Assembly (NCBI GenBank): GCA_002269645.1 | Contig: NIVC01000592.1 | Location: 124,001-188,000 of the forward strand | Origin: Macrostomum lignano | Lineage: Eukaryota | DNA: 64,000 nt | Direction: 5' to 3' | Part shown: in pieces, positions 1 through 64,000 of the stretch | How positions within the stretch are numbered: position 1 is the first letter of the stretch | Layout: every line of letters starts with the position of its first letter | Program-made: the position numbers and the translations under genes | Notes under the pieces: generated by a model | Told to the model about the DNA's origin: nothing | The model's input: only the letters and a program-made list of their open reading frames with translations | Databases searched by the model: none

Positions 1-323
1 TCCGTTGGTACGCGTGAGAAGCGAGAGTGAGAGTGAGAAGAGAATAGATGGCACAGAGAGTCAGAAGTCACACAAATGCAGCTCATGGACACCTGAGACT
101 TGAAATCGCTGAGCTGTGGTGTGAAATTTCCAACCTGCAACTCTGCAATGGAGATGCGACAGCGTTGCTAGGAGCGGAGCCTCAAACACCGAGCAGGTCT
201 GTTTCATGTTTTCACGTTGTTCTCAATTTTCAGTTCGGTGCTTGCTCATGCAGATGAGCCGGGTAAGGTTTTGGAATGTCATGTATTTTCTCATTCTTCA
301 TATTTCTCTGCTAATAGTAATCT

Positions 324-1390
324 TCTGGCTCTGATCTGTGTCCTTCTGGCTCTGATCTGTGTCCTTCTGGCTCTGATCTGTGTCCTTCTGGCTCTGATCT
401 GTGTCCTTCTGGCTCTGATCTGTGTCCTTCTGGCTCTGATCTGTGTCCTTCTGGCTCTAATCTGTGTCCTTCTGGCTCTGATCTGTGTCCTTCTGGCTCT
501 GATCTGTGTCCTTCTGGCTCTAATCTGTGTCCTTCTGGCTCTGATCTGTGTCCCTCAGGCTCTGATCTGTGTCCCTCAGGCTCTGATCTGTGTCCCTCCG
601 GCTCTGATCTGTGTCCCTCAGGCTCTGATCTGTGTCCCTCAGGCTCTGATCTGTGTCCTTCTGGCTCTAATCTGTGTCCTTCTGGCTCTGATCTGTGTCC
701 CTCAGGCTCTGATCTGTGTCCCTCAGGCTCTGATCTGTGTCCCTCAGGCTCTGATCTGTGTCCCTCAGGCTCTGATCTGTGTCCCTCAGGCTCTGATCTG
801 TGTCCCTCAGGCTCTGATCTGTGTCCCTCAGGCTCTGATCTGTGTCCCTCAGGCTCTGATCTGTGTCCCTCAGGCTCTGATCTGTGTCCCTCAGGCTCTG
901 ATCTGTGTCCCTCAGGCTCTGATCTGTGTCCCTCAGGCTCTGATCTGTGTCCCTCAGGCTCTGATCTGTGTCCCTCAGGCTCTGATCTGTGTCCATCAGG
1001 CTCTGATCTGTGTCCCTCAGGCTCTGATCTGTGTCCCTCAGGCTCTGATCTGTGTCCCTCAGGCTCTGATCTGTGTCCCTCAGGCTCTGATTTGTGTCCC
1101 TCAAGCTCTGATCTGTGTCCCTCAGGCTCTGATTTGTGTCCCTCAGGCTCTGATCTGTGTCCCTCAGGCTCTGATCTGTGTCCCTCAGGCTCTGATCTGT
1201 GTCCCTCAGGCTCTGATCTGTGTCCCTCAGGCTCTGATCTGTGTCCCTCAGGCTCTGATCTGTGTCCCTCAGGCTCTGATCTGTGTTCCTCAGGCTCTGA
1301 TCTGTGCCCTTCAGGCTCTGATCTGTGTCCCTCAGGCTCTGATCTGTACCCCTCAGGCTCTGATCTGTACCCCTCAGGCTCTGATCTGTT
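324..1390. repeat. 21-bp minisatellite (GGCTCTGATCTGTGTCCCTCA)n, ~50 copies
   Basis: Direct reading; CTT-variant units at the left, CCT-variant units at the right. Confidence 0.95.
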
Positions 1391-1772
1391 GTCTGACACA
1401 GCTGCCTGACACAACTTTCTGACACAGCTGCCTGACACAACTTTCTGACACAGCTGTCTGACACAGTTTCCTGACATAGTCGGCTTACGCAGTTTTCAAG
1501 CGAAATTTTAATTCAGATCGGAAGTCAACAAGCATGCCAATTTCCATTGAAGGATTGTCAGTGATTGTTCGACAAAATCTCGAACCATCTCAACTCACTC
1601 GTTCTGTAGTCAGAGGATTCGAATTTTTTATAACAACAGCAATTGGAGCAAATTGTCAGTAAAGTTAATACCGAAAACTAATCACATGGTTGAGGTAAAG
1701 GAATCAAAAGAGGATCATAAAGGAGCAACAGAGGAACCAAAAGGTTTTTCAACAGCGGTCAGTTTGATCGAG

Positions 1773-11638
<9,866 letters not shown>

Positions 11639-11699
11639 TGGGAAGAAGTTGATGAAGGGACTGAGGCTGGAGGGAAGAGGGAAATGAAGGGAAGCAGTC

Positions 11700-12425
11700 A
11701 GGCCGAGGAGGCAGATGATGAGGAAATAAAGGGAGGTAGATGAGGAGGAGATGAAGGGAGGCAGATGAGAAAGAGATGAAGGGAGGCAGATGAGAAAGAG
11801 ATGAAGGGAGGCAGATGAGAAAGAGATGAAGGGAGGCAGATGAGAAGGAGATGAGAGGAGGCAGAGAAGAGGAGATTAAGGAGGCAGATGATGAGGAAAT
11901 AAAGGGAGGTAGATGAGGAGGAGATGAAGGGAGGCAGATGAGAAAGAGATGAAGTGAGGCAGATGAGAAGGAGATGAGAGGAGGCAGAGAAGAGGAGATG
12001 AAGGGAGGCAGATGAGAAGGAGATGAGAGGAGGCAGAGAAGAGGAGATTAAGGAGGCAGATGATGAGGAAATAAAGGGAGGTAGATGAGAAGGAGATGAG
12101 AGGAGGCAGAGAAGAGGAGATGAAGTGAGGCAGATGAGAAGGAGATGAGAGGAGGCAGAGAAGAGGAGATGAAGGGAGGCAGATGAGAAGGAGATGAGAG
12201 GAGGCAGAGAAGAGGAGATAAAGGGAGGCAGAAGAGAAGGAGATGAAGGGAGGCAGATGAGAAGGAGATGAAGGGAGGCAGATGAGAAGGAGATGAAGGG
12301 AGGCAGATGAGAAGGAGATGAAGGGAGGCAGAAGAGAAGGAGATGAAGGGAGGCAGATGAGAAGGAGATGAAGGGAGGCAGATGAGAAGGAGATGAAGGG
12401 AGGCAGATGAGAAGGAGATGAAGGG
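11700..12425. repeat. GA-rich ~27-bp minisatellite (GAGATGAAGGGAGGCAGATGAGAAG)
   Basis: Direct reading. Confidence 0.9.
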
Positions 12426-12844
12426 AGGGAAACTCGCGAGAGGAGAAGGGAGGTGTGCGCTAGCAGCCAAGCCGGCAGACATGGCTGGGAAGTCGTACAG
12501 AACTCCGCGCCAGCAAAGTGTAGCGAGGCGGCGTCTGACTGATCGCTTTTCTCTGTTCCTCGGCGAGTCGCCATTGAGGTGCTCGCGTGACCGGAGCGGC
12601 GCAGGGGAGGTCCTGCCGCCCCCGGGGGTCATCCGTTTGAATTCCTCCACCCCGCTATCAATGAATGATTCCACAGCGCTAACGAAAGCTTTGCAAGGTT
12701 CCGCATGCGAGCTCGGAGAAGATGATGGCAAAGTGAATGATTACATTTTTAGAAAGGAAGATCTGCTGAGCTCATGATTAGTTGATATTTTGTCTCCCTG
12801 AATATCGCAATTCAATTTGAATGTTCCGACTTCAGTTAGGATAT

Positions 12845-13375
12845 TCTAGATCTATGTCATACACACCTGTCTATTCTAGATCTATCTCACGCACACCTGT
12901 TCTATTCTAGATCTATCTCACGCACACCTGTTCTATTCTAGATCTATCACACACACACACCTGTTCTATTCTAGATCTATCTCACGCACACCTGTTCTAT
13001 TTTAGATCTATCTCACGCACATCTGTTCTATTCTAGATCTATCTCACACACACCTGTCTATTCTAGATCTATCACACACACACCTGTTCTATTCTAGATC
13101 TATCTCACGCATACCTGTTCTATTCTAGATCTATCTCACGCACACCTGTTCTATTCTAGATCTATCTCACGCATACCTGTTCTATTCTAGATCTATCTCA
13201 CGCACACCTGTTCTATTTTAGATCTATCTCACGCACACCTGTTCTTTTTTAGATCTATCTCACGCACATCTGTTCTATTCTAGATCTATCTCACGCACAC
13301 CTGTTCTATTCTAGATCTATCTCACGCACATCTGTTCTATTCTAGATCTATCTCACGCACACCTGTCTATTCTAT
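12845..13375. repeat. ~32-bp minisatellite (CTATTCTAGATCTATCTCACGCACACCTGTT)
   Basis: Direct reading. Confidence 0.92.
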
Positions 13376-14039
13376 CTCAGACTCAAAGCCAGCTGACATG
13401 AGAAATTGCTGCAGAAACCTGTGTTGTGTAACTCGGATTTCGTCGGGTTCTCAGCAATAAAAAATGCAACAGAGCCAGGGCAGGAAGACGAGGAAAAGAA
13501 GTTGAGAGTCAGAGCGGGGAGGGGCGGCTGAGCGAGTGGCTCCACCGCATCCGGGATGCAGCAGCAGCAGCGGCAGCAGCAGCCTGCAGAAAAAAAGCAG
13601 ATCGGAGCGCGACAAGCCGACCGTGTAATGACGCCAGCTCATTGAGTTTATCTTGCCTTCTCACTTTCCCCGACTCTCCGAAGCCCGCAGGCGACGGCGG
13701 CAGCCGGGGTATTGACCGGCCAGCCGCCCGCTTTGTAGGGGAGAATCCGGGAGTTTTGCCCAAGCAAGCGGCGGCTTGCCAGCAAGGAAACTGGAAGAAA
13801 AAGAAAGCGCCTACCAGAGGAGTGGGACGGACGAGATAATTCCTGCCTGTCAGCGCCTTGAGCGGCCTCCCTTGGGGCCATCGGCTGCGGCCAGAAATCA
13901 TTCCATGCAGGCCGGGCGGTCGGGGCGGCCTCCCCGACTGCTTTCTCTGGCAGCTGGAAACCCCGGCTAGCAACGAGGCCCGCTGCTTCTGCTGACCTGG
14001 AGCTCCGGCTTGCCATGAGCGGCTTCTGGTTAGCTCTGC

Positions 14040-15715
14040 GTCTCTTCTAGCTCTTGTGTCTCTTCTTCTAGCTCTTGTTTCTCTTCTTCTAGCTCCTGTG
14101 TCTCTTCTTTTAGCTCTTGTGTCTCTTCTTTTAGCTCTTGTGTCTCTTCTTCTAGCTCTTGTGTCTCTTCCTCTAGCTCCTGTGTCTCTTCTTCTAGCTC
14201 TTGTGTCTCTTCTTCTAGCTCTTGTGTCTCTTCCTCTAGCTCTTGTGTCTCTTCTTCCAGCTCTTGTGTCTCTTCTTCTAGCTCTTGTATCTCTTCTTCT
14301 AGCTCTTGTGTCTCTTCTTCTAGCTCTTGTATCTCTTCTTCTAGCTCTTGTGTCTCTTCTTCTAGCTCTTGTGTCTCTTTTAGATCTTGTGTCTCTTCTT
14401 CTAGCTCTTGTGTCTCTTCTTCTAGCTCTTGCGTCTCTTCTTCTAGCTCTTGTGTCTCTTCTTCCAGCTCTTGTGTCTCTTCTTCTAGCTCTTGTGTCTC
14501 TTCTTCTAGCTCTTGTGTCTCTTCTTCTAGCTCTTGTATCCCTTCTTCTAGCTCTTGTGTCTCTTCTTCTAGCTCTTGTGTCTCTTCTTCTAGCTCTTGT
14601 GTCTCTTCTTCTAGCTCTTGTGTCTCTTCTTCTAGCTCTTGTGTCTCTTCTTCTAGCTCTTGTGTCTCTTCTTCTAGCTCTTGTGTCTCTTCCTCTAGCT
14701 CCTGTGTCTCTTCTTCTAGCTCTTGTGTCTCTTCTTCTAGCTCTTGTGTCTCTTCCTCTAGCTCCTGTGTCTCTTCTTCTAGCTCTTGTATCCCTTCTTC
14801 TAGCTCTTGTGTCTCTTCTTCTAGCTCTTGTGTCTCTTCTTCTAGCTCTTGTGTCTCTTCTTCCAGCTCTTGTGTCTCTTCTTCCAGCTCTTGTGTCTCT
14901 TCTTCTAGATCTTGTGTCTCTTCTTCTAGCTCTTGTGTCTCTTCTTCTAGCTCTTGTGTCTCTTCTTCTAGCTCTTGTGTCTCTTCTTCTAGCTCTTGTG
15001 TCTCTTCTTCTAGATCTTGTGTCTCTTCTTCTAGATCTTGTGTCTCTTCTTCTAGCTCTTGTGTCTCTTCTTCTAGCTCTTGTGTCTCTTCTTCTAGCTC
15101 TTGTGTCTCTTCTTCTAGCTCTTGTGTCTCTTCTTCTAGCTCTTGTGTCTCTTCCTCTAGCTCCTGTGTCTCTTCTTCTAGCTCTTGTGTCTCTTCCTCT
15201 AGCTCCTGTGTCTCTTCTTCCAGCTTTTGTGTCTCTTCTTCTAGCTCTTGTATCTCTTCTTCTAGCTCTTGTGTCTCTTCTTCTAGCTCTTATGTCTCTT
15301 TTAGATCTTGTGTCTCTTCTTCTAGCTCTTGTGTCTCTTCTTCCAGCTCTTGTGTCTCTTCTTCTAGCTCTTGTGTCTCTTTTAGATCTTGTGTCTCTTC
15401 TTCTAGCTCTTGTGTCTCTTCTTCTAGCTCTTGTGTCTCTTCTTCCAGCTCTTGTGTCTCTTCTTCTAGCTCTTGTGTCTCTTTTAGATCTTGTGTCTCT
15501 TCTTCTAGCTCTTGTGTCTCTTCTTCTAGCTCTTGTGTCTCTTCTTCCAGCTCTTGTGTCTCTTCTTCTAGCTCTTGCGTCTCTTCTTCTAGCTCTTGTG
15601 TCTCTTCTTCTAGCTCTTGTGTCTCTTCTTCTAGCTCTTGTGTCTCTTCTTCTAGCTCTTGTGTCTCTTCTTCTAGCTCTTGTGTCTCTTCTTCTAGCTC
15701 TTGTGTCTCTTCTTG
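14040..15715. repeat. 21-bp minisatellite (TCTTCTTCTAGCTCTTGTGTC), ~80 copies
   Basis: Direct reading; includes 18-bp deletion variants. Confidence 0.95.
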
Positions 15716-15749
15716 TTCTCTTTTATGTCGGTCTCGCAACTCATTTCTC

Positions 15750-16115
15750 TTCCTCCCCTTATCTCTCTATCTCCCCTTATCTCTCTATCTCCCTTTATCA
15801 CTCTGTCTCCCCTTATCTTTCTCTATCTCCCCTTATCTCTCTATCTCCCCTTATCTCTCTATCTCCCCTTATCTCTCTATCTCCCCTTATCTCTCTATCT
15901 CCCCTTATCTCTCTATCTCCCCTTATCTCTCTATCTCCCCTTATCTCTCTGTCTCCCCTTATCTCTCTATCTCCCCTTATCTCTCTATCTCCCCTTATCT
16001 CTCTATCTCCCCTTATCTCTCTATCTCCCCTTATCTCTCTATCTCCCCTTATCTCTCTATCTCCCCTTATCTCTCTATCTCCCCTTATCTCTCTATCTCC
16101 CCTTATCTCTCTGTC
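15750..16115. repeat. 18-bp minisatellite (CCCCTTATCTCTCTATCT)
   Basis: Direct reading. Confidence 0.92.
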
Positions 16116-16544
16116 TCCTCACCTCTAATTTTGCGGCGAGGCGGTGACTATCAGAATTATTTAACAGTCGATATCTTGGATCGTCTCGCAGTCGCTCGGG
16201 GGATAATTCTCCCCAACCGCCCGCTGCTAAAGTGATTATTCTGCGCCCGCTGCCTGGCGTCTGGCCGCCATCGACCAGTGCAGATAAAAATCTTTGCCGG
16301 GCACGAGACGCCCAGTTGAAAATAAATGAGAGATGAGTTACTCGTCCGGTTGACGCCCCCGAGCCATCGTTTGACGAGGCCAGTTCGGGGTCGATGGGGA
16401 CTTTATATTGAGCAAGCCGCTGCAGATCTATGAGTAAATGGATAACGTACTACTAAACCAGTTTAATTGGTTCACGGAATATAGGGCGTCTTTGGATCCT
16501 TCTCGAGGACAATTCGAGGAGGTTGTTTGGAGGTGTTCGTCAGA

Positions 16545-17885
16545 GAGGTGTCTTTAAGAGAGGTGTCTTTTACAGAGGTTTTTTTAGAGAGGTGTCATTC
16601 ATAGAGGTGTCTTTTCACGGAGGTATCTTTCCGAGAGGTGTCCTTTTATAGGGATGTCTTTCAGAGAGGTGTCTTTCAGAGAGGTGTCTTTCAAGAGAGG
16701 TGTCTTTTAAGAGGGGTTTCTTAAGAGAGGTGGCTTTCAGAGAGGTGGCTTTCAGAGAGGTGACTTTCAGAGAGGGGTCTTTTAACAGAGGTGTCTTTTA
16801 AGAGGGGTGTCTTAAGAGAGGTGGCTTTCAGAGAGGTGGCTTTCAGAGAGGTGACTTTCAGAGAGCTGTCTTTCAGAGAGGGGTCTTTTAACAGAGGTGT
16901 CTTTTAAGAGAAGTGTCTTTCAAGAAAGGTGTCTTTCAGAGAGATGTCTTTAAAGAGAGGTGTGTTTTAAGAGAGGTGTCTTTTAAGAGGGGTGTCTTAA
17001 GAGAGATGTCTTTTAAGAGAGGTGTCTTTTAAGAGGGGTGTCTTAAGAGAGGTGTCTTTTAAGAGGGGTGTCTTAAGAGAGGTGTGTTTTAAGAGGGGTG
17101 TCTTTTAAGAGGGGTGTCTTAAGAGAGGTGTCTTTTAAGAGGGGTGTCTTAAGAGAGGTGTGTTTTAGGAGAGATGTCTTTTAAGAGGGGTGTCTTTTAA
17201 GAGGGGTGTCTTAAGAGAGGTGTCTTTTAAGAGGGGTGTCTTAAGAGAGGTGTCTTTTAAGAGAGGGGTCTTTTAACAGAGGTGTCTTTTAAGAGAAGTG
17301 TCTTTCAAGAAAGGTGTCTTTCAGAGAGATGTCTTTAAAGAGAGGTGTGTTTTAAGAGAGGTGTCTTTTAAGAGGGGTGTCTTAAGAGAAGTGTCTTTCA
17401 AGAAAGGTGTCTTTCAGAGAGATGTCTTTATAGAGAGGTGTGTTTTAAGAGAGGTGTCTTTTAAGAGGGGTGTCTTAAGAGAGATGTCTTTTAAGAGGAG
17501 TGTCTTTTAAGAGGGGTGTCTTAAGAGAGGTGTCTTTTAAGAGGGGTGTCTTAAGAGAGGTGTCTTTTAAGAGAGGTGTCTTTTAAGAGGGGTGTCTTTA
17601 AGAGAGGTGGCTTTCAGAGAGGGGTCTTTTAACAGAGGTGTTTTGAGGGGTCTTTTAACAGAGGTGTCTTTTAAGAGAGGTGTCTTTCAGAGGGGTGTCT
17701 TTTAAGAGGGGTGTCTTAAGAGAGGTGTCTTTTAAGAGAGGTGTCTTTTAAGAGGGGTGTCTTTAAGAGAGGTGGCTTTCAGAGAGGGGTCTTTTAACAG
17801 AGGTGTTTTGAGGGGTCTTTTAACAGAGGTGTCTTTTAAGAGAGGTGTCTTTCAGAGGGGTGTCTTTCAGAGGGGTGTCTTTCAT
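16545..17885. repeat. Degenerate 15-18-bp minisatellite (AGAGAGGTGTCTTTTAAG)
   Basis: Direct reading. Confidence 0.9.
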
Positions 17886-20129
17886 GGAAGTGCCCTTCAA
17901 AGTGGGGAAGTCTTTCAGGATGTCATACAGAGCGGTGTCTCAGTGAGCGCGGCAGCCATTGCATAGCTGTTGAAACGCTAGACATGAACAGACAGGGCTG
18001 GCAGTTGTCAACTCAAGCCCTCTTAGCGGGAGGTAATTGGCACTGACTGATCCGCCTTGTCTGCGTAATAAAAATACCAAAAACTACTCAGCTGACAAAT
18101 TCACGCCATCACTTTGAGTCCGCATATTCCCGGTCAAGCCAGATAGAGTTTTCAAGTTCCAGTGATTGAGGGCTTAACTCGAGCAGCGCTCAACAAGAGA
18201 GCCAAGCGGCTTAGCCGCCGGCCCAGCGCGCTCTCCCCGTTTTTTAGCTGCAAATCCGTTTGCGGGGAGGGGGCTTAGCCCGAGTCCTGATCTTTTGCCG
18301 CCCCTAATTAATGAGGTTAGAGTCGAGTCGCTGCCAGCCACTTCGTCTCTCCTGCCCCCCCCCCCCCGACCACCCCAAGCTGGCAATCCTCAGCAATCTT
18401 AACTCTTCCGTTTTTCTCACAACTCTGCTTGCAGCGGGGGTCGCATCGGTGAAATTCTGTTGTTGCCGAAGTCACTGCGATGGGAGGAAGGAGAGAAAGA
18501 GAGGGGGAAGGGGGAAGGGGGCAGAGCCTGGCATTTTCCCACGGCAACAACGAGTTGAGACGGTCCGGCACTAATGCGCTTAGCATTCGGGGATGGGGGA
18601 TTTGGAGCAGGCGGAGAGCAAATGCCGGCCATTTAATGCAAACAGGAGCCCAGAGCAAGATCATCTGAAGTTTCCTGCCTCTTTTCGGTGACGTTTTCCG
18701 CATCAACTGCTGGCGACAGTCAAGTAAGAGAAGAAGAAAGTGCAAAAGCAACACGACCGAGGGGAGGCATTTGGATTGTGCGCAGACTGCTAGCTTCATT
18801 CAGAGAAGACTTGGAATGGGTGTGCGGAGTTGGGGTGGGTGTGCGGAGTTGGGGTGGGTGTGCAGAGTTGGGGTGGGTGCGCGGGGTTGGGATGGTTGTA
18901 CAGAGTTGGGGTGGGTGTGCGGAGTTGGGTGGGTGTGCAGAGTTGGGTTGGGTTGCAGAGTTGGGGTGTGTGTATGGAGATGGGGTGGGTGTGCAGATTT
19001 AGGGCGGTTGTGCGAAGTTGGGGTGGGCGTGTGAAAATAAAGCGAGTGGGCAGAGTTGAATGGTGGCTCGCACTAACAGTAGAATTGGCCTAACTTACCA
19101 AACGCCCAGGAGATGCCTATACCTACAAATGTTGGTACATTTTACGTGTGTTTTTCTAGTTGATAATTGATCTGAGAGCGATTTTAACGCTGTACGGTTC
19201 AAACTCTGCGTGCACGATCGGCACTGCATTGGTCAGGGTGCGTGTTTCCAGTACTATTTTCCTTCCTGCGATGCAACCGCGCCCCAACCCCAAAACATGT
19301 AGTAGCAGGGAGCGGTCACGATTGCCCGTGTAAGCAGTAGAACAGCGGTATAGCAGAGTTTCCGACTCATGGCTGGAGGGGCTGCAGCTGCAGGGGGTTC
19401 CAGAATACAAAAGGAATCTGCAAGTGCTGCGGGTGGAGGGAGAGAAGACAGCTGCAGACAGTGGCAGGCAAGTTTGCCACCTCTTCTGCTCCTCCCACTG
19501 TCCGCCTTAGCGGCCTTTGTATTCAGCGCGGGTCTAATGAAGCACGATTAATTAGGCATGTGCGGATGGCAGTCTCTGCAGCTTCTTCAGCATCATCATC
19601 AACGTCTTCATCGCACCACACTGCAGTTGGACTTCTTTTTCCGCTCTCCCAAGCAATTAGGCGCAAAGAGCAGCGGCAGTGCCAATAGCAGGCAGCCACG
19701 CAGCTCATTAGAGATGCATTTCTAAGAAAAAGTGGCAAATACAGAAGTACCAAAGGGGTGGCGAATTTTTGAACTGTACAAAACATTTCAGACGCGACAC
19801 TCACTTTTCCAAACGACAAGAAGCAGCAGCAGAGAAAGCAGAGTCTGCAACAATGTTGGCAGCATTTTCTTTTAAAGACCTGAATTAGGATTAGCTGTGG
19901 TTTGAAATTTACCGACTGATCCAGAGCCGGGTCAGGGGTAGCATCTCTGCATCGCCTTGCAGTTCAAGTAATAGAGACGGGGCTGGGCCACCGGCCTGCG
20001 ATTGGCTGAGCACTCCGGCCCAGGTCCTGTGGGCTGCTTTCAGGTGCGAGAATTCCATTGGATTCAGCGGAGAGCGGGGCTGCTTATATACTATGCTTTT
20101 CATCTGCACGAGGCGCTGGAATGGATTGC

Positions 20130-20815
20130 TAATCTAGCCAGTCTTGGATGCAGGAATAGAGTGGATTGCTAATCTAGCCAGTCTTGGATGCAGGAATAGA
20201 AGGGATTGCTAATCTAGCCTATCATGGATGCAGGAATAGAATGGATTGCTAATCTATCATGGGTGCAGGAATAGAATGGATTGCTAATCTAGCCTATCAT
20301 GGGTGCAGGAATACACTGGATTGCTAATCTAGCCTACCATGGATGCAGGAATAGAATGGATTGCTAATCTAGCCTATCATGGATGCAGGAATAGAATGGA
20401 TTGCTAATCTATCATGGGTGCAGGAATAGAATGGATTGCTAATCTAGCCTATCACGGGTGCAGGAATAGAATGGATTGCTAATCTAGCCTATCACGGGTG
20501 CAGGAATAGAATGGATTGCTAATCTAGCCTATCATGGGTGCAGGAATAGAATGGATTGCTAATCTAGCCTATCATGGGTGCAGGAATAGAATGGATTGCT
20601 AATCTAGCCAGTCTTGGATGCAGGAATAGAATGGATTGCTAATCTAGCCAGCATCATGGATGATGGATTAGAATGGATTGCTAATCTAGCCTGCATCATG
20701 GATGAAGGATTAGAATGGATTGCTAATCTAGCCAGTCTTGGATGCAGGAATAGAATGGATTGCTAATCTAGCCTATCATGGGTGCAGGAAGAGAAGGGAT
20801 TGCTAATCTAGCTAT
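20130..20815. repeat. 40-bp minisatellite (CATGGATGCAGGAATAGAATGGATTGCTAATCTAGCCTAT) related to the MITE terminus at 3731
   Basis: 32 of the first 36 nt match the MITE TIR. Confidence 0.9.
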
Positions 20816-20834
20816 CAATGGAAAAGGAAGAAAA

Positions 20835-21139
20835 GGGGGTTGTAGCTTGTTGATTAGAGTGTCGGACTCACGACTGTAAGGTCGGGAGTTCGATTCACCA
20901 CCCACTCGTAACAATGTGTCCTTGTGCAGGACACTTAACTCTGCATTGCTACAGTTCAACCAGCTGTAAAATGGGTGCCAGCATTAGCTGGGGTAATTCA
21001 GGGTGTGTGGCGACCCTCCCCAGTCCTTGGACTGAACAGCCGTACGCAGCCTTCAGATGCGCTGCGCAATGGCTGCGGCTGAGCTGTCGGTTGCACATCT
21101 GGCCATTAGGACAGGTGTAATCAATTATTATTATTATTA
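20835..21139 (+). mobile_element. tRNA-derived CORE-type SINE
   Basis: tRNA-like head with A box (GTAGCTTGTTGATTAG) and B box (GGAGTTCGATTC); CORE-like block TGTGTCCTTG..GACACTTAAC...CTGTAAAATGGG; (ATT)n tail. A second copy is inverted at 56908-57240. Confidence 0.8.
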
Positions 21140-21684
21140 ATCTAGCTAATAAGGATACAAGATTGAGGAACGAACAAAGGGGACAGCCAGATTAACCGTC
21201 TAGGGGAAGAACTCTGGCTGGCTCCGGGGAATTGAAGTGCCATGTTGTTTCTCTCCGAACATTTCTCTCTTCCGAAGTTCAGGACTGCTCTGACTGAGTG
21301 AGAAGCGCGCCAGCCAGCCTCGCAGTGAATGGCTTCAGCCAGCTCATCATCGCTGCTAGCATAGCTATGCACTCAAATTCCGCGCAATAGCCAAACCAAC
21401 GCAGCATCAATCCTTCATCAACTCTCACCTAGCCAGACGCGCTCAAGCCCCTAGGGCCCTGAGTCAACAAGGCCGAATGCCAAAGTTTGCAGGACCGTGG
21501 GAAATCCATCCCCAGCTCGCCCTCAGCCGCCCGCCGACTTGGCAGATTGGGAAGACGGCAAGGGGGCCAGAGTGAAGTGGGTGTAATTTCACGCCTCGGG
21601 ACTCCAGTGCGAACTCCGTGTTGACATTGCAAGGTGTTGCTGGCACGGCGCCCCCCGAAATAACATATGTAGGATCCAGATTGG

Positions 21685-23590
21685 CTCTGGTGTCTAACAG
21701 ATGGTCCCAGTGTCTAACAGATGGTCCCGGTGTCTAACAGATTGGTCCCGGTGTCCAAAGATTGGTCCTGGTGTCTAACAGATGGTCCCAGTGTCTAACA
21801 GATGGTCCCGGTGTCTAACAGATTGGTCCCGGTGTCCAAAGATTGGTCCTGGTGTCTAACAGATTGGGGCTCCGGTGTCTAACAGATTGGTCCTGGTGTC
21901 TAACAGATTGGGGCTCCGGTGTCTAACAGATTGGCCCCGGTGTCCAACGGATCGGGGCTCCGGTGTCTAACAGATTGGCCCCGGTGTCCAACAGATTGGG
22001 GCTCTCGTGTCTAACAGATTGGTCCCGGTGTCTAACAGATTGGTCCCGGTGTCTAACAGATTGGTCCCGGTGTCTAACAGATTGGGGCTCTCGTGTCTAA
22101 CAGATTGGTCCCGGTGTCTAACAGATTGGGGCTCTCGTGTCTAACAGATTGGTCCCGGTGTCTAACAGATTTGTACCGATGTCTAAAAGATTGGTCCCGG
22201 TGTCTAACAGATTGGGGCTCTCGTGTCTAACAGATTGGCTCCGGTGTCTAACAGATTTGTCCCGGTGTCTAACAGATTTGTACCGATGTCTAACAGATTG
22301 GCTCCGGTGTCTAACAGATTGGTCTCGGTGTCTAACAGATTGGTCCAGGTGTCTAACAGATTGAGGCTCCGGTGTCTAACAGATTGGCTCCGGTGTCTAA
22401 CAGATTGGGGCTCCGGTGTCTAACAGATTGGCTCCGGTGTCTAACAGATTGGTCCCGGTGTCTAACAGATTGGGGCTCCGGTGTCTAACAGATTGGTCCC
22501 GGTGTCTAACAGATTGGGGCTCTCGTGTCTAACAGATTGGTCCCGGTGTCTAACAGATTTGTCCCGGTGTCTAACAGATTTGTACCGATGTCTAAAAGAT
22601 TGAGGCTCCGGTGTCTAACAGATTGGCTCCGGTGTCTAACAGATTGGGGCTCCGCTGTCTAACAGATTGGCTCCGGTGTCTAACAGATTGGTCCCGGTGT
22701 CTAACAGATTGGTCCCGGTGTCTAACAGATTGGTCCCGGTGTCTAACAGATTGGGGCTCCGGTGTCTAACAGATTGGTCCCGGTGTCTAACAGATTGGGG
22801 CTCTCGTGTCTAACAGATTGGTCCCGGTGTCTAACAGATTTGTCCCGGTGTCTAACAGATTTGTACCGATGTCTAAAAGATTGGTCCCGGTGTCTAACAG
22901 ATTGGGGCTCTCGTGTCTAACAGATTGGTCCCGGTGTCTAACAGATTGAGGCTCCGGTGTCTAACAGATTGGGGCTCTCGTGTCTAACAGATTGGTCCCG
23001 GTGTCTAACAGATTGAGGCTCCGGTGTCTAACAGATTGGCTCCGGTGTCTAACAGATTGGGGCTCCGGTGTCTAACAGATTGGCTCCGGTGTCTAACAGA
23101 TTGGTCTCGGTGTCTAACAGATTGGCGCTCTCGTATCTAACAGATTGGTCCCGGTGTCTAACAGATTTGTACCGATGTCTAAAAGATTGGTCCCGGTGTC
23201 TAACAGATTGGTCCCGGTGTCTAACAGATTGGTCCCGGTGTCTAACAGATTGGTCCCGGTGTCTAACAGATTGGGGCTCCGGTGTCTAACAGATTGGTCC
23301 CGGTGTCTAACAGATTGGTCCCGGTGTCTAACAGATTGAGGCTCCGGTGTCTAACAGATTGGCTCCGGTGTCTAACAGATTGGGGCTCCGGTGTCTAACA
23401 GATTGGCTCCGGTGTCTAACAGATTGGGGCTCCGGTGTCTAACAGATTGGCTCCGGTGTCTAACAGATTGGGGCTCTCATATCTAACAGATTGGTCCCGG
23501 TGTCTAACAGATTTGTCCCAGTGTCTAACAGATTTGTACCGATGTCTAACAGATTGGTCTCGGTGTCTAACAGATTGGCCCCGGTGTTTA
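21685..23590. repeat. 21-23-bp minisatellite (GGTGTCTAACAGATTGGTCCC), ~1.9 kb
   Basis: Direct reading. Confidence 0.95.
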
Positions 23591-24754
23591 AAAGGTTGGT
23601 TCCATACACGAGCGTATTATCCAACAGAATTGACCTGCCATTTTATTCAAATTCAAACCAGCTTACTACTAGTAGGCAGGCCAGAATTTATTTTTTTGTG
23701 TAAAGAAACTACATCCTTGACCTTAGATGATGCATTCAGTTAACAGGTTGAAAATTTAGACATTGAAGAGCAACTTCGCGGCAATTTAAGCTGCAACTGA
23801 GAGCATCCACAGCAGGTTCCAATTTGCAAACACTTGGCAATAGATCGGAATAAGGACCAGGATTTTATATTATTATGATTCTATAGATTTCATAAAAATA
23901 CGTCGACAAGCGCAAGGAGTATAAGAATATATTTTACAGGAAGGCGAAAAGTACAAAACGATGCCCAAATTGTCCGGCGGCCCTCGACAGCTTGGCAGGC
24001 AAAAAACTCGACGATAAAAAGTATTGATACCGATTAATGTACGCAGATAGGAGCGCGAGGCAGTTAAAACTCAAGAACCAACGCCATCTGTACAGGTGGA
24101 CCAGGTTGGCTGTAAACAAAGTAATTTCTCTCTAATTTATCCTCATCCTTCAGTCGTGGCACCCCGATGAAAACTGTACTCAGAGTCGTTGCAGGTAACA
24201 CAGGTAAAATGGGAAAGAAGTGGCTCTGGAGACGACTCTAAAACAACGAGATGTCACGGTACAAGTCGACAAAAAGAGTCCGAGTTGCTGTGAAATCGCT
24301 GAATTGCATCTGAAGCACATCTGCGTCATTTAATGAATTAGAATTGCATTTCGCATTCATAACAATTCTATTTATTCTAATTGGCTTAGTAGACTTTTTC
24401 AACAGTCGCCACTCCGTTGCATTGAAGTCTTTACAAGAATCGCTCCAGAGTTGCTAGAGTCACTATTGAGTTGCTTGCGGTGACTCTTTAGCGATTCTTG
24501 TCAACAGTAACGTTTTCACCGGGTCCACTCCGCTCCTCATCCTCCAGTTGTGGGCCACCAACACCTTTCTGATTGTACAGACAGGTCCAAGAAATAAAAC
24601 GATTTTGCAGATAAGAAATTGCATGCTTCGAAAGCAAACACAAACACATTGATCAGGAATAAATCTAGTGAAAGTAAAATTCAGTGTAATAAGTAATCCC
24701 TTCAATATCAGTCTTGAATAATAATTAACTATTAACAAAGCTGAAAAATGAAAT

Positions 24755-27700
24755 TCAAACATTGTGAAAGTAGAGATTAGCGCACACGCACAGCAGGAAA
24801 ATGGCCACCGAGTTGAAGTAAATTAATCGGCGAAATCTGGGCTCCAGGTCGCCTTGCCTGTACCAGTACACCTGGGCAATGGGAGAGGGGGGTTCACCAT
24901 CATATGCCTGCATCTATGGGATGGCTATAATATCTAAGGGATCTCTACATTCTCTATGGTATTTCTATAATCTTTATGGGATCTCTATAATCTATTGGAT
25001 CTCTATAATCTCTATAGGATCTTTATAATCTCTATGGGATCTCTATAATCTCTATGAGTAGTAGGAAAGTGGTACCCTCTACCGCCATCGCACCGGATTG
25101 GCCGGGGCACCCGGCCAATGAGGGGAGAGGGCCCCCAAAAGACGCCCACCCCGACCCCAGACCCACCACCGCCGCACCCACCCCCGACCCCACCACCGCC
25201 ACGCACCCACCCCCGACCCAAACCGGGCCCCCAAAGACGCCCACCCCGACCCCAAACCCACGCACCCACCCCCGACCCCAAACCGGGCCCCCTCCTATCC
25301 ATCCCAAACCAAGGCCCCTCCTGTCCTGCACCCCATCTCATAACCAAGGCCCCCTCGTGTCCTACACCCCGTACATCCCATACCAAGGCCTCCTCCTATC
25401 CTGCACCCCATCCCAAACCAAGGCCCTGCCTGTCCTGTACCCCATCCCATACCAAGGCCCCTTCCTGTCCAGCACCCCATCCCATACCGGAGGCAGGAGA
25501 AATGGGTCGGGCAAGCCCAGGAGTGGGGTCGGGCAGGCCGGTCGAGCAGGCCAGATGAGGGGTCGGGCAGCCGAGTGTCTGGTTGATTGTCCAAGGGTGG
25601 GTATCGAGATGTGAATGAGTGTCCATTGGCGAGTGTCCTCCTACCGCGTGTGGTGACACGCAGCACAGAGTTTCAATGTGATCCGGTAGAGGGCCCGATT
25701 GCTTGGAATTTCCTAGTAGAGAGGGGAAGGGATTCTATTGGTCGAGCAAGCATTTGAAGTGATTTCCGAGTAATGTGGAGAAGGGATTCTATTGGTCGAT
25801 AGGTCTCTGGTGAACGATTTGGTTTGGACCCTGCGGGAGAAGGGCCCCAGTACCCTTTATAAATAAAGCACCTCGGCCCCATAGATTTTTTATTTATTTT
25901 AGATTGAATTAAAAATACAACAAAAATGCAAATAACTTGCGACTTCTGCGAGTCATCAGTAACCGGGGGCATTGAGGAGCACTATGCGGTATGCCCTGCG
26001 ATACCAGCACTGTTTGAGTCAGATGACTCCCCAACGATTCATTTTCAACTGATCAAGGAGGCGTTTAATGGCAGGTCCCGACTTTACCGGGCCAGTGAAT
26101 GCGGCGACCCGAGGAATTTGTTGGAAAACACTCGTCAAGCTTTCATTGACTTGATCACCCAGCATCAACGTGAGCCAGGAACCGCCATCAAAGTTCAGCT
26201 GCGCCTCGGGGTCCTGATGCAGCGCATCATTAATGGCCGCTGCGCCGCCGAGAACACCGCCTGGTTTGCTGCCAAGGTCCACTCTCTTATTCGGAGTGAG
26301 GAGGAGCAATACTTCTCTGACGACATGCAGACTATCCTCAACCGGATAGAGAAGTACCTACGCAATGGCAGTGGCTGGGAAATCAGGACCACTCGGTGTG
26401 TTGACGTGTCAACCGCAAGTTATTATCTACCGCATGGAGCGTCGTGCAAAAGGCCAAGAATGAGTTCAAGAAAGACAACGGGCCGCTAAACAACTCCCTG
26501 TAGACCCTAGAGAATGTTCGCAAGCAAGTGAGCTACCGACTGGTTTATTCAAAGCCTGTGGCCAAGTCAGCATTCCGCGACCAGATGATTTTCAAGGGGG
26601 ATTTAGTTCTGGTGCACGTTCTCAAGATGACAAGCCAGTGTCGGCCAGTGCGATCTGGACACTAGCAAGCTCTTTTTCTCACAATAACATTCTTTTCACA
26701 TATCTTTAATTTTTAACTATATGCATGTAAATTTAATACGAACATACTATATTTTAAATAATAATAAATACAAGCTTTACTCTATGATATTTGGTACACT
26801 GCAGGAGAGAAAAATGCTCTTTCACAAGAATATTTTTGCCATAATTAGTCATTTTTGTGCACATCTCTGGGTTAAAATCCTCATTGAAATGTATGTATTT
26901 TATCCAAAAGTATGTAAGTTTTCGCGCACAGTGATTAAAAGTGCGCAATATGACGTGACTTTTTTTGACAACATCCGTCAATTTTCATGCACAGGTTCGA
27001 GTAAAAATCCCTATTGAAATACATGTATTTTGTGCACAAGTATGCAAGTTTTCGTGCACAGTGTTAAAAAGTATGCAAAGTGTCGAGGTTTTTCGTGCAC
27101 ACATTCGGGTAAAAATTCCCATTGAAATGTATGTATTTTGTGCAAACATGCATGCTTTTTCGTGCACAACAGAGGCTAGAAACGCTAAATCCGCAGAAAC
27201 TGGTGGGGTGGGTAGTTTTTTTTTCAAGCCAGGTGTTTGGCATAAGAAAATGATAGGTACTAGAAATTTGGTAAAATGAAAAAGAAAAAGGCAATTTCCA
27301 ACCTTCTGCCAGGTATTTATTTCGACTGCAGTAGGCCGGGCAGCTATGGCGGCTATCAGGCATTAAATCGAGAGTTGCACAAACAGCACGGGCCCAAGTT
27401 TAGTGTAGGGCAGGTATGTATATACGATATACTCCTAAACCAATGATTTTCTAGAAAATTCCAGCTTAGGTTTTTAGTTGCTAGCAGTTTCCAGTTTTCA
27501 CACTAAAGGTAAAAACGTGGCTCCAAGACCAAGATGTCTACACACTGCATAGAGATAAACGCAAAAACTTTCGTCGAGCACCGATTGTGGTGCGGGGCAT
27601 GGATGACCAGTGGGAACTGGACCTGGTTGAAATGCTACCGTTTGCCAAGTACAATGGCGGCGTACGATATATTTTATGCTGCATTGATGTGCTCAGCAAG

Positions 27701-30700
27701 TTTGCCTGGGCTCAGCCGGTGCGCCGCAAGACAGCCGAGGAGGTTGCAGCCGGATTCGAAGCGATCCTAAATCGAGCTCACCCTCGATGCCCACGAGCAG
27801 TTCGGACCGACCGTGGAAAAGAGTTTTGTAACACCCAGTTCCGAGCCCTCTGCGTAAACCACAAAATTCATGCATTCACATCAAGTAGTGACCAGAAATG
27901 CGCAGTCATTGAGAGATGGAACCGCACACTGAAATCCCGAATGTGGCGGTACTTCCGTCACAAGTCAACATTAACCTGGACCGATGTGCTTCAACCCTTA
28001 GCAAAGGCATACAACCAGAGTATTCATCGGAGTATTCAAAGCCGACCAGTTGATGTCGACAAGTCAAACGAGATGGAAATTTGGCACCGGCTTTACGATG
28101 GGAAGCTTCCTGAGACTCGTGAAAAGGTCTCCAGACCAAAGTTCAAGGCAGGAATGATGGTGCGAATCTCTCTTCGCAATCTGGCCAACCCATTCACCAA
28201 GGGATACACAAGGGGATGGAGTGAGGAAGTATTTGAAGTCAAGTCCCTCCACCCCAAGCATTATCCATACATGTACACTCTGATCGATGCCCGAGGTGAA
28301 GAGTTGGAAGGCAAGTTTTACGAGCCGGAAATGCAGCAAGTGACTGGAAACAAGAAGCTGTGGATCATCGACAAGGTTCTCAACATTAAGAAGCTGAAGA
28401 GTGGAAAGATTCGGTATTTGGTTCAGTGGCGCGATTCAGAAAAACCCAGTTGGATTGACGTCAGACTGCAGCTGATGCCCTCTCCCGCATTTTGCTACCA
28501 GATCAAGCATCCGAACCTACTTTGCTGGACTCTGACTGAGCTCCTCTACGGCATAACAGTAGTAGTGAGATCTGCCTATGCACCGAGTAATAATAATAAT
28601 AATAATAATAATAATATTTTTGCTGTAACTTTACTTCTGTATTTCTTTTGTGTACAAAAGATAAAAAAATTAACGCGAATGCGACAATAGTGTTTGTACA
28701 ACAATGCTTACGAAAGTGAAATGTTTTTTTTGTTTATTTTATTGGCAGGTCCATGGATTGCAAAGCATAAAATTACATGTTAAAAGCTCGTATTAGCACA
28801 AAAAAGTTTATTAAGAACGGAAGGGCAGTATTAAGGCCCGTCGCCTGTATTTACAAAACAGTATTATCGCCCGGAATCAAAGCATGATGGGGCAATATTA
28901 TGGCCAGTATTGACAAAGCAATATATACAACAGTGCATGATCAGTACTATGGTTCAAAACTATATTAAAAAAAAGTTAATTGACGAAATGACCAGTTGTC
29001 GCTTCATGCATTGCGCGTCGCTTCATTGGTGGCTGGTGGAATGAAGGCTGTTGGTTCTTCTCAGCTGTTGGTGGCTCTTCCAGAGTTTCGAATGTAAATC
29101 TCTTTCTAAATTCAGCCTGAACTGCTTGGAAGGCCCCCCAGTGGTCGTCCCAATCTGCCGACTGCCTGTCAGGTACTTGCATCAGTTGGTCGAGCGTAAG
29201 CCTTGCTGCCCATGCTGAACACTTCAGATTCCGTAGGGTGGTATCCCATGGATCGCCGATCGGTGGCTCGACCGGAGGCTCTCGCTTGTCATTTTGTCTA
29301 GGACCCATTGCTTTTGAGCCCAGACTTCGCGCCAAAGTGTAGTAGGAAGCGGTAAGGCGTGCCTTAGGTGCACCGGCGGTCCGAGTACAGTTGGAAGGCG
29401 CCAGAGTGTGATTACGCCATTTTGCACAACCACTTGCCTGTTGCCACCCAGAAGGCATTGCGCATCGATACACTTTCTTGCAAACTCTTCCAGTCGTTCC
29501 TTCAGGCTGCCCAAGTGGCAAAACTGGTGGACGGTGAGCTCCATGCCAGGCAGACCTGGTCGATACTCTTCATCAAATTTGTACCACTTTCTGATGCTGA
29601 TGCACTTCGAGTGCGACCTGACGCCGATTCGAAATCTGTTCGATAATGTCTTGAAGTTCATTTTGTTCACTGTGAGCTTTCCTTCCGGCTGTGTGCGAGA
29701 TTATATACGACGAGAGTTGGTAAGTAACACCAGCTCCCGCTCCATAGCAATAACCAATCCGAACCCCGAATCCAACCCCACACAACAGCCCTCTCGCAGG
29801 AACTCTCGGCAAATCAGGAGCCCTTCCGGGGACCACTCAGCCATTTAGAAACCAGCTCCTGTTCCATAGCAATAACTAATCCGAACCCCAAATCCAACCC
29901 CCACACAGCAGCCCTTTCGCAGGAACTCGGGCCTTAACAAAGTCTCAGCCATCAACGTAACAGGAGGTGGCGGGACCTTCTTGCGGCCCTCTGGCCGCCA
30001 AGAAGTAGCGTTCTAGGTCTAACGACCTCACGCTGTACCCGCCACAGCAAGATACAGTACAACCAAAGCATGGAATGAGGGTTTTGCCTTGGCTAGCTTT
30101 AAAGGCGGTAAGTGAGACAGGTAATAAGACTTGGGTTTAGGAATTAGGAGGGGGGAATTGGTTTTGGTTAGGGTACAGGATAGAAGGACCTTGCTACATG
30201 GGATGGGGCAAGGCGTAGGATAGGAGGGGGACTTGGTATGGGATGCATGGGGTGCAGGACAGGAGGGGGTCTTGGTATGGGATGCACGGGGTGCAGGACA
30301 GGAGGGGTGTAGGACAGGAGGGGGTCTTGGTATGGGATGCACGGGGTGCAGGACAGGAGGGGTGTAGGACAGGAGGGGGTCTTGGTATGGGATGCACGGG
30401 GTGCAGGACAGGAGGGGTGTAGGACAGGAGGGGGTCTTGGTATGGGATGCATGGGGTGCAGGACAGGAGGGGGTCTTGGTATGGGATGCACGGGGTGCAG
30501 GACAGGAGGGGGTCTTGGTATGGGATGCACGGGGTGCAGGACAGGAGGGGGTCTTGGTATGGGATGCACGGGGTGCAGGACAGGAGGGGTGTAGGACAGG
30601 AGGGGTGTAGGACAGGAGGGGGCCTGGTTTGGGGTCGGGGGTGGGTGCGTGGGTTTGGGGTCGGGATTGGGTGCGTGGCGGTGGTGGGTTTGGGGTCGGG

Positions 30701-33700
30701 GTGGTTTTGGGGGTCGGGGTGGGTTTGGCGTCGGGGTGGGCGTCTTCGGGGCGCCCTCTCCCCTCATTGGCCGGGTGCCCCGGCCAATCCCGTGCGATGG
30801 CGGTAGAGGGTACCACTTTCCTACTACTTTCCTACTACTACGGTAGGAGCTGGTTTCTAAATGGCTGAGTGGTCCCCGGAAGGGCTCCTGATTTGCCGAG
30901 AGTTCCTGTGAGAGGGCTGTTGTGTGGGGTTGGATTCGGGGTTCGGATTGGTTATTGCTATGGAGCGGGAGCTGGTGTTACTTACCAACTCTCGTCGTAT
31001 ATAATCTCGCACACAGCCGGAAGGAAAGCTCACAGTGAACAAAATGAACTTCAAGACATTATCGAACAGATTTCGAATCGGCGTCAGGTCGCACTCGAAG
31101 TGCATCAGCATCAGAAAGTGGTACAAATTTGATGAAGAGTATCGACCAGGTCTGCCTGGCATGGAGCTCACCGTCCACCAGTTTTGCCACTTGGGCAGCC
31201 TGAAGGAACGACTGGAAGAGTTTGCAAGAAAGTGTATCGATGCGCAATGCCTTCTGGGTGGCAACAGGCAAGTGGTTGTGCAAAATGGCGTAATCACACT
31301 CTGGCGCCTTCCAACTGTACTCGGACCGCCGGTGCACCTAAGGCACGCCTTACCGCTTCCTACAAAACTTTGGCGCGAAGTCTGGGCTCAAAAGCATTGG
31401 GTCCTAGACAAAATTGTCAAGCGAGAACCTCCGGTCAAGCCACCGATCGGCGATCCATGGGATACCACCCTACGGAGCCTGAAGAGTGTGCAGCATGGGC
31501 AGCAAGGCTTACACTCGACCAACTTATACAAGTACCTGACAGGCAGCCGGCAGAGTGGGACGACCACTGGGAGGCTTTCCAGGCAGTTCAGGCTGAATTT
31601 AGAAAGAGATTTGCATCCGAAACTCTGGAAGAGCCACCAACAGCTGAGAAGAACCAACAGCCTTCATTCCACCAGCCACCAATGAAGCGACGCGCAATGC
31701 ATGAAGCGACAACTGGTCATTTCGTCAATTAACGTTTTTAATATAGTTTTGAACCATAGTACTGATCATGCACTGTTGTATATACTGCTTTGTCAATACT
31801 GGCTATAATATTGCCCCATCATGCTTTGATTCCGGGCGATAATACTGTTTTGTAAATACAGGCGACGGGCCTTAATACTGCCCTTCCATTCTTAATAAAC
31901 TTTTTTGTGCTAATACGAGCTTTTAACATGTAATTTTATGCTTTTCAATCCATGGACCTGCCAATAAAATAAACAAAAAAAAAAACATTTCATTTTCGTA
32001 AGCATTGTTGCACAAACATAGTCGCATTCGCGTTTATTTTTTCTTATATTTTGTACACAAAAAATATAGAAGTAAAGTTATAGGAAAAATATTATTATTA
32101 TTATTATTATTATTATTACTCGGTGCATAGGCAGATCTCACTACTACTGTTATGCCGTAGAGGAGCTCAGTCAGAGTCCAGCAAAGTAGGTTCGGATGCT
32201 TGATCTGGTAGCAAAATGCGGGAGAGGGCATCAGCTGCAGTCTGACGTCAATCCAACTGGGTTTTTCTGAATCGCGCCACTGAACCAAATACCGAATCTT
32301 TCCACTCTTCAGCTTCTTAATGTTGAGAACCTTGTCGATGATCCACAGCTTCTTGTTTCCAGTCACTTGCTGCATTTCCGGCTCGTAAAACTTGCCTTCC
32401 AACTCTTCACCTCGGGCATCGATCAGAGTGTACATGTATGGATAATGCTTGGGGTGGAGGGACTTGACTTCAAATACTTCCTCACTCCATCCCCTTGTGT
32501 ATCCCTTGGTGAATGGGTTGGCCAGATTGCGAAGAGAGATTCGCACCATCATTCCTGCCTTGAACTTTGGTCTGGAGACCTTTTCACGAGTCTCAGGAAG
32601 CTTCCCATCGTAAAGCCGGTGCCAAATTTCCATCTCGTTTGACTTGTCGACATCAACTGGTCGGCTTTGAATACTCCGATGAATACTCTGGTTGTATGCC
32701 TTTGCTAAGGGTTGAAGCACATCGGTCCAGGTTAATGTTGACTTGTGACGGAAGTACCGCCACATTCGGGATTTCAGTGTGCGGTTCCATCTCTCAATGA
32801 CTGCGCATTTCTGGTCACTACTTGATGTGAATGCATGAATTTTGTGGTTTACGCAGAGGGCTCGGAACTGGGTGTTACAAAACTCTTTTCCACGGTCGGT
32901 CCGAACTGCTCGTGGGCATCGAGGGTGAGCTCGATTTAGGATCGCTTCGAATCCGGCTGCAACCTCCTCGGCTGTCTTGCGGCGCACCGGCTGAGCCCAG
33001 GCAAACTTGCTGAGCACATCAATGCAGCATAAAATATATCGTACGCCGCCATTGTACTTGGCAAACGGTAGCATTTCAACCAGGTCCAGTTCCCACTGGT
33101 CATCCATGCCCCGCACCACAATCGGTGCTCGACGAAAGTTTTTGCGTTTATCTCTATGCAGTGTGTAGACATCTTGGTCTTGGAGCCACGTTTTTACCTT
33201 TAGTGTGAAAACTGGAAACTGCTAGCAACTAAAAACCTAAGCTGGAATTTTCTAGAAAATCATTGGTTTAGGAGTATATCGTATATACATACCTGCCCTA
33301 CACTAAACTTGGGCCCGTGCTGTTTGTGCAACTCTCGATTTAATGCCTGATAGCCGCCATAGCTGCCCGGCCTACTGCAGTCGAAATAAATACCTGGCAG
33401 AAGGTTGGAAATTGCCTTTTTCTTTTTCATTTTACCAAATTTCTAGTACCTATCATTTTCTTATGCCAAACACCTGGCTTGAAAAAAAAACTACCCACCC
33501 CCACCAGTTTCTGCGGATTTAGCGTTTCTAGCCTCTGTTGTGCACGAAAAAGCATGCATGTTTGCACAAAATACATACATTTCAATGGGAATTTTTACCC
33601 GAATGTGTGCACGAAAAACCTCGACACTTTGCATACTTTTTAACACTGTGCACGAAAACTTGCATACTTGTGCACAAAATACATGTATTTCAATAGGGAT

Positions 33701-36700
33701 TTTTACTCGAACCTGTGCATGAAAATTGACGGATGTTGTCAAAAAAAGTCACGTCATATTGCGCACTTTTAATCACTGTGCGCGAAAACTTACATACTTT
33801 TGGATAAAATACATACATTTCAATGAGGATTTTAACCCAGAGATGTGCACAAAAATGACTAATTATGGCAAAAATATTCTTGTGAAAGAGCATTTTTCTC
33901 TCCTGCAGTGTACCAAATATCATAGAGTAAAGCTTGTATTTATTATTATTTAAAATATAGTATGTTCGTATTAAATTTACATGCATATAGTTAAAAATTA
34001 AAGATATGTGAAAAGAATGTTATTGTGAGAAAAAGAGCTTGCTAGTGTCCAGATCGCACTGGCCGACACTGGCTTGTCATCTTGAGAACGTGCACCAGAA
34101 CTAAATCCCCCTTGAAAATCATCTGGTCGCGGAATGCTGACTTGGCCACAGGCTTTGAATAAACCAGTCGGTAGCTCACTTGCTTGCGAACATTCTCTAG
34201 GGTCTACAGGGAGTTGTTTAGCGGCCCGTTGTCTTTCTTGAACTCATTCTTGGCCTTTTGCACGACGCTCCATGCGGTAGATAATAACTTGCGGTTGACA
34301 CGTCAACACACCGAGTGGTCCTGATTTCCCAGCCACTGCCATTGCGTAGGTACTTCTCTATCCGGTTGAGGATAGTCTGCATGTCGTCAGAGAAGTATTG
34401 CTCCTCCTCACTCCGAATAAGAGAGTGGACCTTGGCAGCAAACCAGGCGGTGTTCTCGGCGGCGCAGCGGCCATTAATGATGCGCTGCATCAGGACCCCG
34501 AGGCGCAGCTGAACTTTGATGGCGGTTCCTGGCTCACGTTGATGCTGGGTGATCAAGTCAATGAAAGCTTGACGAGTGTTTTCCAACAAATTCCTCGGGT
34601 CGCCGCATTCACTGGCCCGGTAAAGTCGGGACCTGCCATTAAACGCCTCCTTGATCAGTTGAAAATGAATCGTTGGGGAGTCATCTGACTCAAACAGTGC
34701 TGGTATCGCAGGGCATACCGCATAGTGCTCCTCAATGCCCCCGGTTACTGATGACTCGCAGAAGTCGCAAGTTATTTGCATTTTTGTTGTATTTTTAATT
34801 CAATCTAAAATAAATAAAAAATCTATGGGGCCGAGGTGCTTTATTTATAAAGGGTACTGGGGCCCTTCTCCCGCAGGGTCCAAACCAAATCGTTCACCAG
34901 AGACCTATCGACCAATAGAATCCCTTCTCCACATTACTCGGAAATCACTTCAAATGCTTGCTCGACCAATAGAATCCCTTCCCCTCTCTACTAGGAAATT
35001 CCAAGCAATCGGGCCCTCTACCGGATCACATTGAAACTCTGTGCTGCGTGTCACCACACGCGGTAGGAGGACACTCGCCAATGGACACTCATTCACATCT
35101 CGATACCCACCCTTGGACAATCAACCAGACACTCGGCTGCCCGACCCCTCATCTGGCCTGCTCGACCGGCCTGCCCGACCCCACTCCTGGGCTTGCCCGA
35201 CCCATTTCTCCTGCCTCCGGTATGGGATGGGGTGCTGGACAGGAAGGGGCCTTGGTATGGGATGGGGTACAGGACAGGCAGGGCCTTGGTTTGGGATGGG
35301 GTGCAGGATAGGAGGAGGCCTTGGTATGGGATGTACGGGGTGTAGGACACGAGGGGGCCTTGGTTATGAGATGGGGTGCAGGACAGGAGGGGCCTTGGTT
35401 TGGGATGGATAGGAGGGGCCCGGTTTGGGGTCGGGGGTGGGTGCGTGGGTTTGGGGTCGGGGGTGGGCGTCTTTGGGGGGCCCGGTTTGGGTCGGGGGTG
35501 GGTGCGTGGCGGTGGTGGGGTCGGGGGTGGGTGCGGCGGTGGTGGGTCTGGGGTCGGGGTGGGCGTCTTTTGGGGGCCCTCTCCCCTCATTGGCCGGGTG
35601 CCCCGGCCAATCCGGTGCGATGGCGGTAGAGGGTACCACTTTCCTACTACTTCTATGGGATCTCTATAATCTCTATGGGATCTTTATAATCTCTATGGGA
35701 TCTTTAAAATCTCTATAGGATTTTTATAATCTCTATAGGATCTCTATAATCTCTATGGGATCTTCATAATCTCTATGGGATCTCTATAATCTCTATAATC
35801 TCTATGGGATCTCTATAATCTCTATGGGATCTCTATAATCTCTATGGGATCTCTATAGTCTCTATAGGATCTTTATAATCTCTATGGGATCTTTATAATC
35901 TCTATAGGATCTTTATAATCTCTATGGGATCTCTATAATCTCTATAGGATCTTTATAATCTCTATAGGATCTTTATAATCTTTATGGGATCTCTATAATC
36001 TCTATAATCTCTATGGGATCTCTATAATCTCTATAATCTCTATGGGATCTCTATAATCTCTATAATCTCTATGGGATCTCTATAATCTCTATAGGATCTC
36101 TATAATCTTTATGGGATCTTTATAATCTCTATAGGATCTTTATAATCTCTATGGGATCTCTATAACCTCTATGGGATCTTTATAATCTCTATAGGATCTT
36201 TATAATCTCTATAGGATCTTTATAATCTCTATGGGATCTTTATAATCTCTATGGGATCTCTATAACCTCTATGGGATCTTTATAATCTCTATAGGATCTT
36301 TATAATCTCTATGGGATCTCTATAATCTCTATGGAATCTCTATAATCTTTAAGGGATCTCGAATCTCAGATGCATCATTTCGATTCTCAAAGGCATCTCA
36401 AAATCTCAAAAATGTCTAAAAAGTATCAGAAGGATCGCTATACTCTAAACTCACTAAGGTCTCACTAAATGGAATCCTTTAATAACATAAACTACAAAAA
36501 TGCCCAACTATACAGCCTGCCAAAATTAGCATTCCCAAATAATACAAAACCCACCAGCAGCAGATGCGAAGAGGCCAGCATGGCTATGCAGCCAGCGAAC
36601 ATGATGTTGACTCCACGCGGTGGCCACTTGGGAAAGACAAATGCGAATACCAGAGTGAGCAGTACAGAGAGGCTGACCACCCCGGCTATGATGTAGTGCA

Positions 36701-36773
36701 ACAGGCTGTCTGTTGCCCGACTCTCGCCAAACAGCGGCCGCTCAATGGGCTCATAGCGGCCACTGGAACTCAT
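24755..36773 (-). CDS. TMEM243: Transmembrane protein 243 homolog, 111 aa, two coding exons
   Basis: Exon 1 is 36555-36773 (73 aa, RPLFGES...FAFVFPKWPP..NIMFAGC), donor GTGGGT. Exon 2 is 24755-24871 (VYWYRQGDLEPRFRRLIY...LCVCANLYFHNV*), acceptor CCCAG. It matches the recalled human TMEM243 motifs RPLFGET and YWYRQGDLEPKFRKLIY..CANLYFHDV. The intron 24872-36554 (11.7 kb) hosts the Polinton. Confidence 0.92.
25727..25863 (+). promoter_or_regulatory. Putative promoter of the pPolB relic: duplicated 19-bp motif with inverted CCAAT box, plus TATA
   Basis: AAGGGATTCTATTGGTCGA at 25727 and 25781; TATAAA at 25858-25863, ~63 bp before the ATG at 25926. Function is inferred. Confidence 0.4.
25926..26665 (+). 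pseudogene. Internally deleted protein-primed family B DNA polymerase relic (left arm)
   Basis: The 187-aa ORF has the N-terminal ...IEKYLRNGSGWEI....VDVSTASYYLPHGAS motif. Another frame (26444-26665) reads AKNEFKKDNGPLNNSL*TLENVRKQ..LV..KP..K..F....IFKGDLVLVH, a damaged PolB motif B region. Confidence 0.7.
26850..27170. repeat. Three imperfect ~120-130-bp AT-rich repeats (TTGAAATGTATGTATTTT core) inside the Polinton arm; mirrored at ~33540-33860
   Basis: Core at ~26885, ~27014 and ~27122. Confidence 0.6.
27276..28690 (+). CDS. Polinton retroviral-like (RVE) integrase with chromodomain, two exons, ~439 aa (left arm)
   Basis: Exon 1 27276-27413 (MKKKK..IYFDCSRPGSYGG..), intron 27414-27508 (GTATGT...AAG), exon 2 27509-28690 (VKTWLQDQDVYTLH...). 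DDE residues in ELDLVEM, RTDRGKEF and IERWNRTLK; chromo-like YLVQW...SW. Confidence 0.9.
28976..29670 (-). pseudogene. PC4/SUB1-like ssDNA-binding domain protein, ~231 aa when repaired; 1-nt deletion in this arm
   Basis: ISIRKWYKFDEEYRPGLPGMELTVHQFCHL resembles PC4 [31 protein letters not shown]. The frame shifts at VLDK (~29290). Confidence 0.6.
30198..30839 (-). repeat. Internal third Polinton terminus (divergent TIR) with ~39-bp tandem expansion
   Basis: Reads ...GGGTACCACTTTCCTACTACT-TTCCTACTACT at 30808-30839. Clearly homologous to, but diverged from, the TIR at 25057. Confidence 0.88.
31035..31732 (+). pseudogene. PC4-like ORF, right-arm copy; 2-nt insertion at a different site
   Basis: Same N-terminus as the left copy; frameshift at CTGAAGAGTGTG (~31470). 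698-2 = 696 nt, equal to the left copy's 695+1. Confidence 0.6.
32034..33430 (-). CDS. Polinton RVE integrase, right-arm copy with the same 95-bp intron (33198-33292)
   Basis: The translation is identical to the left copy up to the poly-Asn tract; the C-terminal tail differs. Confidence 0.9.
34042..34781 (-). pseudogene. pPolB relic, right-arm copy
   Basis: The 187-aa ORF 34218-34781 is identical to the left copy. Confidence 0.7.
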
Positions 36774-37981
36774 TTGGCTAGAGTTTTATATTTGTCTGCT
36801 TTGGCGATTTCTGTTGGCTATTAATGTAGTTTTAGTTTTTTTGTGCTGCAATTGAAACCAAAGCAGTTAAATAGGATTTATATTTATATGATTTTTGTAC
36901 CTGAAATTTATTGCAATACAGATTACTACATTAATAGTAGAACTACAAAGAGGGGGAATCTCCCCTTGACAATTCTTTGCTACACAGGAATGGAGCAACA
37001 CAGGCACACAAAATTCAAGAACACAGGCTAAACTTTCTATTGTGCACCTTCTCAAACAAGAATCAAGTCGCCAGCTCTCTGGAATATTGAGATATTTGAT
37101 GATTATGCTAGAAAGTTGAAAATTTTCCATAAGCTCTAGTGTATTTAGTATGCCCCTGTGCACCAATCAGCACCCTTGCACCTCAGTGCAGCCTTGCCAA
37201 GTCTCTGAATTTCATCAGCAGGTCAACCACATGTGTCTGCATCAGCTTTGACTTTGCTGGTCACTAGAAGCCTTCACACAGACGGAGCTTCTGGACCTTC
37301 AACAGGTAGTACCAAGTGACTATAGACATATTGTTACAAATTTCTCAAGCTTTGCAAATTAAGCCTTGATGGTAGGCAAGCCTCAACAGTTTGGACATCC
37401 TTAGCTAGTCTCTCAAGCATTCTATCATTACCTGGATACCATTGGTACCTTTAAGAGATTATACCAAGTGACTAAAAACACCCAGATTTGAATTTCTCTA
37501 GTTTTGCTAAGCAACCCTCAACAGTGGGCAAGCCTTAACTTTAACTTTTGAAGCCACTAGAGACCCTCTAAATGGTAAAAAAACAAATAAAATTGTATAT
37601 TATTTATAAAATATAGCTTATATTTAAGATCATAATACAAAAAATTAGCACACATTAGAAACAAATAGCATATAGTTAGCATATAAAATAGGCTATATTT
37701 AAGGACTTTTGCTACACTTTTTGGTTTGGCATATTGTAACATATCTGCATATCCAATTTAAAAGTAAAGAATTTTGTATTTACTTGTCTTTTGTATTTGT
37801 ATGATAGTATTTCTATAGTATTTCTCTTTTATTGTATTTTCCACTGTATGTATTTATGTAATGTTGCATAATTGTTTTATAATTTAGTTTTGTTTTAATG
37901 AACAATATGAAAAAATATATAATAAATTGTCAATGGTTCACTCATAAGAGGTCCCCACTCTGATTTGGCACTTTCGGCTGA

Positions 37982-40900
37982 TGTGGTATATGCGCATATA
38001 AAGTATATTTCATTTCACACACATTGGCCATAGACACTGTCCCTGTTAACCCTGCGTTCTAAAGCTAATATAAGGAGAGCAAATATAAAGGAAATGAATG
38101 TTAACATCGGCATGGCAAGAGCCCGCTACCAAGCTTGAGATTACTAACCATAATTCACCTGGACTTCGAGTTGGTAACGGAAGTCGGATGTAACATTGGC
38201 GACGAGGATTCTTCAGAAGAAGACAAAATGACCGCGCCAAATACTGCTTCGAAAATCAGCACATTTGATCCGGCACAACCTGAAAGGTGGACTGTATACG
38301 AGGAGCGTCTGGAACAATACTTCATCGCTAAATCCATCACCAAAGAGGAGATTAAGCGAGCCGAGCTCATCACAGTAATTGGTGAAGACTGCTATACGTT
38401 GCTCAGAGACTTACTGTCTCCAGACTCCCCGAAGGACAAATCCTACGATGATTTAATTGAAAAGTTACGAACGCATTTCACCCCAACGCCGAAAAGAATC
38501 GTCGAGAGATACAACTTTCATCACCGAAGCCAGCAGGAAGGCGAATCCATTGCAGAGTATGTCGCGCAGCTACGGAAGTTGGCAGCGACCTGTTCGTTTG
38601 GAGGCTTTTTGTCAGAGGCGATCAGAGACAGACTGGTTTGTGGACTACGAAGCAAGCTGACACAGCAAAGGCTGCTGCAGGAGGACGATGTTTCACTGGA
38701 CGACGCAGTTAAAATCTCGACAGCAATCGAAATCGCAGAGAAGGGTGCAATGCAGATCCACACTGGAAGAGACATTGTCGGCCTGGCTCAGGCCAATGCG
38801 GTATGTGGAAGATCATCTGCTAAGGGATCGGGACCGACGAATCCGGCCAGTTCAGACGACCGGTGCTACAGGTGCCTCTCTTCTGGGCACTGGGCGAGAA
38901 ACTGTCCCAAAAGATTGCATGTATGCAGTCGATGCAATAAACCAGGTCATGTTGAGAAGGCGTGCAGGACGAAGCAGAAGCAGTTCAGCGGAAACCAACC
39001 GCCGCACAGCAAGAAGAAGTTCGAAACCAAGCAGAGCTACAAAGGTAGGAAAATAAAGCATCTGAGTGCAAATGGAAGCCCCGGCAGTAGTGAGAAGTCG
39101 TACGATTTCTCTGACGTCAAGAACGTCGCTGTCAATTCAAATTACGAGGCTAAGCGAATGAGCGCACAGAAGGCTCGGTTCAAGCCTTTCACAGAGACAC
39201 TGCAAGTCAACGGGTCTCCGATTAAATTCGAAGTGGACACCGGCGCCGAGCGCACAATTGTAAACAAATCGACAGCGGAACTAATCCGAGTTAAACCGCG
39301 CGGCACGACCTTGGTCCTCACATCTTATTCTAACGAACAGATTCCCCTACTTGGAGAGGCTGTGGTTCAGGTTGTATTTGGCGACATTGCGACGGAGCTG
39401 CAGGTCGTCGTCACTGACGGCACAAAGCAGAACCTGCTAGGTCGCGATTGGATAACGCAGCTTGATCCCCTGGCCCGGAAATACGCAGGAGAAGCGTCAA
39501 CAGTGGGAATTCTTTCCCTCGATGCTGATCACGAGCTCAAGACGATTCTAGAAGAAAATTCGGAATTATTCTCAGATGGTCTTGGGAAGATAAAACATTA
39601 TACAGCCAGACTGCATCTCAAGGAGAACACAACTCCAAAGTTTTGTAAAGCACGACCGGTACCATTTGCTCTTAAGCCCGCCATCGAGCAGGAACTCAAA
39701 AGCCTAGAGAATCAGGACATTATCCGGAAGGTGAAGACGTCTGACTATGCAAGTCCAATCGTCCCTGTGCTGAAGAAGGATGGAAAATCGATACGAATCT
39801 GTGCAGACTATAAGCGAACCATAAACCCTGCCCTCGAGGTGGACATTTATCCGCTAGGCAAGCCGGACGAACTGTTTACTCGACTCAGCGGAGGCAAATT
39901 CTTTACAAAACTGGACATATCTCAGGCCTTTCTTCAGCTGGAGCTACAGGAGGAGTGCCGCAAGTACACCACTATCAACACCCATATGGGCCTGTACGAA
40001 TACAACAGATTAGTTATGGGCCTGGCAAGCTCTTCAGCTCAGTTTCAGGAGGCTATGGACAAGATTCTGAGCGATACCGATGCGATTTGTTTCGTCGATG
40101 ATATCGTCATTAGCGCCGCATCACAAAGCGAGCATAACAAAAAGCTGAGAAACGTTTTGGTTCTGCTGAAGAACCACGGAATTAAACTGAACAAGAGCAA
40201 ATGTGAATTCATGATGCGCGAGATTGAGTTCCTCGGTCACGTGATCGACGAGAACGGCGTGCATCAGTCACCGAGAATTATGAGAGCCATCGCGGAGGCT
40301 CCAAGGCCAACCAATATTCCAGAAGTCCGCTCGCTAGTTGGGCTAATCAACTACTATAGGAAGTTCATCAGAGGCCTGTCCGACATCCTAGCACCTCTAA
40401 ATGCATTGCTCCAGAAGGACGCTGAGTTTATTTGGAGTAACGAGTGTGAACGAGCATTTGTTGCGTGCAAGTCAGCTCTAACATCTACTCAAGTACTAGT
40501 CCACTACGACCCGGACAAGCCGCTGGTTGTTCATACCGATGCGTCATGCTATGGTGTCGGCGCGGTGCTTTCACATATTATGAGCAATTCGGATGAGAAG
40601 CCAATCTGTTATGCGTCCAGAGGCCTGTCCAAGGCTGAGAAGAACTATTCGCAAATAGAAAAGGAAGGTTTAGCAATAGTCTTCGCGGTGAAAAAGTTCC
40701 ACCAGTATTTGTACGGCAGACGGTTTATTCTGGTCACTGACCATAAACCGCTTGTGACGATATTCGGTCCGAAGAACAACATTCCAAGCATAGCTGCCAG
40801 TTGGTTGCAGCGCTGGGCTGTGATTCTATCAGCCTATCAGTTCGAGATTCGATACAGGCGGACAGACGAACATGGAAATGCGGACGCGTTGTCAAGACTG

Positions 40901-42570
40901 CCGCTGGAGAATACTAAGTCCACGGAGGATGGTGTGTTCCAGAATCGCATAGAGGCTCAACCAATCGACCATGGAGAGTTAAAGAGAGCAACAGCGATGG
41001 ACGAAAATCTGTCCCGTGTTCTGCGATACTGTCGTTTTGGGTGGCCAGAACATAGCGAACAAGAGCTTCAGCCCTACCACTCGAGGCGAAACGAGCTGAG
41101 TGTTGAAGATGGAGTCATCTTTTGGGGCATCAGGATGTTGATCCCTGCTTCACTGAAGCAGCAGCTACTGCAACTGCTACACGAAGGGCACCCCGGCATT
41201 GTGGGCATGAAGTCCCTGGCACGGCTGCATGTTTGGTATCCAGGGATCGATAAAGACATCGAGACGGCTCTAACCAAATGCAAGGGTTGCCAAGCGCAGA
41301 GGAACCTGCCGCCACAGGCGCCACTGCAGCCGTTGCTCTGGCCAGAAAAGGCATGGACTCGACTTTACTTGGACTTCTTTAGTCCATGCTACGGGTTCAT
41401 GTGGCTTGTCGTTGTCGATGCCACAACCAAATGGGTTGAAATTTACCCGATGAGGTCAGCGACTGCCCATGGCACGATCACCAAGCTGCAGGAAACTTTC
41501 GCGAGATATGGTTATCCGAGGCAAATCCTCTCTGACAATGGGTCGCAGTTCACTGCTGAGGAATTTAAAAACTACCTTCGAAGCTGCCGCATCACACAAA
41601 TTCTGACGTCGGTGGGGCATCCAAGATCGAATGGACTAGCTGAACGAATGGTTCAGACCGCCAAAAGAGCGTTAAGAGCGGGCATGAAGGACTCTCATGA
41701 TGCACTAGAATGCCTAAATGCTTTTCTAGCGCGCTACCGAGTTACGCCACACTCTACAACCGGCAAGACGCCTAGCGAGATGATGCTAAAGTACTCGCCA
41801 AGAACTAAACTTAGTCATCTTCACCAGGACACCGAGCAAAGAGTTGCTGAGAAGCAGGAGCAGCAGAAGCAGCAACACGACAAGGGAGCTTCAAAAGTAG
41901 CCCGTGAGTTTGAACCTGGAGAATCTGTGCTTGTGCTCGACTTCAGGAAGCAAGGAGAGGACAAATGGGTCGTCGGAGAAATTCTTAAACGCCGTGCACA
42001 ACTCTCATATCTGGTGAAAGTAGGCCGCATGGTCTGGAAACGGCATGTGGACCACATTACTTCGACAGGACTTCAAACGGAGAGCAAGGCCGCTTTGTCC
42101 CATGAATTGCTGGAGCAGCTAATCGGGAAAGGCAATAACGAGTCGCAGGCAATTAACTCAGGCGGAGGAGCGACAACCAAGACTAGATGTGCGGAGACTG
42201 CCCAGGCCAGGAGGCATCGCTACAAGCATGAGGATGTGCCTCTAACTCAGACCAGACTGAGACCCCGAGCTGCAACTTGATGTGACGGAAATTTTTGTTT
42301 AAGAGGAAAACTTACTCTTGCACAATGACGAACAAATTTTTCTAAGGGGAGACATATGTGGTATATGCGCATATAAAGTATATTTCATTTCACACACATT
42401 GGCCATAGACACTGTCCCTGTTAACCCTGCGTTCTAAAGCTAATATAAGGAGAGCAAATATAAAGGAAATGAATGTTAACATCGGCATGGCAAGAGCCCA
42501 CTACCAAGCTTGAGATTACTAACCATAATTCACCTGGACTTCGAGTTGGTAACGGAAGTCGGATGTAACA
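37982..42570 (+). mobile_element. Full-length Ty3/Gypsy LTR retrotransposon, Mag-like, 4,589 bp
   Basis: 214-bp LTRs (37982-38195, 42357-42570; TG...CA; one mismatch seen). 5-bp TSD GCTGA. PBS TGGCGACGAGGAT (complement of the tRNA-Ser(GCU) 3' end). PPT AAGGGGAGAC. Confidence 0.97.
38228..42280 (+). CDS. Gag-Pol polyprotein, 1350 aa, uninterrupted
   Basis: Two CCHC knuckles (CYRC..GH...NC, CSRC..GH...AC), protease VDTGA, RT FVDD, RNase H TDAS..EKE, integrase HEGH..CKGC with D,D,E (LDFF, SDNG, AERMV). Confidence 0.96.
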   Translation: MTAPNTASKISTFDPAQPERWTVYEERLEQYFIAKSITKEEIKRAELITVIGEDCYTLLRDLLSPDSPKDKSYDDLIEKLRTHFTPTPKRIVERYNFHHRSQQEGESIAEYVAQLRKLAATCSFGGFLSEAIRDRLVCGLRSKLTQQRLLQEDDVSLDDAVKISTAIEIAEKGAMQIHTGRDIVGLAQANAVCGRSSAKGSGPTNPASSDDRCYRCLSSGHWARNCPKRLHVCSRCNKPGHVEKACRTKQKQFSGNQPPHSKKKFETKQSYKGRKIKHLSANGSPGSSEKSYDFSDVKNVAVNSNYEAKRMSAQKARFKPFTETLQVNGSPIKFEVDTGAERTIVNKSTAELIRVKPRGTTLVLTSYSNEQIPLLGEAVVQVVFGDIATELQVVVTDGTKQNLLGRDWITQLDPLARKYAGEASTVGILSLDADHELKTILEENSELFSDGLGKIKHYTARLHLKENTTPKFCKARPVPFALKPAIEQELKSLENQDIIRKVKTSDYASPIVPVLKKDGKSIRICADYKRTINPALEVDIYPLGKPDELFTRLSGGKFFTKLDISQAFLQLELQEECRKYTTINTHMGLYEYNRLVMGLASSSAQFQEAMDKILSDTDAICFVDDIVISAASQSEHNKKLRNVLVLLKNHGIKLNKSKCEFMMREIEFLGHVIDENGVHQSPRIMRAIAEAPRPTNIPEVRSLVGLINYYRKFIRGLSDILAPLNALLQKDAEFIWSNECERAFVACKSALTSTQVLVHYDPDKPLVVHTDASCYGVGAVLSHIMSNSDEKPICYASRGLSKAEKNYSQIEKEGLAIVFAVKKFHQYLYGRRFILVTDHKPLVTIFGPKNNIPSIAASWLQRWAVILSAYQFEIRYRRTDEHGNADALSRLPLENTKSTEDGVFQNRIEAQPIDHGELKRATAMDENLSRVLRYCRFGWPEHSEQELQPYHSRRNELSVEDGVIFWGIRMLIPASLKQQLLQLLHEGHPGIVGMKSLARLHVWYPGIDKDIETALTKCKGCQAQRNLPPQAPLQPLLWPEKAWTRLYLDFFSPCYGFMWLVVVDATTKWVEIYPMRSATAHGTITKLQETFARYGYPRQILSDNGSQFTAEEFKNYLRSCRITQILTSVGHPRSNGLAERMVQTAKRALRAGMKDSHDALECLNAFLARYRVTPHSTTGKTPSEMMLKYSPRTKLSHLHQDTEQRVAEKQEQQKQQHDKGASKVAREFEPGESVLVLDFRKQGEDKWVVGEILKRRAQLSYLVKVGRMVWKRHVDHITSTGLQTESKAALSHELLEQLIGKGNNESQAINSGGGATTKTRCAETAQARRHRYKHEDVPLTQTRLRPRAAT

Positions 42571-43475
42571 GCTGAGATTTTAAAACAGGCTCCTTGGTAT
42601 TCATTTTGTTATAATCGCGACCACAACAGAACTCGAATTCCAGGATGGACTCCACTGGATCTATTGATTGACTGCAAATGTATTATTATAGTTAAGTTAC
42701 AGCCAATCAGTAGCGCACGCCCAGTTAGCTGACATCAGCCTGGCCAATCAAATTGCAGGTGCAGATAATTTTGCTGTTTTACAGTCCAGAAGCTGCATCT
42801 TCCCATTTCAATGCTGTGTTGAATGATTTTTAATGTAATTGCACTTAATTTGTATCTAATGTAATTCTTAATATGTACTTTATATTATATTTTGGCAATT
42901 GCCATGATGTACTTAACTTTTCAAATAATTTTTTCAATGTTATATTGTATTTTCTGCTTGTTGTGAAGGTCACCTAATGGCAGTGCATCACAAAAGTGTA
43001 CAAGTAATTCCTTTTGCTTTTAAGTGTTTTGCTTGATTCATGCTATGCTCTGCGCCAGTTGTGGTAGGGAGAACCTGAGGCTCTGCTAACCCTATTAGGT
43101 TCTGGTTTTTGTGTTTGTAACTGGCTTCTTTTTTGGTACCAGACCATTATTATTTTAATATGTTTTGTTTCCTCATTGCAAATGTCTAGTTGGGAATACA
43201 AGTTCAATATCTATTTCTTCAAATTTAGTATTTATTGTAGCATAGGCCTAGTATTACATATTTTTAATAGTTATTTTCTTTACTTTGTATTTTCTTAAAC
43301 ATATACTTATATTGACAATGTGGACATTGTCTTTTCTAAGAGGATAATAATGTAACATATCTGCATATCCAATTTAAAAGTAAAGAATTTTGTATTTACT
43401 TTATGTTTTTTGTATTTGTATTATAGTATTTCTATAATATTTCTCTTTTATTGTACTTTCCACTATATGTATTTA

Positions 43476-43648
43476 CATATGTGCGCAACCTTGGAAATCA
43501 CCCGGCCATTTCTATTGGCAACATACACATGTAAGTCGCTTATTGGCTAAGAGCAGTCACGTGATTACTATTCTATCCAATATCAACATACATGTGTGTG
43601 TTGCCAATAGAAACAGCCAAGCGAATCCCAAGGTTGCGCCCAGGCATG
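43476..43648. mobile_element. 173-bp palindromic MITE, CAT...ATG termini, 8-bp TSD TGTATTTA
   Basis: TIR core GCAACCTTGG...CCAAGGTTGC. The paralogous empty site near 37850 carries a single TGTATTTA. Confidence 0.88.
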
Positions 43649-43929
43649 TGTATTTATGTAATATTGTATAATTGTTTGATAATTTAGTTTTGTTTTAATT
43701 AACAATATGAAATAATATATAATAAATTCTCAATGGTTCACTTGTAAGAGTTTGCTGCTCTGATTTAGCACTTTTGGCTGAGAATTCAAAAGAGGATCCT
43801 TGGCATTCATTTCTTTACAATATATTCAGTATTATTATACTGCATAGTATACATGATACATGTAGCTTATAAGCCTAGCATGCTAGGTCAAGATATAAAA
43901 TATATAAAAGGTCAAATAAGAAACAGATC

Positions 43930-44481
43930 GGCAATCCTACACTTCCGTTCGGTAAATTATTTTGACATTGAATTTTGAACAGGCGTGGTAAATAACAATG
44001 TAACCAAACAAAACTAAAACAGTGGAACATGGTAGCAGTCTGTTAGTGCGCATAGTCACTTAGAGTGTGTCTGCAGGTCATTAAGGTGTCTACAATGGAT
44101 AGTAATGTCCAATCCAGTACAGGATAGCCCCAAATGGACATTGGGGATACAGACGACACCAGAGAAATTCCTCAATGTGTGTGTCAAAGAGAGCGTCGCT
44201 CGTGCCATGCATGTTGCGGATCTTGCGCTTCGCGTGGGCCCATGTGCCCTCCACAGTGTTGGTGTGGACATGTCTCCATGGCAATGAAGACTGGAAGATA
44301 TGGGAAATTGAAGCTCAATAAAACAAGCAGCTCACAAGCAACAGCTCCCTTAAACTGACACCCCTTTAAACTCTGTTTGCTCAAACTTTGGCCATAGACA
44401 CATTGCCAATCGACATCATTTGACTCGGTGGTACGAATTCAAATGTGAAAATAATTTACCGAACGGAAGTGTAGGATTGCC
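43930..44481 (-). mobile_element. 552-bp non-autonomous Merlin (IS1016/IS1595-like) DNA transposon retaining the transposase C-terminus
   Basis: 34-bp perfect TIR GGCAATCCTACACTTCCGTTCGGTAAATTATTTT; 8-bp TSD AACAGATC/AACAGATA (7/8). ORF 44090-44284 reads HTNTVEGTWAHAK...G......HIEEFLW, an ISXO2-type C-terminal motif. Confidence 0.82.
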
Positions 44482-46829
44482 AACAGATAATCTATTGAAA
44501 AGACATTTTGTCAAAAGATGACTTCTTAAATAAAAAAAAACATTTCATAGAAGTTGGTATGGATGATTTGTTTAAAAAATATTTTTTTTGACTTTTGTTA
44601 TATATCATTATTGAATGAATGATAAATAAAAAAATAGTTGAATGATAAATGAAATATAGTTCATATTTAATATAGGCCTATATCTACTGGGTCATTCCAC
44701 AAGAGGGTCCCATCATGTTTCTAAACTTTAAGCACTTGTAACTTTTGAACCATAATAGATAGGCCTAGAACAAACCTGCAAAAAGCAATCTGTGTCAAGT
44801 CAAACTTCTAGTTCTATATTTTTCAAATAGCTGCTTATGAATTCAAAAACAACTGAACACATTGCAGAGCATAATCTATGCTGATGGTCGTTTTTTCATC
44901 ACCAAACTATTTACTACTTGAATTCCAGTTGTTTCGCCCCCAAATGAAACGGTCGAAATGATGGGCAAAACGGTCTGGGGGTGTCCATGGCCGAAATGGT
45001 TTATGGGCGAAGCAAAACGACCGGCTACCTACTAGTACTACTTTAGTGCACAATCAACACAAGTGTAGCTCAGAAACAATCAAAACTAGCCAGCTAATTG
45101 CTAAATAAACAATGACCACTGATAACAATACATGCAATGTAGTGTTTGTTTTACTTTATTGCACACATTCCTGTAATTGTAGATTTCAAAGAATTAACAA
45201 GCAAATAGGGTTTAAATTAACAAATGCTGATTTTTAGAATTAATTGAGAAAGCCAATTCAACTTAACTGAATCGCCCCTTTATCTTATTCTAGTCAGGAA
45301 AATTTTGGCGAGAGCTCGAGAGCACGCTTTATGTGATCTAACTAGAGTCGGTAGTCACTAGTCCGTGTTGCCCATTGCAGGTTCAACAGGATGTAATGAA
45401 TTAAATATCAATTTCATTTTGGTGGGTGGTCACAGACTGTTCCTAAGTTTTGAGAAAAATATGAATAACCAATAACAATGAAGTATGGACCAATAGATAG
45501 CTTTTGTAATAGTAGCAATATCTCAACCTGTAATTTTTGGATAACATTGTCATTGGTACCTTGGCAATGGCCGCCTAATCCACCAGTAATCCACATGACC
45601 ACATTGAAAGTTATGCACTGGTGTCCCATATTAATAATTAAGGTCATGTTTTTGGCATGGCATCTTAGACTCAGTATTTTTTCAGTAATAGACTTCATCT
45701 AGTGTAATTTAATAATCAAAATGAAATTAGTATTAGTAGGCCTAGCCCTAGTATTAGTAAGATTGTCCTTAATGCTTGAATTTCAGTCAAATCTAATTTG
45801 ATTCAACTTTAAAGTAGGCCTAATAATAAATCTGATTCAGTAGACCCTATAGGCTTAGCCATAGGGTATAAATGAGTTTTAACTCATTAAGTCTGAAGAG
45901 TTTTTCAATTCATTGAATAGATTAGTCCTATATTGCTTAATAATATAATTATAAACTTATGAAGTTGTTAGGCCTAGGCTTAATCAGTTACATTTTAAAT
46001 ACAATCTTTCTTTGTCCTATTAATAGGCTGATAATGCTCTAGGAATTTTTCAATTTGCTTTTGCAATAAGCTTTGGGTATTCTTAAGTCAAGGCCTTATA
46101 AAGCCTTCAATGAATTATTTAGCTGGACTTTAACAAGAAAATTTGTTTGCGGGGGATCATATATCAAAAATTAAATCAAGGTATTGCACTTATAGATGAA
46201 GTAAAGATAGTTCATACACTATCTAATAATTCCACGCCTGACCTTCCCTCATTTTTGTTTTATAATCCCCTTATAGTATAGACAACATTGTTTCACACTG
46301 TCAGGGATTGTATAACAAAATTGAAAGGAGGGTTAAAAAAGAGAAAGGAGGGACGCCAAAAAATCATGACTTACTTTTGTAGAATCTCTATCAGGTAGCC
46401 TAGACAAGGGTTTAGACATGGTACATGATCCCTTGCAATCAAGTTTTAAGTTGGGGCATCATATTACAAAATTGATGAAAAGCCCAAGTTAGATATGCTG
46501 CAAGTTACAACATGTTGCACAGTTAGCTAAAGGATATAATTTAGTGTTGTATAGTATTGAAATGATTTGAATAAAAAAATCAACTTTTTTTCACCTAAGC
46601 AGCCTGGGATGTAGGTAATAAAAATATACTAAATGGTGGTTTGGCATCCTTTTAATTTTCATTTAAGGTTTTCCATCAAAAGCTAAAGCTTTATTTGACA
46701 CTAATTTCTTAAAGTCAAGGTGCTATTTTCAAATTCAAGGCATGATTATTACAAATGTTGCTAACCAAACTTAGGCAAACCTAGGGATAAAAATTCTAAG
46801 AAGGGCAGTGTCCCAAACTTAGGTATAAT

Positions 46830-47001
46830 CATGCTTGGGCACAACCTTGGGATTCACCCGGCCATTTCCATTGGCAACACACACATATAAGTTGCTATTG
46901 GATGGAATAGTAGTCATGTGACTGCTCTTGGCCAATAGCAACTTACATGTGTGTGTTGCCAATGAAAACGGCCGAGTGAATCCCAAGGTTGCACATGTAT
47001 G
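46830..47001. mobile_element. 172-bp MITE of the same family as 43476-43648, opposite orientation, 8-bp TSD GGTATAAT
   Basis: TSD at 46822-46829 and 47002-47009; the central segment is the reverse complement of the other copy. Confidence 0.88.
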
Positions 47002-47249
47002 GGTATAATACCTGTGTCATGACACATTGGCACAAAACCATTTCCAGTTTACACCTGAGACTAGGTATCAACAGGATCTTGATCCCAATCTCATTATCTC
47101 TAAATCCTGAAGGATCCCAACAATAATGAAATATGATCTATGCAATTGAAGTTGATGGGCATCAACTTGCTGATCAAACAATGCACCGTGTCAGACTGCG
47201 ATAACTCATCCCAACTTTGCAGTTTTGAAGTTTTTCTGCACCAAAGAAA

Positions 47250-49046
47250 ATGCAACACCAGCCGGCCCAGCCTTTCAATCCATTCAAATTGCTGGCAGAC
47301 GAGGACAATCCAGAAGCGGAGGTTGATGTTACCAGCGATGACGAGGATGACGAGGACGAGCAAAGCGGATCCGCGTCCGCCTCGGCTGTGGAGCCGAGAG
47401 GCGAGTCGCAGCACATCGGCAGCGAGCCGTCGAGCTCGGAGCACAGACTGCAGTACGCCTACACCCTGTGGTACAACAGAAAATGCTCCACTGTAGCCAC
47501 CGGCTCGCAGAAGCCTTCGTACGATGAGACGCTCTGTCAGGTGGCCACTTTTCGCTCATTGGAACAGTTCTGGCACCTGTACGCCTACCTGGTCCGGCCC
47601 AGCGATATCGACACTCAGACTGATTACTTGATCTTCAAGGTGCGGGCAGCAGGTCGCTGGAACTTGCATTGTTTAAGCGCCTACATGTAGATAGGAAGAT
47701 AGATAGATAACTTTCTAATTATCAGACATTGTACACTCTGTGCCCTCCTGGGTGTGAATTGCAAGGCAACCTTTCTAATTATCAGACATTGTACACTCTG
47801 TGCCCTCCTGGGTGTGAATTGCAAGGCAACCTTTCTAATTATCAGACATTGTACACTCTGTGCCCTCCTGGGTGTGAATTGCAAGGCAACCTTTCTAATT
47901 ATCAGGCATTGTACACTCTGTGCCCTCCTGGGTGTGAATTGCAAGGCAACCTTTCTCATGGGTGTGAATGAGAAATGAGTGTGAATGGGTGTGAATCTGG
48001 TAGAAAACTGGCAGTTATCTGGTAGAAAAATGATAGTTATCTGGTAGAAAAATGGCAGTTATCTGGTAGAAAATGGCAGTTGTTTTGTAGAAAACTGGCA
48101 GTTATCTTTTAGAAAAATGATTGTTATCTGGTAGAAAAATGGCAGTTATCTGGTAGAAAACTGGCAGTTATCTGGTAGAAAAATGACAGTTATCTGGTAG
48201 AAAACTGGCAGTTATCTGGTAGAAAAATGACAGTTATCTGGTAGAAAACTGGCAGTTATCTGGTAGAAAAATGACAGTTATCGTGTAGAAAACTGGCAGT
48301 TATCTGGTAGAAAAATGACAGTTATCTGGTAGAAAACTGGCAGTTATCTGGTAGAAAAATGACAGTTATCTGGTAGAAAACTGGCAGTTATCTGGTAGAA
48401 AAATGACAGTTATTTGGTAGAAAAATGACAGTTATCTGGTAGAAAACTGGCAGTTGTCTGGTAGAAAAATGGCAGTTATCCCACTGGGATTTGGGCAGTT
48501 GTCCTGTAGAAAATACAGCAGTCATTCTTTTGGGAATTCAAGGCAGTTATCCAGCTGGTGACCTAGTTTTTTTCTTCGTGAATTTTAGTGTTGTAAAAAA
48601 GGTCTGTATAGTTATTGCTTTCAGAGCATCAAAGTGTCGAGTTAATCATTGGTGATGAATTTTGCCCCGCCCCACCCGCCGCCCGCCAGGAGGGCGTCCG
48701 GCCCATGTGGGAGGACGCGCACAACAAGGACGGCGGCAAGTGGATCATCCGGCTCAAGAAGGGCCTGGCCTCGCGCTGCTTCGAGGCCATGCTGTTCGCT
48801 CTGCTTGGCGAGCAGTTCGATGTTGGCGACGAAATCTGCGGCACCGTGATGTCTATCCGCTTCAAGGAGGACATCCTGTCCGTGTGGAACCGCACCGCCA
48901 CTGATGACGTCACCACCAAGCAGATCCGCGATATCATTAAGCGGACCCTGAACCTTCCAGCCAACACCATTATTGAGTACAAGCGGCATACAGACTCGCT
49001 CAAGGACAGGTCCAGCTACAGGAATACCGATGTCTATGTGCGGTAG
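47250..49046 (+). CDS. EIF4E2: Class II eukaryotic initiation factor 4E (4EHP), 248 aa, two exons
   Basis: Exon 1 47250-47639 (donor GTGCGG), exon 2 48690-49046 (acceptor CAG), phase 0. Motifs HRLQYAYTLWY, SYDE, EQFW, GVRPMWED..NKDGGKWIIRLKKGLASRC, LGEQF..G.EICG, LNLP.NTIIEYK.HTDS. Tyr at the W43 and W56 positions defines class II. Confidence 0.95.
47710..47955. repeat. 60-bp tandem repeat, 4 near-perfect copies, in the eIF4E2 intron
   Basis: Direct reading. Confidence 0.95.
47995..48480. repeat. 21-22-bp minisatellite (GGCAGTTATCTGGTAGAAAA) in the eIF4E2 intron
   Basis: Direct reading. Confidence 0.92.
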
Positions 49047-49089
49047 TGACCACTGGCTGCCTGTGATGTGGCTGCGATGGTTGCGCTGC

Positions 49090-49460
49090 AGCTGAGTCAG
49101 CTGGGCTGTAGCTGAGTCAGTTGGGCTGTAGCTGAGTCAGTTGTGCTGTAGCTGAGTCAGTTGGGCTGTAGCTGAGTCAGTTGCGATTTAGCTGAGTCAG
49201 TTGTGCTGTAGCTGAGTCGGTTGCGCTGTAGCTGAATCAGTTGGGCTGTAGCTGAGTCAGTTGGGCTGTAGCTGAGTCAGTTGCGATTTAGCTGAGTCAG
49301 TTGCGATTTAGCTGAGTCAGTTGTGCTGTAGCTGAGTCAGTTACACCGCAGCTGAGTCAGTTGCGCTGTAGCTGAGTCAGTTGTACCGTAGCTGAGTTAG
49401 CTGGACTGTAGCTGAGTCAGTTGCACCGCAGCTGAGTCAGCTGGGCTGTAGCTGAGTCAG
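49090..49460. repeat. 20-bp minisatellite (GCTGAGTCAGTTGGGCTGTA) just 3' of the eIF4E2 stop
   Basis: Direct reading. Confidence 0.92.
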
Positions 49461-49874
49461 CTAGAGGATCACTGAGTTGGTTTAAGTTCTCTTGGTTTAG
49501 CATGATTTATTAGTGTTTGGCTATGGGTAGATAGCCGCTGTGAGTATGAATAGACCCGTTTTCTGTCCTTAACTGTTCTCGAGTCATTCTATAAAGCTCC
49601 TCATGCCTTGTCCAATCTCTGTTCGAACTCAATCTCCATCAGTTTTTATGCGATTGATGAAGACATTTTCAATTGGCAGCAGTGCTGGTAGAAAATCAAA
49701 CATGTTGATAAATAATTATTAATAAAAAGCTTTGCGGATTTTTTACTTTGATGGTCCGCGTAGCCTCCTACTTGAAAACGTGAATTTGAATTTTTTACTG
49801 ACTTATTTGATCATCTGTTAATTTTTTTAATAGAATTTGATAGCTTTGGCTTTATGCCTGACAGTGCGGCAGTC

Positions 49875-50470
49875 AGGTGTGAGATTAATTCAGAATAGAG
49901 TTGTCATGTGTGAGATTAATTCAGAATAGAGTGGTCAGGTGTGAGATTAATTCAAAATAGAGTGGTCAGGTGTGAGATTAATTCAGAATAGAGTGGTCAG
50001 GTGTGAGACTAATTCAGAATAGAGTGGTCAGGTGTGAGATTAATTCAGAATAGAGTAGTCAGGTGTGAGATTAATTTAGAATAGAGTTGTCAGGTGTGAG
50101 ATAATTCAGAATAGAGTTGTCAGGTGTGAGATAATTCAGAATAGAGTTGTCAGGTGTGAGATAATTCAGAATAGAGTGGTCAGGTGTGGGATTAATTCAG
50201 AATAGAGTGGTCAGGTGTGAGATTAATTCAGAATAGAGTGGTCAGGTGTGGGATTAATTCAGAATAGAGTGGTCAGGTGTGAGATTAATTCAGAATAGAG
50301 TGGTCAGGTGTAAGATTAATTCAGAATAGAGTTGTCAGGTGTGAGATAATTCAGAATAGAGTTGTCAGGTGTGAGATAATTCAGAATAGAGTTGTCAGGT
50401 GTGAGATAATTCAGAATAGAGTAGTTAGGTATGAGATTAATTTAGAGCATAGTGGTCAGGTGTGAGATAT
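49875..50470. repeat. ~31-bp minisatellite (AGTGGTCAGGTGTGAGATTAATTCAGAATAG)
   Basis: Direct reading. Confidence 0.92.
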
Positions 50471-50641
50471 AGATATTGGCATTACCAAAATTGTATAATT
50501 CGCTTGTCTTTTTTCTCACAATACTACTATTGTCAGTAGGCTGAAGCGAGCCTATAGCTAGCTTGCATTAATACTTTCCAGGCGCAGCAGGTCACGCCCA
50601 GCCTCGGTCGGGCGGCACTGTAAGCGCTAGGACCAAAGACT

Positions 50642-53600
50642 ATGCAATCCTCGGTTGGGACTTCCCCGAAGTACACGGAGCACTTTGAAGAGGTCAACAA
50701 CAAGTTGATTTTAACCGATCGACGTTTACTATTGAAGCTCCCGTGCAAGTTGCTCGGGGCGCTGGTCAGGGAGTGCGGACTGCCGCGTGAGCTTGAGAAC
50801 AGTTTCTGCATTGACGATGATGGCGCAATGCGGCAGGTGGGTAGCGGAGATCTAAAATCCCAATGGATTGATGAATTTCTCAATGCTATACTTACTAAAT
50901 CTCTTATATTCATTCCGCTGCAGTTGGAGTCCACGGCTGAGGTGCCAATGAGCAAGGTGTGGAAAGTCGCGCTAGGTTGGCTTCAAGAAAACTATGGCGA
51001 CAGCTTTGGTGCTGTGTTTGTTAGCGCGATGCGCTGGGATCAAGTCGGCTGTGGCGACATTGCCAACAGGTTTGATAAGGGTGAGTGAGCGCCTTTTCAA
51101 TACAGGCTTGCCGGCTGCTTGGGGGAGGATTTCAGAGGCGCCAAATGTCGGGGGGAGGATTTCAGAGGCGCCAAATGTCGGGGGGAGGATTTCAGAGGCA
51201 CCAAATGTCGGGGGGAGGATTTCAGAGGCACCAAATTTCAGGGAGGATTTCAGAGGCGCTAAACGTCGGGGAGGATTTCAGAGGCGCCAAATTTCGGGGG
51301 GAGGATTTCAGAGGCGCCAAATTTCGGGGGGAGGATTTCAGAGGCGCCAAACTTCGGGGGAGGATTTCAGAGGCGCCAAATGTCGGGGGAGGATTTCAGA
51401 GGCGCCAAATGTCGGAGGGGAGTATTTCAGGGGCGCCAAATTTCGGGGAGGATTTCAGAGGCGCCAAATGTCGGGGGGAGGATTTCAGAGGCGCCAAATG
51501 TCGGGGGGAGGGGATTTCAGAGGCGCCAAATGTCGGGGGGAGGGGATTTCAGAGGCGCCAAATGTCGGAGGGGAGGATTTCAGAGGCGCCAAATGTCGGA
51601 GGGAGGATTTCAGAGGCGCCAAATGTCGGGGGGAGAATTTCAGAGGTACCAAATTTCAGGGAGGATTTCAGAGGCGCTAAACGTCGGGGAGGATTTCAGA
51701 GGCGCCAAATTTCGGGGGGAGGATTTCAGAGGCGCCAAATTTCGGGGGGAGGATTTCAGAGGCGCCAAATGTCGGGGGGAGGATTTCAGAGGCGCCAAAT
51801 GTCGGGGGGAGGATTTCAGAGGCGCCAAATGTCGGAGGGGAGTATTTCAGGGGCGCCAAATTTCGGGGAGGATTTCAGAGGCGCCAAATGTCGGGGGGAG
51901 GATTTCAGAGGCGCCAAATGTCGGGGGGAGGGGATTTCAGAGGCGCCAAATGTCGGGGGGAGGGGATTTCAGAGGCGCCAAATGTCGGAGGGGAGGATTT
52001 CAGAGGCGCCAAATGTCGGAGGAGGATTTCAGAGGCGCCAAATGTCGGGGGAGAATTTCAGAGGTGCCAAATGTCGGGGGGAGGGGATTTCAGAGGCGCC
52101 AAATGTCGGGGGAGGGGATTTCAGAGGCGCCAAATGTCGGAGGGAGGATTTCAGAGGCGCCAAATGTCGGAGGGAGGATTTCAGAGGCGCCAAATGTCGG
52201 GGGAGAATTTCAGAGGTGCCAAATGTCGGAGGGGAGGATTTCAGAGGCGCCAAATGTCGGGGGGAGGGGATTTCAGAGGCGCCAAATGTCGGGGGGAGGA
52301 TTTCAGAGGCGCCAAATGTCGGGGGGAGGGGATTTTAGAGGCGCCAAATCTCGGGGGGAGGGGATTTCAGAGGCGCCAAATGTCGGAGGGAGGGGATTTC
52401 AGAGGCGCCAAATGTCGGGGGGAGGGGATTTCAGAGGCGCCAAATGTCGGGGGGAGGGGATTTCAGAGGCGCCAAATGTCGGGGGGAGGGGATTTCAGAG
52501 GCGCCAAATGTCGGAGGGAGGGGATTTCAGAGGCGCCAAATGTCGGAGGGGAGGATTTCAGAGGCGCCAAATGTCGGAGGGAGGATTTCAGAGGCGCCAA
52601 ATGTCGGGGGGAGAATTTCAGAGGCGCCAAATGTCGGGGGGAGGGGATTTCAGAGGCGCCAAATGTCGGAGGGAGGGGATTTCAGAGGCGCCAAATGTCG
52701 GGGGAGGGGATTTCAGAGGCGCCAAATGTCGGGGGAGGGGATTTCAGAGGCGCCAAATGTCGGGGGGAGGGGATTTCAGAGGCGCCAAATGTCGGGGGAG
52801 GATTTCAGAGGCGCCAAATGTCGGGGGAGGATTTCAGAGGCGCCAAATGTCGGTGAGGATTTCAGAGGCGCCAAATGTCGGGGGGAGGGTTTCAGAGGCA
52901 CCAAATGTGAGATGTCAGCTGTGAAATGGGAAATGTCAGAAAGCATTAATAGAACCTGCTGTCCAGTGCAGCAGTGCATATAGCTGATGTACCACTCTAA
53001 GGTCTTTCGGCTGTGCGGCCGCTCTAGAATTATAGTCCATTTAGTGGATTGACGAAGTGCAAATTTGCGAGGCGCGCTAATGTGCATTGGATTTCCAGGA
53101 AATGCTCTCAGCCTGGTGTCTATTTTTAGCACAGTCCCCGCACCTGCAGTTAGTTGCGTCATTTTCCTGGAAATTGTCCGTCAATGATTCCTAGAAAAGC
53201 TCAAGTGGCTATTGTCGTTTTCTCTGGCTGCTATGCAGAGCTGCCTCCATGGGGCATGGATATATTGAGCTTACAGTGTGTGCCCTTTGTTAGTCAGATA
53301 TTAGTTCAAATTTAAACTGTTTCTCATTCATTCTTTCAGAACTCAGATTTTGTTATTCACCTATGGAGGTAAAACTGCTAAGAATTCAGTCAAGTAAGTT
53401 TGCGCTGTGGCTTGCTGTTTCTCTCCTCTGTCTCCCTCTTGCTTCCCTCCCTTGCCTCTCTTTGTTTCCTCTCTTGTCTCCTTCTTGTGTCTCCCAATCT
53501 TGTCTCCCTCTCGTGTCTCCTTCTCTCGTCTCCCTCCCGTGTCTCCCCCTCTTGTCTCCTTCTGGTGTCTCCCAATCTTGTCTCCTTCTCTCGTCTCCCT

Positions 53601-54374
53601 CCCTTGTCTCCCCCTCGTGTCTCCCTCTCTTGTCTCCTCTCCTGTCTCCCTCTCTTGTCCCCTGTCTCCCTCTCTTGTCTCCCTCTTGTCTCCCTCTCCT
53701 GTCTCCCTCTCTTGTCCCCTGTCTCCCTCTCTTGTCTCCCTCCCTTGTCTCCCTCTCCTGTCTCCCTCTCTTGTCCCCTGTCTCCCTCTCTTGTCTCCCT
53801 CTTGTCTCCCTCTCCTGTCTCCCTCTACTGTCTCCCTCTCTTGTCCCCTGTCTCCCTCTCTTGTCTCCCTCCCTTGTCTCCCTCTCCTGTCTCCCTCTCT
53901 TGTCCCCTGTCTCCCTCTCTTGTCTCCCTCCCTTGTCTCCCCTCTTGTCTCCCTCTCTTGTCTCCCTCTCTTGTCTCCCTCTCTTGTCTCCCTCTCTTGT
54001 CTCCCTCTCCTGTCTCCCTCTCTTGTCTCTCTCATGCGTTTTTCTCTTCGCATTTCTCCTTCATCTCTCATCCTCTCAAGCCCGCCTACGCAACCCCATT
54101 GGCAGTCGTCGCCTCCCTGGGCAATCGGCTCGACGTCGACGCCATTCGCGCCGCGGCCTCCGACGCGGCCACCGGCTCGCCCATCCAGCTGCCGACGCCC
54201 CGCGACCTGTCCAGGTGCGCCACCGCCCCCGACCTGGTGCAGCTGCTGGTCCGCTGCGATCGGATCGGCTGCCTCACCGGCCTCTGCCAGGACTCTGAGC
54301 AGGCCAAGGCAGAGCTGGCCGAACTGGAGCGGCTCATGTCCGAGCTGGCCCCTGCTGCTGGCAGCCGGAGCTAG
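50642..54374 (+). CDS. Putative ~224-aa helical protein, possibly a death-fold adaptor; 4 exons
   Basis: Exons 50642-50836, 50924-51080, 53340-53368 and 54081-54374 join in phase with GT-AG sites. The start codon and the small third exon are uncertain. Confidence 0.55.
51120..52910. repeat. G-rich 27-30-bp minisatellite (GGGGAGGATTTCAGAGGCGCCAAATGTCGG), ~1.8 kb, intronic
   Basis: Direct reading. Confidence 0.95.
53420..54035. repeat. CT-rich low-complexity minisatellite (CTTGTCTCCCTCT), intronic
   Basis: Direct reading. Confidence 0.9.
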
Positions 54375-54379
54375 CGGAG

Positions 54380-54381
54380 CC

Positions 54382-54428
<47 letters not shown>

Positions 54429-54475
54429 GTCTGTCTGTCTGTCTGTCTGACTGTCTGTCTGTCTGTCTGTCTGTC

Positions 54476-54520
<45 letters not shown>

Positions 54521-54535
54521 GTCTGTCTGCCTGCC
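54380..54535. repeat. (CTGT)n microsatellite immediately after the stop codon at 54374
   Basis: Direct reading. Confidence 0.95.
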
Positions 54536-54949
54536 TCGTCAAGCACTCACAGGAGAGACCTTCCCCAGTAATCTTTGCTTGTCTTTCCCCTTGTACAGTC
54601 AGTCAGAAGGCTGCCAGATCAGATATGAGCACTGCACGCGCCCATCCCATGCCAGCTGTATGCTGCTGTGTCGGCAAGGAATGCGCGACTCGTCTTTTGC
54701 GCTTTTTAATATCTGATCCAAAGTTTTATGTGGAGTTTGCAAATTAGCGTATAGCAAATATACGAAATCTATTCTATTTTTATTAAGTGTTTCACTGCTT
54801 TCATGTCAAGAAATTAAATAACTCTTTTCTGCCCCGTCTTGTAAATCACTTTACAAATATTATGCCCTGACTACCTGGCATCTCCTACCCTCACCTGACA
54901 AGCATTATCCTGACAACTCTGACATCTATATGTGACTGACACGACTGAT

Positions 54950-55625
54950 ATCCCAACCCTGACTCCTGACATCTCAAACCTGACCCCTGACATCTCAAAC
55001 CTGACCCTTGATACCCTAAACCTGACCCTTGATACCCTAAACCTGACCCCTGACATCTCAAACCTGACTTCCTACCATCTCAAACCTAACCTCTGACATC
55101 TCAAACCTGACCCCTGACATCTCAAACCTGACCCCCGACATCTCAAACCTGACCCTTGATACCCTAAACCTGACCCTTGATACCCTAAACCTGACCCTTG
55201 ATACCCTAAACCTGACGCCTGACATCTCAAACCTGACTTCCTACCATCTCAAACCTAACCTCTGACATCTCAAACCTGACCCCTGACATCTCAAACCTGA
55301 CCCTTGATACCCTAAACCTGACCCTTGATACCCTAAACCTGACCCTTGATACCCTAAACCTGACGCCTGACATCTCAAACCTGACTTCCTACCATCTCAA
55401 ACCTAACCTCTGACATCTCAAACCTGACCCCTGACATCTCAAACCTGACCCCCAACATCTCAAACCTGACCCTTGATACCCTAAACCTGACCCCTGACAT
55501 CTCAAACCTGACTTCCTACCATCTCAAAACTAACCTCTGACATCTCAAACCTGACCCCTGACATTTTAAATCTCACTCTGACATCCAAATTCTGGCTCCT
55601 CACATCTCAAACCTGACCCCCCACA
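54950..55625. repeat. ~22-bp minisatellite (CTCAAACCTGACCCCTGACAT)
   Basis: Direct reading. Confidence 0.9.
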
Positions 55626-56907
55626 GCCATGAGTCACCAAACTTCAGATCTTCCTGAGCCCTCCGGCCGCTGGCAACGCAGCCAAAAGCTCACAGGCCTG
55701 GCACCTGACCCGTTCCTGACACCTTTCTTTGACTTCTAACCGCTAAACACGATGCCAAGTAAAGGCAGCAAATTTACACTTTTGGAGATTTATCCAGACG
55801 ACAGGACTGAGGGATTTTATTGCATGAAGAGATCTCCTTAACCTGAACTAAAGAGTAGCAAGAACATAATGCTAAAGTTCGACTACTCATGAGTAGAAAG
55901 TATGGAGTGTAGCTCGAAAAGCTGGCATGGCGGGCAAAGAAATGACCCGGGTGGTGTCCTGGCAGTAGCACCCCGGGTTCGATTCGAATATGACGTTTTG
56001 GTCGCTCACTTAGCAGTTCAATCATCTATAAACTGTTTGCTGGTTTATTTTTATAAACAGCGATTCAGTCTGCCGTCGCTATGGGAGCCATCGAGGAAAG
56101 CCCGCGCCAATTGGTAGACAGAGGCCAATTATCAGGCATGGGGGTCAGCTGCTGTCATTCGCTTGCCGAGGTGCTGCACCGCGGCTCCCGGCGACGGTGA
56201 CGCGAGCTTCGAATGGCGCAACAGTTCAGACCGCTGCACTGGCTGGCTGGGAGGCTGCGGAGAGGAGATGAGGTGCCAGGGATGCTGGGCCGGCAGGGGA
56301 TGATGCAAGCAATTGGCGTGAGAGCTGATGAATCTGAAGATGCGGCCATGCAGTGGCGGATCCAGGATTTTCTGGGGGGGGGGTCATGGACCCCCTGGAT
56401 CCGCCACTGCTCTTAACTACGAAAGGGCAAGCCTAAAATTTTGTTTCCGAGGAGAGTCGAGCCCCCCCCCTAATTTTCTTGGGTGGGAGGTCAGCCCACC
56501 CCCTTGACCCTACCCTCTGGATCCGCCAGGGGATACTTACATGTACCTAAATCTACGAGCGTACTTACTGGCGGGGTGGTGCAGGTTCCGCGATTATGCC
56601 GCCGCGAGGCCCCTATCGCAACCCCCCAAGGTTTAACCCTGTGGTGCGCCTAGCCACCGCCAGTAGTCGGCAGGTTCGCAGAGAAGGCATTGGCGACCTT
56701 CATTCGGTCTGTATCTTGGACGGAGGCTAGATCACGGATGTTGTCCGAATTGACCAGCTCGTCCATTCACCGAGGGGGTGGCCGAGGTGTTTGTGCCGCG
56801 CCTTATTGAAGTAATGGCAGGGCGAATGTGATGCTTCGCGCGGTCTCCTCTCCTATGCCACAGCAAAGACAGGTGGGAGGCCAACCAGTTTGAAACTATC
56901 GATACAC

Positions 56908-57240
56908 TAATAATAATAATAGTATTAATAATATTTATAATTGATTACACCTGCCCCAATTGGACCAGGTGTGCAACCGACAGCTCAGCCGCAGCTATAG
57001 CTATAATTGCGCGGCGCATCTGAAGGCTGCGTACGGCTGTTCAGTCCGAGGACTGGGGAGTCGCCACACACAGCCTCAATTACCCCAGCTAATGCTGGCA
57101 CCCATTTTACAGCTGGGTGAACTGAAGCAATGCAGAGTTAAGTGTCTTGCTCAAGGACAAATTGTTCCAGTGAGATCGGGAATCGAACCCCCGACCTTCA
57201 ATTCGTGAATCCAACGCTCTAACCACTAGGCTATAACCCC
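56908..57240 (-). mobile_element. tRNA-derived CORE-type SINE, second copy
   Basis: Reverse-complement homolog of 20835-21139, with a (TAA)n tail at 56908 and the head GGGGTTATAGCCTAGTGGTTAGAGCG at 57240. Confidence 0.85.
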
Positions 57241-57845
57241 TCTACTAGGCTAAAACCCTTTCTACTAGGCTAAAACCCCCTCTACTAGGCTAAAACCCTT
57301 TCTACTAGACTACAACCCCCTCTACTAGGCTAAAACCCCCTCCACTAGACTACAACCCCCTCTACTAGGCTACAACCCCCTCTACTAGGCTACAACCCCC
57401 TCTACTAGGCTACAACCCTTTCTACTAGGCTACAACCCCCTCTACTAGGCTACAACCCCTCTACTAGGCTACAACCCCTCTACTAGGCTACAACCCCTCT
57501 ACTAGGCTACAACCCCTCTACTAGGCTACAACCCCCTCTACTAGGCTACAACCCCTCTACTAGGCTAACCCCTCTACTAGGCCACAACCCCTCTACTAGG
57601 CTACAACCCCCTCTACTAGGCTAAAACCCTTTCTACTAGACTACAACCCCCTCTACTAGGCTACAACCCCCTCTACTAGGCTACAACCCCTCTACTAGGC
57701 TAACCCCTCTACTAGGCCACAACCCCTCTACTAGGCTACAACCCCCTCTACTAGGCTAAAACCCTTTCTACTAGGCTACAACCCCCTCTACTAGGCTAAA
57801 ACCCCATCTACTAGGCTAAAACCCCCTCTACTAGGCTACAACCCC
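57241..57845. repeat. 19-20-bp minisatellite (CCCCCTCTACTAGGCTACAA) abutting and resembling the SINE 5' end
   Basis: The reverse-complement unit GGGGGTTGTAGCCTAGTAGA resembles the SINE head GGGGTTATAGCCTAGTGG. Confidence 0.9.
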
Positions 57846-59204
57846 TCTTTACACTAGAAATACACTGTATTGCACTGGAAGAATCCACGGCCGGATGGGA
57901 CATTCGCACATCTCCCTCTGAGTTTAGTCCTTTTAAGTGAGATATTCAGAGACTTTTCTGTTCAGTTTGGCATCGCAGAGCGGGTCTGCCTGTAGTCTGT
58001 GCAACTTGCAGTGGAGCTGGTGCTGCTGGTGGAGCCAACTTTTGATATGTGGGGGTGACTTGGCGAGATAACCCGCGACCTCGTTGGTGTCCAGATGCTT
58101 CTACTCCTACCAAGGACTGAAAACGGTTGCACATTGCGGTAGCATTGTGATACAGTTGCAGTGGAAATTTGGACGGTGAGTTAAGGCTTCAATTTCTAAT
58201 ATTCGTCTGCAGCAGGTGCTGCATGGTCACACTGTTCAATGGCGCAGATTTCGGCTTGGAAAAGCGTCTTATTCTCGCGGAAGATGGTGATACCCGTTCA
58301 AGCGCGGCTGTTGAACAGCGAGCAGTCAGTGAAGCAGTGGATGCTCTCCGCCACTTGAATGTCCGCATGAGCTCTTGCAAAAAAACATCGCGTGCAGGGG
58401 AACACGGCAATGACTGAGGATATTTCCGATATTTGGGAAGCGGGAGAGGCAAGCGGAATATTCGAGGCCTGCATGGGCCTCACTGCACCTGCGCCTGTCA
58501 TTGGCCAGCCCAATAAATCTCCCCATCATGCAGAGGAGCAATTCGATTCCGAAGGGCGCAGTTGAAGATCTTCCGCGCTCTTTGTTGGCTCTTTGTGCGC
58601 GCAGGCGGCCGGGACGACTGTCGGTCTGGACGGAATGTTGTTGTTTTCCTTTCCCGTGTTGCAGAAATTGCAGGCTGACGGGGTGAGGGGTTGGCGAACC
58701 GTCTGGGATCTCTTCTGCCCGATGACAGACCCTGATTACAGTGACATTAATTGACCCTGACCTCGGTTGTTTTCTAGGAACTTGCTAAACCTGTCATGTG
58801 ATTTCATGCAGCCTGTCAGCCAGAGTTGACAGAGTGATTGGCCAATCGGAGTTGACAACCATCGGTCATGATAAGAGGGCTCCCTGCCGCTAAATTACGA
58901 GTATTTTACGTTTGAACAGAAACTGACATATTCATGTTTTACCTGGAAAACTAATTTTTACACATCAAACTGCCTATACAAGTTAGACTGTGTACAGTTT
59001 TACAGGATTTATGACTTTATAAACTTTTAATTGTTTGGCGCACCTTTTTATTGGTAATTAAGTGTGGAATGGGACAATTGTGAATTTCATGATTTCATGA
59101 TAATGGGTTCTATTTCCATCGATTATATGAATTTAATAAGTCTCAAAAAATCTACTGTTACCACTGCAAGTAGAATTTGCTGTATTTCGCCTATTGTATT
59201 GAGG

Positions 59205-59730
59205 TGAGAGGGAGACTGGCTGCTGAGAGGGAGACTGGCTGGTGAGAGGGAGACTGGCTGGTGAGAGGGAGACTGGCTGGTGAGAGGGAGACTGGCTGGT
59301 GAGAGGGAGACTGGCTGGTGAGAGGGAGACTGGCTGGTGAGAGGGAGACTGGCTGGTGAGAGGGAGACTGGCTGGTAAGAGGGAGACTGCAAGGTGAGGG
59401 GGAGACTGGCTGGTGAGAGGGAGACTGCAAGGTGAGGGGGAGACAGGTGAGGTGGAGCAGATGGGAGGGTGAGAGGGAGACAGGTGAGGTGGAGCAAATG
59501 GGAGGGTGAGAGGGAGACAGGTGAGGTGGAGCAAATGGGAGGGTGAGAGGGAGACAGGTGAGGTGGAGCAAATGGGAGGGTGAGAGGGAGACAGGTGAGG
59601 TGGAGCAGATGGGAGGGTGAGAGGGAGACAGGTGAGGTGGAGCAGACGGGAGTGAGAGGGAGACAGGTGAGGTGGAGCAGATGGGGGGTGAGAGGGAGAC
59701 AGGTGAGGTGGAGCAGATGGGAGGGTGAGA
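59205..59730. repeat. Two adjacent GA-rich minisatellites (21-bp GGCTGGTGAGAGGGAGACT type, then ~32-bp type)
   Basis: Direct reading. Confidence 0.88.
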
Positions 59731-59846
59731 GGCAGAGCATTAGCAGACTTTGGAGTCAATCCAATGCAAGGGATGAGATTAGAGGTGTCGGAACTGAAAT
59801 CCTCCAAGCGCCACAGGTCATTGTCTTCTTCCGCGAGCTGCAACGA

Positions 59847-62800
59847 GGCGCAGCGGGTTGCCCGCGATATCCTTGCCGAGCTTCAAGCGCGCAAAAAACC
59901 ACGAGATTGGGATATTTTCCCTCTTTGAATCCTTCCCGATGCTCGCAGCGGGAGTCGCGAGCGCTCGCGGATCCCCGCCTTCTCCGCCTCCCACCCGAGC
60001 GAGCGAGTTGCGGATTGTCAATTATGCAAATTCGAACTGCCACAACACTGATATTTTATCTCGATTGTCCCCGCAGCGAATTCCTGGGATAAAACTCCCA
60101 CCAACACCCCGACCTGTGCGGCAGGCGGCTCCCAAAGCCGATCGGTGCGGCGCTTCCCCTGCGGCTGGCGCAGTGGGAAAGGGAAGACCGGAGAGCTCAG
60201 CGGGAGTCCCGAATTTCGGGTGCGCCTGCGGCACTCGGACTTGGATGGGACTGAGGGTCAGGGGGTTCTGGCTGGGCGAGTGGTGACTGCAGAAACCGGA
60301 AACTGCAGGGGTTGGATCTCCTGCTTACTGCTGCCACCCCACTAATCCCTGCCCCCCACTAATCCCTGCCCCCCGCTAATCCCTGCCACCCCCGCTAATC
60401 CCTGCCACCCCCGCTAATCCCTGCCCCCCGCTAATCCATGCCACCTCCGCTAATCCCTGCCACCCCTGATAATCCCTCTCACTTCGCTTGTCACCCTCCA
60501 CCCTGCAGTCGCCTTGTAGTGTTAATAAACTATTCTGATTATTGCTTTTGAGTCCTCGGCTGTTTCCTGGCTGCCAGCATGCGGGCTGACGCTGATCTCT
60601 CAAGCCGTTAATCGAACTCGAAAGCTCGAACTCGAAGATTCGAATCTCCCGCCCGATTTTGTCCGAGCCCCGGCCAGCCGCTGTAAATCAATGCCGCTCA
60701 GCCGCTGCCGCATCCCCAGATCCCGCAGCTCCAGCATCCCTAGCGCCTCATCTCCTCTCCGCAGCCTCCCAGCCAGCCAGTGCAGCGGTCTGAACTGTTG
60801 CGCCATTCGAAGCTCGCGTCACCTTCGCCGTCTCCGCCCGGATACTCGGCACCTCGGCAAGCGAATAACAGCTGATCCCCATGCCTGATAATTGGATAAT
60901 TGGCCTCTGTTTACCTTGGCCGGCTTGGCAGGGTGGGGGTCCCTGACCACTGCCCTTCGGCACTTGGAACCGACTGCCTCTCACTTTGTCGTCTTGCTTA
61001 AACTTTCACCGTAGGGATTTATTCTAGTCCAAGAATGTTGTCTCCATGGACACGAGCACAAAGTCTGTTCAGATTCTGTACAGAGGCTGGATGCCAAAGT
61101 GCAGTCTCTGAATTGCAATCTCGGCTTTGGTCTTTCTCCCAAGGCGCAGTGAAATGTACAAGCCTGAAAAAATAAAGTTAGGTTAAGTTAAGTTAAGTTA
61201 AAATAAAGTATCCGCGCGCTTGTGTGCCTGCTCAGGGGAGTCGGCGGAATGGGCAGTAATGCCTCTCGCCGGTTTTGTGACAATTTCGCTTGAAATGCGC
61301 CAGGGTGCACGAAGCCACTCGCCCTAACTTTGAAAACCCAGAGACACTGCCCTCCCATTGTCTGACTGTCCCTGTGTCAGCCGCAGCTCATAAAAAATAA
61401 AAAAGCGTGCATCAGGGCAGTCGGCAGGCAATCAAAAAGCATTGCCATGTGGGAAGACAATTTGATTTGGGTTATTTTCTAAGGCTGGGGCCATGGCGCA
61501 GTCAGCAAAAGACGATTCTGTTGGCTCTTTGTACGCGCAGGCGGCTGCTGTTGTTTTCCTTTCCCGTGTTGCAGAAATTGCTTCATGGGAAAGAAGACTG
61601 TCTGGAGCGGCTGACAGGGGAGGGCGGCGCTGATTGAGTTTGCTGGGAAGCAGACATCCAGACTCCACCTTGCCTCATATCGATTTTTGACACTTCCAAT
61701 CAGCGAAATGATTGATTGACAGCCTCCAGTCAGCACAGACCCATTTGCTTGCAGTAACAATGAAATGAGTGACCTGCTTTGAATTAATGAAATTCACAAT
61801 ATTCACTTCTTGCAGCTTTTAAGCAAGACGACAAAGTGAGAGGCAGTCGGTTCCAAGTGCCGAAGGGCAGTGGTCAGGGACCCCACCCTGCCAAGCCGGC
61901 CAAGGTAAACAGAGGCCAATTATCCAATTATCAGGCATGGGGATCAGCTGTTATTCGCTTGCCGAGGTGCCGAGTATCCGGGCGGAGACGGCGAAGGTGA
62001 CGCGAGCTTCGAATGGCGCAACAGTTCAGACCGCTGCACTGGCTGGCTGGGAGGCTGCGGAGAGGAGATGAGGCGCTAGGGATGCTGGAGCTGCGGGATC
62101 TGGGGATGCGGCAGCGGCTGAGCGGCATTGATTTACAGCGGCTGGCCGGGGCTCGGACAAAATCGGGCGGGAGATTCGAATCTTCGAGTTCGAGCTTTCG
62201 AGTTCGATTAACGGCTTGAGAGATCGGCGTCAGCCCGCATGCTGGCAGCCAGGAAACAGCCGAGGACTCAAAAGCAATAATCAGAATAGTTTATTAACAC
62301 TACAAGGCGACTGCAGGGTGGAGGGTGAAAAGCGAAGTGAGAGGGATTATCATCAGGGGTGGCAGGGATTAGCAGGGGTGGCAGGTATTAGCAGGGGTGG
62401 CAGGAATTAGTGGGGGTGGCAGGGATTAGCGGGGGGCAGGGATTAGCGGAGGTGGCAGGAATTAGCGGAGGTGGGAGGAATTAGCGGGGGTGGCAATGAT
62501 TAGCGGGGGTGGCGGGATTAGCGGGGGTGGCGGGGATTAGCGGGGTGGCAGGGATTCGTGGGTGGCATGGATTAGAGGGGGTGGCAGGGATTAGCGGGGT
62601 GGCATGGATTAGCGGAGGTGGCAGGGATTAGCGGGGGCAGGGATTAGAGGGGGTGGCATGGATTAGCGGGGGGGCAGGGATTAGCGGAGGTGGCAGGAAT
62701 TAGCGGAGGTGGCAGGAATTAGCGGGGGTGGCAATGATTAGCGGGGGTGGCGGGGATTAGCGGGGGTGGCAGGGATTAGTGGGGTGGCAGGGATTAGAGG

Positions 62801-63635
62801 GGGTGGCATGGATTAGCGGAGGTGGCAGGGATTAGCGGGGGCAGGGATTAGAGGGGTGGCATGGATTAGCGGGGGGCAGGGACTAGCGGAGGTGGCAGGA
62901 ATTAGCGGAGGTGGCAGGAATTAGCGGGGTGGCAATGATTAGCGGGGTGGCGGGGATTAGCGGGGGTGGCAGGGATTAGTGGGGTGGCAGGGATTAGAGG
63001 GGGTGGCATGGATTAGCGGAGGTGGCAGGGATTAGCGGGGGGCAGGGATTAGAGGGGGTGGCATGGATTAGCGGAGGTGGCAGGGATTAGCGGGGGTGGC
63101 ATGGATTAGCGGAGGTGGCAGGGATTAGCGGGGGTGGCAGCAGTAAGCAGGAGTTCCAACCCCTGCAGTTTCCGGTTTCTGCAGTCACCACTCGCCCAGC
63201 CAGAGCCCCCTGACCCTCAGTCCCATCCAAGGCCGAGTGCCGCAGGCGGACCTGGAATTCGGGACCCCCGCTGAGCTCTCCGGTCTTCCCTTTCCCACTG
63301 CGCCAGCCGCAGGGGAAGCGCCGCACCGATCGGCTTTGGGAGCCGCCTGCCGCACAGGTCGGGGTGTTGGTGGGAGTTTTATCCCAGGAATTCGCTGCGG
63401 GGACAATCGAGATAAAATATCAGTGTTGTGGCAGTTCGAATTTGCATAATTGACAATCCGCAACTCGCTCGCTCGGGTGGGAGGCGGAGAAGGCGGGGAT
63501 CCGCGAGCGCTCGCGACTCCCGCTGCGAGCATCGGGAAGAATTCAAAGAGGGAAAATATCCCAATCTCGTGGTTTTTTGCGCAGATGAAGCTAGGCAAGG
63601 AGGTCGCGGGGAGATCGCGGGCGACCCGCTGCGCG
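59847..63635. repeat. Inverted duplication: arms ~59847-61002 and ~61818-63635, 815-bp spacer
   Basis: Mirrored translations in the ORF track (60600-60806 minus = 62013-62219 plus). The internal GCTAATCCCTGCCACCCC minisatellite spans ~135 bp in the left arm and ~790 bp in the right arm. Confidence 0.9.
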
Positions 63636-64000
63636 CGAGCTGGGCTGGGAGGTGGGGCGGTGCTAATGAGCCTGAGATAAATGGCTTTGGCGATTTTGTA
63701 AATACGATAACACAGCGGGGGGGGGCGGTGAGAGGTGGGGGTGGGCGACCTTGCAAGCCGATCTGTTGGACAAGTGGCTGCCACTTCAGCTATCAGATTG
63801 TCCCGCACAGCCTATCTTTCACTCTGCTAAGCTGTTGTTTAACTATCAGGTGTCGCAGTAAGCGGTTCGCGGTTCTTAAGTAACCCGCCTTCGAGTCCGC
63901 TGGTCCTTTAACTTTTATTGCTAAGACTTGTGTCCATGGCGACTGGGACCACTCGGCTGGACTGGCTCAGGTGTCAACTGTAAACACTTGGATTTCAATG

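What the first reader, a model, noticed from the sequence alone, without database searches (positions are those of the whole stretch)
25057..35651. Giant palindromic Polinton/Maverick derivative integrated as one unit
Seen: two 4.8-kb inverted arms (25057-29860, 30845-35651) around a 984-bp spacer, AGTAGT termini, and a perfect 6-bp TSD (TCTATG) around the whole 10.6 kb. Known: Polintons are linear elements with TIRs of a few hundred bp to ~1 kb, 6-bp TSDs, pPolB, RVE integrase, ATPase, protease and capsids. Here the terminal repeat is effectively 4.8 kb and carries the genes, so ~90% of the element could fold into a hairpin or panhandle. Inference: this is a defective, doubled genome that was still a substrate for integration, analogous to copy-back defective viral genomes. 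It may belong to an unrecognised class of non-autonomous Polinton satellites.
Basis: partly seen in the sequence, partly recalled or inferred. Interest (0 to 1): 0.92.

Follow-up and report, generated by a model that had tools for sequence, protein, structure and literature searches.

The report
Inverted one-and-a-half-copy gutted Maverick insertion
A 10.6-kb insertion in a satellite array consists of one complete 5.8-kb gene-poor Maverick/Polinton derivative joined at its intact end to a second, inverted and truncated copy; the pair was most likely joined outside the chromosome and integrated as one piece, which is unusual but is a single event.

Summary
Arms 25057-29860 and 30845-35651 are inverted copies, the ends read AGTAGT/ACTACT, and TCTATG flanks the 10,595-bp block.

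- The 984-bp "spacer" holds a third, perfect element terminus at 30828. So 25057-30828 is a complete 5,772-bp element with ordinary TIRs of about 420 bp. A 16-nt junction and an inverted copy cut at its nt 4804 follow it.
- The site lies in a 20-bp satellite, so the TSD match has a chance probability of about 3-5%, not 1 in 4096.
- The arms differ in a mosaic way: 31 of 32 substitutions lie in one 729-bp patch.

The unit is a gutted vertebrate-type Maverick. It keeps a spliced rve-chromo integrase with an intact DDE triad, a PC4-like gene and a pPolB remnant without its catalytic core. It has no capsid, ATPase or protease genes.

The internal terminus has no host DNA beside it. Removing the block restores the satellite phase. 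I therefore conclude that the two copies were joined as free linear DNA and inserted through the outermost ends.

The closest precedent is the inverted dimers formed by undersized helper-dependent adenovirus genomes. I found no sister copies and could not check reads. Interest is moderate.

The parts
24913..25056 (.). Left part of the interrupted 20-bp satellite array (unit TCTATGGGATCTCTATAATC); its last 6 nt (25051-25056, TCTATG) are the left copy of the target-site duplication
25057..30828 (+). Copy A: complete 5,772-bp deletion derivative of a Maverick/Polinton, with AGTAGT...ACTACT termini
   Evidence: The 34-nt terminus is exact at 25057 (+) and 30828 (-); TIR alignment; gene content
25057..25478 (+). 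Left TIR of copy A. The first 111 nt are 95% identical to the right TIR, and identity is about 79% over about 440 nt. It contains C-rich 26-35-nt subterminal tandem repeats
25926..26684 (+). pPolB remnant in copy A (one broken gene). It keeps the N-terminal region and a short C-proximal piece. Breaks: one large internal deletion of roughly 800 of about 1,290 codons that removes the polymerase core, two frameshifts, two in-frame stops, and loss of the C-terminal end
   Evidence: tblastn with pPolB of L005 and L001 gives collinear hits. Representatives P0042 (E 4.7e-19) and P0049 carry DNA_pol_B_2 downstream of the matched stretch
26852..27168 (+). Three copies of a 79-nt direct repeat, non-coding, upstream of the integrase gene; function unknown
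27276..28690 (+). Integrase gene of copy A. Exon 1 is 27276-27413, a GT-AG intron is 27414-27508 (95 nt), and exon 2 runs to the stop. It has an rve core with D, D and E present and a chromodomain. The last ~9 residues of relatives are replaced by a ~78-residue unrelated tail
   Evidence: Pfam rve 2.9e-13 with a weak Chromo hit; retroviral integrase hits in the PDB; 41 relatives; splice model and alignment
28617..29345 (.). Divergent patch between the arms (counterpart about 31360-32090). It holds 31 of the 32 substitutions (4.3%) and 8 of the 12 indels. It covers the 3' ends of the convergent integrase and PC4-like genes and the space between them
29023..29670 (-). PC4-like gene of copy A; its reading frame is interrupted once relative to copy B
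   Evidence: Pfam PC4 2.7e-5, just under the gathering score; tblastn with the PC4-domain protein of L001, E 4e-13; ORF comparison
30414..30828 (-). Right TIR of copy A, ending in the internal (third) terminus at 30828. An expanded 39/55-nt tandem array lies further in, at 30217-30605
30829..30844 (.). Junction: an 11-nt re-iteration of the terminal 11 nt (30829-30839) plus 5 nt of filler (30840-30844). It contains no host or satellite sequence and no TCTATG
30845..35651 (-). Copy B: inverted, corresponds to nt 1-4804 of copy A and lacks the right-hand 968 nt. It carries its own pPolB remnant (about 34023-34781), integrase gene (32034-33430) and PC4-like gene (31035-31685, the longer open frame)
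35652..36360 (.). Right part of the same satellite array; its first 6 nt (35652-35657, TCTATG) are the right copy of the target-site duplication

Best explanation
The block is an inverted '1.8-mer' of a replication- and capsid-defective Maverick/Polinton.

Shown:
- One complete 5.8-kb unit has normal TIRs, an apparently intact spliced integrase gene, a PC4-like gene and a gutted pPolB.
- Its untrimmed right terminus is joined, through 16 nt, to the interior of a second, inverted copy.
- The outermost two termini abut a 6-bp duplication inside a satellite that is otherwise continuous.

Inferred:
- The two copies were joined while they were free linear DNA. The internal terminus is complete and has no host DNA next to it.
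- The two parent molecules differed slightly, which would explain the 729-bp divergent patch.
- The join was made either by a strand-displacing polymerase that switched template at a free genome end, or by host end joining with a templated insert. The 11-nt re-iteration is what an aberrant jump-back between AGT triplets at nt 12-14 and nt 1-3 of the end motif would give.
- A Maverick integrase, its own or a helper's, then inserted the composite through the two outermost ends and ignored the internal one.
- Replication, and packaging if it occurred, must have been supplied in trans.
- Doubling may have been favoured because a 5.8-kb genome is far below the 12.7-24.6 kb of intact Mavericks.
- Outside the patch the arms are practically identical, so the event looks recent.
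For: Three exact termini. Junction sequence without host DNA. TSD and in-phase empty site. TIRs of copy A. Integrase with D, D, E present and relatives sitting in contigs with Peptidase_C5 and DNA_pol_B_2. pPolB remnant. No hit to any other gene of L001, L004 or L005. Mosaic divergence, P about 1e-24 under uniformity, and at most 0.12% divergence outside the patch. End motif, 6-bp TSD, TIR and size ranges and jump-back in vertebrate Mavericks (PMC8097293). Undersized helper-dependent adenovirus genomes are packaged as direct and inverted dimers (PMC4189039). phi29 polymerase makes mostly inverted chimeras by 3'-end displacement and re-priming (PMC1855051).
Against: This is one locus in one assembly, and I could not inspect reads. 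Because of the satellite, the TSD match alone has a chance probability of about 3-5%. I found no sister copy and no helper with the same TIR; the tools hold no eukaryotic genome collection, so this is absence of data rather than evidence of absence. The jump-back reading of the 11-nt repeat is not unique, since any slippage at a 3-nt microhomology gives the same result. The divergent patch could also be later gene conversion from a third copy. Near-identity of the arms could reflect arm-to-arm conversion rather than youth.
Confidence: 0.55

Rival explanations
1. Intramolecular copy-back of a single defective genome. In this reading one molecule was copied, the polymerase turned back on its own product, and the palindrome was integrated. 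The divergent patch arose later by gene conversion from another family member.
For: 90.7% of the block is self-complementary. The arms are identical over 4,075 nt apart from one substitution. Strand-displacing protein-primed-type polymerases favour intramolecular inverted chimeras (PMC1855051).
Against: A simple copy-back gives a symmetric hairpin-like molecule with one turn-around point. Here a complete second end with a perfect terminus plus an 11-nt terminal re-iteration lies inside the block, so a free genome end took part in the join. The sharply bounded 4.3% patch needs an extra event.
Confidence: 0.15
2. Artefact of the library or the assembly. This could be a chimeric long read (strand switch, a missed adapter, or whole-genome amplification with a phi29-type polymerase), or a mis-join of two different genomic copies lying in the same satellite family.
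For: Palindromes are a classic long-read and MDA artefact; more than 85% of MDA chimeras are inverted (PMC1855051). The region is packed with minisatellites that invite mis-assembly. No reads were available to me.
Against: Fold-back artefacts are symmetric about an arbitrary point and their arms are copies of one molecule. Here the centre is asymmetric and coincides to the base with a biological terminus. The arms differ by 31 substitutions in one patch. There is no shared sequence at the junction that could mislead an assembler. Both outer flanks continue the same array in phase. There are no Ns.
Confidence: 0.15
3. Rearrangement after integration. Either copy A inserted alone and part of it was later duplicated in inverted orientation next to it, or two independent insertions into the array were fused by a deletion.
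For: The satellite makes a coincidental TCTATG at the far side possible in about 3-5% of placements. Inverted repeats such as TIRs promote replication template switches.
Against: Copy A has no TSD or satellite at its right end. A deletion would have had to stop exactly at an untrimmed terminus. An inverted duplication of the left part would carry the left flank in reverse orientation, but the right flank runs in direct orientation and in phase. Copy B ends exactly at a terminus abutting the TSD, which is what an integrase-made joint looks like.
Confidence: 0.1
4. This is one member of an established family whose normal architecture is the doubled form, that is, a propagating long-TIR non-autonomous Maverick 'satellite'.
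For: Polintons with gene-carrying TIRs of about 2 kb that still insert are described in butterflies (bioRxiv 10.1101/2025.02.07.637071). The composite has two perfect outer ends and an apparently intact integrase gene in each arm.
Against: No second copy was seen anywhere I could search. 17 related loci have no inverted repeat of 150 nt or more. The retained internal terminus and filler look like an unprocessed accident rather than a settled design.
Confidence: 0.05

Closest known systems
Vertebrate Mavericks / Polintons (Barreat & Katzourakis 2021, PMC8097293)
   Same: 5'-(AGT)2//(ACT)2-3' end motif, 6-bp TSD, TIRs within the 46-1,447-bp range, an rve integrase and a pPolB gene (here only a remnant). 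Most genomic copies of vertebrate Mavericks are also defective.
   Different: The unit is 5.8 kb, against 12.7-24.6 kb for intact elements. It has no capsid, ATPase or protease genes, and its pPolB lacks the catalytic core. It nevertheless looks freshly integrated. The integrase gene has a spliceosomal intron, whereas intact vertebrate Mavericks are reported as intronless. It is present as an inverted 1.8-mer.
Inverted and direct dimers of undersized helper-dependent adenovirus genomes (reviewed in PMC4189039)
   Same: A protein-primed linear dsDNA genome that is far below packaging size and depends on a helper is recovered as a covalent inverted dimer closer to wild-type length. Adenoviruses share the pPolB, protease and capsid lineage with Polintons.
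   Different: Those are laboratory vector genomes in virions, not chromosomal insertions, and are usually whole-unit dimers. Here the second unit is truncated, the product is integrated, and packaging is only inferred.
Butterfly polintons with ~2-kb gene-carrying TIRs (bioRxiv 10.1101/2025.02.07.637071)
   Same: The inverted terminal duplication contains genes, so each insertion carries two copies, and the elements still produce insertions.
   Different: There the TIRs are about 2 kb of a full-length autonomous-looking element and recur in many insertions and species. Here the arms are 4.8 kb of a 5.8-kb defective unit, a third terminus sits inside, and only one locus is known.
Copy-back defective viral genomes of RNA viruses, and long inverted terminal duplications in adenovirus incomplete particles (own knowledge; Daniell 1976 could not be opened)
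   Same: Defective genomes whose two ends are the same end in inverted orientation, generated by polymerase template switching and dependent on a helper.
   Different: Copy-back genomes have one turn-around and no internal complete terminus, and they are not integrated.
Inverted chimeras made by phi29 DNA polymerase in multiple displacement amplification (PMC1855051)
   Same: A strand-displacing family-B polymerase of the protein-primed group joins a displaced 3' end to a new template at 2-21 nt of complementarity, and the products are mostly inverted.
   Different: That is an in-vitro reaction on random templates. Here it serves only as a biochemical precedent, and as a possible artefact route.
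Ginger1 / Ginger2-TDD cut-and-paste transposons with Gypsy-like integrase (PMC2836005)
   Same: A few-kb TIR element whose only apparently intact enzyme gene is an rve-type integrase or transposase.
   Different: Ginger elements make 4-5-bp TSDs and have TGTNR termini. This element has a 6-bp TSD, AGTAGT termini, a pPolB remnant and Maverick-type integrase relatives.

Membership tests
Polinton/Maverick | Retrovirus-like (rve, DDE) integrase | tested here: met
   Pfam rve 2.9e-13. PDB retroviral integrases match down to E 3.6e-5. D, D and E fall in invariant columns. The nearest relatives sit in contigs with DNA_pol_B_2 and Peptidase_C5.
Polinton/Maverick | [quoted passage not shown] | tested here: not met
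   Only a remnant is present: the N-terminal region plus a short C-proximal piece, with the catalytic core deleted and with frameshifts and stops. The remnant shows descent from a Polinton, but the element cannot be an autonomous member.
Polinton/Maverick | Terminal inverted repeats with the (AGT)2//(ACT)2 or (AG)3//(CT)3 end motif | tested here: met
   AGTAGT at 25057 and ACTACT at 30828 and 35651. The TIR is about 420 nt. The motif and the TIR range are from PMC8097293.
Polinton/Maverick | 6-bp target-site duplication | tested here: met
   TCTATG on both sides of the composite, and the empty site is in phase. The satellite context weakens this evidence, with a chance probability of about 3-5%.
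Polinton/Maverick | Morphogenetic module (major and minor capsid proteins, packaging ATPase, adenain-like protease) | tested here: not met
   tblastn with all called genes of L001, L004 and L005 hits only the integrase, the PC4-like gene and the pPolB pieces. The remaining ORFs have no Pfam hit.
Polinton/Maverick | Length of intact elements, 12.7-24.6 kb in vertebrates | tested here: not met
   The unit is 5,772 bp and the composite is 10,595 bp. The range is from PMC8097293.
Copy-back / snap-back defective genome | A single turn-around point, both arms copied from one template, and no complete internal terminus | tested here: not met
   A third exact terminus and 968 nt of unique right-end sequence lie between the arms. 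The arms differ by 4.3% in one patch.
Copy-back / snap-back defective genome | Both genome ends are the same end in inverted orientation, and the genome depends on a helper | tested here: met
   Both outer ends are the left-end type and are identical over 3.5 kb. The replication and capsid genes are absent. Helper dependence itself is inferred.
Propagating non-autonomous Polinton family ('satellite') | Several copies with the same architecture at different sites with different TSDs | not testable with these tools
   No eukaryotic genome collection is on hand. The window's proteins are not on record. The terminus 20-mer gave 0 hits in viral contigs and one chance hit in metagenomes.
Ginger / TDD transposons | 4-5-bp TSD and TGTNR termini | tested here: not met
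   The TSD is 6 bp and the termini are AGTAGT. The Ginger features are from PMC2836005.

The most novel reading that the evidence does not exclude
The locus would be a preserved product of a step in the Maverick life cycle that has not been observed directly. In this reading, an undersized, helper-dependent genome was doubled in inverted orientation by the protein-primed polymerase switching template at a free genome end, leaving a jump-back signature. It was possibly selected because the dimer comes closer to capsid size, and it was then integrated through the outermost ends. The same route would explain how gene-carrying long TIRs arise in Polintons. A side consequence is that a 4.8-kb perfect inverted repeat of the integrase gene could give hairpin RNA that silences the family, as the Mu killer locus does for MuDR in maize (own knowledge).
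Probability: 0.25. Interest if true: 0.7.

Novelty: new variant of a known kind. Interest (0 to 1): 0.45.

Why it matters
Mavericks/Polintons are thought to be viruses that replicate as linear protein-primed genomes and integrate with a retrovirus-like integrase, but free intermediates have hardly been seen in animals.

This insertion carries an untrimmed genome end joined to the inside of another copy, with no host DNA between them. That is indirect sequence evidence for three things:
- Linear extrachromosomal copies existed.
- A derivative without polymerase and capsid genes was still handled in trans.
- The integrase can take a composite with an internal end.

It also offers a concrete origin for long, gene-carrying TIRs, and it parallels the dimerisation of undersized adenovirus genomes.

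For genome annotation, the practical lesson is that the 'giant TIR' is two copies, and that a TSD inside a satellite needs a phase check.

It remains one locus without read support, so it is a lead rather than a result.

Tried and rejected
- **Sister copies or a helper.** Exact-protein look-ups of the window's pPolB-remnant ORF and integrase ORF found nothing on record. The terminus 20-mer gave 0 hits in IMG/VR. It gave one hit in metagenome contigs (L008) that shares nothing else with the window and is a chance match.
- **Word-based protein search with the 187-aa ORF.** No hit. The exhaustive HMMER search was needed.
- **TIRs or long inverted repeats in relatives.** None of 150 nt or more in 17 loci, and none in L001 or L005. 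These are short-read contigs, so this is uninformative. Contig ends do not show the end motif.
- **A last mini-exon encoding the conserved C-terminal residues of the integrase.** Not found in either arm. The C-terminal tail therefore differs from that of relatives.
- **Nested insertion (A into B or B into A).** Rejected. There is no B sequence to the left of A, and A has no TSD at its right end.
- **Ginger/TDD identity.** Rejected on TSD length and termini.
- **MAFFT count of 41 substitutions.** This was inflated by a misplaced 1-nt indel. The recount gives 32.
- **Rfam and tRNA scans of the window.** Empty.
- **Papers that could not be opened.** Kapitonov & Jurka 2006 and Daniell 1976. What I say about them rests on citing papers or on my own knowledge.
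Not tested; no tool here identifies a eukaryotic host.

Full report
**1. The observation**

The inverted arms are real. The repeat finder returns a collinear chain of segments between 25057-29860 and 30845-35651 that are 95-99% complementary, with 984 nt between the innermost pair. A global alignment gives 4804 against 4807 nt, 32 substitutions and 12 small indels. The block is 10,595 bp, and 90.7% of it lies in the arms. The left end reads AGTAGTAGG and the right end CCTACTACT, and TCTATG precedes 25057 and follows 35651. The window has no Ns.

**2.

(a) A 34-nt probe from the left terminus matches exactly three times: at 25057 (+), 35651 (-) and 30828 (-). None is expected in shuffles. The third match lies inside the 'spacer'.

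Reading 29800-30900 shows the following order:
- the right-hand TIR ends at 30828;
- the terminal 11 nt are repeated once more (30829-30839);
- 5 nt of filler follow (30840-30844);
- the interior of the inverted copy then begins.

So 25057-30828 is a complete element of 5,772 bp (copy A). Its own TIRs are 25057-25478 and 30828-30414. They are 95% identical over the first 111 nt and about 79% over about 440 nt. The right side also carries an expanded 39/55-nt tandem array. The segment 30845-35651 is a second copy (B), inverted and cut at the point equivalent to nt 4804 of A.

(b) The insertion lies in a 20-bp satellite, at 24913-25056 on the left and 35652-36360 on the right. The satellite unit contains TCTATG, and 2.8% of positions in the right-hand array begin with that hexamer. 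The TSD match is therefore worth about 1 in 20-35, not 1 in 4096. On the other hand, joining the flanks after removing one hexamer gives an array in perfect phase, with 20/20 matches to the unit across the join.

(c) The arms are a mosaic. 31 of the 32 substitutions and 8 of the 12 indels lie in 28617-29345, which is 4.3% divergence. The other 4,075 nt carry one substitution and four 1-nt indels in homopolymer or low-complexity runs. Under uniform divergence the probability of this is about 1e-24, and the 95% upper bound on divergence outside the patch is 0.12%. An earlier MAFFT count of 41 substitutions was inflated by a misplaced indel.

**3. What the unit is**

*Integrase.* The longest ORF (27587-28690) has an rve core (Pfam 2.9e-13), a weak chromodomain hit and matches retroviral integrases in the PDB. 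Of its 41 relatives, the closest are metagenomic, at 77%, 72% and 55% identity.

The 55% relative, P0003, lies in a 14.4-kb contig (L001) that also carries a PC4-domain gene, a Peptidase_C5 (adenain-like) gene and a DNA_pol_B_2 gene. A 43% relative lies in an 18.9-kb contig (L005) with a complete 1,290-aa pPolB. These contigs are Polinton/Maverick genomes.

The integrase gene of the window has one GT-AG intron of 95 nt (27414-27508). With the exons joined as they stand, the protein aligns with its relatives straight across the join. The D, D and E residues fall in invariant columns. The last ~9 residues of relatives are replaced by an unrelated tail, and I found no terminal mini-exon. Both arms carry the gene, and the two products are identical up to that tail.

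*pPolB remnant.* The 187-aa ORF at 25926-26489 is the N-terminal region of pPolB:
- It aligns with residues 53-189 of the L005 polymerase.
- It is followed at once by a piece that matches residues 986-1053.
- In the exhaustive search, its best representative (P0042, E 4.7e-19) and P0049 both carry DNA_pol_B_2 downstream of the matched stretch.

The polymerase gene is therefore broken by one large internal deletion that removes the catalytic core, two frameshifts, two stops and loss of its end.

*PC4-like gene.* This gene lies on the opposite strand. Its frame is interrupted once in arm A relative to arm B.

*What is absent.* No other gene of L001, L004 or L005 has a counterpart in the unit. 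There is thus no capsid, ATPase or protease gene.

*Fit to known Mavericks.* The end motif (AGT)2//(ACT)2, the 6-bp TSD and the TIR length are those reported for vertebrate Mavericks. Intact vertebrate Mavericks are 12.7-24.6 kb, and their end-motif repeats are thought to serve jumping-back in protein-primed replication (PMC8097293). Ginger/TDD elements are excluded by their 4-5-bp TSDs and TGTNR termini (PMC2836005).

**4. How the composite most likely arose**

The internal terminus is complete to the last base and is followed by element-derived and filler bases, not by TCTATG or satellite. Copy A therefore never sat alone at this site, and copy B's inner end is not an integrase-made joint. 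The right flank continues the array in direct orientation and in phase. This excludes an inverted duplication that carried flank with it.

The simplest history is that a free linear copy (A) was joined by its end to the interior of another copy (B) outside the chromosome, and that an integrase then inserted the composite through the two outermost ends.

The 729-bp patch suggests that the two parents were slightly different family members. Later conversion from a third copy is the alternative.

On the strand that starts at the terminus, AGT occurs at nt 1-3, 4-6 and 12-14. A nascent 3'-AGT made at 12-14 that re-pairs at 1-3 gives exactly the observed 11-nt re-iteration. This is inference only; slippage by any polymerase, or end joining with a templated insert, would give the same result.

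There are precedents:
- phi29 polymerase produces mostly inverted chimeras by displacement and re-priming of 3' ends (PMC1855051).
- Helper-dependent adenovirus genomes below the packaging limit rearrange to larger sizes. [quoted passage not shown]

A 5.8-kb Maverick derivative is far below the 12.7 kb of the smallest intact vertebrate element, so doubling may have been favoured. This too is inference.

**5. Rivals**

- *Intramolecular copy-back.* This does not explain the internal terminus or the patch without extra events.
- *Read or assembly artefact.* I cannot exclude this without reads. However, such artefacts are symmetric about arbitrary points and their arms are copies of one molecule. 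Here the centre coincides with a biological terminus, and the arms differ in a bounded patch.
- *Two insertions plus a deletion, or a later local duplication.* These need a deletion that ends exactly at an untrimmed terminus, together with a 3-5% phase coincidence.
- *A propagating doubled family.* This is not excluded, but nothing supports it. I found no second copy in any collection I could reach, and there are no long inverted repeats in 17 related loci.

**6. Comparison and novelty**

By descent the unit is a Maverick/Polinton. As it stands, it fails the family's definition on two counts: it has no working pPolB and no morphogenetic genes. It is therefore a non-autonomous derivative.

Long gene-carrying TIRs are already described in butterfly polintons (bioRxiv 10.1101/2025.02.07.637071). 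Non-autonomous Polintons are hardly mentioned in the searchable literature.

In the papers I could search, I found no description of an integrated inverted 1.8-mer with a retained internal terminus. I rate it a new variant of a known kind, of moderate interest, resting on one locus.

**7. Limits**

Read support, copy number and population frequency were also out of reach. The functional test of trans-handling is outside what this report may propose, and the descriptive substitutes are listed under next steps. My session notes quote ORF bounds exactly as the tools printed them.

Noticed in passing
window 38135-42280 (+), with repeats at 37981-38195 and 42356-42570: There is an uninterrupted 1,381-codon Ty3/Gypsy gag-pol ORF with gag, zinc knuckle, aspartic protease, RT, RNase H and integrase domains. 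It is bracketed by 215-nt direct repeats that are 100% identical. It is probably a young LTR retrotransposon about 2.5 kb from the Maverick block.
   Followed up: partly
window, whole length (e.g. 327-1389, 5940-7106, 14043-15714, 21677-23600, 51121-52908): More than 20 minisatellite arrays with periods of 8-40 nt fill much of the 64 kb. No Rfam family and no tRNA were found. It is a repeat-dense region where TSDs need phase checks and where assemblies are fragile.
   Followed up: partly
window 27414-27508 (mirror about 33198-33292): The Maverick integrase gene has a canonical 95-nt GT-AG intron, whereas the closest metagenomic relatives (P0001, P0002) read straight through. Intact vertebrate Mavericks are reported as intronless (PMC8097293). 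This may therefore be an intron gained in this lineage.
   Followed up: partly
window 29729-29805 and 29851-29928: There is a 78-nt direct repeat with 122-nt spacing. The truncation point of copy B (29860/29861) falls 10 nt inside the second copy. I do not know whether the repeat played a part in the break.
   Followed up: no
window 26852-27168 (mirror in arm B): Three copies of a 79-nt repeat (76-78% identical) lie between the pPolB remnant and the integrase gene. It is non-coding and of unknown role; it could be promoter-region repeats or an unrelated insertion.
   Followed up: no
L001 (Logan SRR31628425, 14.4-kb contig); also L002, L003 and L007 from sibling runs: L001 is a compact, apparently intronless Maverick-like genome with a 282-aa PC4-domain protein next to the integrase, a Peptidase_C5 gene and a pPolB with an Endonuclease_7 hit. 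The PC4-like gene seems to be a conserved accessory gene of this lineage and is not among the eight core genes listed for vertebrate Mavericks.
   Followed up: partly
L008 (MJUJ01029304.1) 1657-1676: This is the only exact match to the 20-nt terminus in the metagenome collection. The contig shares nothing else with the window, so it is a chance match.
   Followed up: yes

Follow-up and report, generated by a model that had tools for sequence, protein, structure and literature searches.

Layout of the element

The window analysed here is a 64,000-nt stretch of the Macrostomum lignano genome (assembly GCA_002269645.1, contig NIVC01000592.1, positions 124,001-188,000 of the forward strand), and all coordinates refer to it. 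It holds a Polinton derivative of 10,595 bp (25057-35651), which is almost a perfect mirror image of itself and encloses a third end in the middle. The identity between its two arms (25057-29860 and 30845-35651) is 98.9%. The features are as follows.

25051..25056, plus strand: left target-site duplication TCTATG (6 bp), inside a 20-bp minisatellite; single copy in the empty allele on contig C365
25057..28621, plus strand: outer left arm with left-type end, 187-aa ORF, integrase and deletion junction; 0 substitutions relative to the right arm
25926..26489, plus strand: 187-aa ORF with 46% identity to the N-terminus of the protein-primed polymerase of the family
27599..28690, plus strand: rve integrase with a weak chromodomain match; native C-terminus truncated at the deletion junction, reading on into other sequence
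28460..28461: private deletion junction without microhomology, where core genes amounting to about 5.3 kb are missing relative to copy C3493
28461..28621: switch interval with an (AAT)n run, where helper-type sequence gives way to copied sequence in the right arm
28622..29860, plus strand: inner left arm of the C738/C3493 lineage (polymerase-less copies) by lineage-informative sites; PC4-like gene
29669..30828, plus strand: long terminal repeat of the kind usual in the family (about 1.16 kb), present at both ends of polymerase-bearing copies; contains the 29860 break
29729..29929, plus strand: 78-bp direct repeat in two copies (29729-29806 and 29851-29929), period 122
29861..30844, plus strand: unpaired spacer of 984 bp with the rest of the terminal repeat, a 39/16-bp tandem array, the buried terminus and the filler
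30812..30828, minus strand: buried right terminus, AGTAGTAGGAAAGTGGT as read on the minus strand, an exact tip pattern
30829..30844, plus strand: 16-nt filler, an 11-nt tip duplicate bounded by a 3-nt ACT repeat, then ACGGT
30845..32085, minus strand: inner right arm (end approximate), 0 substitutions relative to polymerase-bearing C110 and C1157; PC4-like ORF
31044..31685, plus strand: PC4-like ORF of the right arm
32086..35651, minus strand: outer right arm (start approximate), which mirrors 25057-28621 together with its private deletion junction
35652..35657, plus strand: right target-site duplication TCTATG, from the sequence and the empty allele

The exact TCTATG duplication, checked against the empty allele, brackets the whole 10.6 kb, and the flanks, which differ from one another, are colinear with two empty alleles. 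Polintons (Mavericks) are described as having terminal inverted repeats with the end motif (AGT)2 or (AG)3 (PMC8097293); the element has AGTAGT at both 25057 and 35651, along with the 6-bp target duplication and the retroviral-type integrase of this class (PF00665, E 4e-13 in both arms, over the curated cut-off). A protein-primed family B polymerase is represented only by the 187-aa ORF that resembles its N-terminus, and the packaging ATPase, protease and capsid genes have been deleted. Judged by its sequence, the copy is a non-autonomous Polinton derivative and not a complete Polinton. Relatives that share sequence with it carry DNA_pol_B_2 (PF03175, E 6e-12), AAA and Peptidase_C48 matches under the curated cut-offs, and a 423-aa candidate capsid ORF with no Pfam match. 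The 187-aa ORF possibly encodes a putative terminal-protein domain; it has no Atlas match, and its single-sequence structure model (pLDDT 36) is unusable. The PC4-like gene of the inner left arm lies on the minus strand and stops earlier than the right-arm version. Rfam gave no matches across 24000-37000.

Allowing at most one mismatch, the deletion junction has two matches in the genome, and both are arms of this element. Because the junction is common to both arms and absent elsewhere, one of the outer arms is a copy, either of the other arm or of a sister molecule. On either side of the deletion the left arm is C3493-like, and an apparent 10-bp microhomology at the junction proved to be alignment overrun.

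Two lineages in the two arms

The arms differ by no substitutions in their outer 3,565 bp and by 32 in the inner 1,239 bp, a skew with a probability of 1.5e-19 under an even spread; the outer right arm also has four single-base indels in C/G runs. These 32 inner sites were used to paint lineages across 24 right-end copies. The right arm carries the alleles of C110, C1157 and C254 at 32/32 sites, and the left arm those of C738 and C3493 at 29/32. C1157 and C254 have common flanks, so the three right-arm matches represent two independent loci. All three carry polymerase sequence, and C738 and C3493 are absent from the tblastn polymerase matches. Between 28663 and 28818 the left arm has three substitutions and one 2-bp gap unmatched by the copies aligned. 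Within the 161-bp switch interval there are no substitutions between the two lineages; the AAT count in both arms is of the C110 type, one unit above C738 and C3493, and C4138 has the same count as C110.

Since the right arm follows polymerase-bearing copies and the left arm polymerase-less ones, the element is a two-parent chimera in which one outer arm is a copy of the other. The initial annotation had proposed a template jump inside one lineage, which does not agree with inner arms derived from two. As in a copy-back genome, a terminus is duplicated as a long inverted repeat and internal genes are lost, but the 32 inner sites and two lineages do not fit copying from a single template, which would leave the arms identical as far as the rejoin point. 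The element thus seems to work like a copy-back genome, yet is not a simple one.

The buried terminus and its joint

The terminal sequence CTTTCCTACTACT at 30816-30828 is followed by a repeat copy, TTCCTACTACT, at 30829-30839, by ACGGT at 30840-30844, and then, from 30845, by the inverted arm, a mirror of the left arm read outward from 29860; in these particulars the initial annotation was right. It had also called the buried repeat divergent. The terminus is real, but its last 209 nt differ from 13/13 other right-type ends compared by only 1-3 substitutions. The buried and left tips have their first 111 nt in common at 95% identity. The buried end is an undecayed right end that is standard for the family, and the left tip differs from it because it is another end type.

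Exact matches to the 17-nt tip pattern number 63 across the genome, against none for its reversed control. The 19-nt stutter pattern has one match, against two for the reversed control, so it is position and not rarity that gives the stutter meaning. It coincides with a buried end at 1/63 termini and was not found at the free ends of the 60 other tips, where it had been sought, the nearest case being C114, where 6 nt of the target site resemble the tip. None of those 60 other termini adjoins element-internal sequence, and 21/24 two-ended family copies have an exact 6-bp duplication; the buried joint is therefore unlike an integrase joint. Terminal simple repeats of animal Polintons are expected to serve jumping-back initiation (PMC8097293; PMC4196379; 10.1101/2024.03.18.585575), and the stutter had been read as sliding or jumping-back of this kind, but it is compatible with slippage over the ACT repeat in either direction and does not single out jumping-back initiation. 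As template for the last five filler bases, a CGGTAG near the tip is not significant, since 13 of the 64 possible 3-mers do equally well; the 5-mer form of the test gave no match and carries no weight.

The break at 29860 had been placed in an internal direct repeat of about 120 bp. It does fall 10 nt within the second repeat copy, but the repeat is about 78 bp long with a 122-bp period, and the break is joined to the terminus with no homology and not repeat to repeat. The proposed jump at this repeat is thus not upheld, nor is the repeat a shared fusion point, because the joints of the other head-on copies examined, C862 and C1016, fall elsewhere. C862 has its own duplication and arms of 2,678 bp and 682 bp (99.6%), and records two successive switches onto near-identical sequence of its own, without microhomology; C1016 is a left-left product with its own duplication and arms about 90% alike. 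Other unusual copies include C1330 and C414, each with one terminal repeat apparently short of one repeat unit (probably an ordinary collapse), C1330 also having mirror-image host flanks, and C1769, whose mismatched flanks indicate ectopic exchange in the family.

Formation of the element

We consider it probable that the element is a defective Polinton with arms from two lineages, formed free during protein-primed replication and then integrated as one unit. In a polymerase-less copy, deletion of core genes over about 5.3 kb would have left a 5.8-kb molecule. The structure of such a complete mini-element, as annotated initially at 25057-30839, is present; its free existence is supposed. No monomer, alone or with target duplications of its own, was found in the assembly (40/59 candidates scored; junction pattern search, at most one mismatch), and this step therefore has no separate witness. 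A strand begun at the left end would next have run off the right end and slipped back, presumably in this direction, over the 3-nt ACT repeat, adding the 11 nt and then the five more nt seen in the filler. The strand would then have been linked head-on to a helper-type copy with polymerase, entering the right terminal repeat of that copy at position 29860 and following it inward for 1.24-1.4 kb, which accounts for the two-parent origin observed. Since the helper stretch is the complement of sequence made earlier in the same strand, a panhandle may have folded, and self-templated completion from 28461-28621 to the left tip would yield the identical outer arms that are seen. Finally, an integrase would have used the two left tips, leaving the 6-bp duplication. 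Panhandles are a standing model for protein-primed replicons and end repair (PMC11886824; PMC4196379).

We take the left arm to be the primary molecule, as it is continuous with one lineage across the deletion junction, and the stutter would then lie at a run-off 3' end and not at an initiation site. This polarity, opposite to the bottom-strand reading offered initially, is favoured with fair confidence, although the C110-type AAT count in both arms mildly favours the other. The sequence fits the element's polymerase and host repair enzymes alike, and both a fold-back and recombination with a second monomer.

It is unlikely, though conceivable, that the same two parents were joined by the host, in that polymerase-theta-type end joining attached a broken helper copy at the right end of the monomer, while a second monomer, by homologous recombination or gene conversion, supplied the identical outer arm before integration. 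A direct repeat of nearby sequence made from a short primer repeat, with small insertions, is the loop-out product of synthesis-dependent end joining (PMC2943611), a 3-nt repeat does bound the 11-nt duplicate, and a crossover in the substitution-free switch interval would yield the same pattern. Such joining would still need free, co-resident molecules, however, and a second monomer of which the assembly has none, and the double switch of C862 is simpler as polymerase copy-back. A purely chromosomal history, in which an inverted insertion into another copy's terminal repeat was followed by deletion and gene conversion and the composite then moved by its two left tips, would accommodate the two parents and the ectopic exchange known in the family. 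We consider it improbable, as the clean joints of the family's integrase contrast with the 16-nt filler here, no parent remainder flanks the element, the empty allele is colinear, and a donor locus with either junction is absent from the assembly. Nor does the joint resemble nested integrase insertion, which would leave a direct joint, a 6-bp duplication and a target remainder; the missing part of a right-hand element with a matching duplication, named initially as the sign of nested insertion and later deletion, was not found nearby.

Palindromes and multi-copy repeats are prone to assembly error, and a palindromic read or mis-assigned reads might have made the mirror arm or swapped alleles during assembly or polishing. 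No read or contig bridging the buried joint is among the matches listed in four runs, and the flanks of C1330 suggest that artefacts or chromosomal fold-backs may occur in this assembly. An artefact is nevertheless very improbable: the different flanks are colinear with empty alleles around an exact duplication, each inner arm is a clean and distinct real haplotype, and a mis-join to a C110-type read would continue to the tip and flank of that copy instead of ending at 29860 in a templated duplicate. A replication-linked change of template, the core of the initial proposal, remains the best explanation of a Polinton derivative inserted as one unit with a joint that an integrase did not make.

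It is tempting to go further, at what we would judge slightly less than an even chance, and to see the element as a frozen record of a defective and a helper Polinton in the same germ-line cell, whose own polymerase ran off, jumped and was finished by panhandle copy-back; together with C862 and C1016, it would suggest that the family routinely makes defective-interfering-type genomes that the integrase archives. Polinton replication is known mostly by analogy, and in a 2025 paper on PRD1 direct evidence for panhandles in protein-primed replication is described as still lacking (PMC11886824). If true, the frozen-record reading would provide natural sequence evidence for intermediates that have so far been only a model. 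A dated molecule, inserted as a unit, in which helper- and defective-lineage sequence lie in inverted orientation and divergent arms turn sharply into identical ones, argues for coexisting free DNA of different Polinton genomes in germ-line cells, for template exchange between them and for end rebuilding through inverted repeats. Two-parent copying is also a possible route to the family's mosaicism and changing terminal-repeat lengths. This is one event, seen once, and comparable adenovirus and linear-plasmid products are known.

Comparison with known systems

An adenovirus mutant with embedded inverted terminal repeats, an internal terminus in a protein-primed linear genome, was reportedly described by Haj-Ahmad and Graham in 1986, and Wang et al. 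are said to have found in 1991 that adenovirus minichromosome ends undergo inverted-repeat-directed repair, in which an end is rebuilt via an inverted repeat. Those cases are laboratory products that do not integrate, whereas the present element is natural, two-parent and chromosomally fixed by an integrase.

With animal Polintons the element shares the (AGT)2 end motif, the 6-bp duplication, the rve integrase and, in family members, DNA_pol_B_2. It differs in lacking the polymerase body and core genes, in its two left ends and buried right end, and in its 4.8-kb arms from two lineages. Defective Polintons, in the available portions of the reports (PMC8097293; PMC4196379; 10.1101/2024.03.18.585575), are decayed fossils and not rearranged palindromes; palindromic, copy-back or embedded-terminus Polintons are absent from the literature matches listed, a coverage that leaves most subscription papers outside.

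Copy-back and snap-back defective viral genomes are similar in their inverted end duplication, internal gene loss and helper dependence (PMC6140465), and the unit insertion and helper-type sequence suggest that the 10.6-kb element may likewise have replicated free with a helper. As described there, however, those are genomes of RNA viruses made on a single template, whereas this is DNA with a second template and the original far end kept inside. Synthesis-dependent microhomology-mediated end joining also produces insertions that repeat adjacent sequence from a short primer repeat (PMC2943611), but it would account for the 16-nt filler only and not for a 3.6-kb copied arm. Integrated invertron-type mitochondrial plasmids such as pAL2-1 have kilobase inverted repeats that are attributed to protein-primed panhandle intermediates; the repeats of pAL2-1 are host mtDNA flanking the plasmid (PMC1864894), while those described here consist of element sequence within the target duplication.

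Structure and insertion of the element

The element at 25057-35651 looks like a real, recent, non-autonomous Polinton derivative, with a copy-back-like genome from two parents and an embedded terminus. It spans 10,595 bp, and its arms are 98.9% identical. Both arms carry an rve integrase (PF00665, E 4e-13) together with a PC4-like gene. Its parts are:

25057-29860, left arm
29861-30844, spacer of 984 bp, holding a buried right-type terminus that ends at 30828; its final 11 nt are duplicated at 30829-30839 and followed by ACGGT
30845-35651, inverted right arm, the mirror image of the left arm starting at 29860 and going outward

The tip, repeated 11-mer, ACGGT linker and inverted arm are as the initial annotation described them. 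Its description of the terminal inverted repeats as imperfect is correct in that the left and buried tips do differ, but the difference reflects the two end types of the family. Over its last 209 nt the buried end differs by 1-3 substitutions from 13 of the 13 other right ends compared, and it is an ordinary right end of this family. Left arm and spacer together correspond to an 11-kb-type copy without about 5.3 kb of core. The break at 29860 falls 10 nt inside the second unit of a 78-bp repeat that had been proposed as its cause; because the sequence joined there is a terminus lacking homology, the repeat has no visible role.

TCTATG stands on either side of the element, and element-free versions of the locus occur on contigs C365 and C1762. 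In C365 the left flank passes straight into the right flank, less exactly six bases, so the composite inserted as a single unit. The assembly holds three versions of the locus (C365, C1762 and the contig of the window, C592; window 24000-57400 compared), with the element in C592 only. A young Ty3/gypsy-type retrotransposon at 37982-42570 (LTRs of ~215 bp at 99.5%, 5-bp duplication GCTGA, 1,350-aa gag-pol ORF) is missing from both other alleles. The window also holds another large inverted repeat at 59861-63610 (arms of ~1.1 kb broken by a 19-bp tandem array, spacer of 815 bp) and a MITE-like 165-bp inverted repeat at 3722-4113 (96%, 65-bp spacer).

Family copies and related rearrangements

The 17-nt tip has 63 exact matches genome-wide (reversed control, 0), and exact 6-bp duplications accompany 21 of the 24 copies with two exact tips; the same end motif and duplication are reported for vertebrate Mavericks (PMC8097293). 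Two layouts predominate. One has ~1.16-kb terminal repeats matching window 29669-30828 at both ends, together with a protein-primed polymerase (PF03175, E 6e-12). The other, of ~11 kb, differs in its left end, which resembles window 25057-26870, and its only polymerase content is a 187-aa ORF with 46% identity to the polymerase N-terminus. This stand-alone ORF (~187 aa; window 25926-26489) is kept by polymerase-less copies and has about 15 close relatives; the polymerase N-terminus is where the terminal protein has been placed (10.1101/2024.03.18.585575). Besides a PC4-like gene, the family core holds one resembling TBP (PF00352, E 6e-19, in two stretches), as at L075:3124-3720. A 5.6-kb copy on contig C1863 (L071) has polymerase sequence but otherwise contains little of the monomer (left arm plus spacer).

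The initial annotation had suggested looking for 5.8-kb monomers with their own target-site duplications. None stands alone in the genome, by the junction pattern and among the 40 of 59 candidates scored, because the private deletion junction has just two genome matches, one in each arm. The 11-mer stutter, sought at free ends, occurs at one of 63 tips, the buried one, a count uninformative by itself since the stutter pattern's reversed control gives two matches. Among the 60 tips outside the window, the surroundings of which were all fetched, none adjoins element-internal sequence. As to other dimers with the same breakpoint, two further head-on products do exist, but both break elsewhere. 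C862:327172-340125 (L038, L039) is a second palindromic derivative with right-type ends on both sides, a 6-bp duplication AGTATC, outer arms of 2,678 bp (6 substitutions), inner arms of 682 bp (2 substitutions) and two switch points; it looks like a single-parent copy-back. C1016:331990-336311 (L063) is a 4.3-kb head-on fusion with two left ends and the duplication CATATC; its arms are ~90% alike throughout their length, and it evidently has two parents and arms that were not homogenised. At C1277:51537-63464 (L048, L067) an internal segment is inverted and interrupted, with a break near the position of window 30014. The host flanks of C1330:160934-172957 (L068, L069) mirror each other over at least 330 bp without target duplication, and may represent either a chromosomal fold-back or an assembly artefact.

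Parentage of the arms

Divergence between the arms is uneven, with no substitutions and four single-base indels in C/G runs in 25057-28621 (3,565 bp), 31 substitutions over 28622-29341 and one more at 29796; under an even spread, such clustering has a probability of 1.5e-19. When 24 right-end copies were scored at the 32 arm-distinguishing sites, right-arm alleles were found at 32 of 32 in C110, C1157 and C254, all of which contain polymerase sequence (C1157 and C254 have common flanks and were counted as one locus), and C110 and C1157 show no substitutions from the right arm over 1.4 kb. Left-arm alleles were found at 29 of 32 sites in C738 and C3493, which have no polymerase hits. Compared in windows of 200 bp, the left arm resembles C3493 between 27500 and ~30200, the deletion spanned, except for a few private changes at 28663-28818; left of 27500 the arm is mosaic, and no one copy is closest to it. 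These site matches, and the likeness to C3493 across the deletion, show that the inner right arm stems from a helper-type (polymerase-bearing) molecule and that the element has two parents. The outer 3.6 kb of the right arm, private deletion included, is evidently a copy of the left arm, and the switch from helper-type to copied sequence falls within 28461-28621, an interval free of substitutions between the lineages.

Formation of the element

We consider it fairly probable that the element arose by two-parent copy-back of free molecules, followed by insertion as a unit. A deleted polymerase-less molecule would have been copied from left end to right end, where the 3' end may have slipped back across the ACT repeat bounding the 11-mer and gained a few extra bases. 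The strand would then have joined a helper-type copy within that copy's right terminal repeat and continued along it in the inward direction. Because this helper sequence is complementary to what the strand had already copied, panhandle folding could let the strand complete itself; the outer arms would come out identical, and the integrase would have two left tips to act on. The joint at the buried end was evidently not made by the integrase; the free molecules, direction of synthesis, panhandle and enzymes involved we infer. Run-off synthesis is quite probably the right direction; the opposite polarity, first proposed, needs three templates instead of two. The C110-type AAT count in both arms, a labile character also present in C4138, speaks in favour of that opposite polarity.

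Host end joining combined with recombination with a second monomer would give the same sequence outcome, and the filler is compatible with loop-out synthesis (PMC2943611); the last filler bases, however, have no significant template (13/64), and we regard this origin as unlikely. A chromosomal nested insertion is more doubtful: the filler, the lack of a donor locus and the missing remainder all contradict it. An assembly artefact seems slightly more improbable still, contradicted as it is by distinct colinear flanks, the exact duplication and two clean haplotypes; in its favour, none of the matches listed among contigs from 4 of 11 runs containing the stretch spans the buried joint.

Relation to known systems

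Publications reportedly describe an adenovirus mutant whose terminal repeats are embedded, as well as adenovirus minichromosomes with ends repaired under the direction of repeats. The prevailing model for adenovirus and PRD1 has the displaced strand fold into a panhandle, and explains in this way how homology between the ends is restored; such panhandles are said to lack direct evidence (PMC11886824). A racket-like intermediate has been proposed for Polintons (PMC4196379), and long inverted repeats left behind by invertron plasmids are attributed to panhandles (PMC1864894). A 2026 preprint (10.64898/2026.10.13.758929) reports that related viruses have internal repeats and genomes in tandem mosaic form; neither 'panhandle' nor 'template switch' occurs in its text. 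No description of a Polinton of such kind was found among the papers listed in the literature searched, most subscription papers lying outside its scope. The kind of rearrangement is already known. The element would be valuable as sequence evidence for encounters between helper and defective Polintons in the form of free DNA, and for the rebuilding of their ends through inverted repeats.

Follow-up and report, generated by a model that had tools for sequence, protein, structure and literature searches.

The window analyzed here is a stretch of 64,000 nucleotides from Macrostomum lignano. It holds a long palindrome that raises a question of origin: how did two inverted arms become almost identical over most of their length and carry a patch of about 0.7 kb in which they differ by about 5%?

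Boundaries and Classification of the Palindrome

By self-comparison, a single long inverted repeat was found at 25057-29860 against 30845-35651, with 98.9% identity over 4,815 alignment columns. The palindrome starts with AGTAGT at 25057 and ends with ACTACT up to 35651. It is flanked by a 20-nt minisatellite, which keeps one orientation across the insertion. The repeat phase of this minisatellite shows that the bordering hexamer is duplicated, being out of phase with a simple insertion into the minisatellite. The outer boundaries are as follows.

25051-25056, plus strand: left 6-bp target site duplication, within the 20-nt minisatellite; the hexamer recurs at 35652-35657
35652-35657, plus strand: right 6-bp target site duplication; the minisatellite goes on to 36360
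25057-25488, plus strand: outer left terminal inverted repeat, starting with (AGT)2 and containing 35-nt subterminal repeats

A frame matching Pfam DUF2678 was found at 36492-36785, immediately to the right of the flanking minisatellite.

Judged by these features and by its gene content, the 10.6-kb palindrome in its entirety is a single deletion derivative of a Polinton/Maverick, predicted to be non-autonomous. Mavericks are described as having (AGT)2...(ACT)2 or (AG)3...(CT)3 ends and a 6-bp target duplication (PMC8097293). The palindrome shares with the elements in the available descriptions its (AGT)2...(ACT)2 ends, the 6-bp target duplication, an rve integrase with a chromodomain-like part, pPolB homology (as a relic only), and terminal repeats of ~430 bp (PMC8097293, PMC10748475). 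It departs from an intact Polinton in that pPolB is deleted and broken and the unique unit spans 5.8 kb as against 13-25 kb. No ORFs for capsid, ATPase, or protease were seen in the ORF list of 24000-37000, a region too full to accommodate a morphogenetic module. At 4.8 kb, the functional inverted repeats are also far longer than the 46-1,447 bp given for intact vertebrate Mavericks (PMC8097293, PMC10748475).

Distribution of Differences Between the Arms

The arms were compared by global alignment of 25057-29860 with the reverse complement of 30845-35651. In total, 44 differences were found, comprising 32 substitutions and 12 indels. They divide each arm into three blocks.

25057-28621, plus strand: outer identical block of the left arm, partner of 32085-35651; no substitutions, four homopolymer indels
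28622-29341, plus strand: divergent patch, left-arm version, covering AT-rich intergenic DNA and the 3' half of a PC4-like gene; partner 31364-32084
29342-29860, plus strand: inner near-identical block of the left arm, with the PC4 domains and a ~120-nt tandem duplicate; partner 30845-31363
30845-31363, minus strand: inner block of the right arm
31364-32084, minus strand: divergent patch, right-arm version
32085-35651, minus strand: outer block of the right arm, with the second integrase, the pPolB relic, and the outer terminal inverted repeat

Within 25057-28614, no substitutions were found in 3,558 bp, and each of the four one-base indels lies within a C or G run; the 95% upper bound on the divergence of this outer block is 0.084%. 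The interval 28615-29345 holds 31 substitutions and 8 indels per 731 bp. The divergent island is at least 60 times as diverged as the outer block. At the inner side, 29350-29860 (511 bp) contains exactly one substitution, at a CpG (29796/30909), in agreement with the single SNP that a preliminary description of this DNA had estimated. The same description had proposed a divergent patch between near-identical blocks. This patch is real: 39 of the 44 differences fall in 28622-29341, giving about 5% over 720 bases. The ~19 substitutions in ~285 bp reported for its inner part were recovered as 19 substitutions and 2 indels in 256 bp (29090-29345).

The clustering was compared with 20,000 random placements of the 44 events. 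The maximum reached was 21 events per 760 bp, versus 39 seen, and 14 per 260 bp, versus 21 seen. None of the 20,000 placements attained the observed clustering, which bears out the claim that divergence is not uniform along the arms. Three blocks with edges at 28621 and 29341 are selected by BIC, and five or six by AIC. The interior of the patch is uneven, with a quieter stretch at 28724-29090 (6 events per 367 bp; permutation p = 0.003 for all events and 0.026 for substitutions only). The divergence is graded along the arm: 0, about 8-12, 1.6, 8, and 0.2%. CpG transitions make up 4 of the 32 substitutions. No signal of GC-biased conversion was found among the strong/weak differences between the arms (16 versus 11).

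A Third Terminus in the Spacer

The arms are separated by one further feature.

29861-30844, no strand assigned: non-palindromic spacer of 984 bp holding the original right end

Inside this spacer, an internal terminal repeat was found on the minus strand at about 30133-30828. It ends with (ACT)2 at 30828 and faces the left end. The stretch 25057-30828 thus makes up a complete unit of 5.8 kb, to which the right arm adds an extra inverted copy of the left 4.8 kb. A third terminus inside the element sets it apart from the Polintons/Mavericks in the available descriptions, and the feature was absent from the preliminary description. Past the internal terminus, 11 nt of its sequence are repeated, a few additional bases follow, and the right arm then begins at a shared AGGA.

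The internal and outer termini differ at 6 of the first 110 nt, with no difference within the first 37, and have 79% identity over 441 nt. The subterminal units also differ: all five outer ones have G where 7 of the 8 internal matches have A. The difference between the termini (6/110) is statistically indistinguishable from that in the patch (31/731; p = 0.62). No stable hairpin was found at the central junction or the inner patch edge (z 0.2-0.6). No other copy of the element was found in the 64-kb window, where only the AAT run was matched.

A sequencing fold-back had been rejected in the preliminary description, and the same conclusion was reached here from the same-orientation flanks with their 6-bp duplication, the 984-bp non-palindromic spacer, and the 39 clustered differences. 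A fold-back chimera would need a perfect mirror reaching into the flank and a minimal center; neither is present.

Genes in the Outer Block

The following coding features were found in the left arm outside the patch.

25926-26672, plus strand: pPolB relic, with an open N-terminal part (25926-26489) fused via a large deletion to a decayed C-terminal piece
27276-28459, plus strand: Polinton-type integrase with two exons (27276-27413 and 27509-28459), its last ~7 codons and stop codon gone
28460-28616, plus strand: 128-nt segment replacing the integrase end, followed by (AAT)n at 28588-28616

The pPolB relic matches residues 18-188 and 974-1060 of P0059 (1259 aa, Pfam DNA_pol_B_2), the one match among 316 candidates. 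The C-terminal piece is decayed, with a stop codon, gaps, and a frame change. Beside it, the N-terminal part remains an open frame of 187 aa, on which selection may have continued to act once the deletion had occurred. In the AT-rich region before the integrase, at 26833-27168, degenerate direct repeats were observed (about 71% identity over 231 nt).

The integrase contains the Pfam domain rve (E = 3.8e-13) and a weak Chromo match. Protein searches yielded 55 homologs, many with rve and Chromo, the closest having 77% identity. A 95-nt phase-0 GT-AG intron is predicted at 27414-27508 and at the mirror position in the right arm, with AG/GT at both ends. Close homologs have no interruption at this position, and the two exons align with consecutive residues of P0004 and of P0005. 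Intact vertebrate Mavericks, in contrast, were reported to be intronless (PMC8097293). Conservation was assessed in 50 of the 55 homologs, the last five matches being left out. The integrase violates none of the 37 columns conserved at 90%, as is also the case for 16 of the 50 homologs; with the threshold lowered to 80%, it departs from 3 of 61 columns, the homolog median being 4. The probability of retaining 37 of 37 conserved columns under decay is 0.05-0.18.

The integrase frame runs through the 128-nt foreign segment and the (AAT)n into the patch. Owing to the lost stop codon and this read-through, the last ~20 codons differ between the arms (401 versus 395 aa). The arms had been described as giving identical translations of both ORFs; this holds for the pPolB relic and fails at the end of the integrase ORF. 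One frame of the foreign segment (28460-28587) reads ADALSR and has a weak likeness to the end of the Gypsy-type RNase H encoded in the window (E = 0.065). Pfam searches with this segment, the antisense ORF, the C-terminal piece of pPolB, and the PC4 tail gave no matches for any of the four.

Under simulated neutral decay at the per-arm rate of the patch, the four coding stretches (1,992 nt) stayed open in 0.05, 7.8, and 15% of simulations with the point, low, and zero indel rates, respectively. This test is soft, since the stretches were chosen for being open, the C-terminal piece of pPolB is itself decayed, and the indel rate comes from two events. It offers a soft argument that the divergence accumulated while the lineage was still mobile, rather than at the present locus.

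The PC4-Like Gene and the Coding Effect of the Patch

The inner edge of the patch lies within a PC4-like gene, present in both arms.

28976-29661, minus strand: left copy of the PC4-like gene; the frame is broken in the linker, and arm-specific indels occur at 29290 and 29221
31044-31732, plus strand: PC4-like gene, right copy, with the PC4 part and the conserved tail in different frames and the break between 31415 and 31457

The PC4-like ORF matches Pfam PC4 with E = 2.6e-5, which is weaker than the curated cut-off. Three homologs were found among 126 candidates, at 52-58% identity. In tblastn, P0001 and P0003 match the left copy in two frames; by these homologs, the conserved tail is out of frame with the PC4 domains in both arms. 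A tandem duplicate (29729-29805 and 29851-29928, 91% identity) was observed upstream of the gene, and the right arm begins where its second copy begins.

Of the 19 substitutions in the frames supported by homologs, 7 are silent, as against 26% expected (omega about 0.6, p = 0.20); two of the 19 are ambiguous because they adjoin indels. No significant synonymous excess was found in any of the six frames. Several synonymous codon changes had been put forward in the preliminary description. The codons cited are real and lie in the homolog-supported tail frame; their number shows no excess, and as evidence for two lineages under selection they fail. Agreement with the homologs is split between the arms: the left arm matches P0001/P0003 at QLM and WGA, and the right arm matches them at RQP and in the MGYHP stretch. 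Since neither arm agrees with the homologs throughout and no silent excess is seen, the patch looks like drift in both versions.

Two candidate explanations of the gene structure were discarded. The 213-aa ORF of the right arm was considered as an intact gene, but its tail is unlike the homologs, and the matching tail sits in another frame. An intron behind the frame change was also considered; by eye, no usable GT-AG pair was found in 31415-31457.

Other Inverted Repeats and Genes in the Window

A second, unrelated long inverted repeat was found in the window.

59848-63620: inverted repeat with an 815-nt spacer and a 19-nt minisatellite of unequal length in the two arms

This repeat is also blocky, with 7 of its 10 differences within 113 bp (p = 0.0014, the interval being chosen post hoc) and an identical run of 273 bp (p = 0.004). 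A piece of it recurs at 56098-56310 with about 88% identity. Further inverted pairs at 3722-4113, 43485-46992, and 20836-21070 with 57006-57240 have 96, 85, and 88% identity and spacers of 65, 3,181, and 35,935, respectively. No significantly long identical run was found in these three pairs. Such a run is present in one of the four other inverted pairs, and template switching could yield that too.

Minisatellites are very dense, with 95 Tandem Repeats Finder rows in the window, including a 1.1-kb AGAT-type array at 5940-7106. An uninterrupted Gypsy-type gag-pol frame of 1,391 codons with protease, RT, RNase H, and integrase domains was found at 38105-42280, and an exon of an eIF4E-family gene (Pfam IF4E) at 47229-47690.

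Origin of the Patched Palindrome

In the reading we favor, with a probability of about 0.45, the second arm arose recently by copy-back starting at the right terminus, and a diverged sister copy served as template for ~0.7 kb of it; this probability also covers a later two-crossover conversion from a sister copy, which would give the same end product. The starting point would be a 5.8-kb non-autonomous Polinton derivative (25057-30828) with a terminal repeat at either end. Synthesis would join the original right terminus to position 29860 and run back to the left end, in the course of either break repair or element replication, the copying being done by host repair or by the pPolB of a helper. 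Palindromic products are known from protein-primed replication in phi29 and adenovirus. For about 0.7 kb the copying strand would use a sister copy that had drifted by 4-8% and would then return, leaving a self-sister-self arm. The target duplication, the block structure, the overall architecture, the internal terminus, and the bases at the junction are observed; the direction and timing of the copying, the existence of the donor, and the arm that took the patch are what we infer. The right arm is structurally the derived one, and the patch could be in either arm.

Several observations point to the copy-back. A single event would yield both very young flanking blocks (0/3,558 and 1/511 substitutions), so that the separate step of palindrome-mediated conversion in the preliminary description becomes unnecessary. 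The complete old right terminus, the 11-nt repeat, and the AGGA at the join are what a template switch predicts. The old and new termini are as divergent as the patch, which implies that the family contains sequence pairs of such divergence. Both patch versions depart from the homologs, as two drifting copies would, and ageing in place fits poorly with the open coding stretches and the intact integrase columns. The outer patch edge coincides with a structural junction, where (AAT)n lies beside the foreign segment and where donor homology could end. Precedents exist: A-B-A chimeras with a diverged donor arise in yeast repair synthesis (PMC12891019), and extension of terminal inverted repeats and X-E-X copies are described for Galileo (PMC3573991). 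Other observations weigh against it. No donor copy was found in the window, and the proteins found are no closer than 58% (PC4-like) and 77% (integrase). The uneven patch requires, if the donor was single, that this donor was uneven or that the 3' region was constrained. The blockiness of the unrelated inverted repeat at 59848-63620 suggests that an arm-to-arm process acts more generally. Of the two lineages or ectopic conversion invoked earlier, a sister lineage as the foreign source of the patch is retained in this copy-back, and the support from synonymous changes is lost (p = 0.20).

The equal divergence of patch and termini suits just as well an old palindrome, an explanation that comes next in weight and, though somewhat unlikely, falls little short of the first. 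The arms would have been duplicated long ago and kept alike by repeated arm-to-arm conversion, either through host repair or through stem pairing of the displaced strand during element replication, while the AT-rich, indel-prone island escaped and drifted; no second lineage would be involved. The graded divergence along the arm would then reflect tracts of different ages, and the internal terminus, which lacks a counterpart in the mirror half, shows the same amount of drift as the patch. The changes look neutral in both arms, and the second inverted repeat with its 815-nt spacer is also blocky, in contrast to the three other pairs, in which identical runs are not significantly long. In nematodes, long inverted repeats are reported to be actively maintained (PMC1803023), and multi-kilobase conversion tracts are reported for a human Y palindrome (PMC3723533). 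However, two separate and very recent tracts, one of them 3.5 kb, would have to flank the island. The open integrase and other ORFs would be improbable had the ageing happened at the locus, although a palindrome moving as a unit may preserve its integrase. Furthermore, 4 CpG transitions among 32 substitutions give little sign of a long stay in methylated DNA, the methylation state of the host being an assumption. A fusion of two elements, X and Y, is clearly less probable. They would have been joined tail to tail and integrated via the outer ends, conversion then homogenizing the outer 3.5 and inner 0.5 kb and leaving the patch and the internal terminus as the remainder of the original X/Y difference. 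One step would explain why the internal terminus has patch-level divergence and a distinct variant of the subterminal repeat. A single target duplication encloses the entire unit, and tandem mosaic copies as well as internal repeats are described for Polinton-like viruses (bioRxiv 10.64898/2026.10.13.758929). The fusion nonetheless requires a join plus two independent, complete, and recent homogenizations, and the central join is not flush from terminus to target as an integrase would produce it. In the Galileo account, moreover, two-subfamily chimeras lack matching target duplications (PMC3573991), whereas the unit here has one.

The mosaic might also be driven by the termini of the element itself, a proposal we consider improbable, marginally more so than the fusion. 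Polinton copies would exchange internal blocks at terminus-like sites, where synthesis would be primed or the integrase would cut, and the palindrome would represent a defective-genome-like lineage of copy-back origin that still moves as a 10.6-kb unit with a spliced integrase after loss of the polymerase. In the 4.4 kb of the left arm outside the terminal repeat, three matches of at least 8 nt to the terminal 16 nt were found, two of them, the best of the arm, at the patch edges: 8 nt at 28558 and 10 nt at 29339. The latter is the only 10-nt match and is completed by two left-arm-specific substitutions. Bases of the terminus are fused to internal AGGA at the central junction also. The edge matches gave p = 0.02 by sliding the patch and p = 0.0015 by shuffling the terminus, both tests being post hoc. 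The least probable explanation is an artifact of assembly or polishing, in which the arms combine two mis-phased haplotypes or paralogs, or in which polishing equalized diverged arms outside the patch. Palindromes in minisatellite-rich DNA are hard to assemble, and all four outer indels are in C or G runs and resemble read errors. Haplotypes identical over 4 kb and yet 5% apart in 0.7 kb would, however, merely relocate the mosaic, and polishing to a common consensus should have erased the four homopolymer differences too. The right end carries ~430 nt of the outer-type terminus rather than the internal type, which makes a jump of a chimeric read into the right flank unlikely, and the target duplication is in phase.

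Comparison With Known Systems

Butterfly Polintons likewise have kilobase inverted repeats that duplicate core genes and polB-less derivatives that are apparently still mobile. Their ~2-kb repeats, in contrast, hold capsid and protease genes, and neither a divergent patch between the repeats nor an internal terminus is reported in the portion of the preprint available (bioRxiv 10.1101/2025.02.07.637071).

Galileo of Drosophila mojavensis has terminal inverted repeats lengthened by inverted copying of internal sequence, as well as mosaic copies with a segment from another subfamily, for which repair and conversion were proposed as the cause (PMC3573991). The first of these features was found here, with internal sequence inverted beside a second terminus in gene-bearing arms of 4.8 kb. 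Galileo differs in being a P-superfamily transposon whose longest terminal inverted repeats are ~1.2 kb. In its X-E-X copies, the foreign part is central rather than a patch in one arm, and the sections available report no retained internal terminus (PMC3573991). Repeat expansion in Polintons is noted in the same paper as already reported, possibly with reference to Kapitonov and Jurka 2006 (PMC3573991).

Interchromosomal template switching in yeast likewise leaves an A-B-A chimera, a few hundred bases long and internal to a copied tract, and yeast repair synthesis makes one-base slips in homopolymer runs (PMC12891019). The yeast results come from an engineered assay; in the palindrome, the donor is an inferred one, and the homopolymer indels may just as well be read errors. 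Host palindromes with arm-to-arm conversion share near-identical arms around a spacer (PMC3723533, PMC1803023). These are host DNA, unlike the single mobile-element insertion found here. In a literature search at the level of titles and abstract openings, no Polinton was found that is palindromic and has either an internal terminus or a patched arm; such an element may already be described in Kapitonov and Jurka 2006 or in Repbase.

Significance for Polinton Evolution

The processes able to make a patched palindrome are already known, and a single locus carries modest weight. The patch in the palindromic Polinton remnant most likely stems from a repair accident of a known kind, here unusually clear. 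The locus also calls for caution in dating insertions by the identity of arms or terminal inverted repeats, since one element gives <0.1, 4-8, or 5.5% depending on the part compared. If the termini drove the mosaic, the palindrome would show at the sequence level how the mosaicism reported for Polinton-like viruses could arise. If the copy-back with a switch to a sister copy is true, the locus would be a clean natural record of Polinton copies lengthening their inverted repeats and exchanging blocks with relatives, processes proposed for Galileo and measured in yeast.
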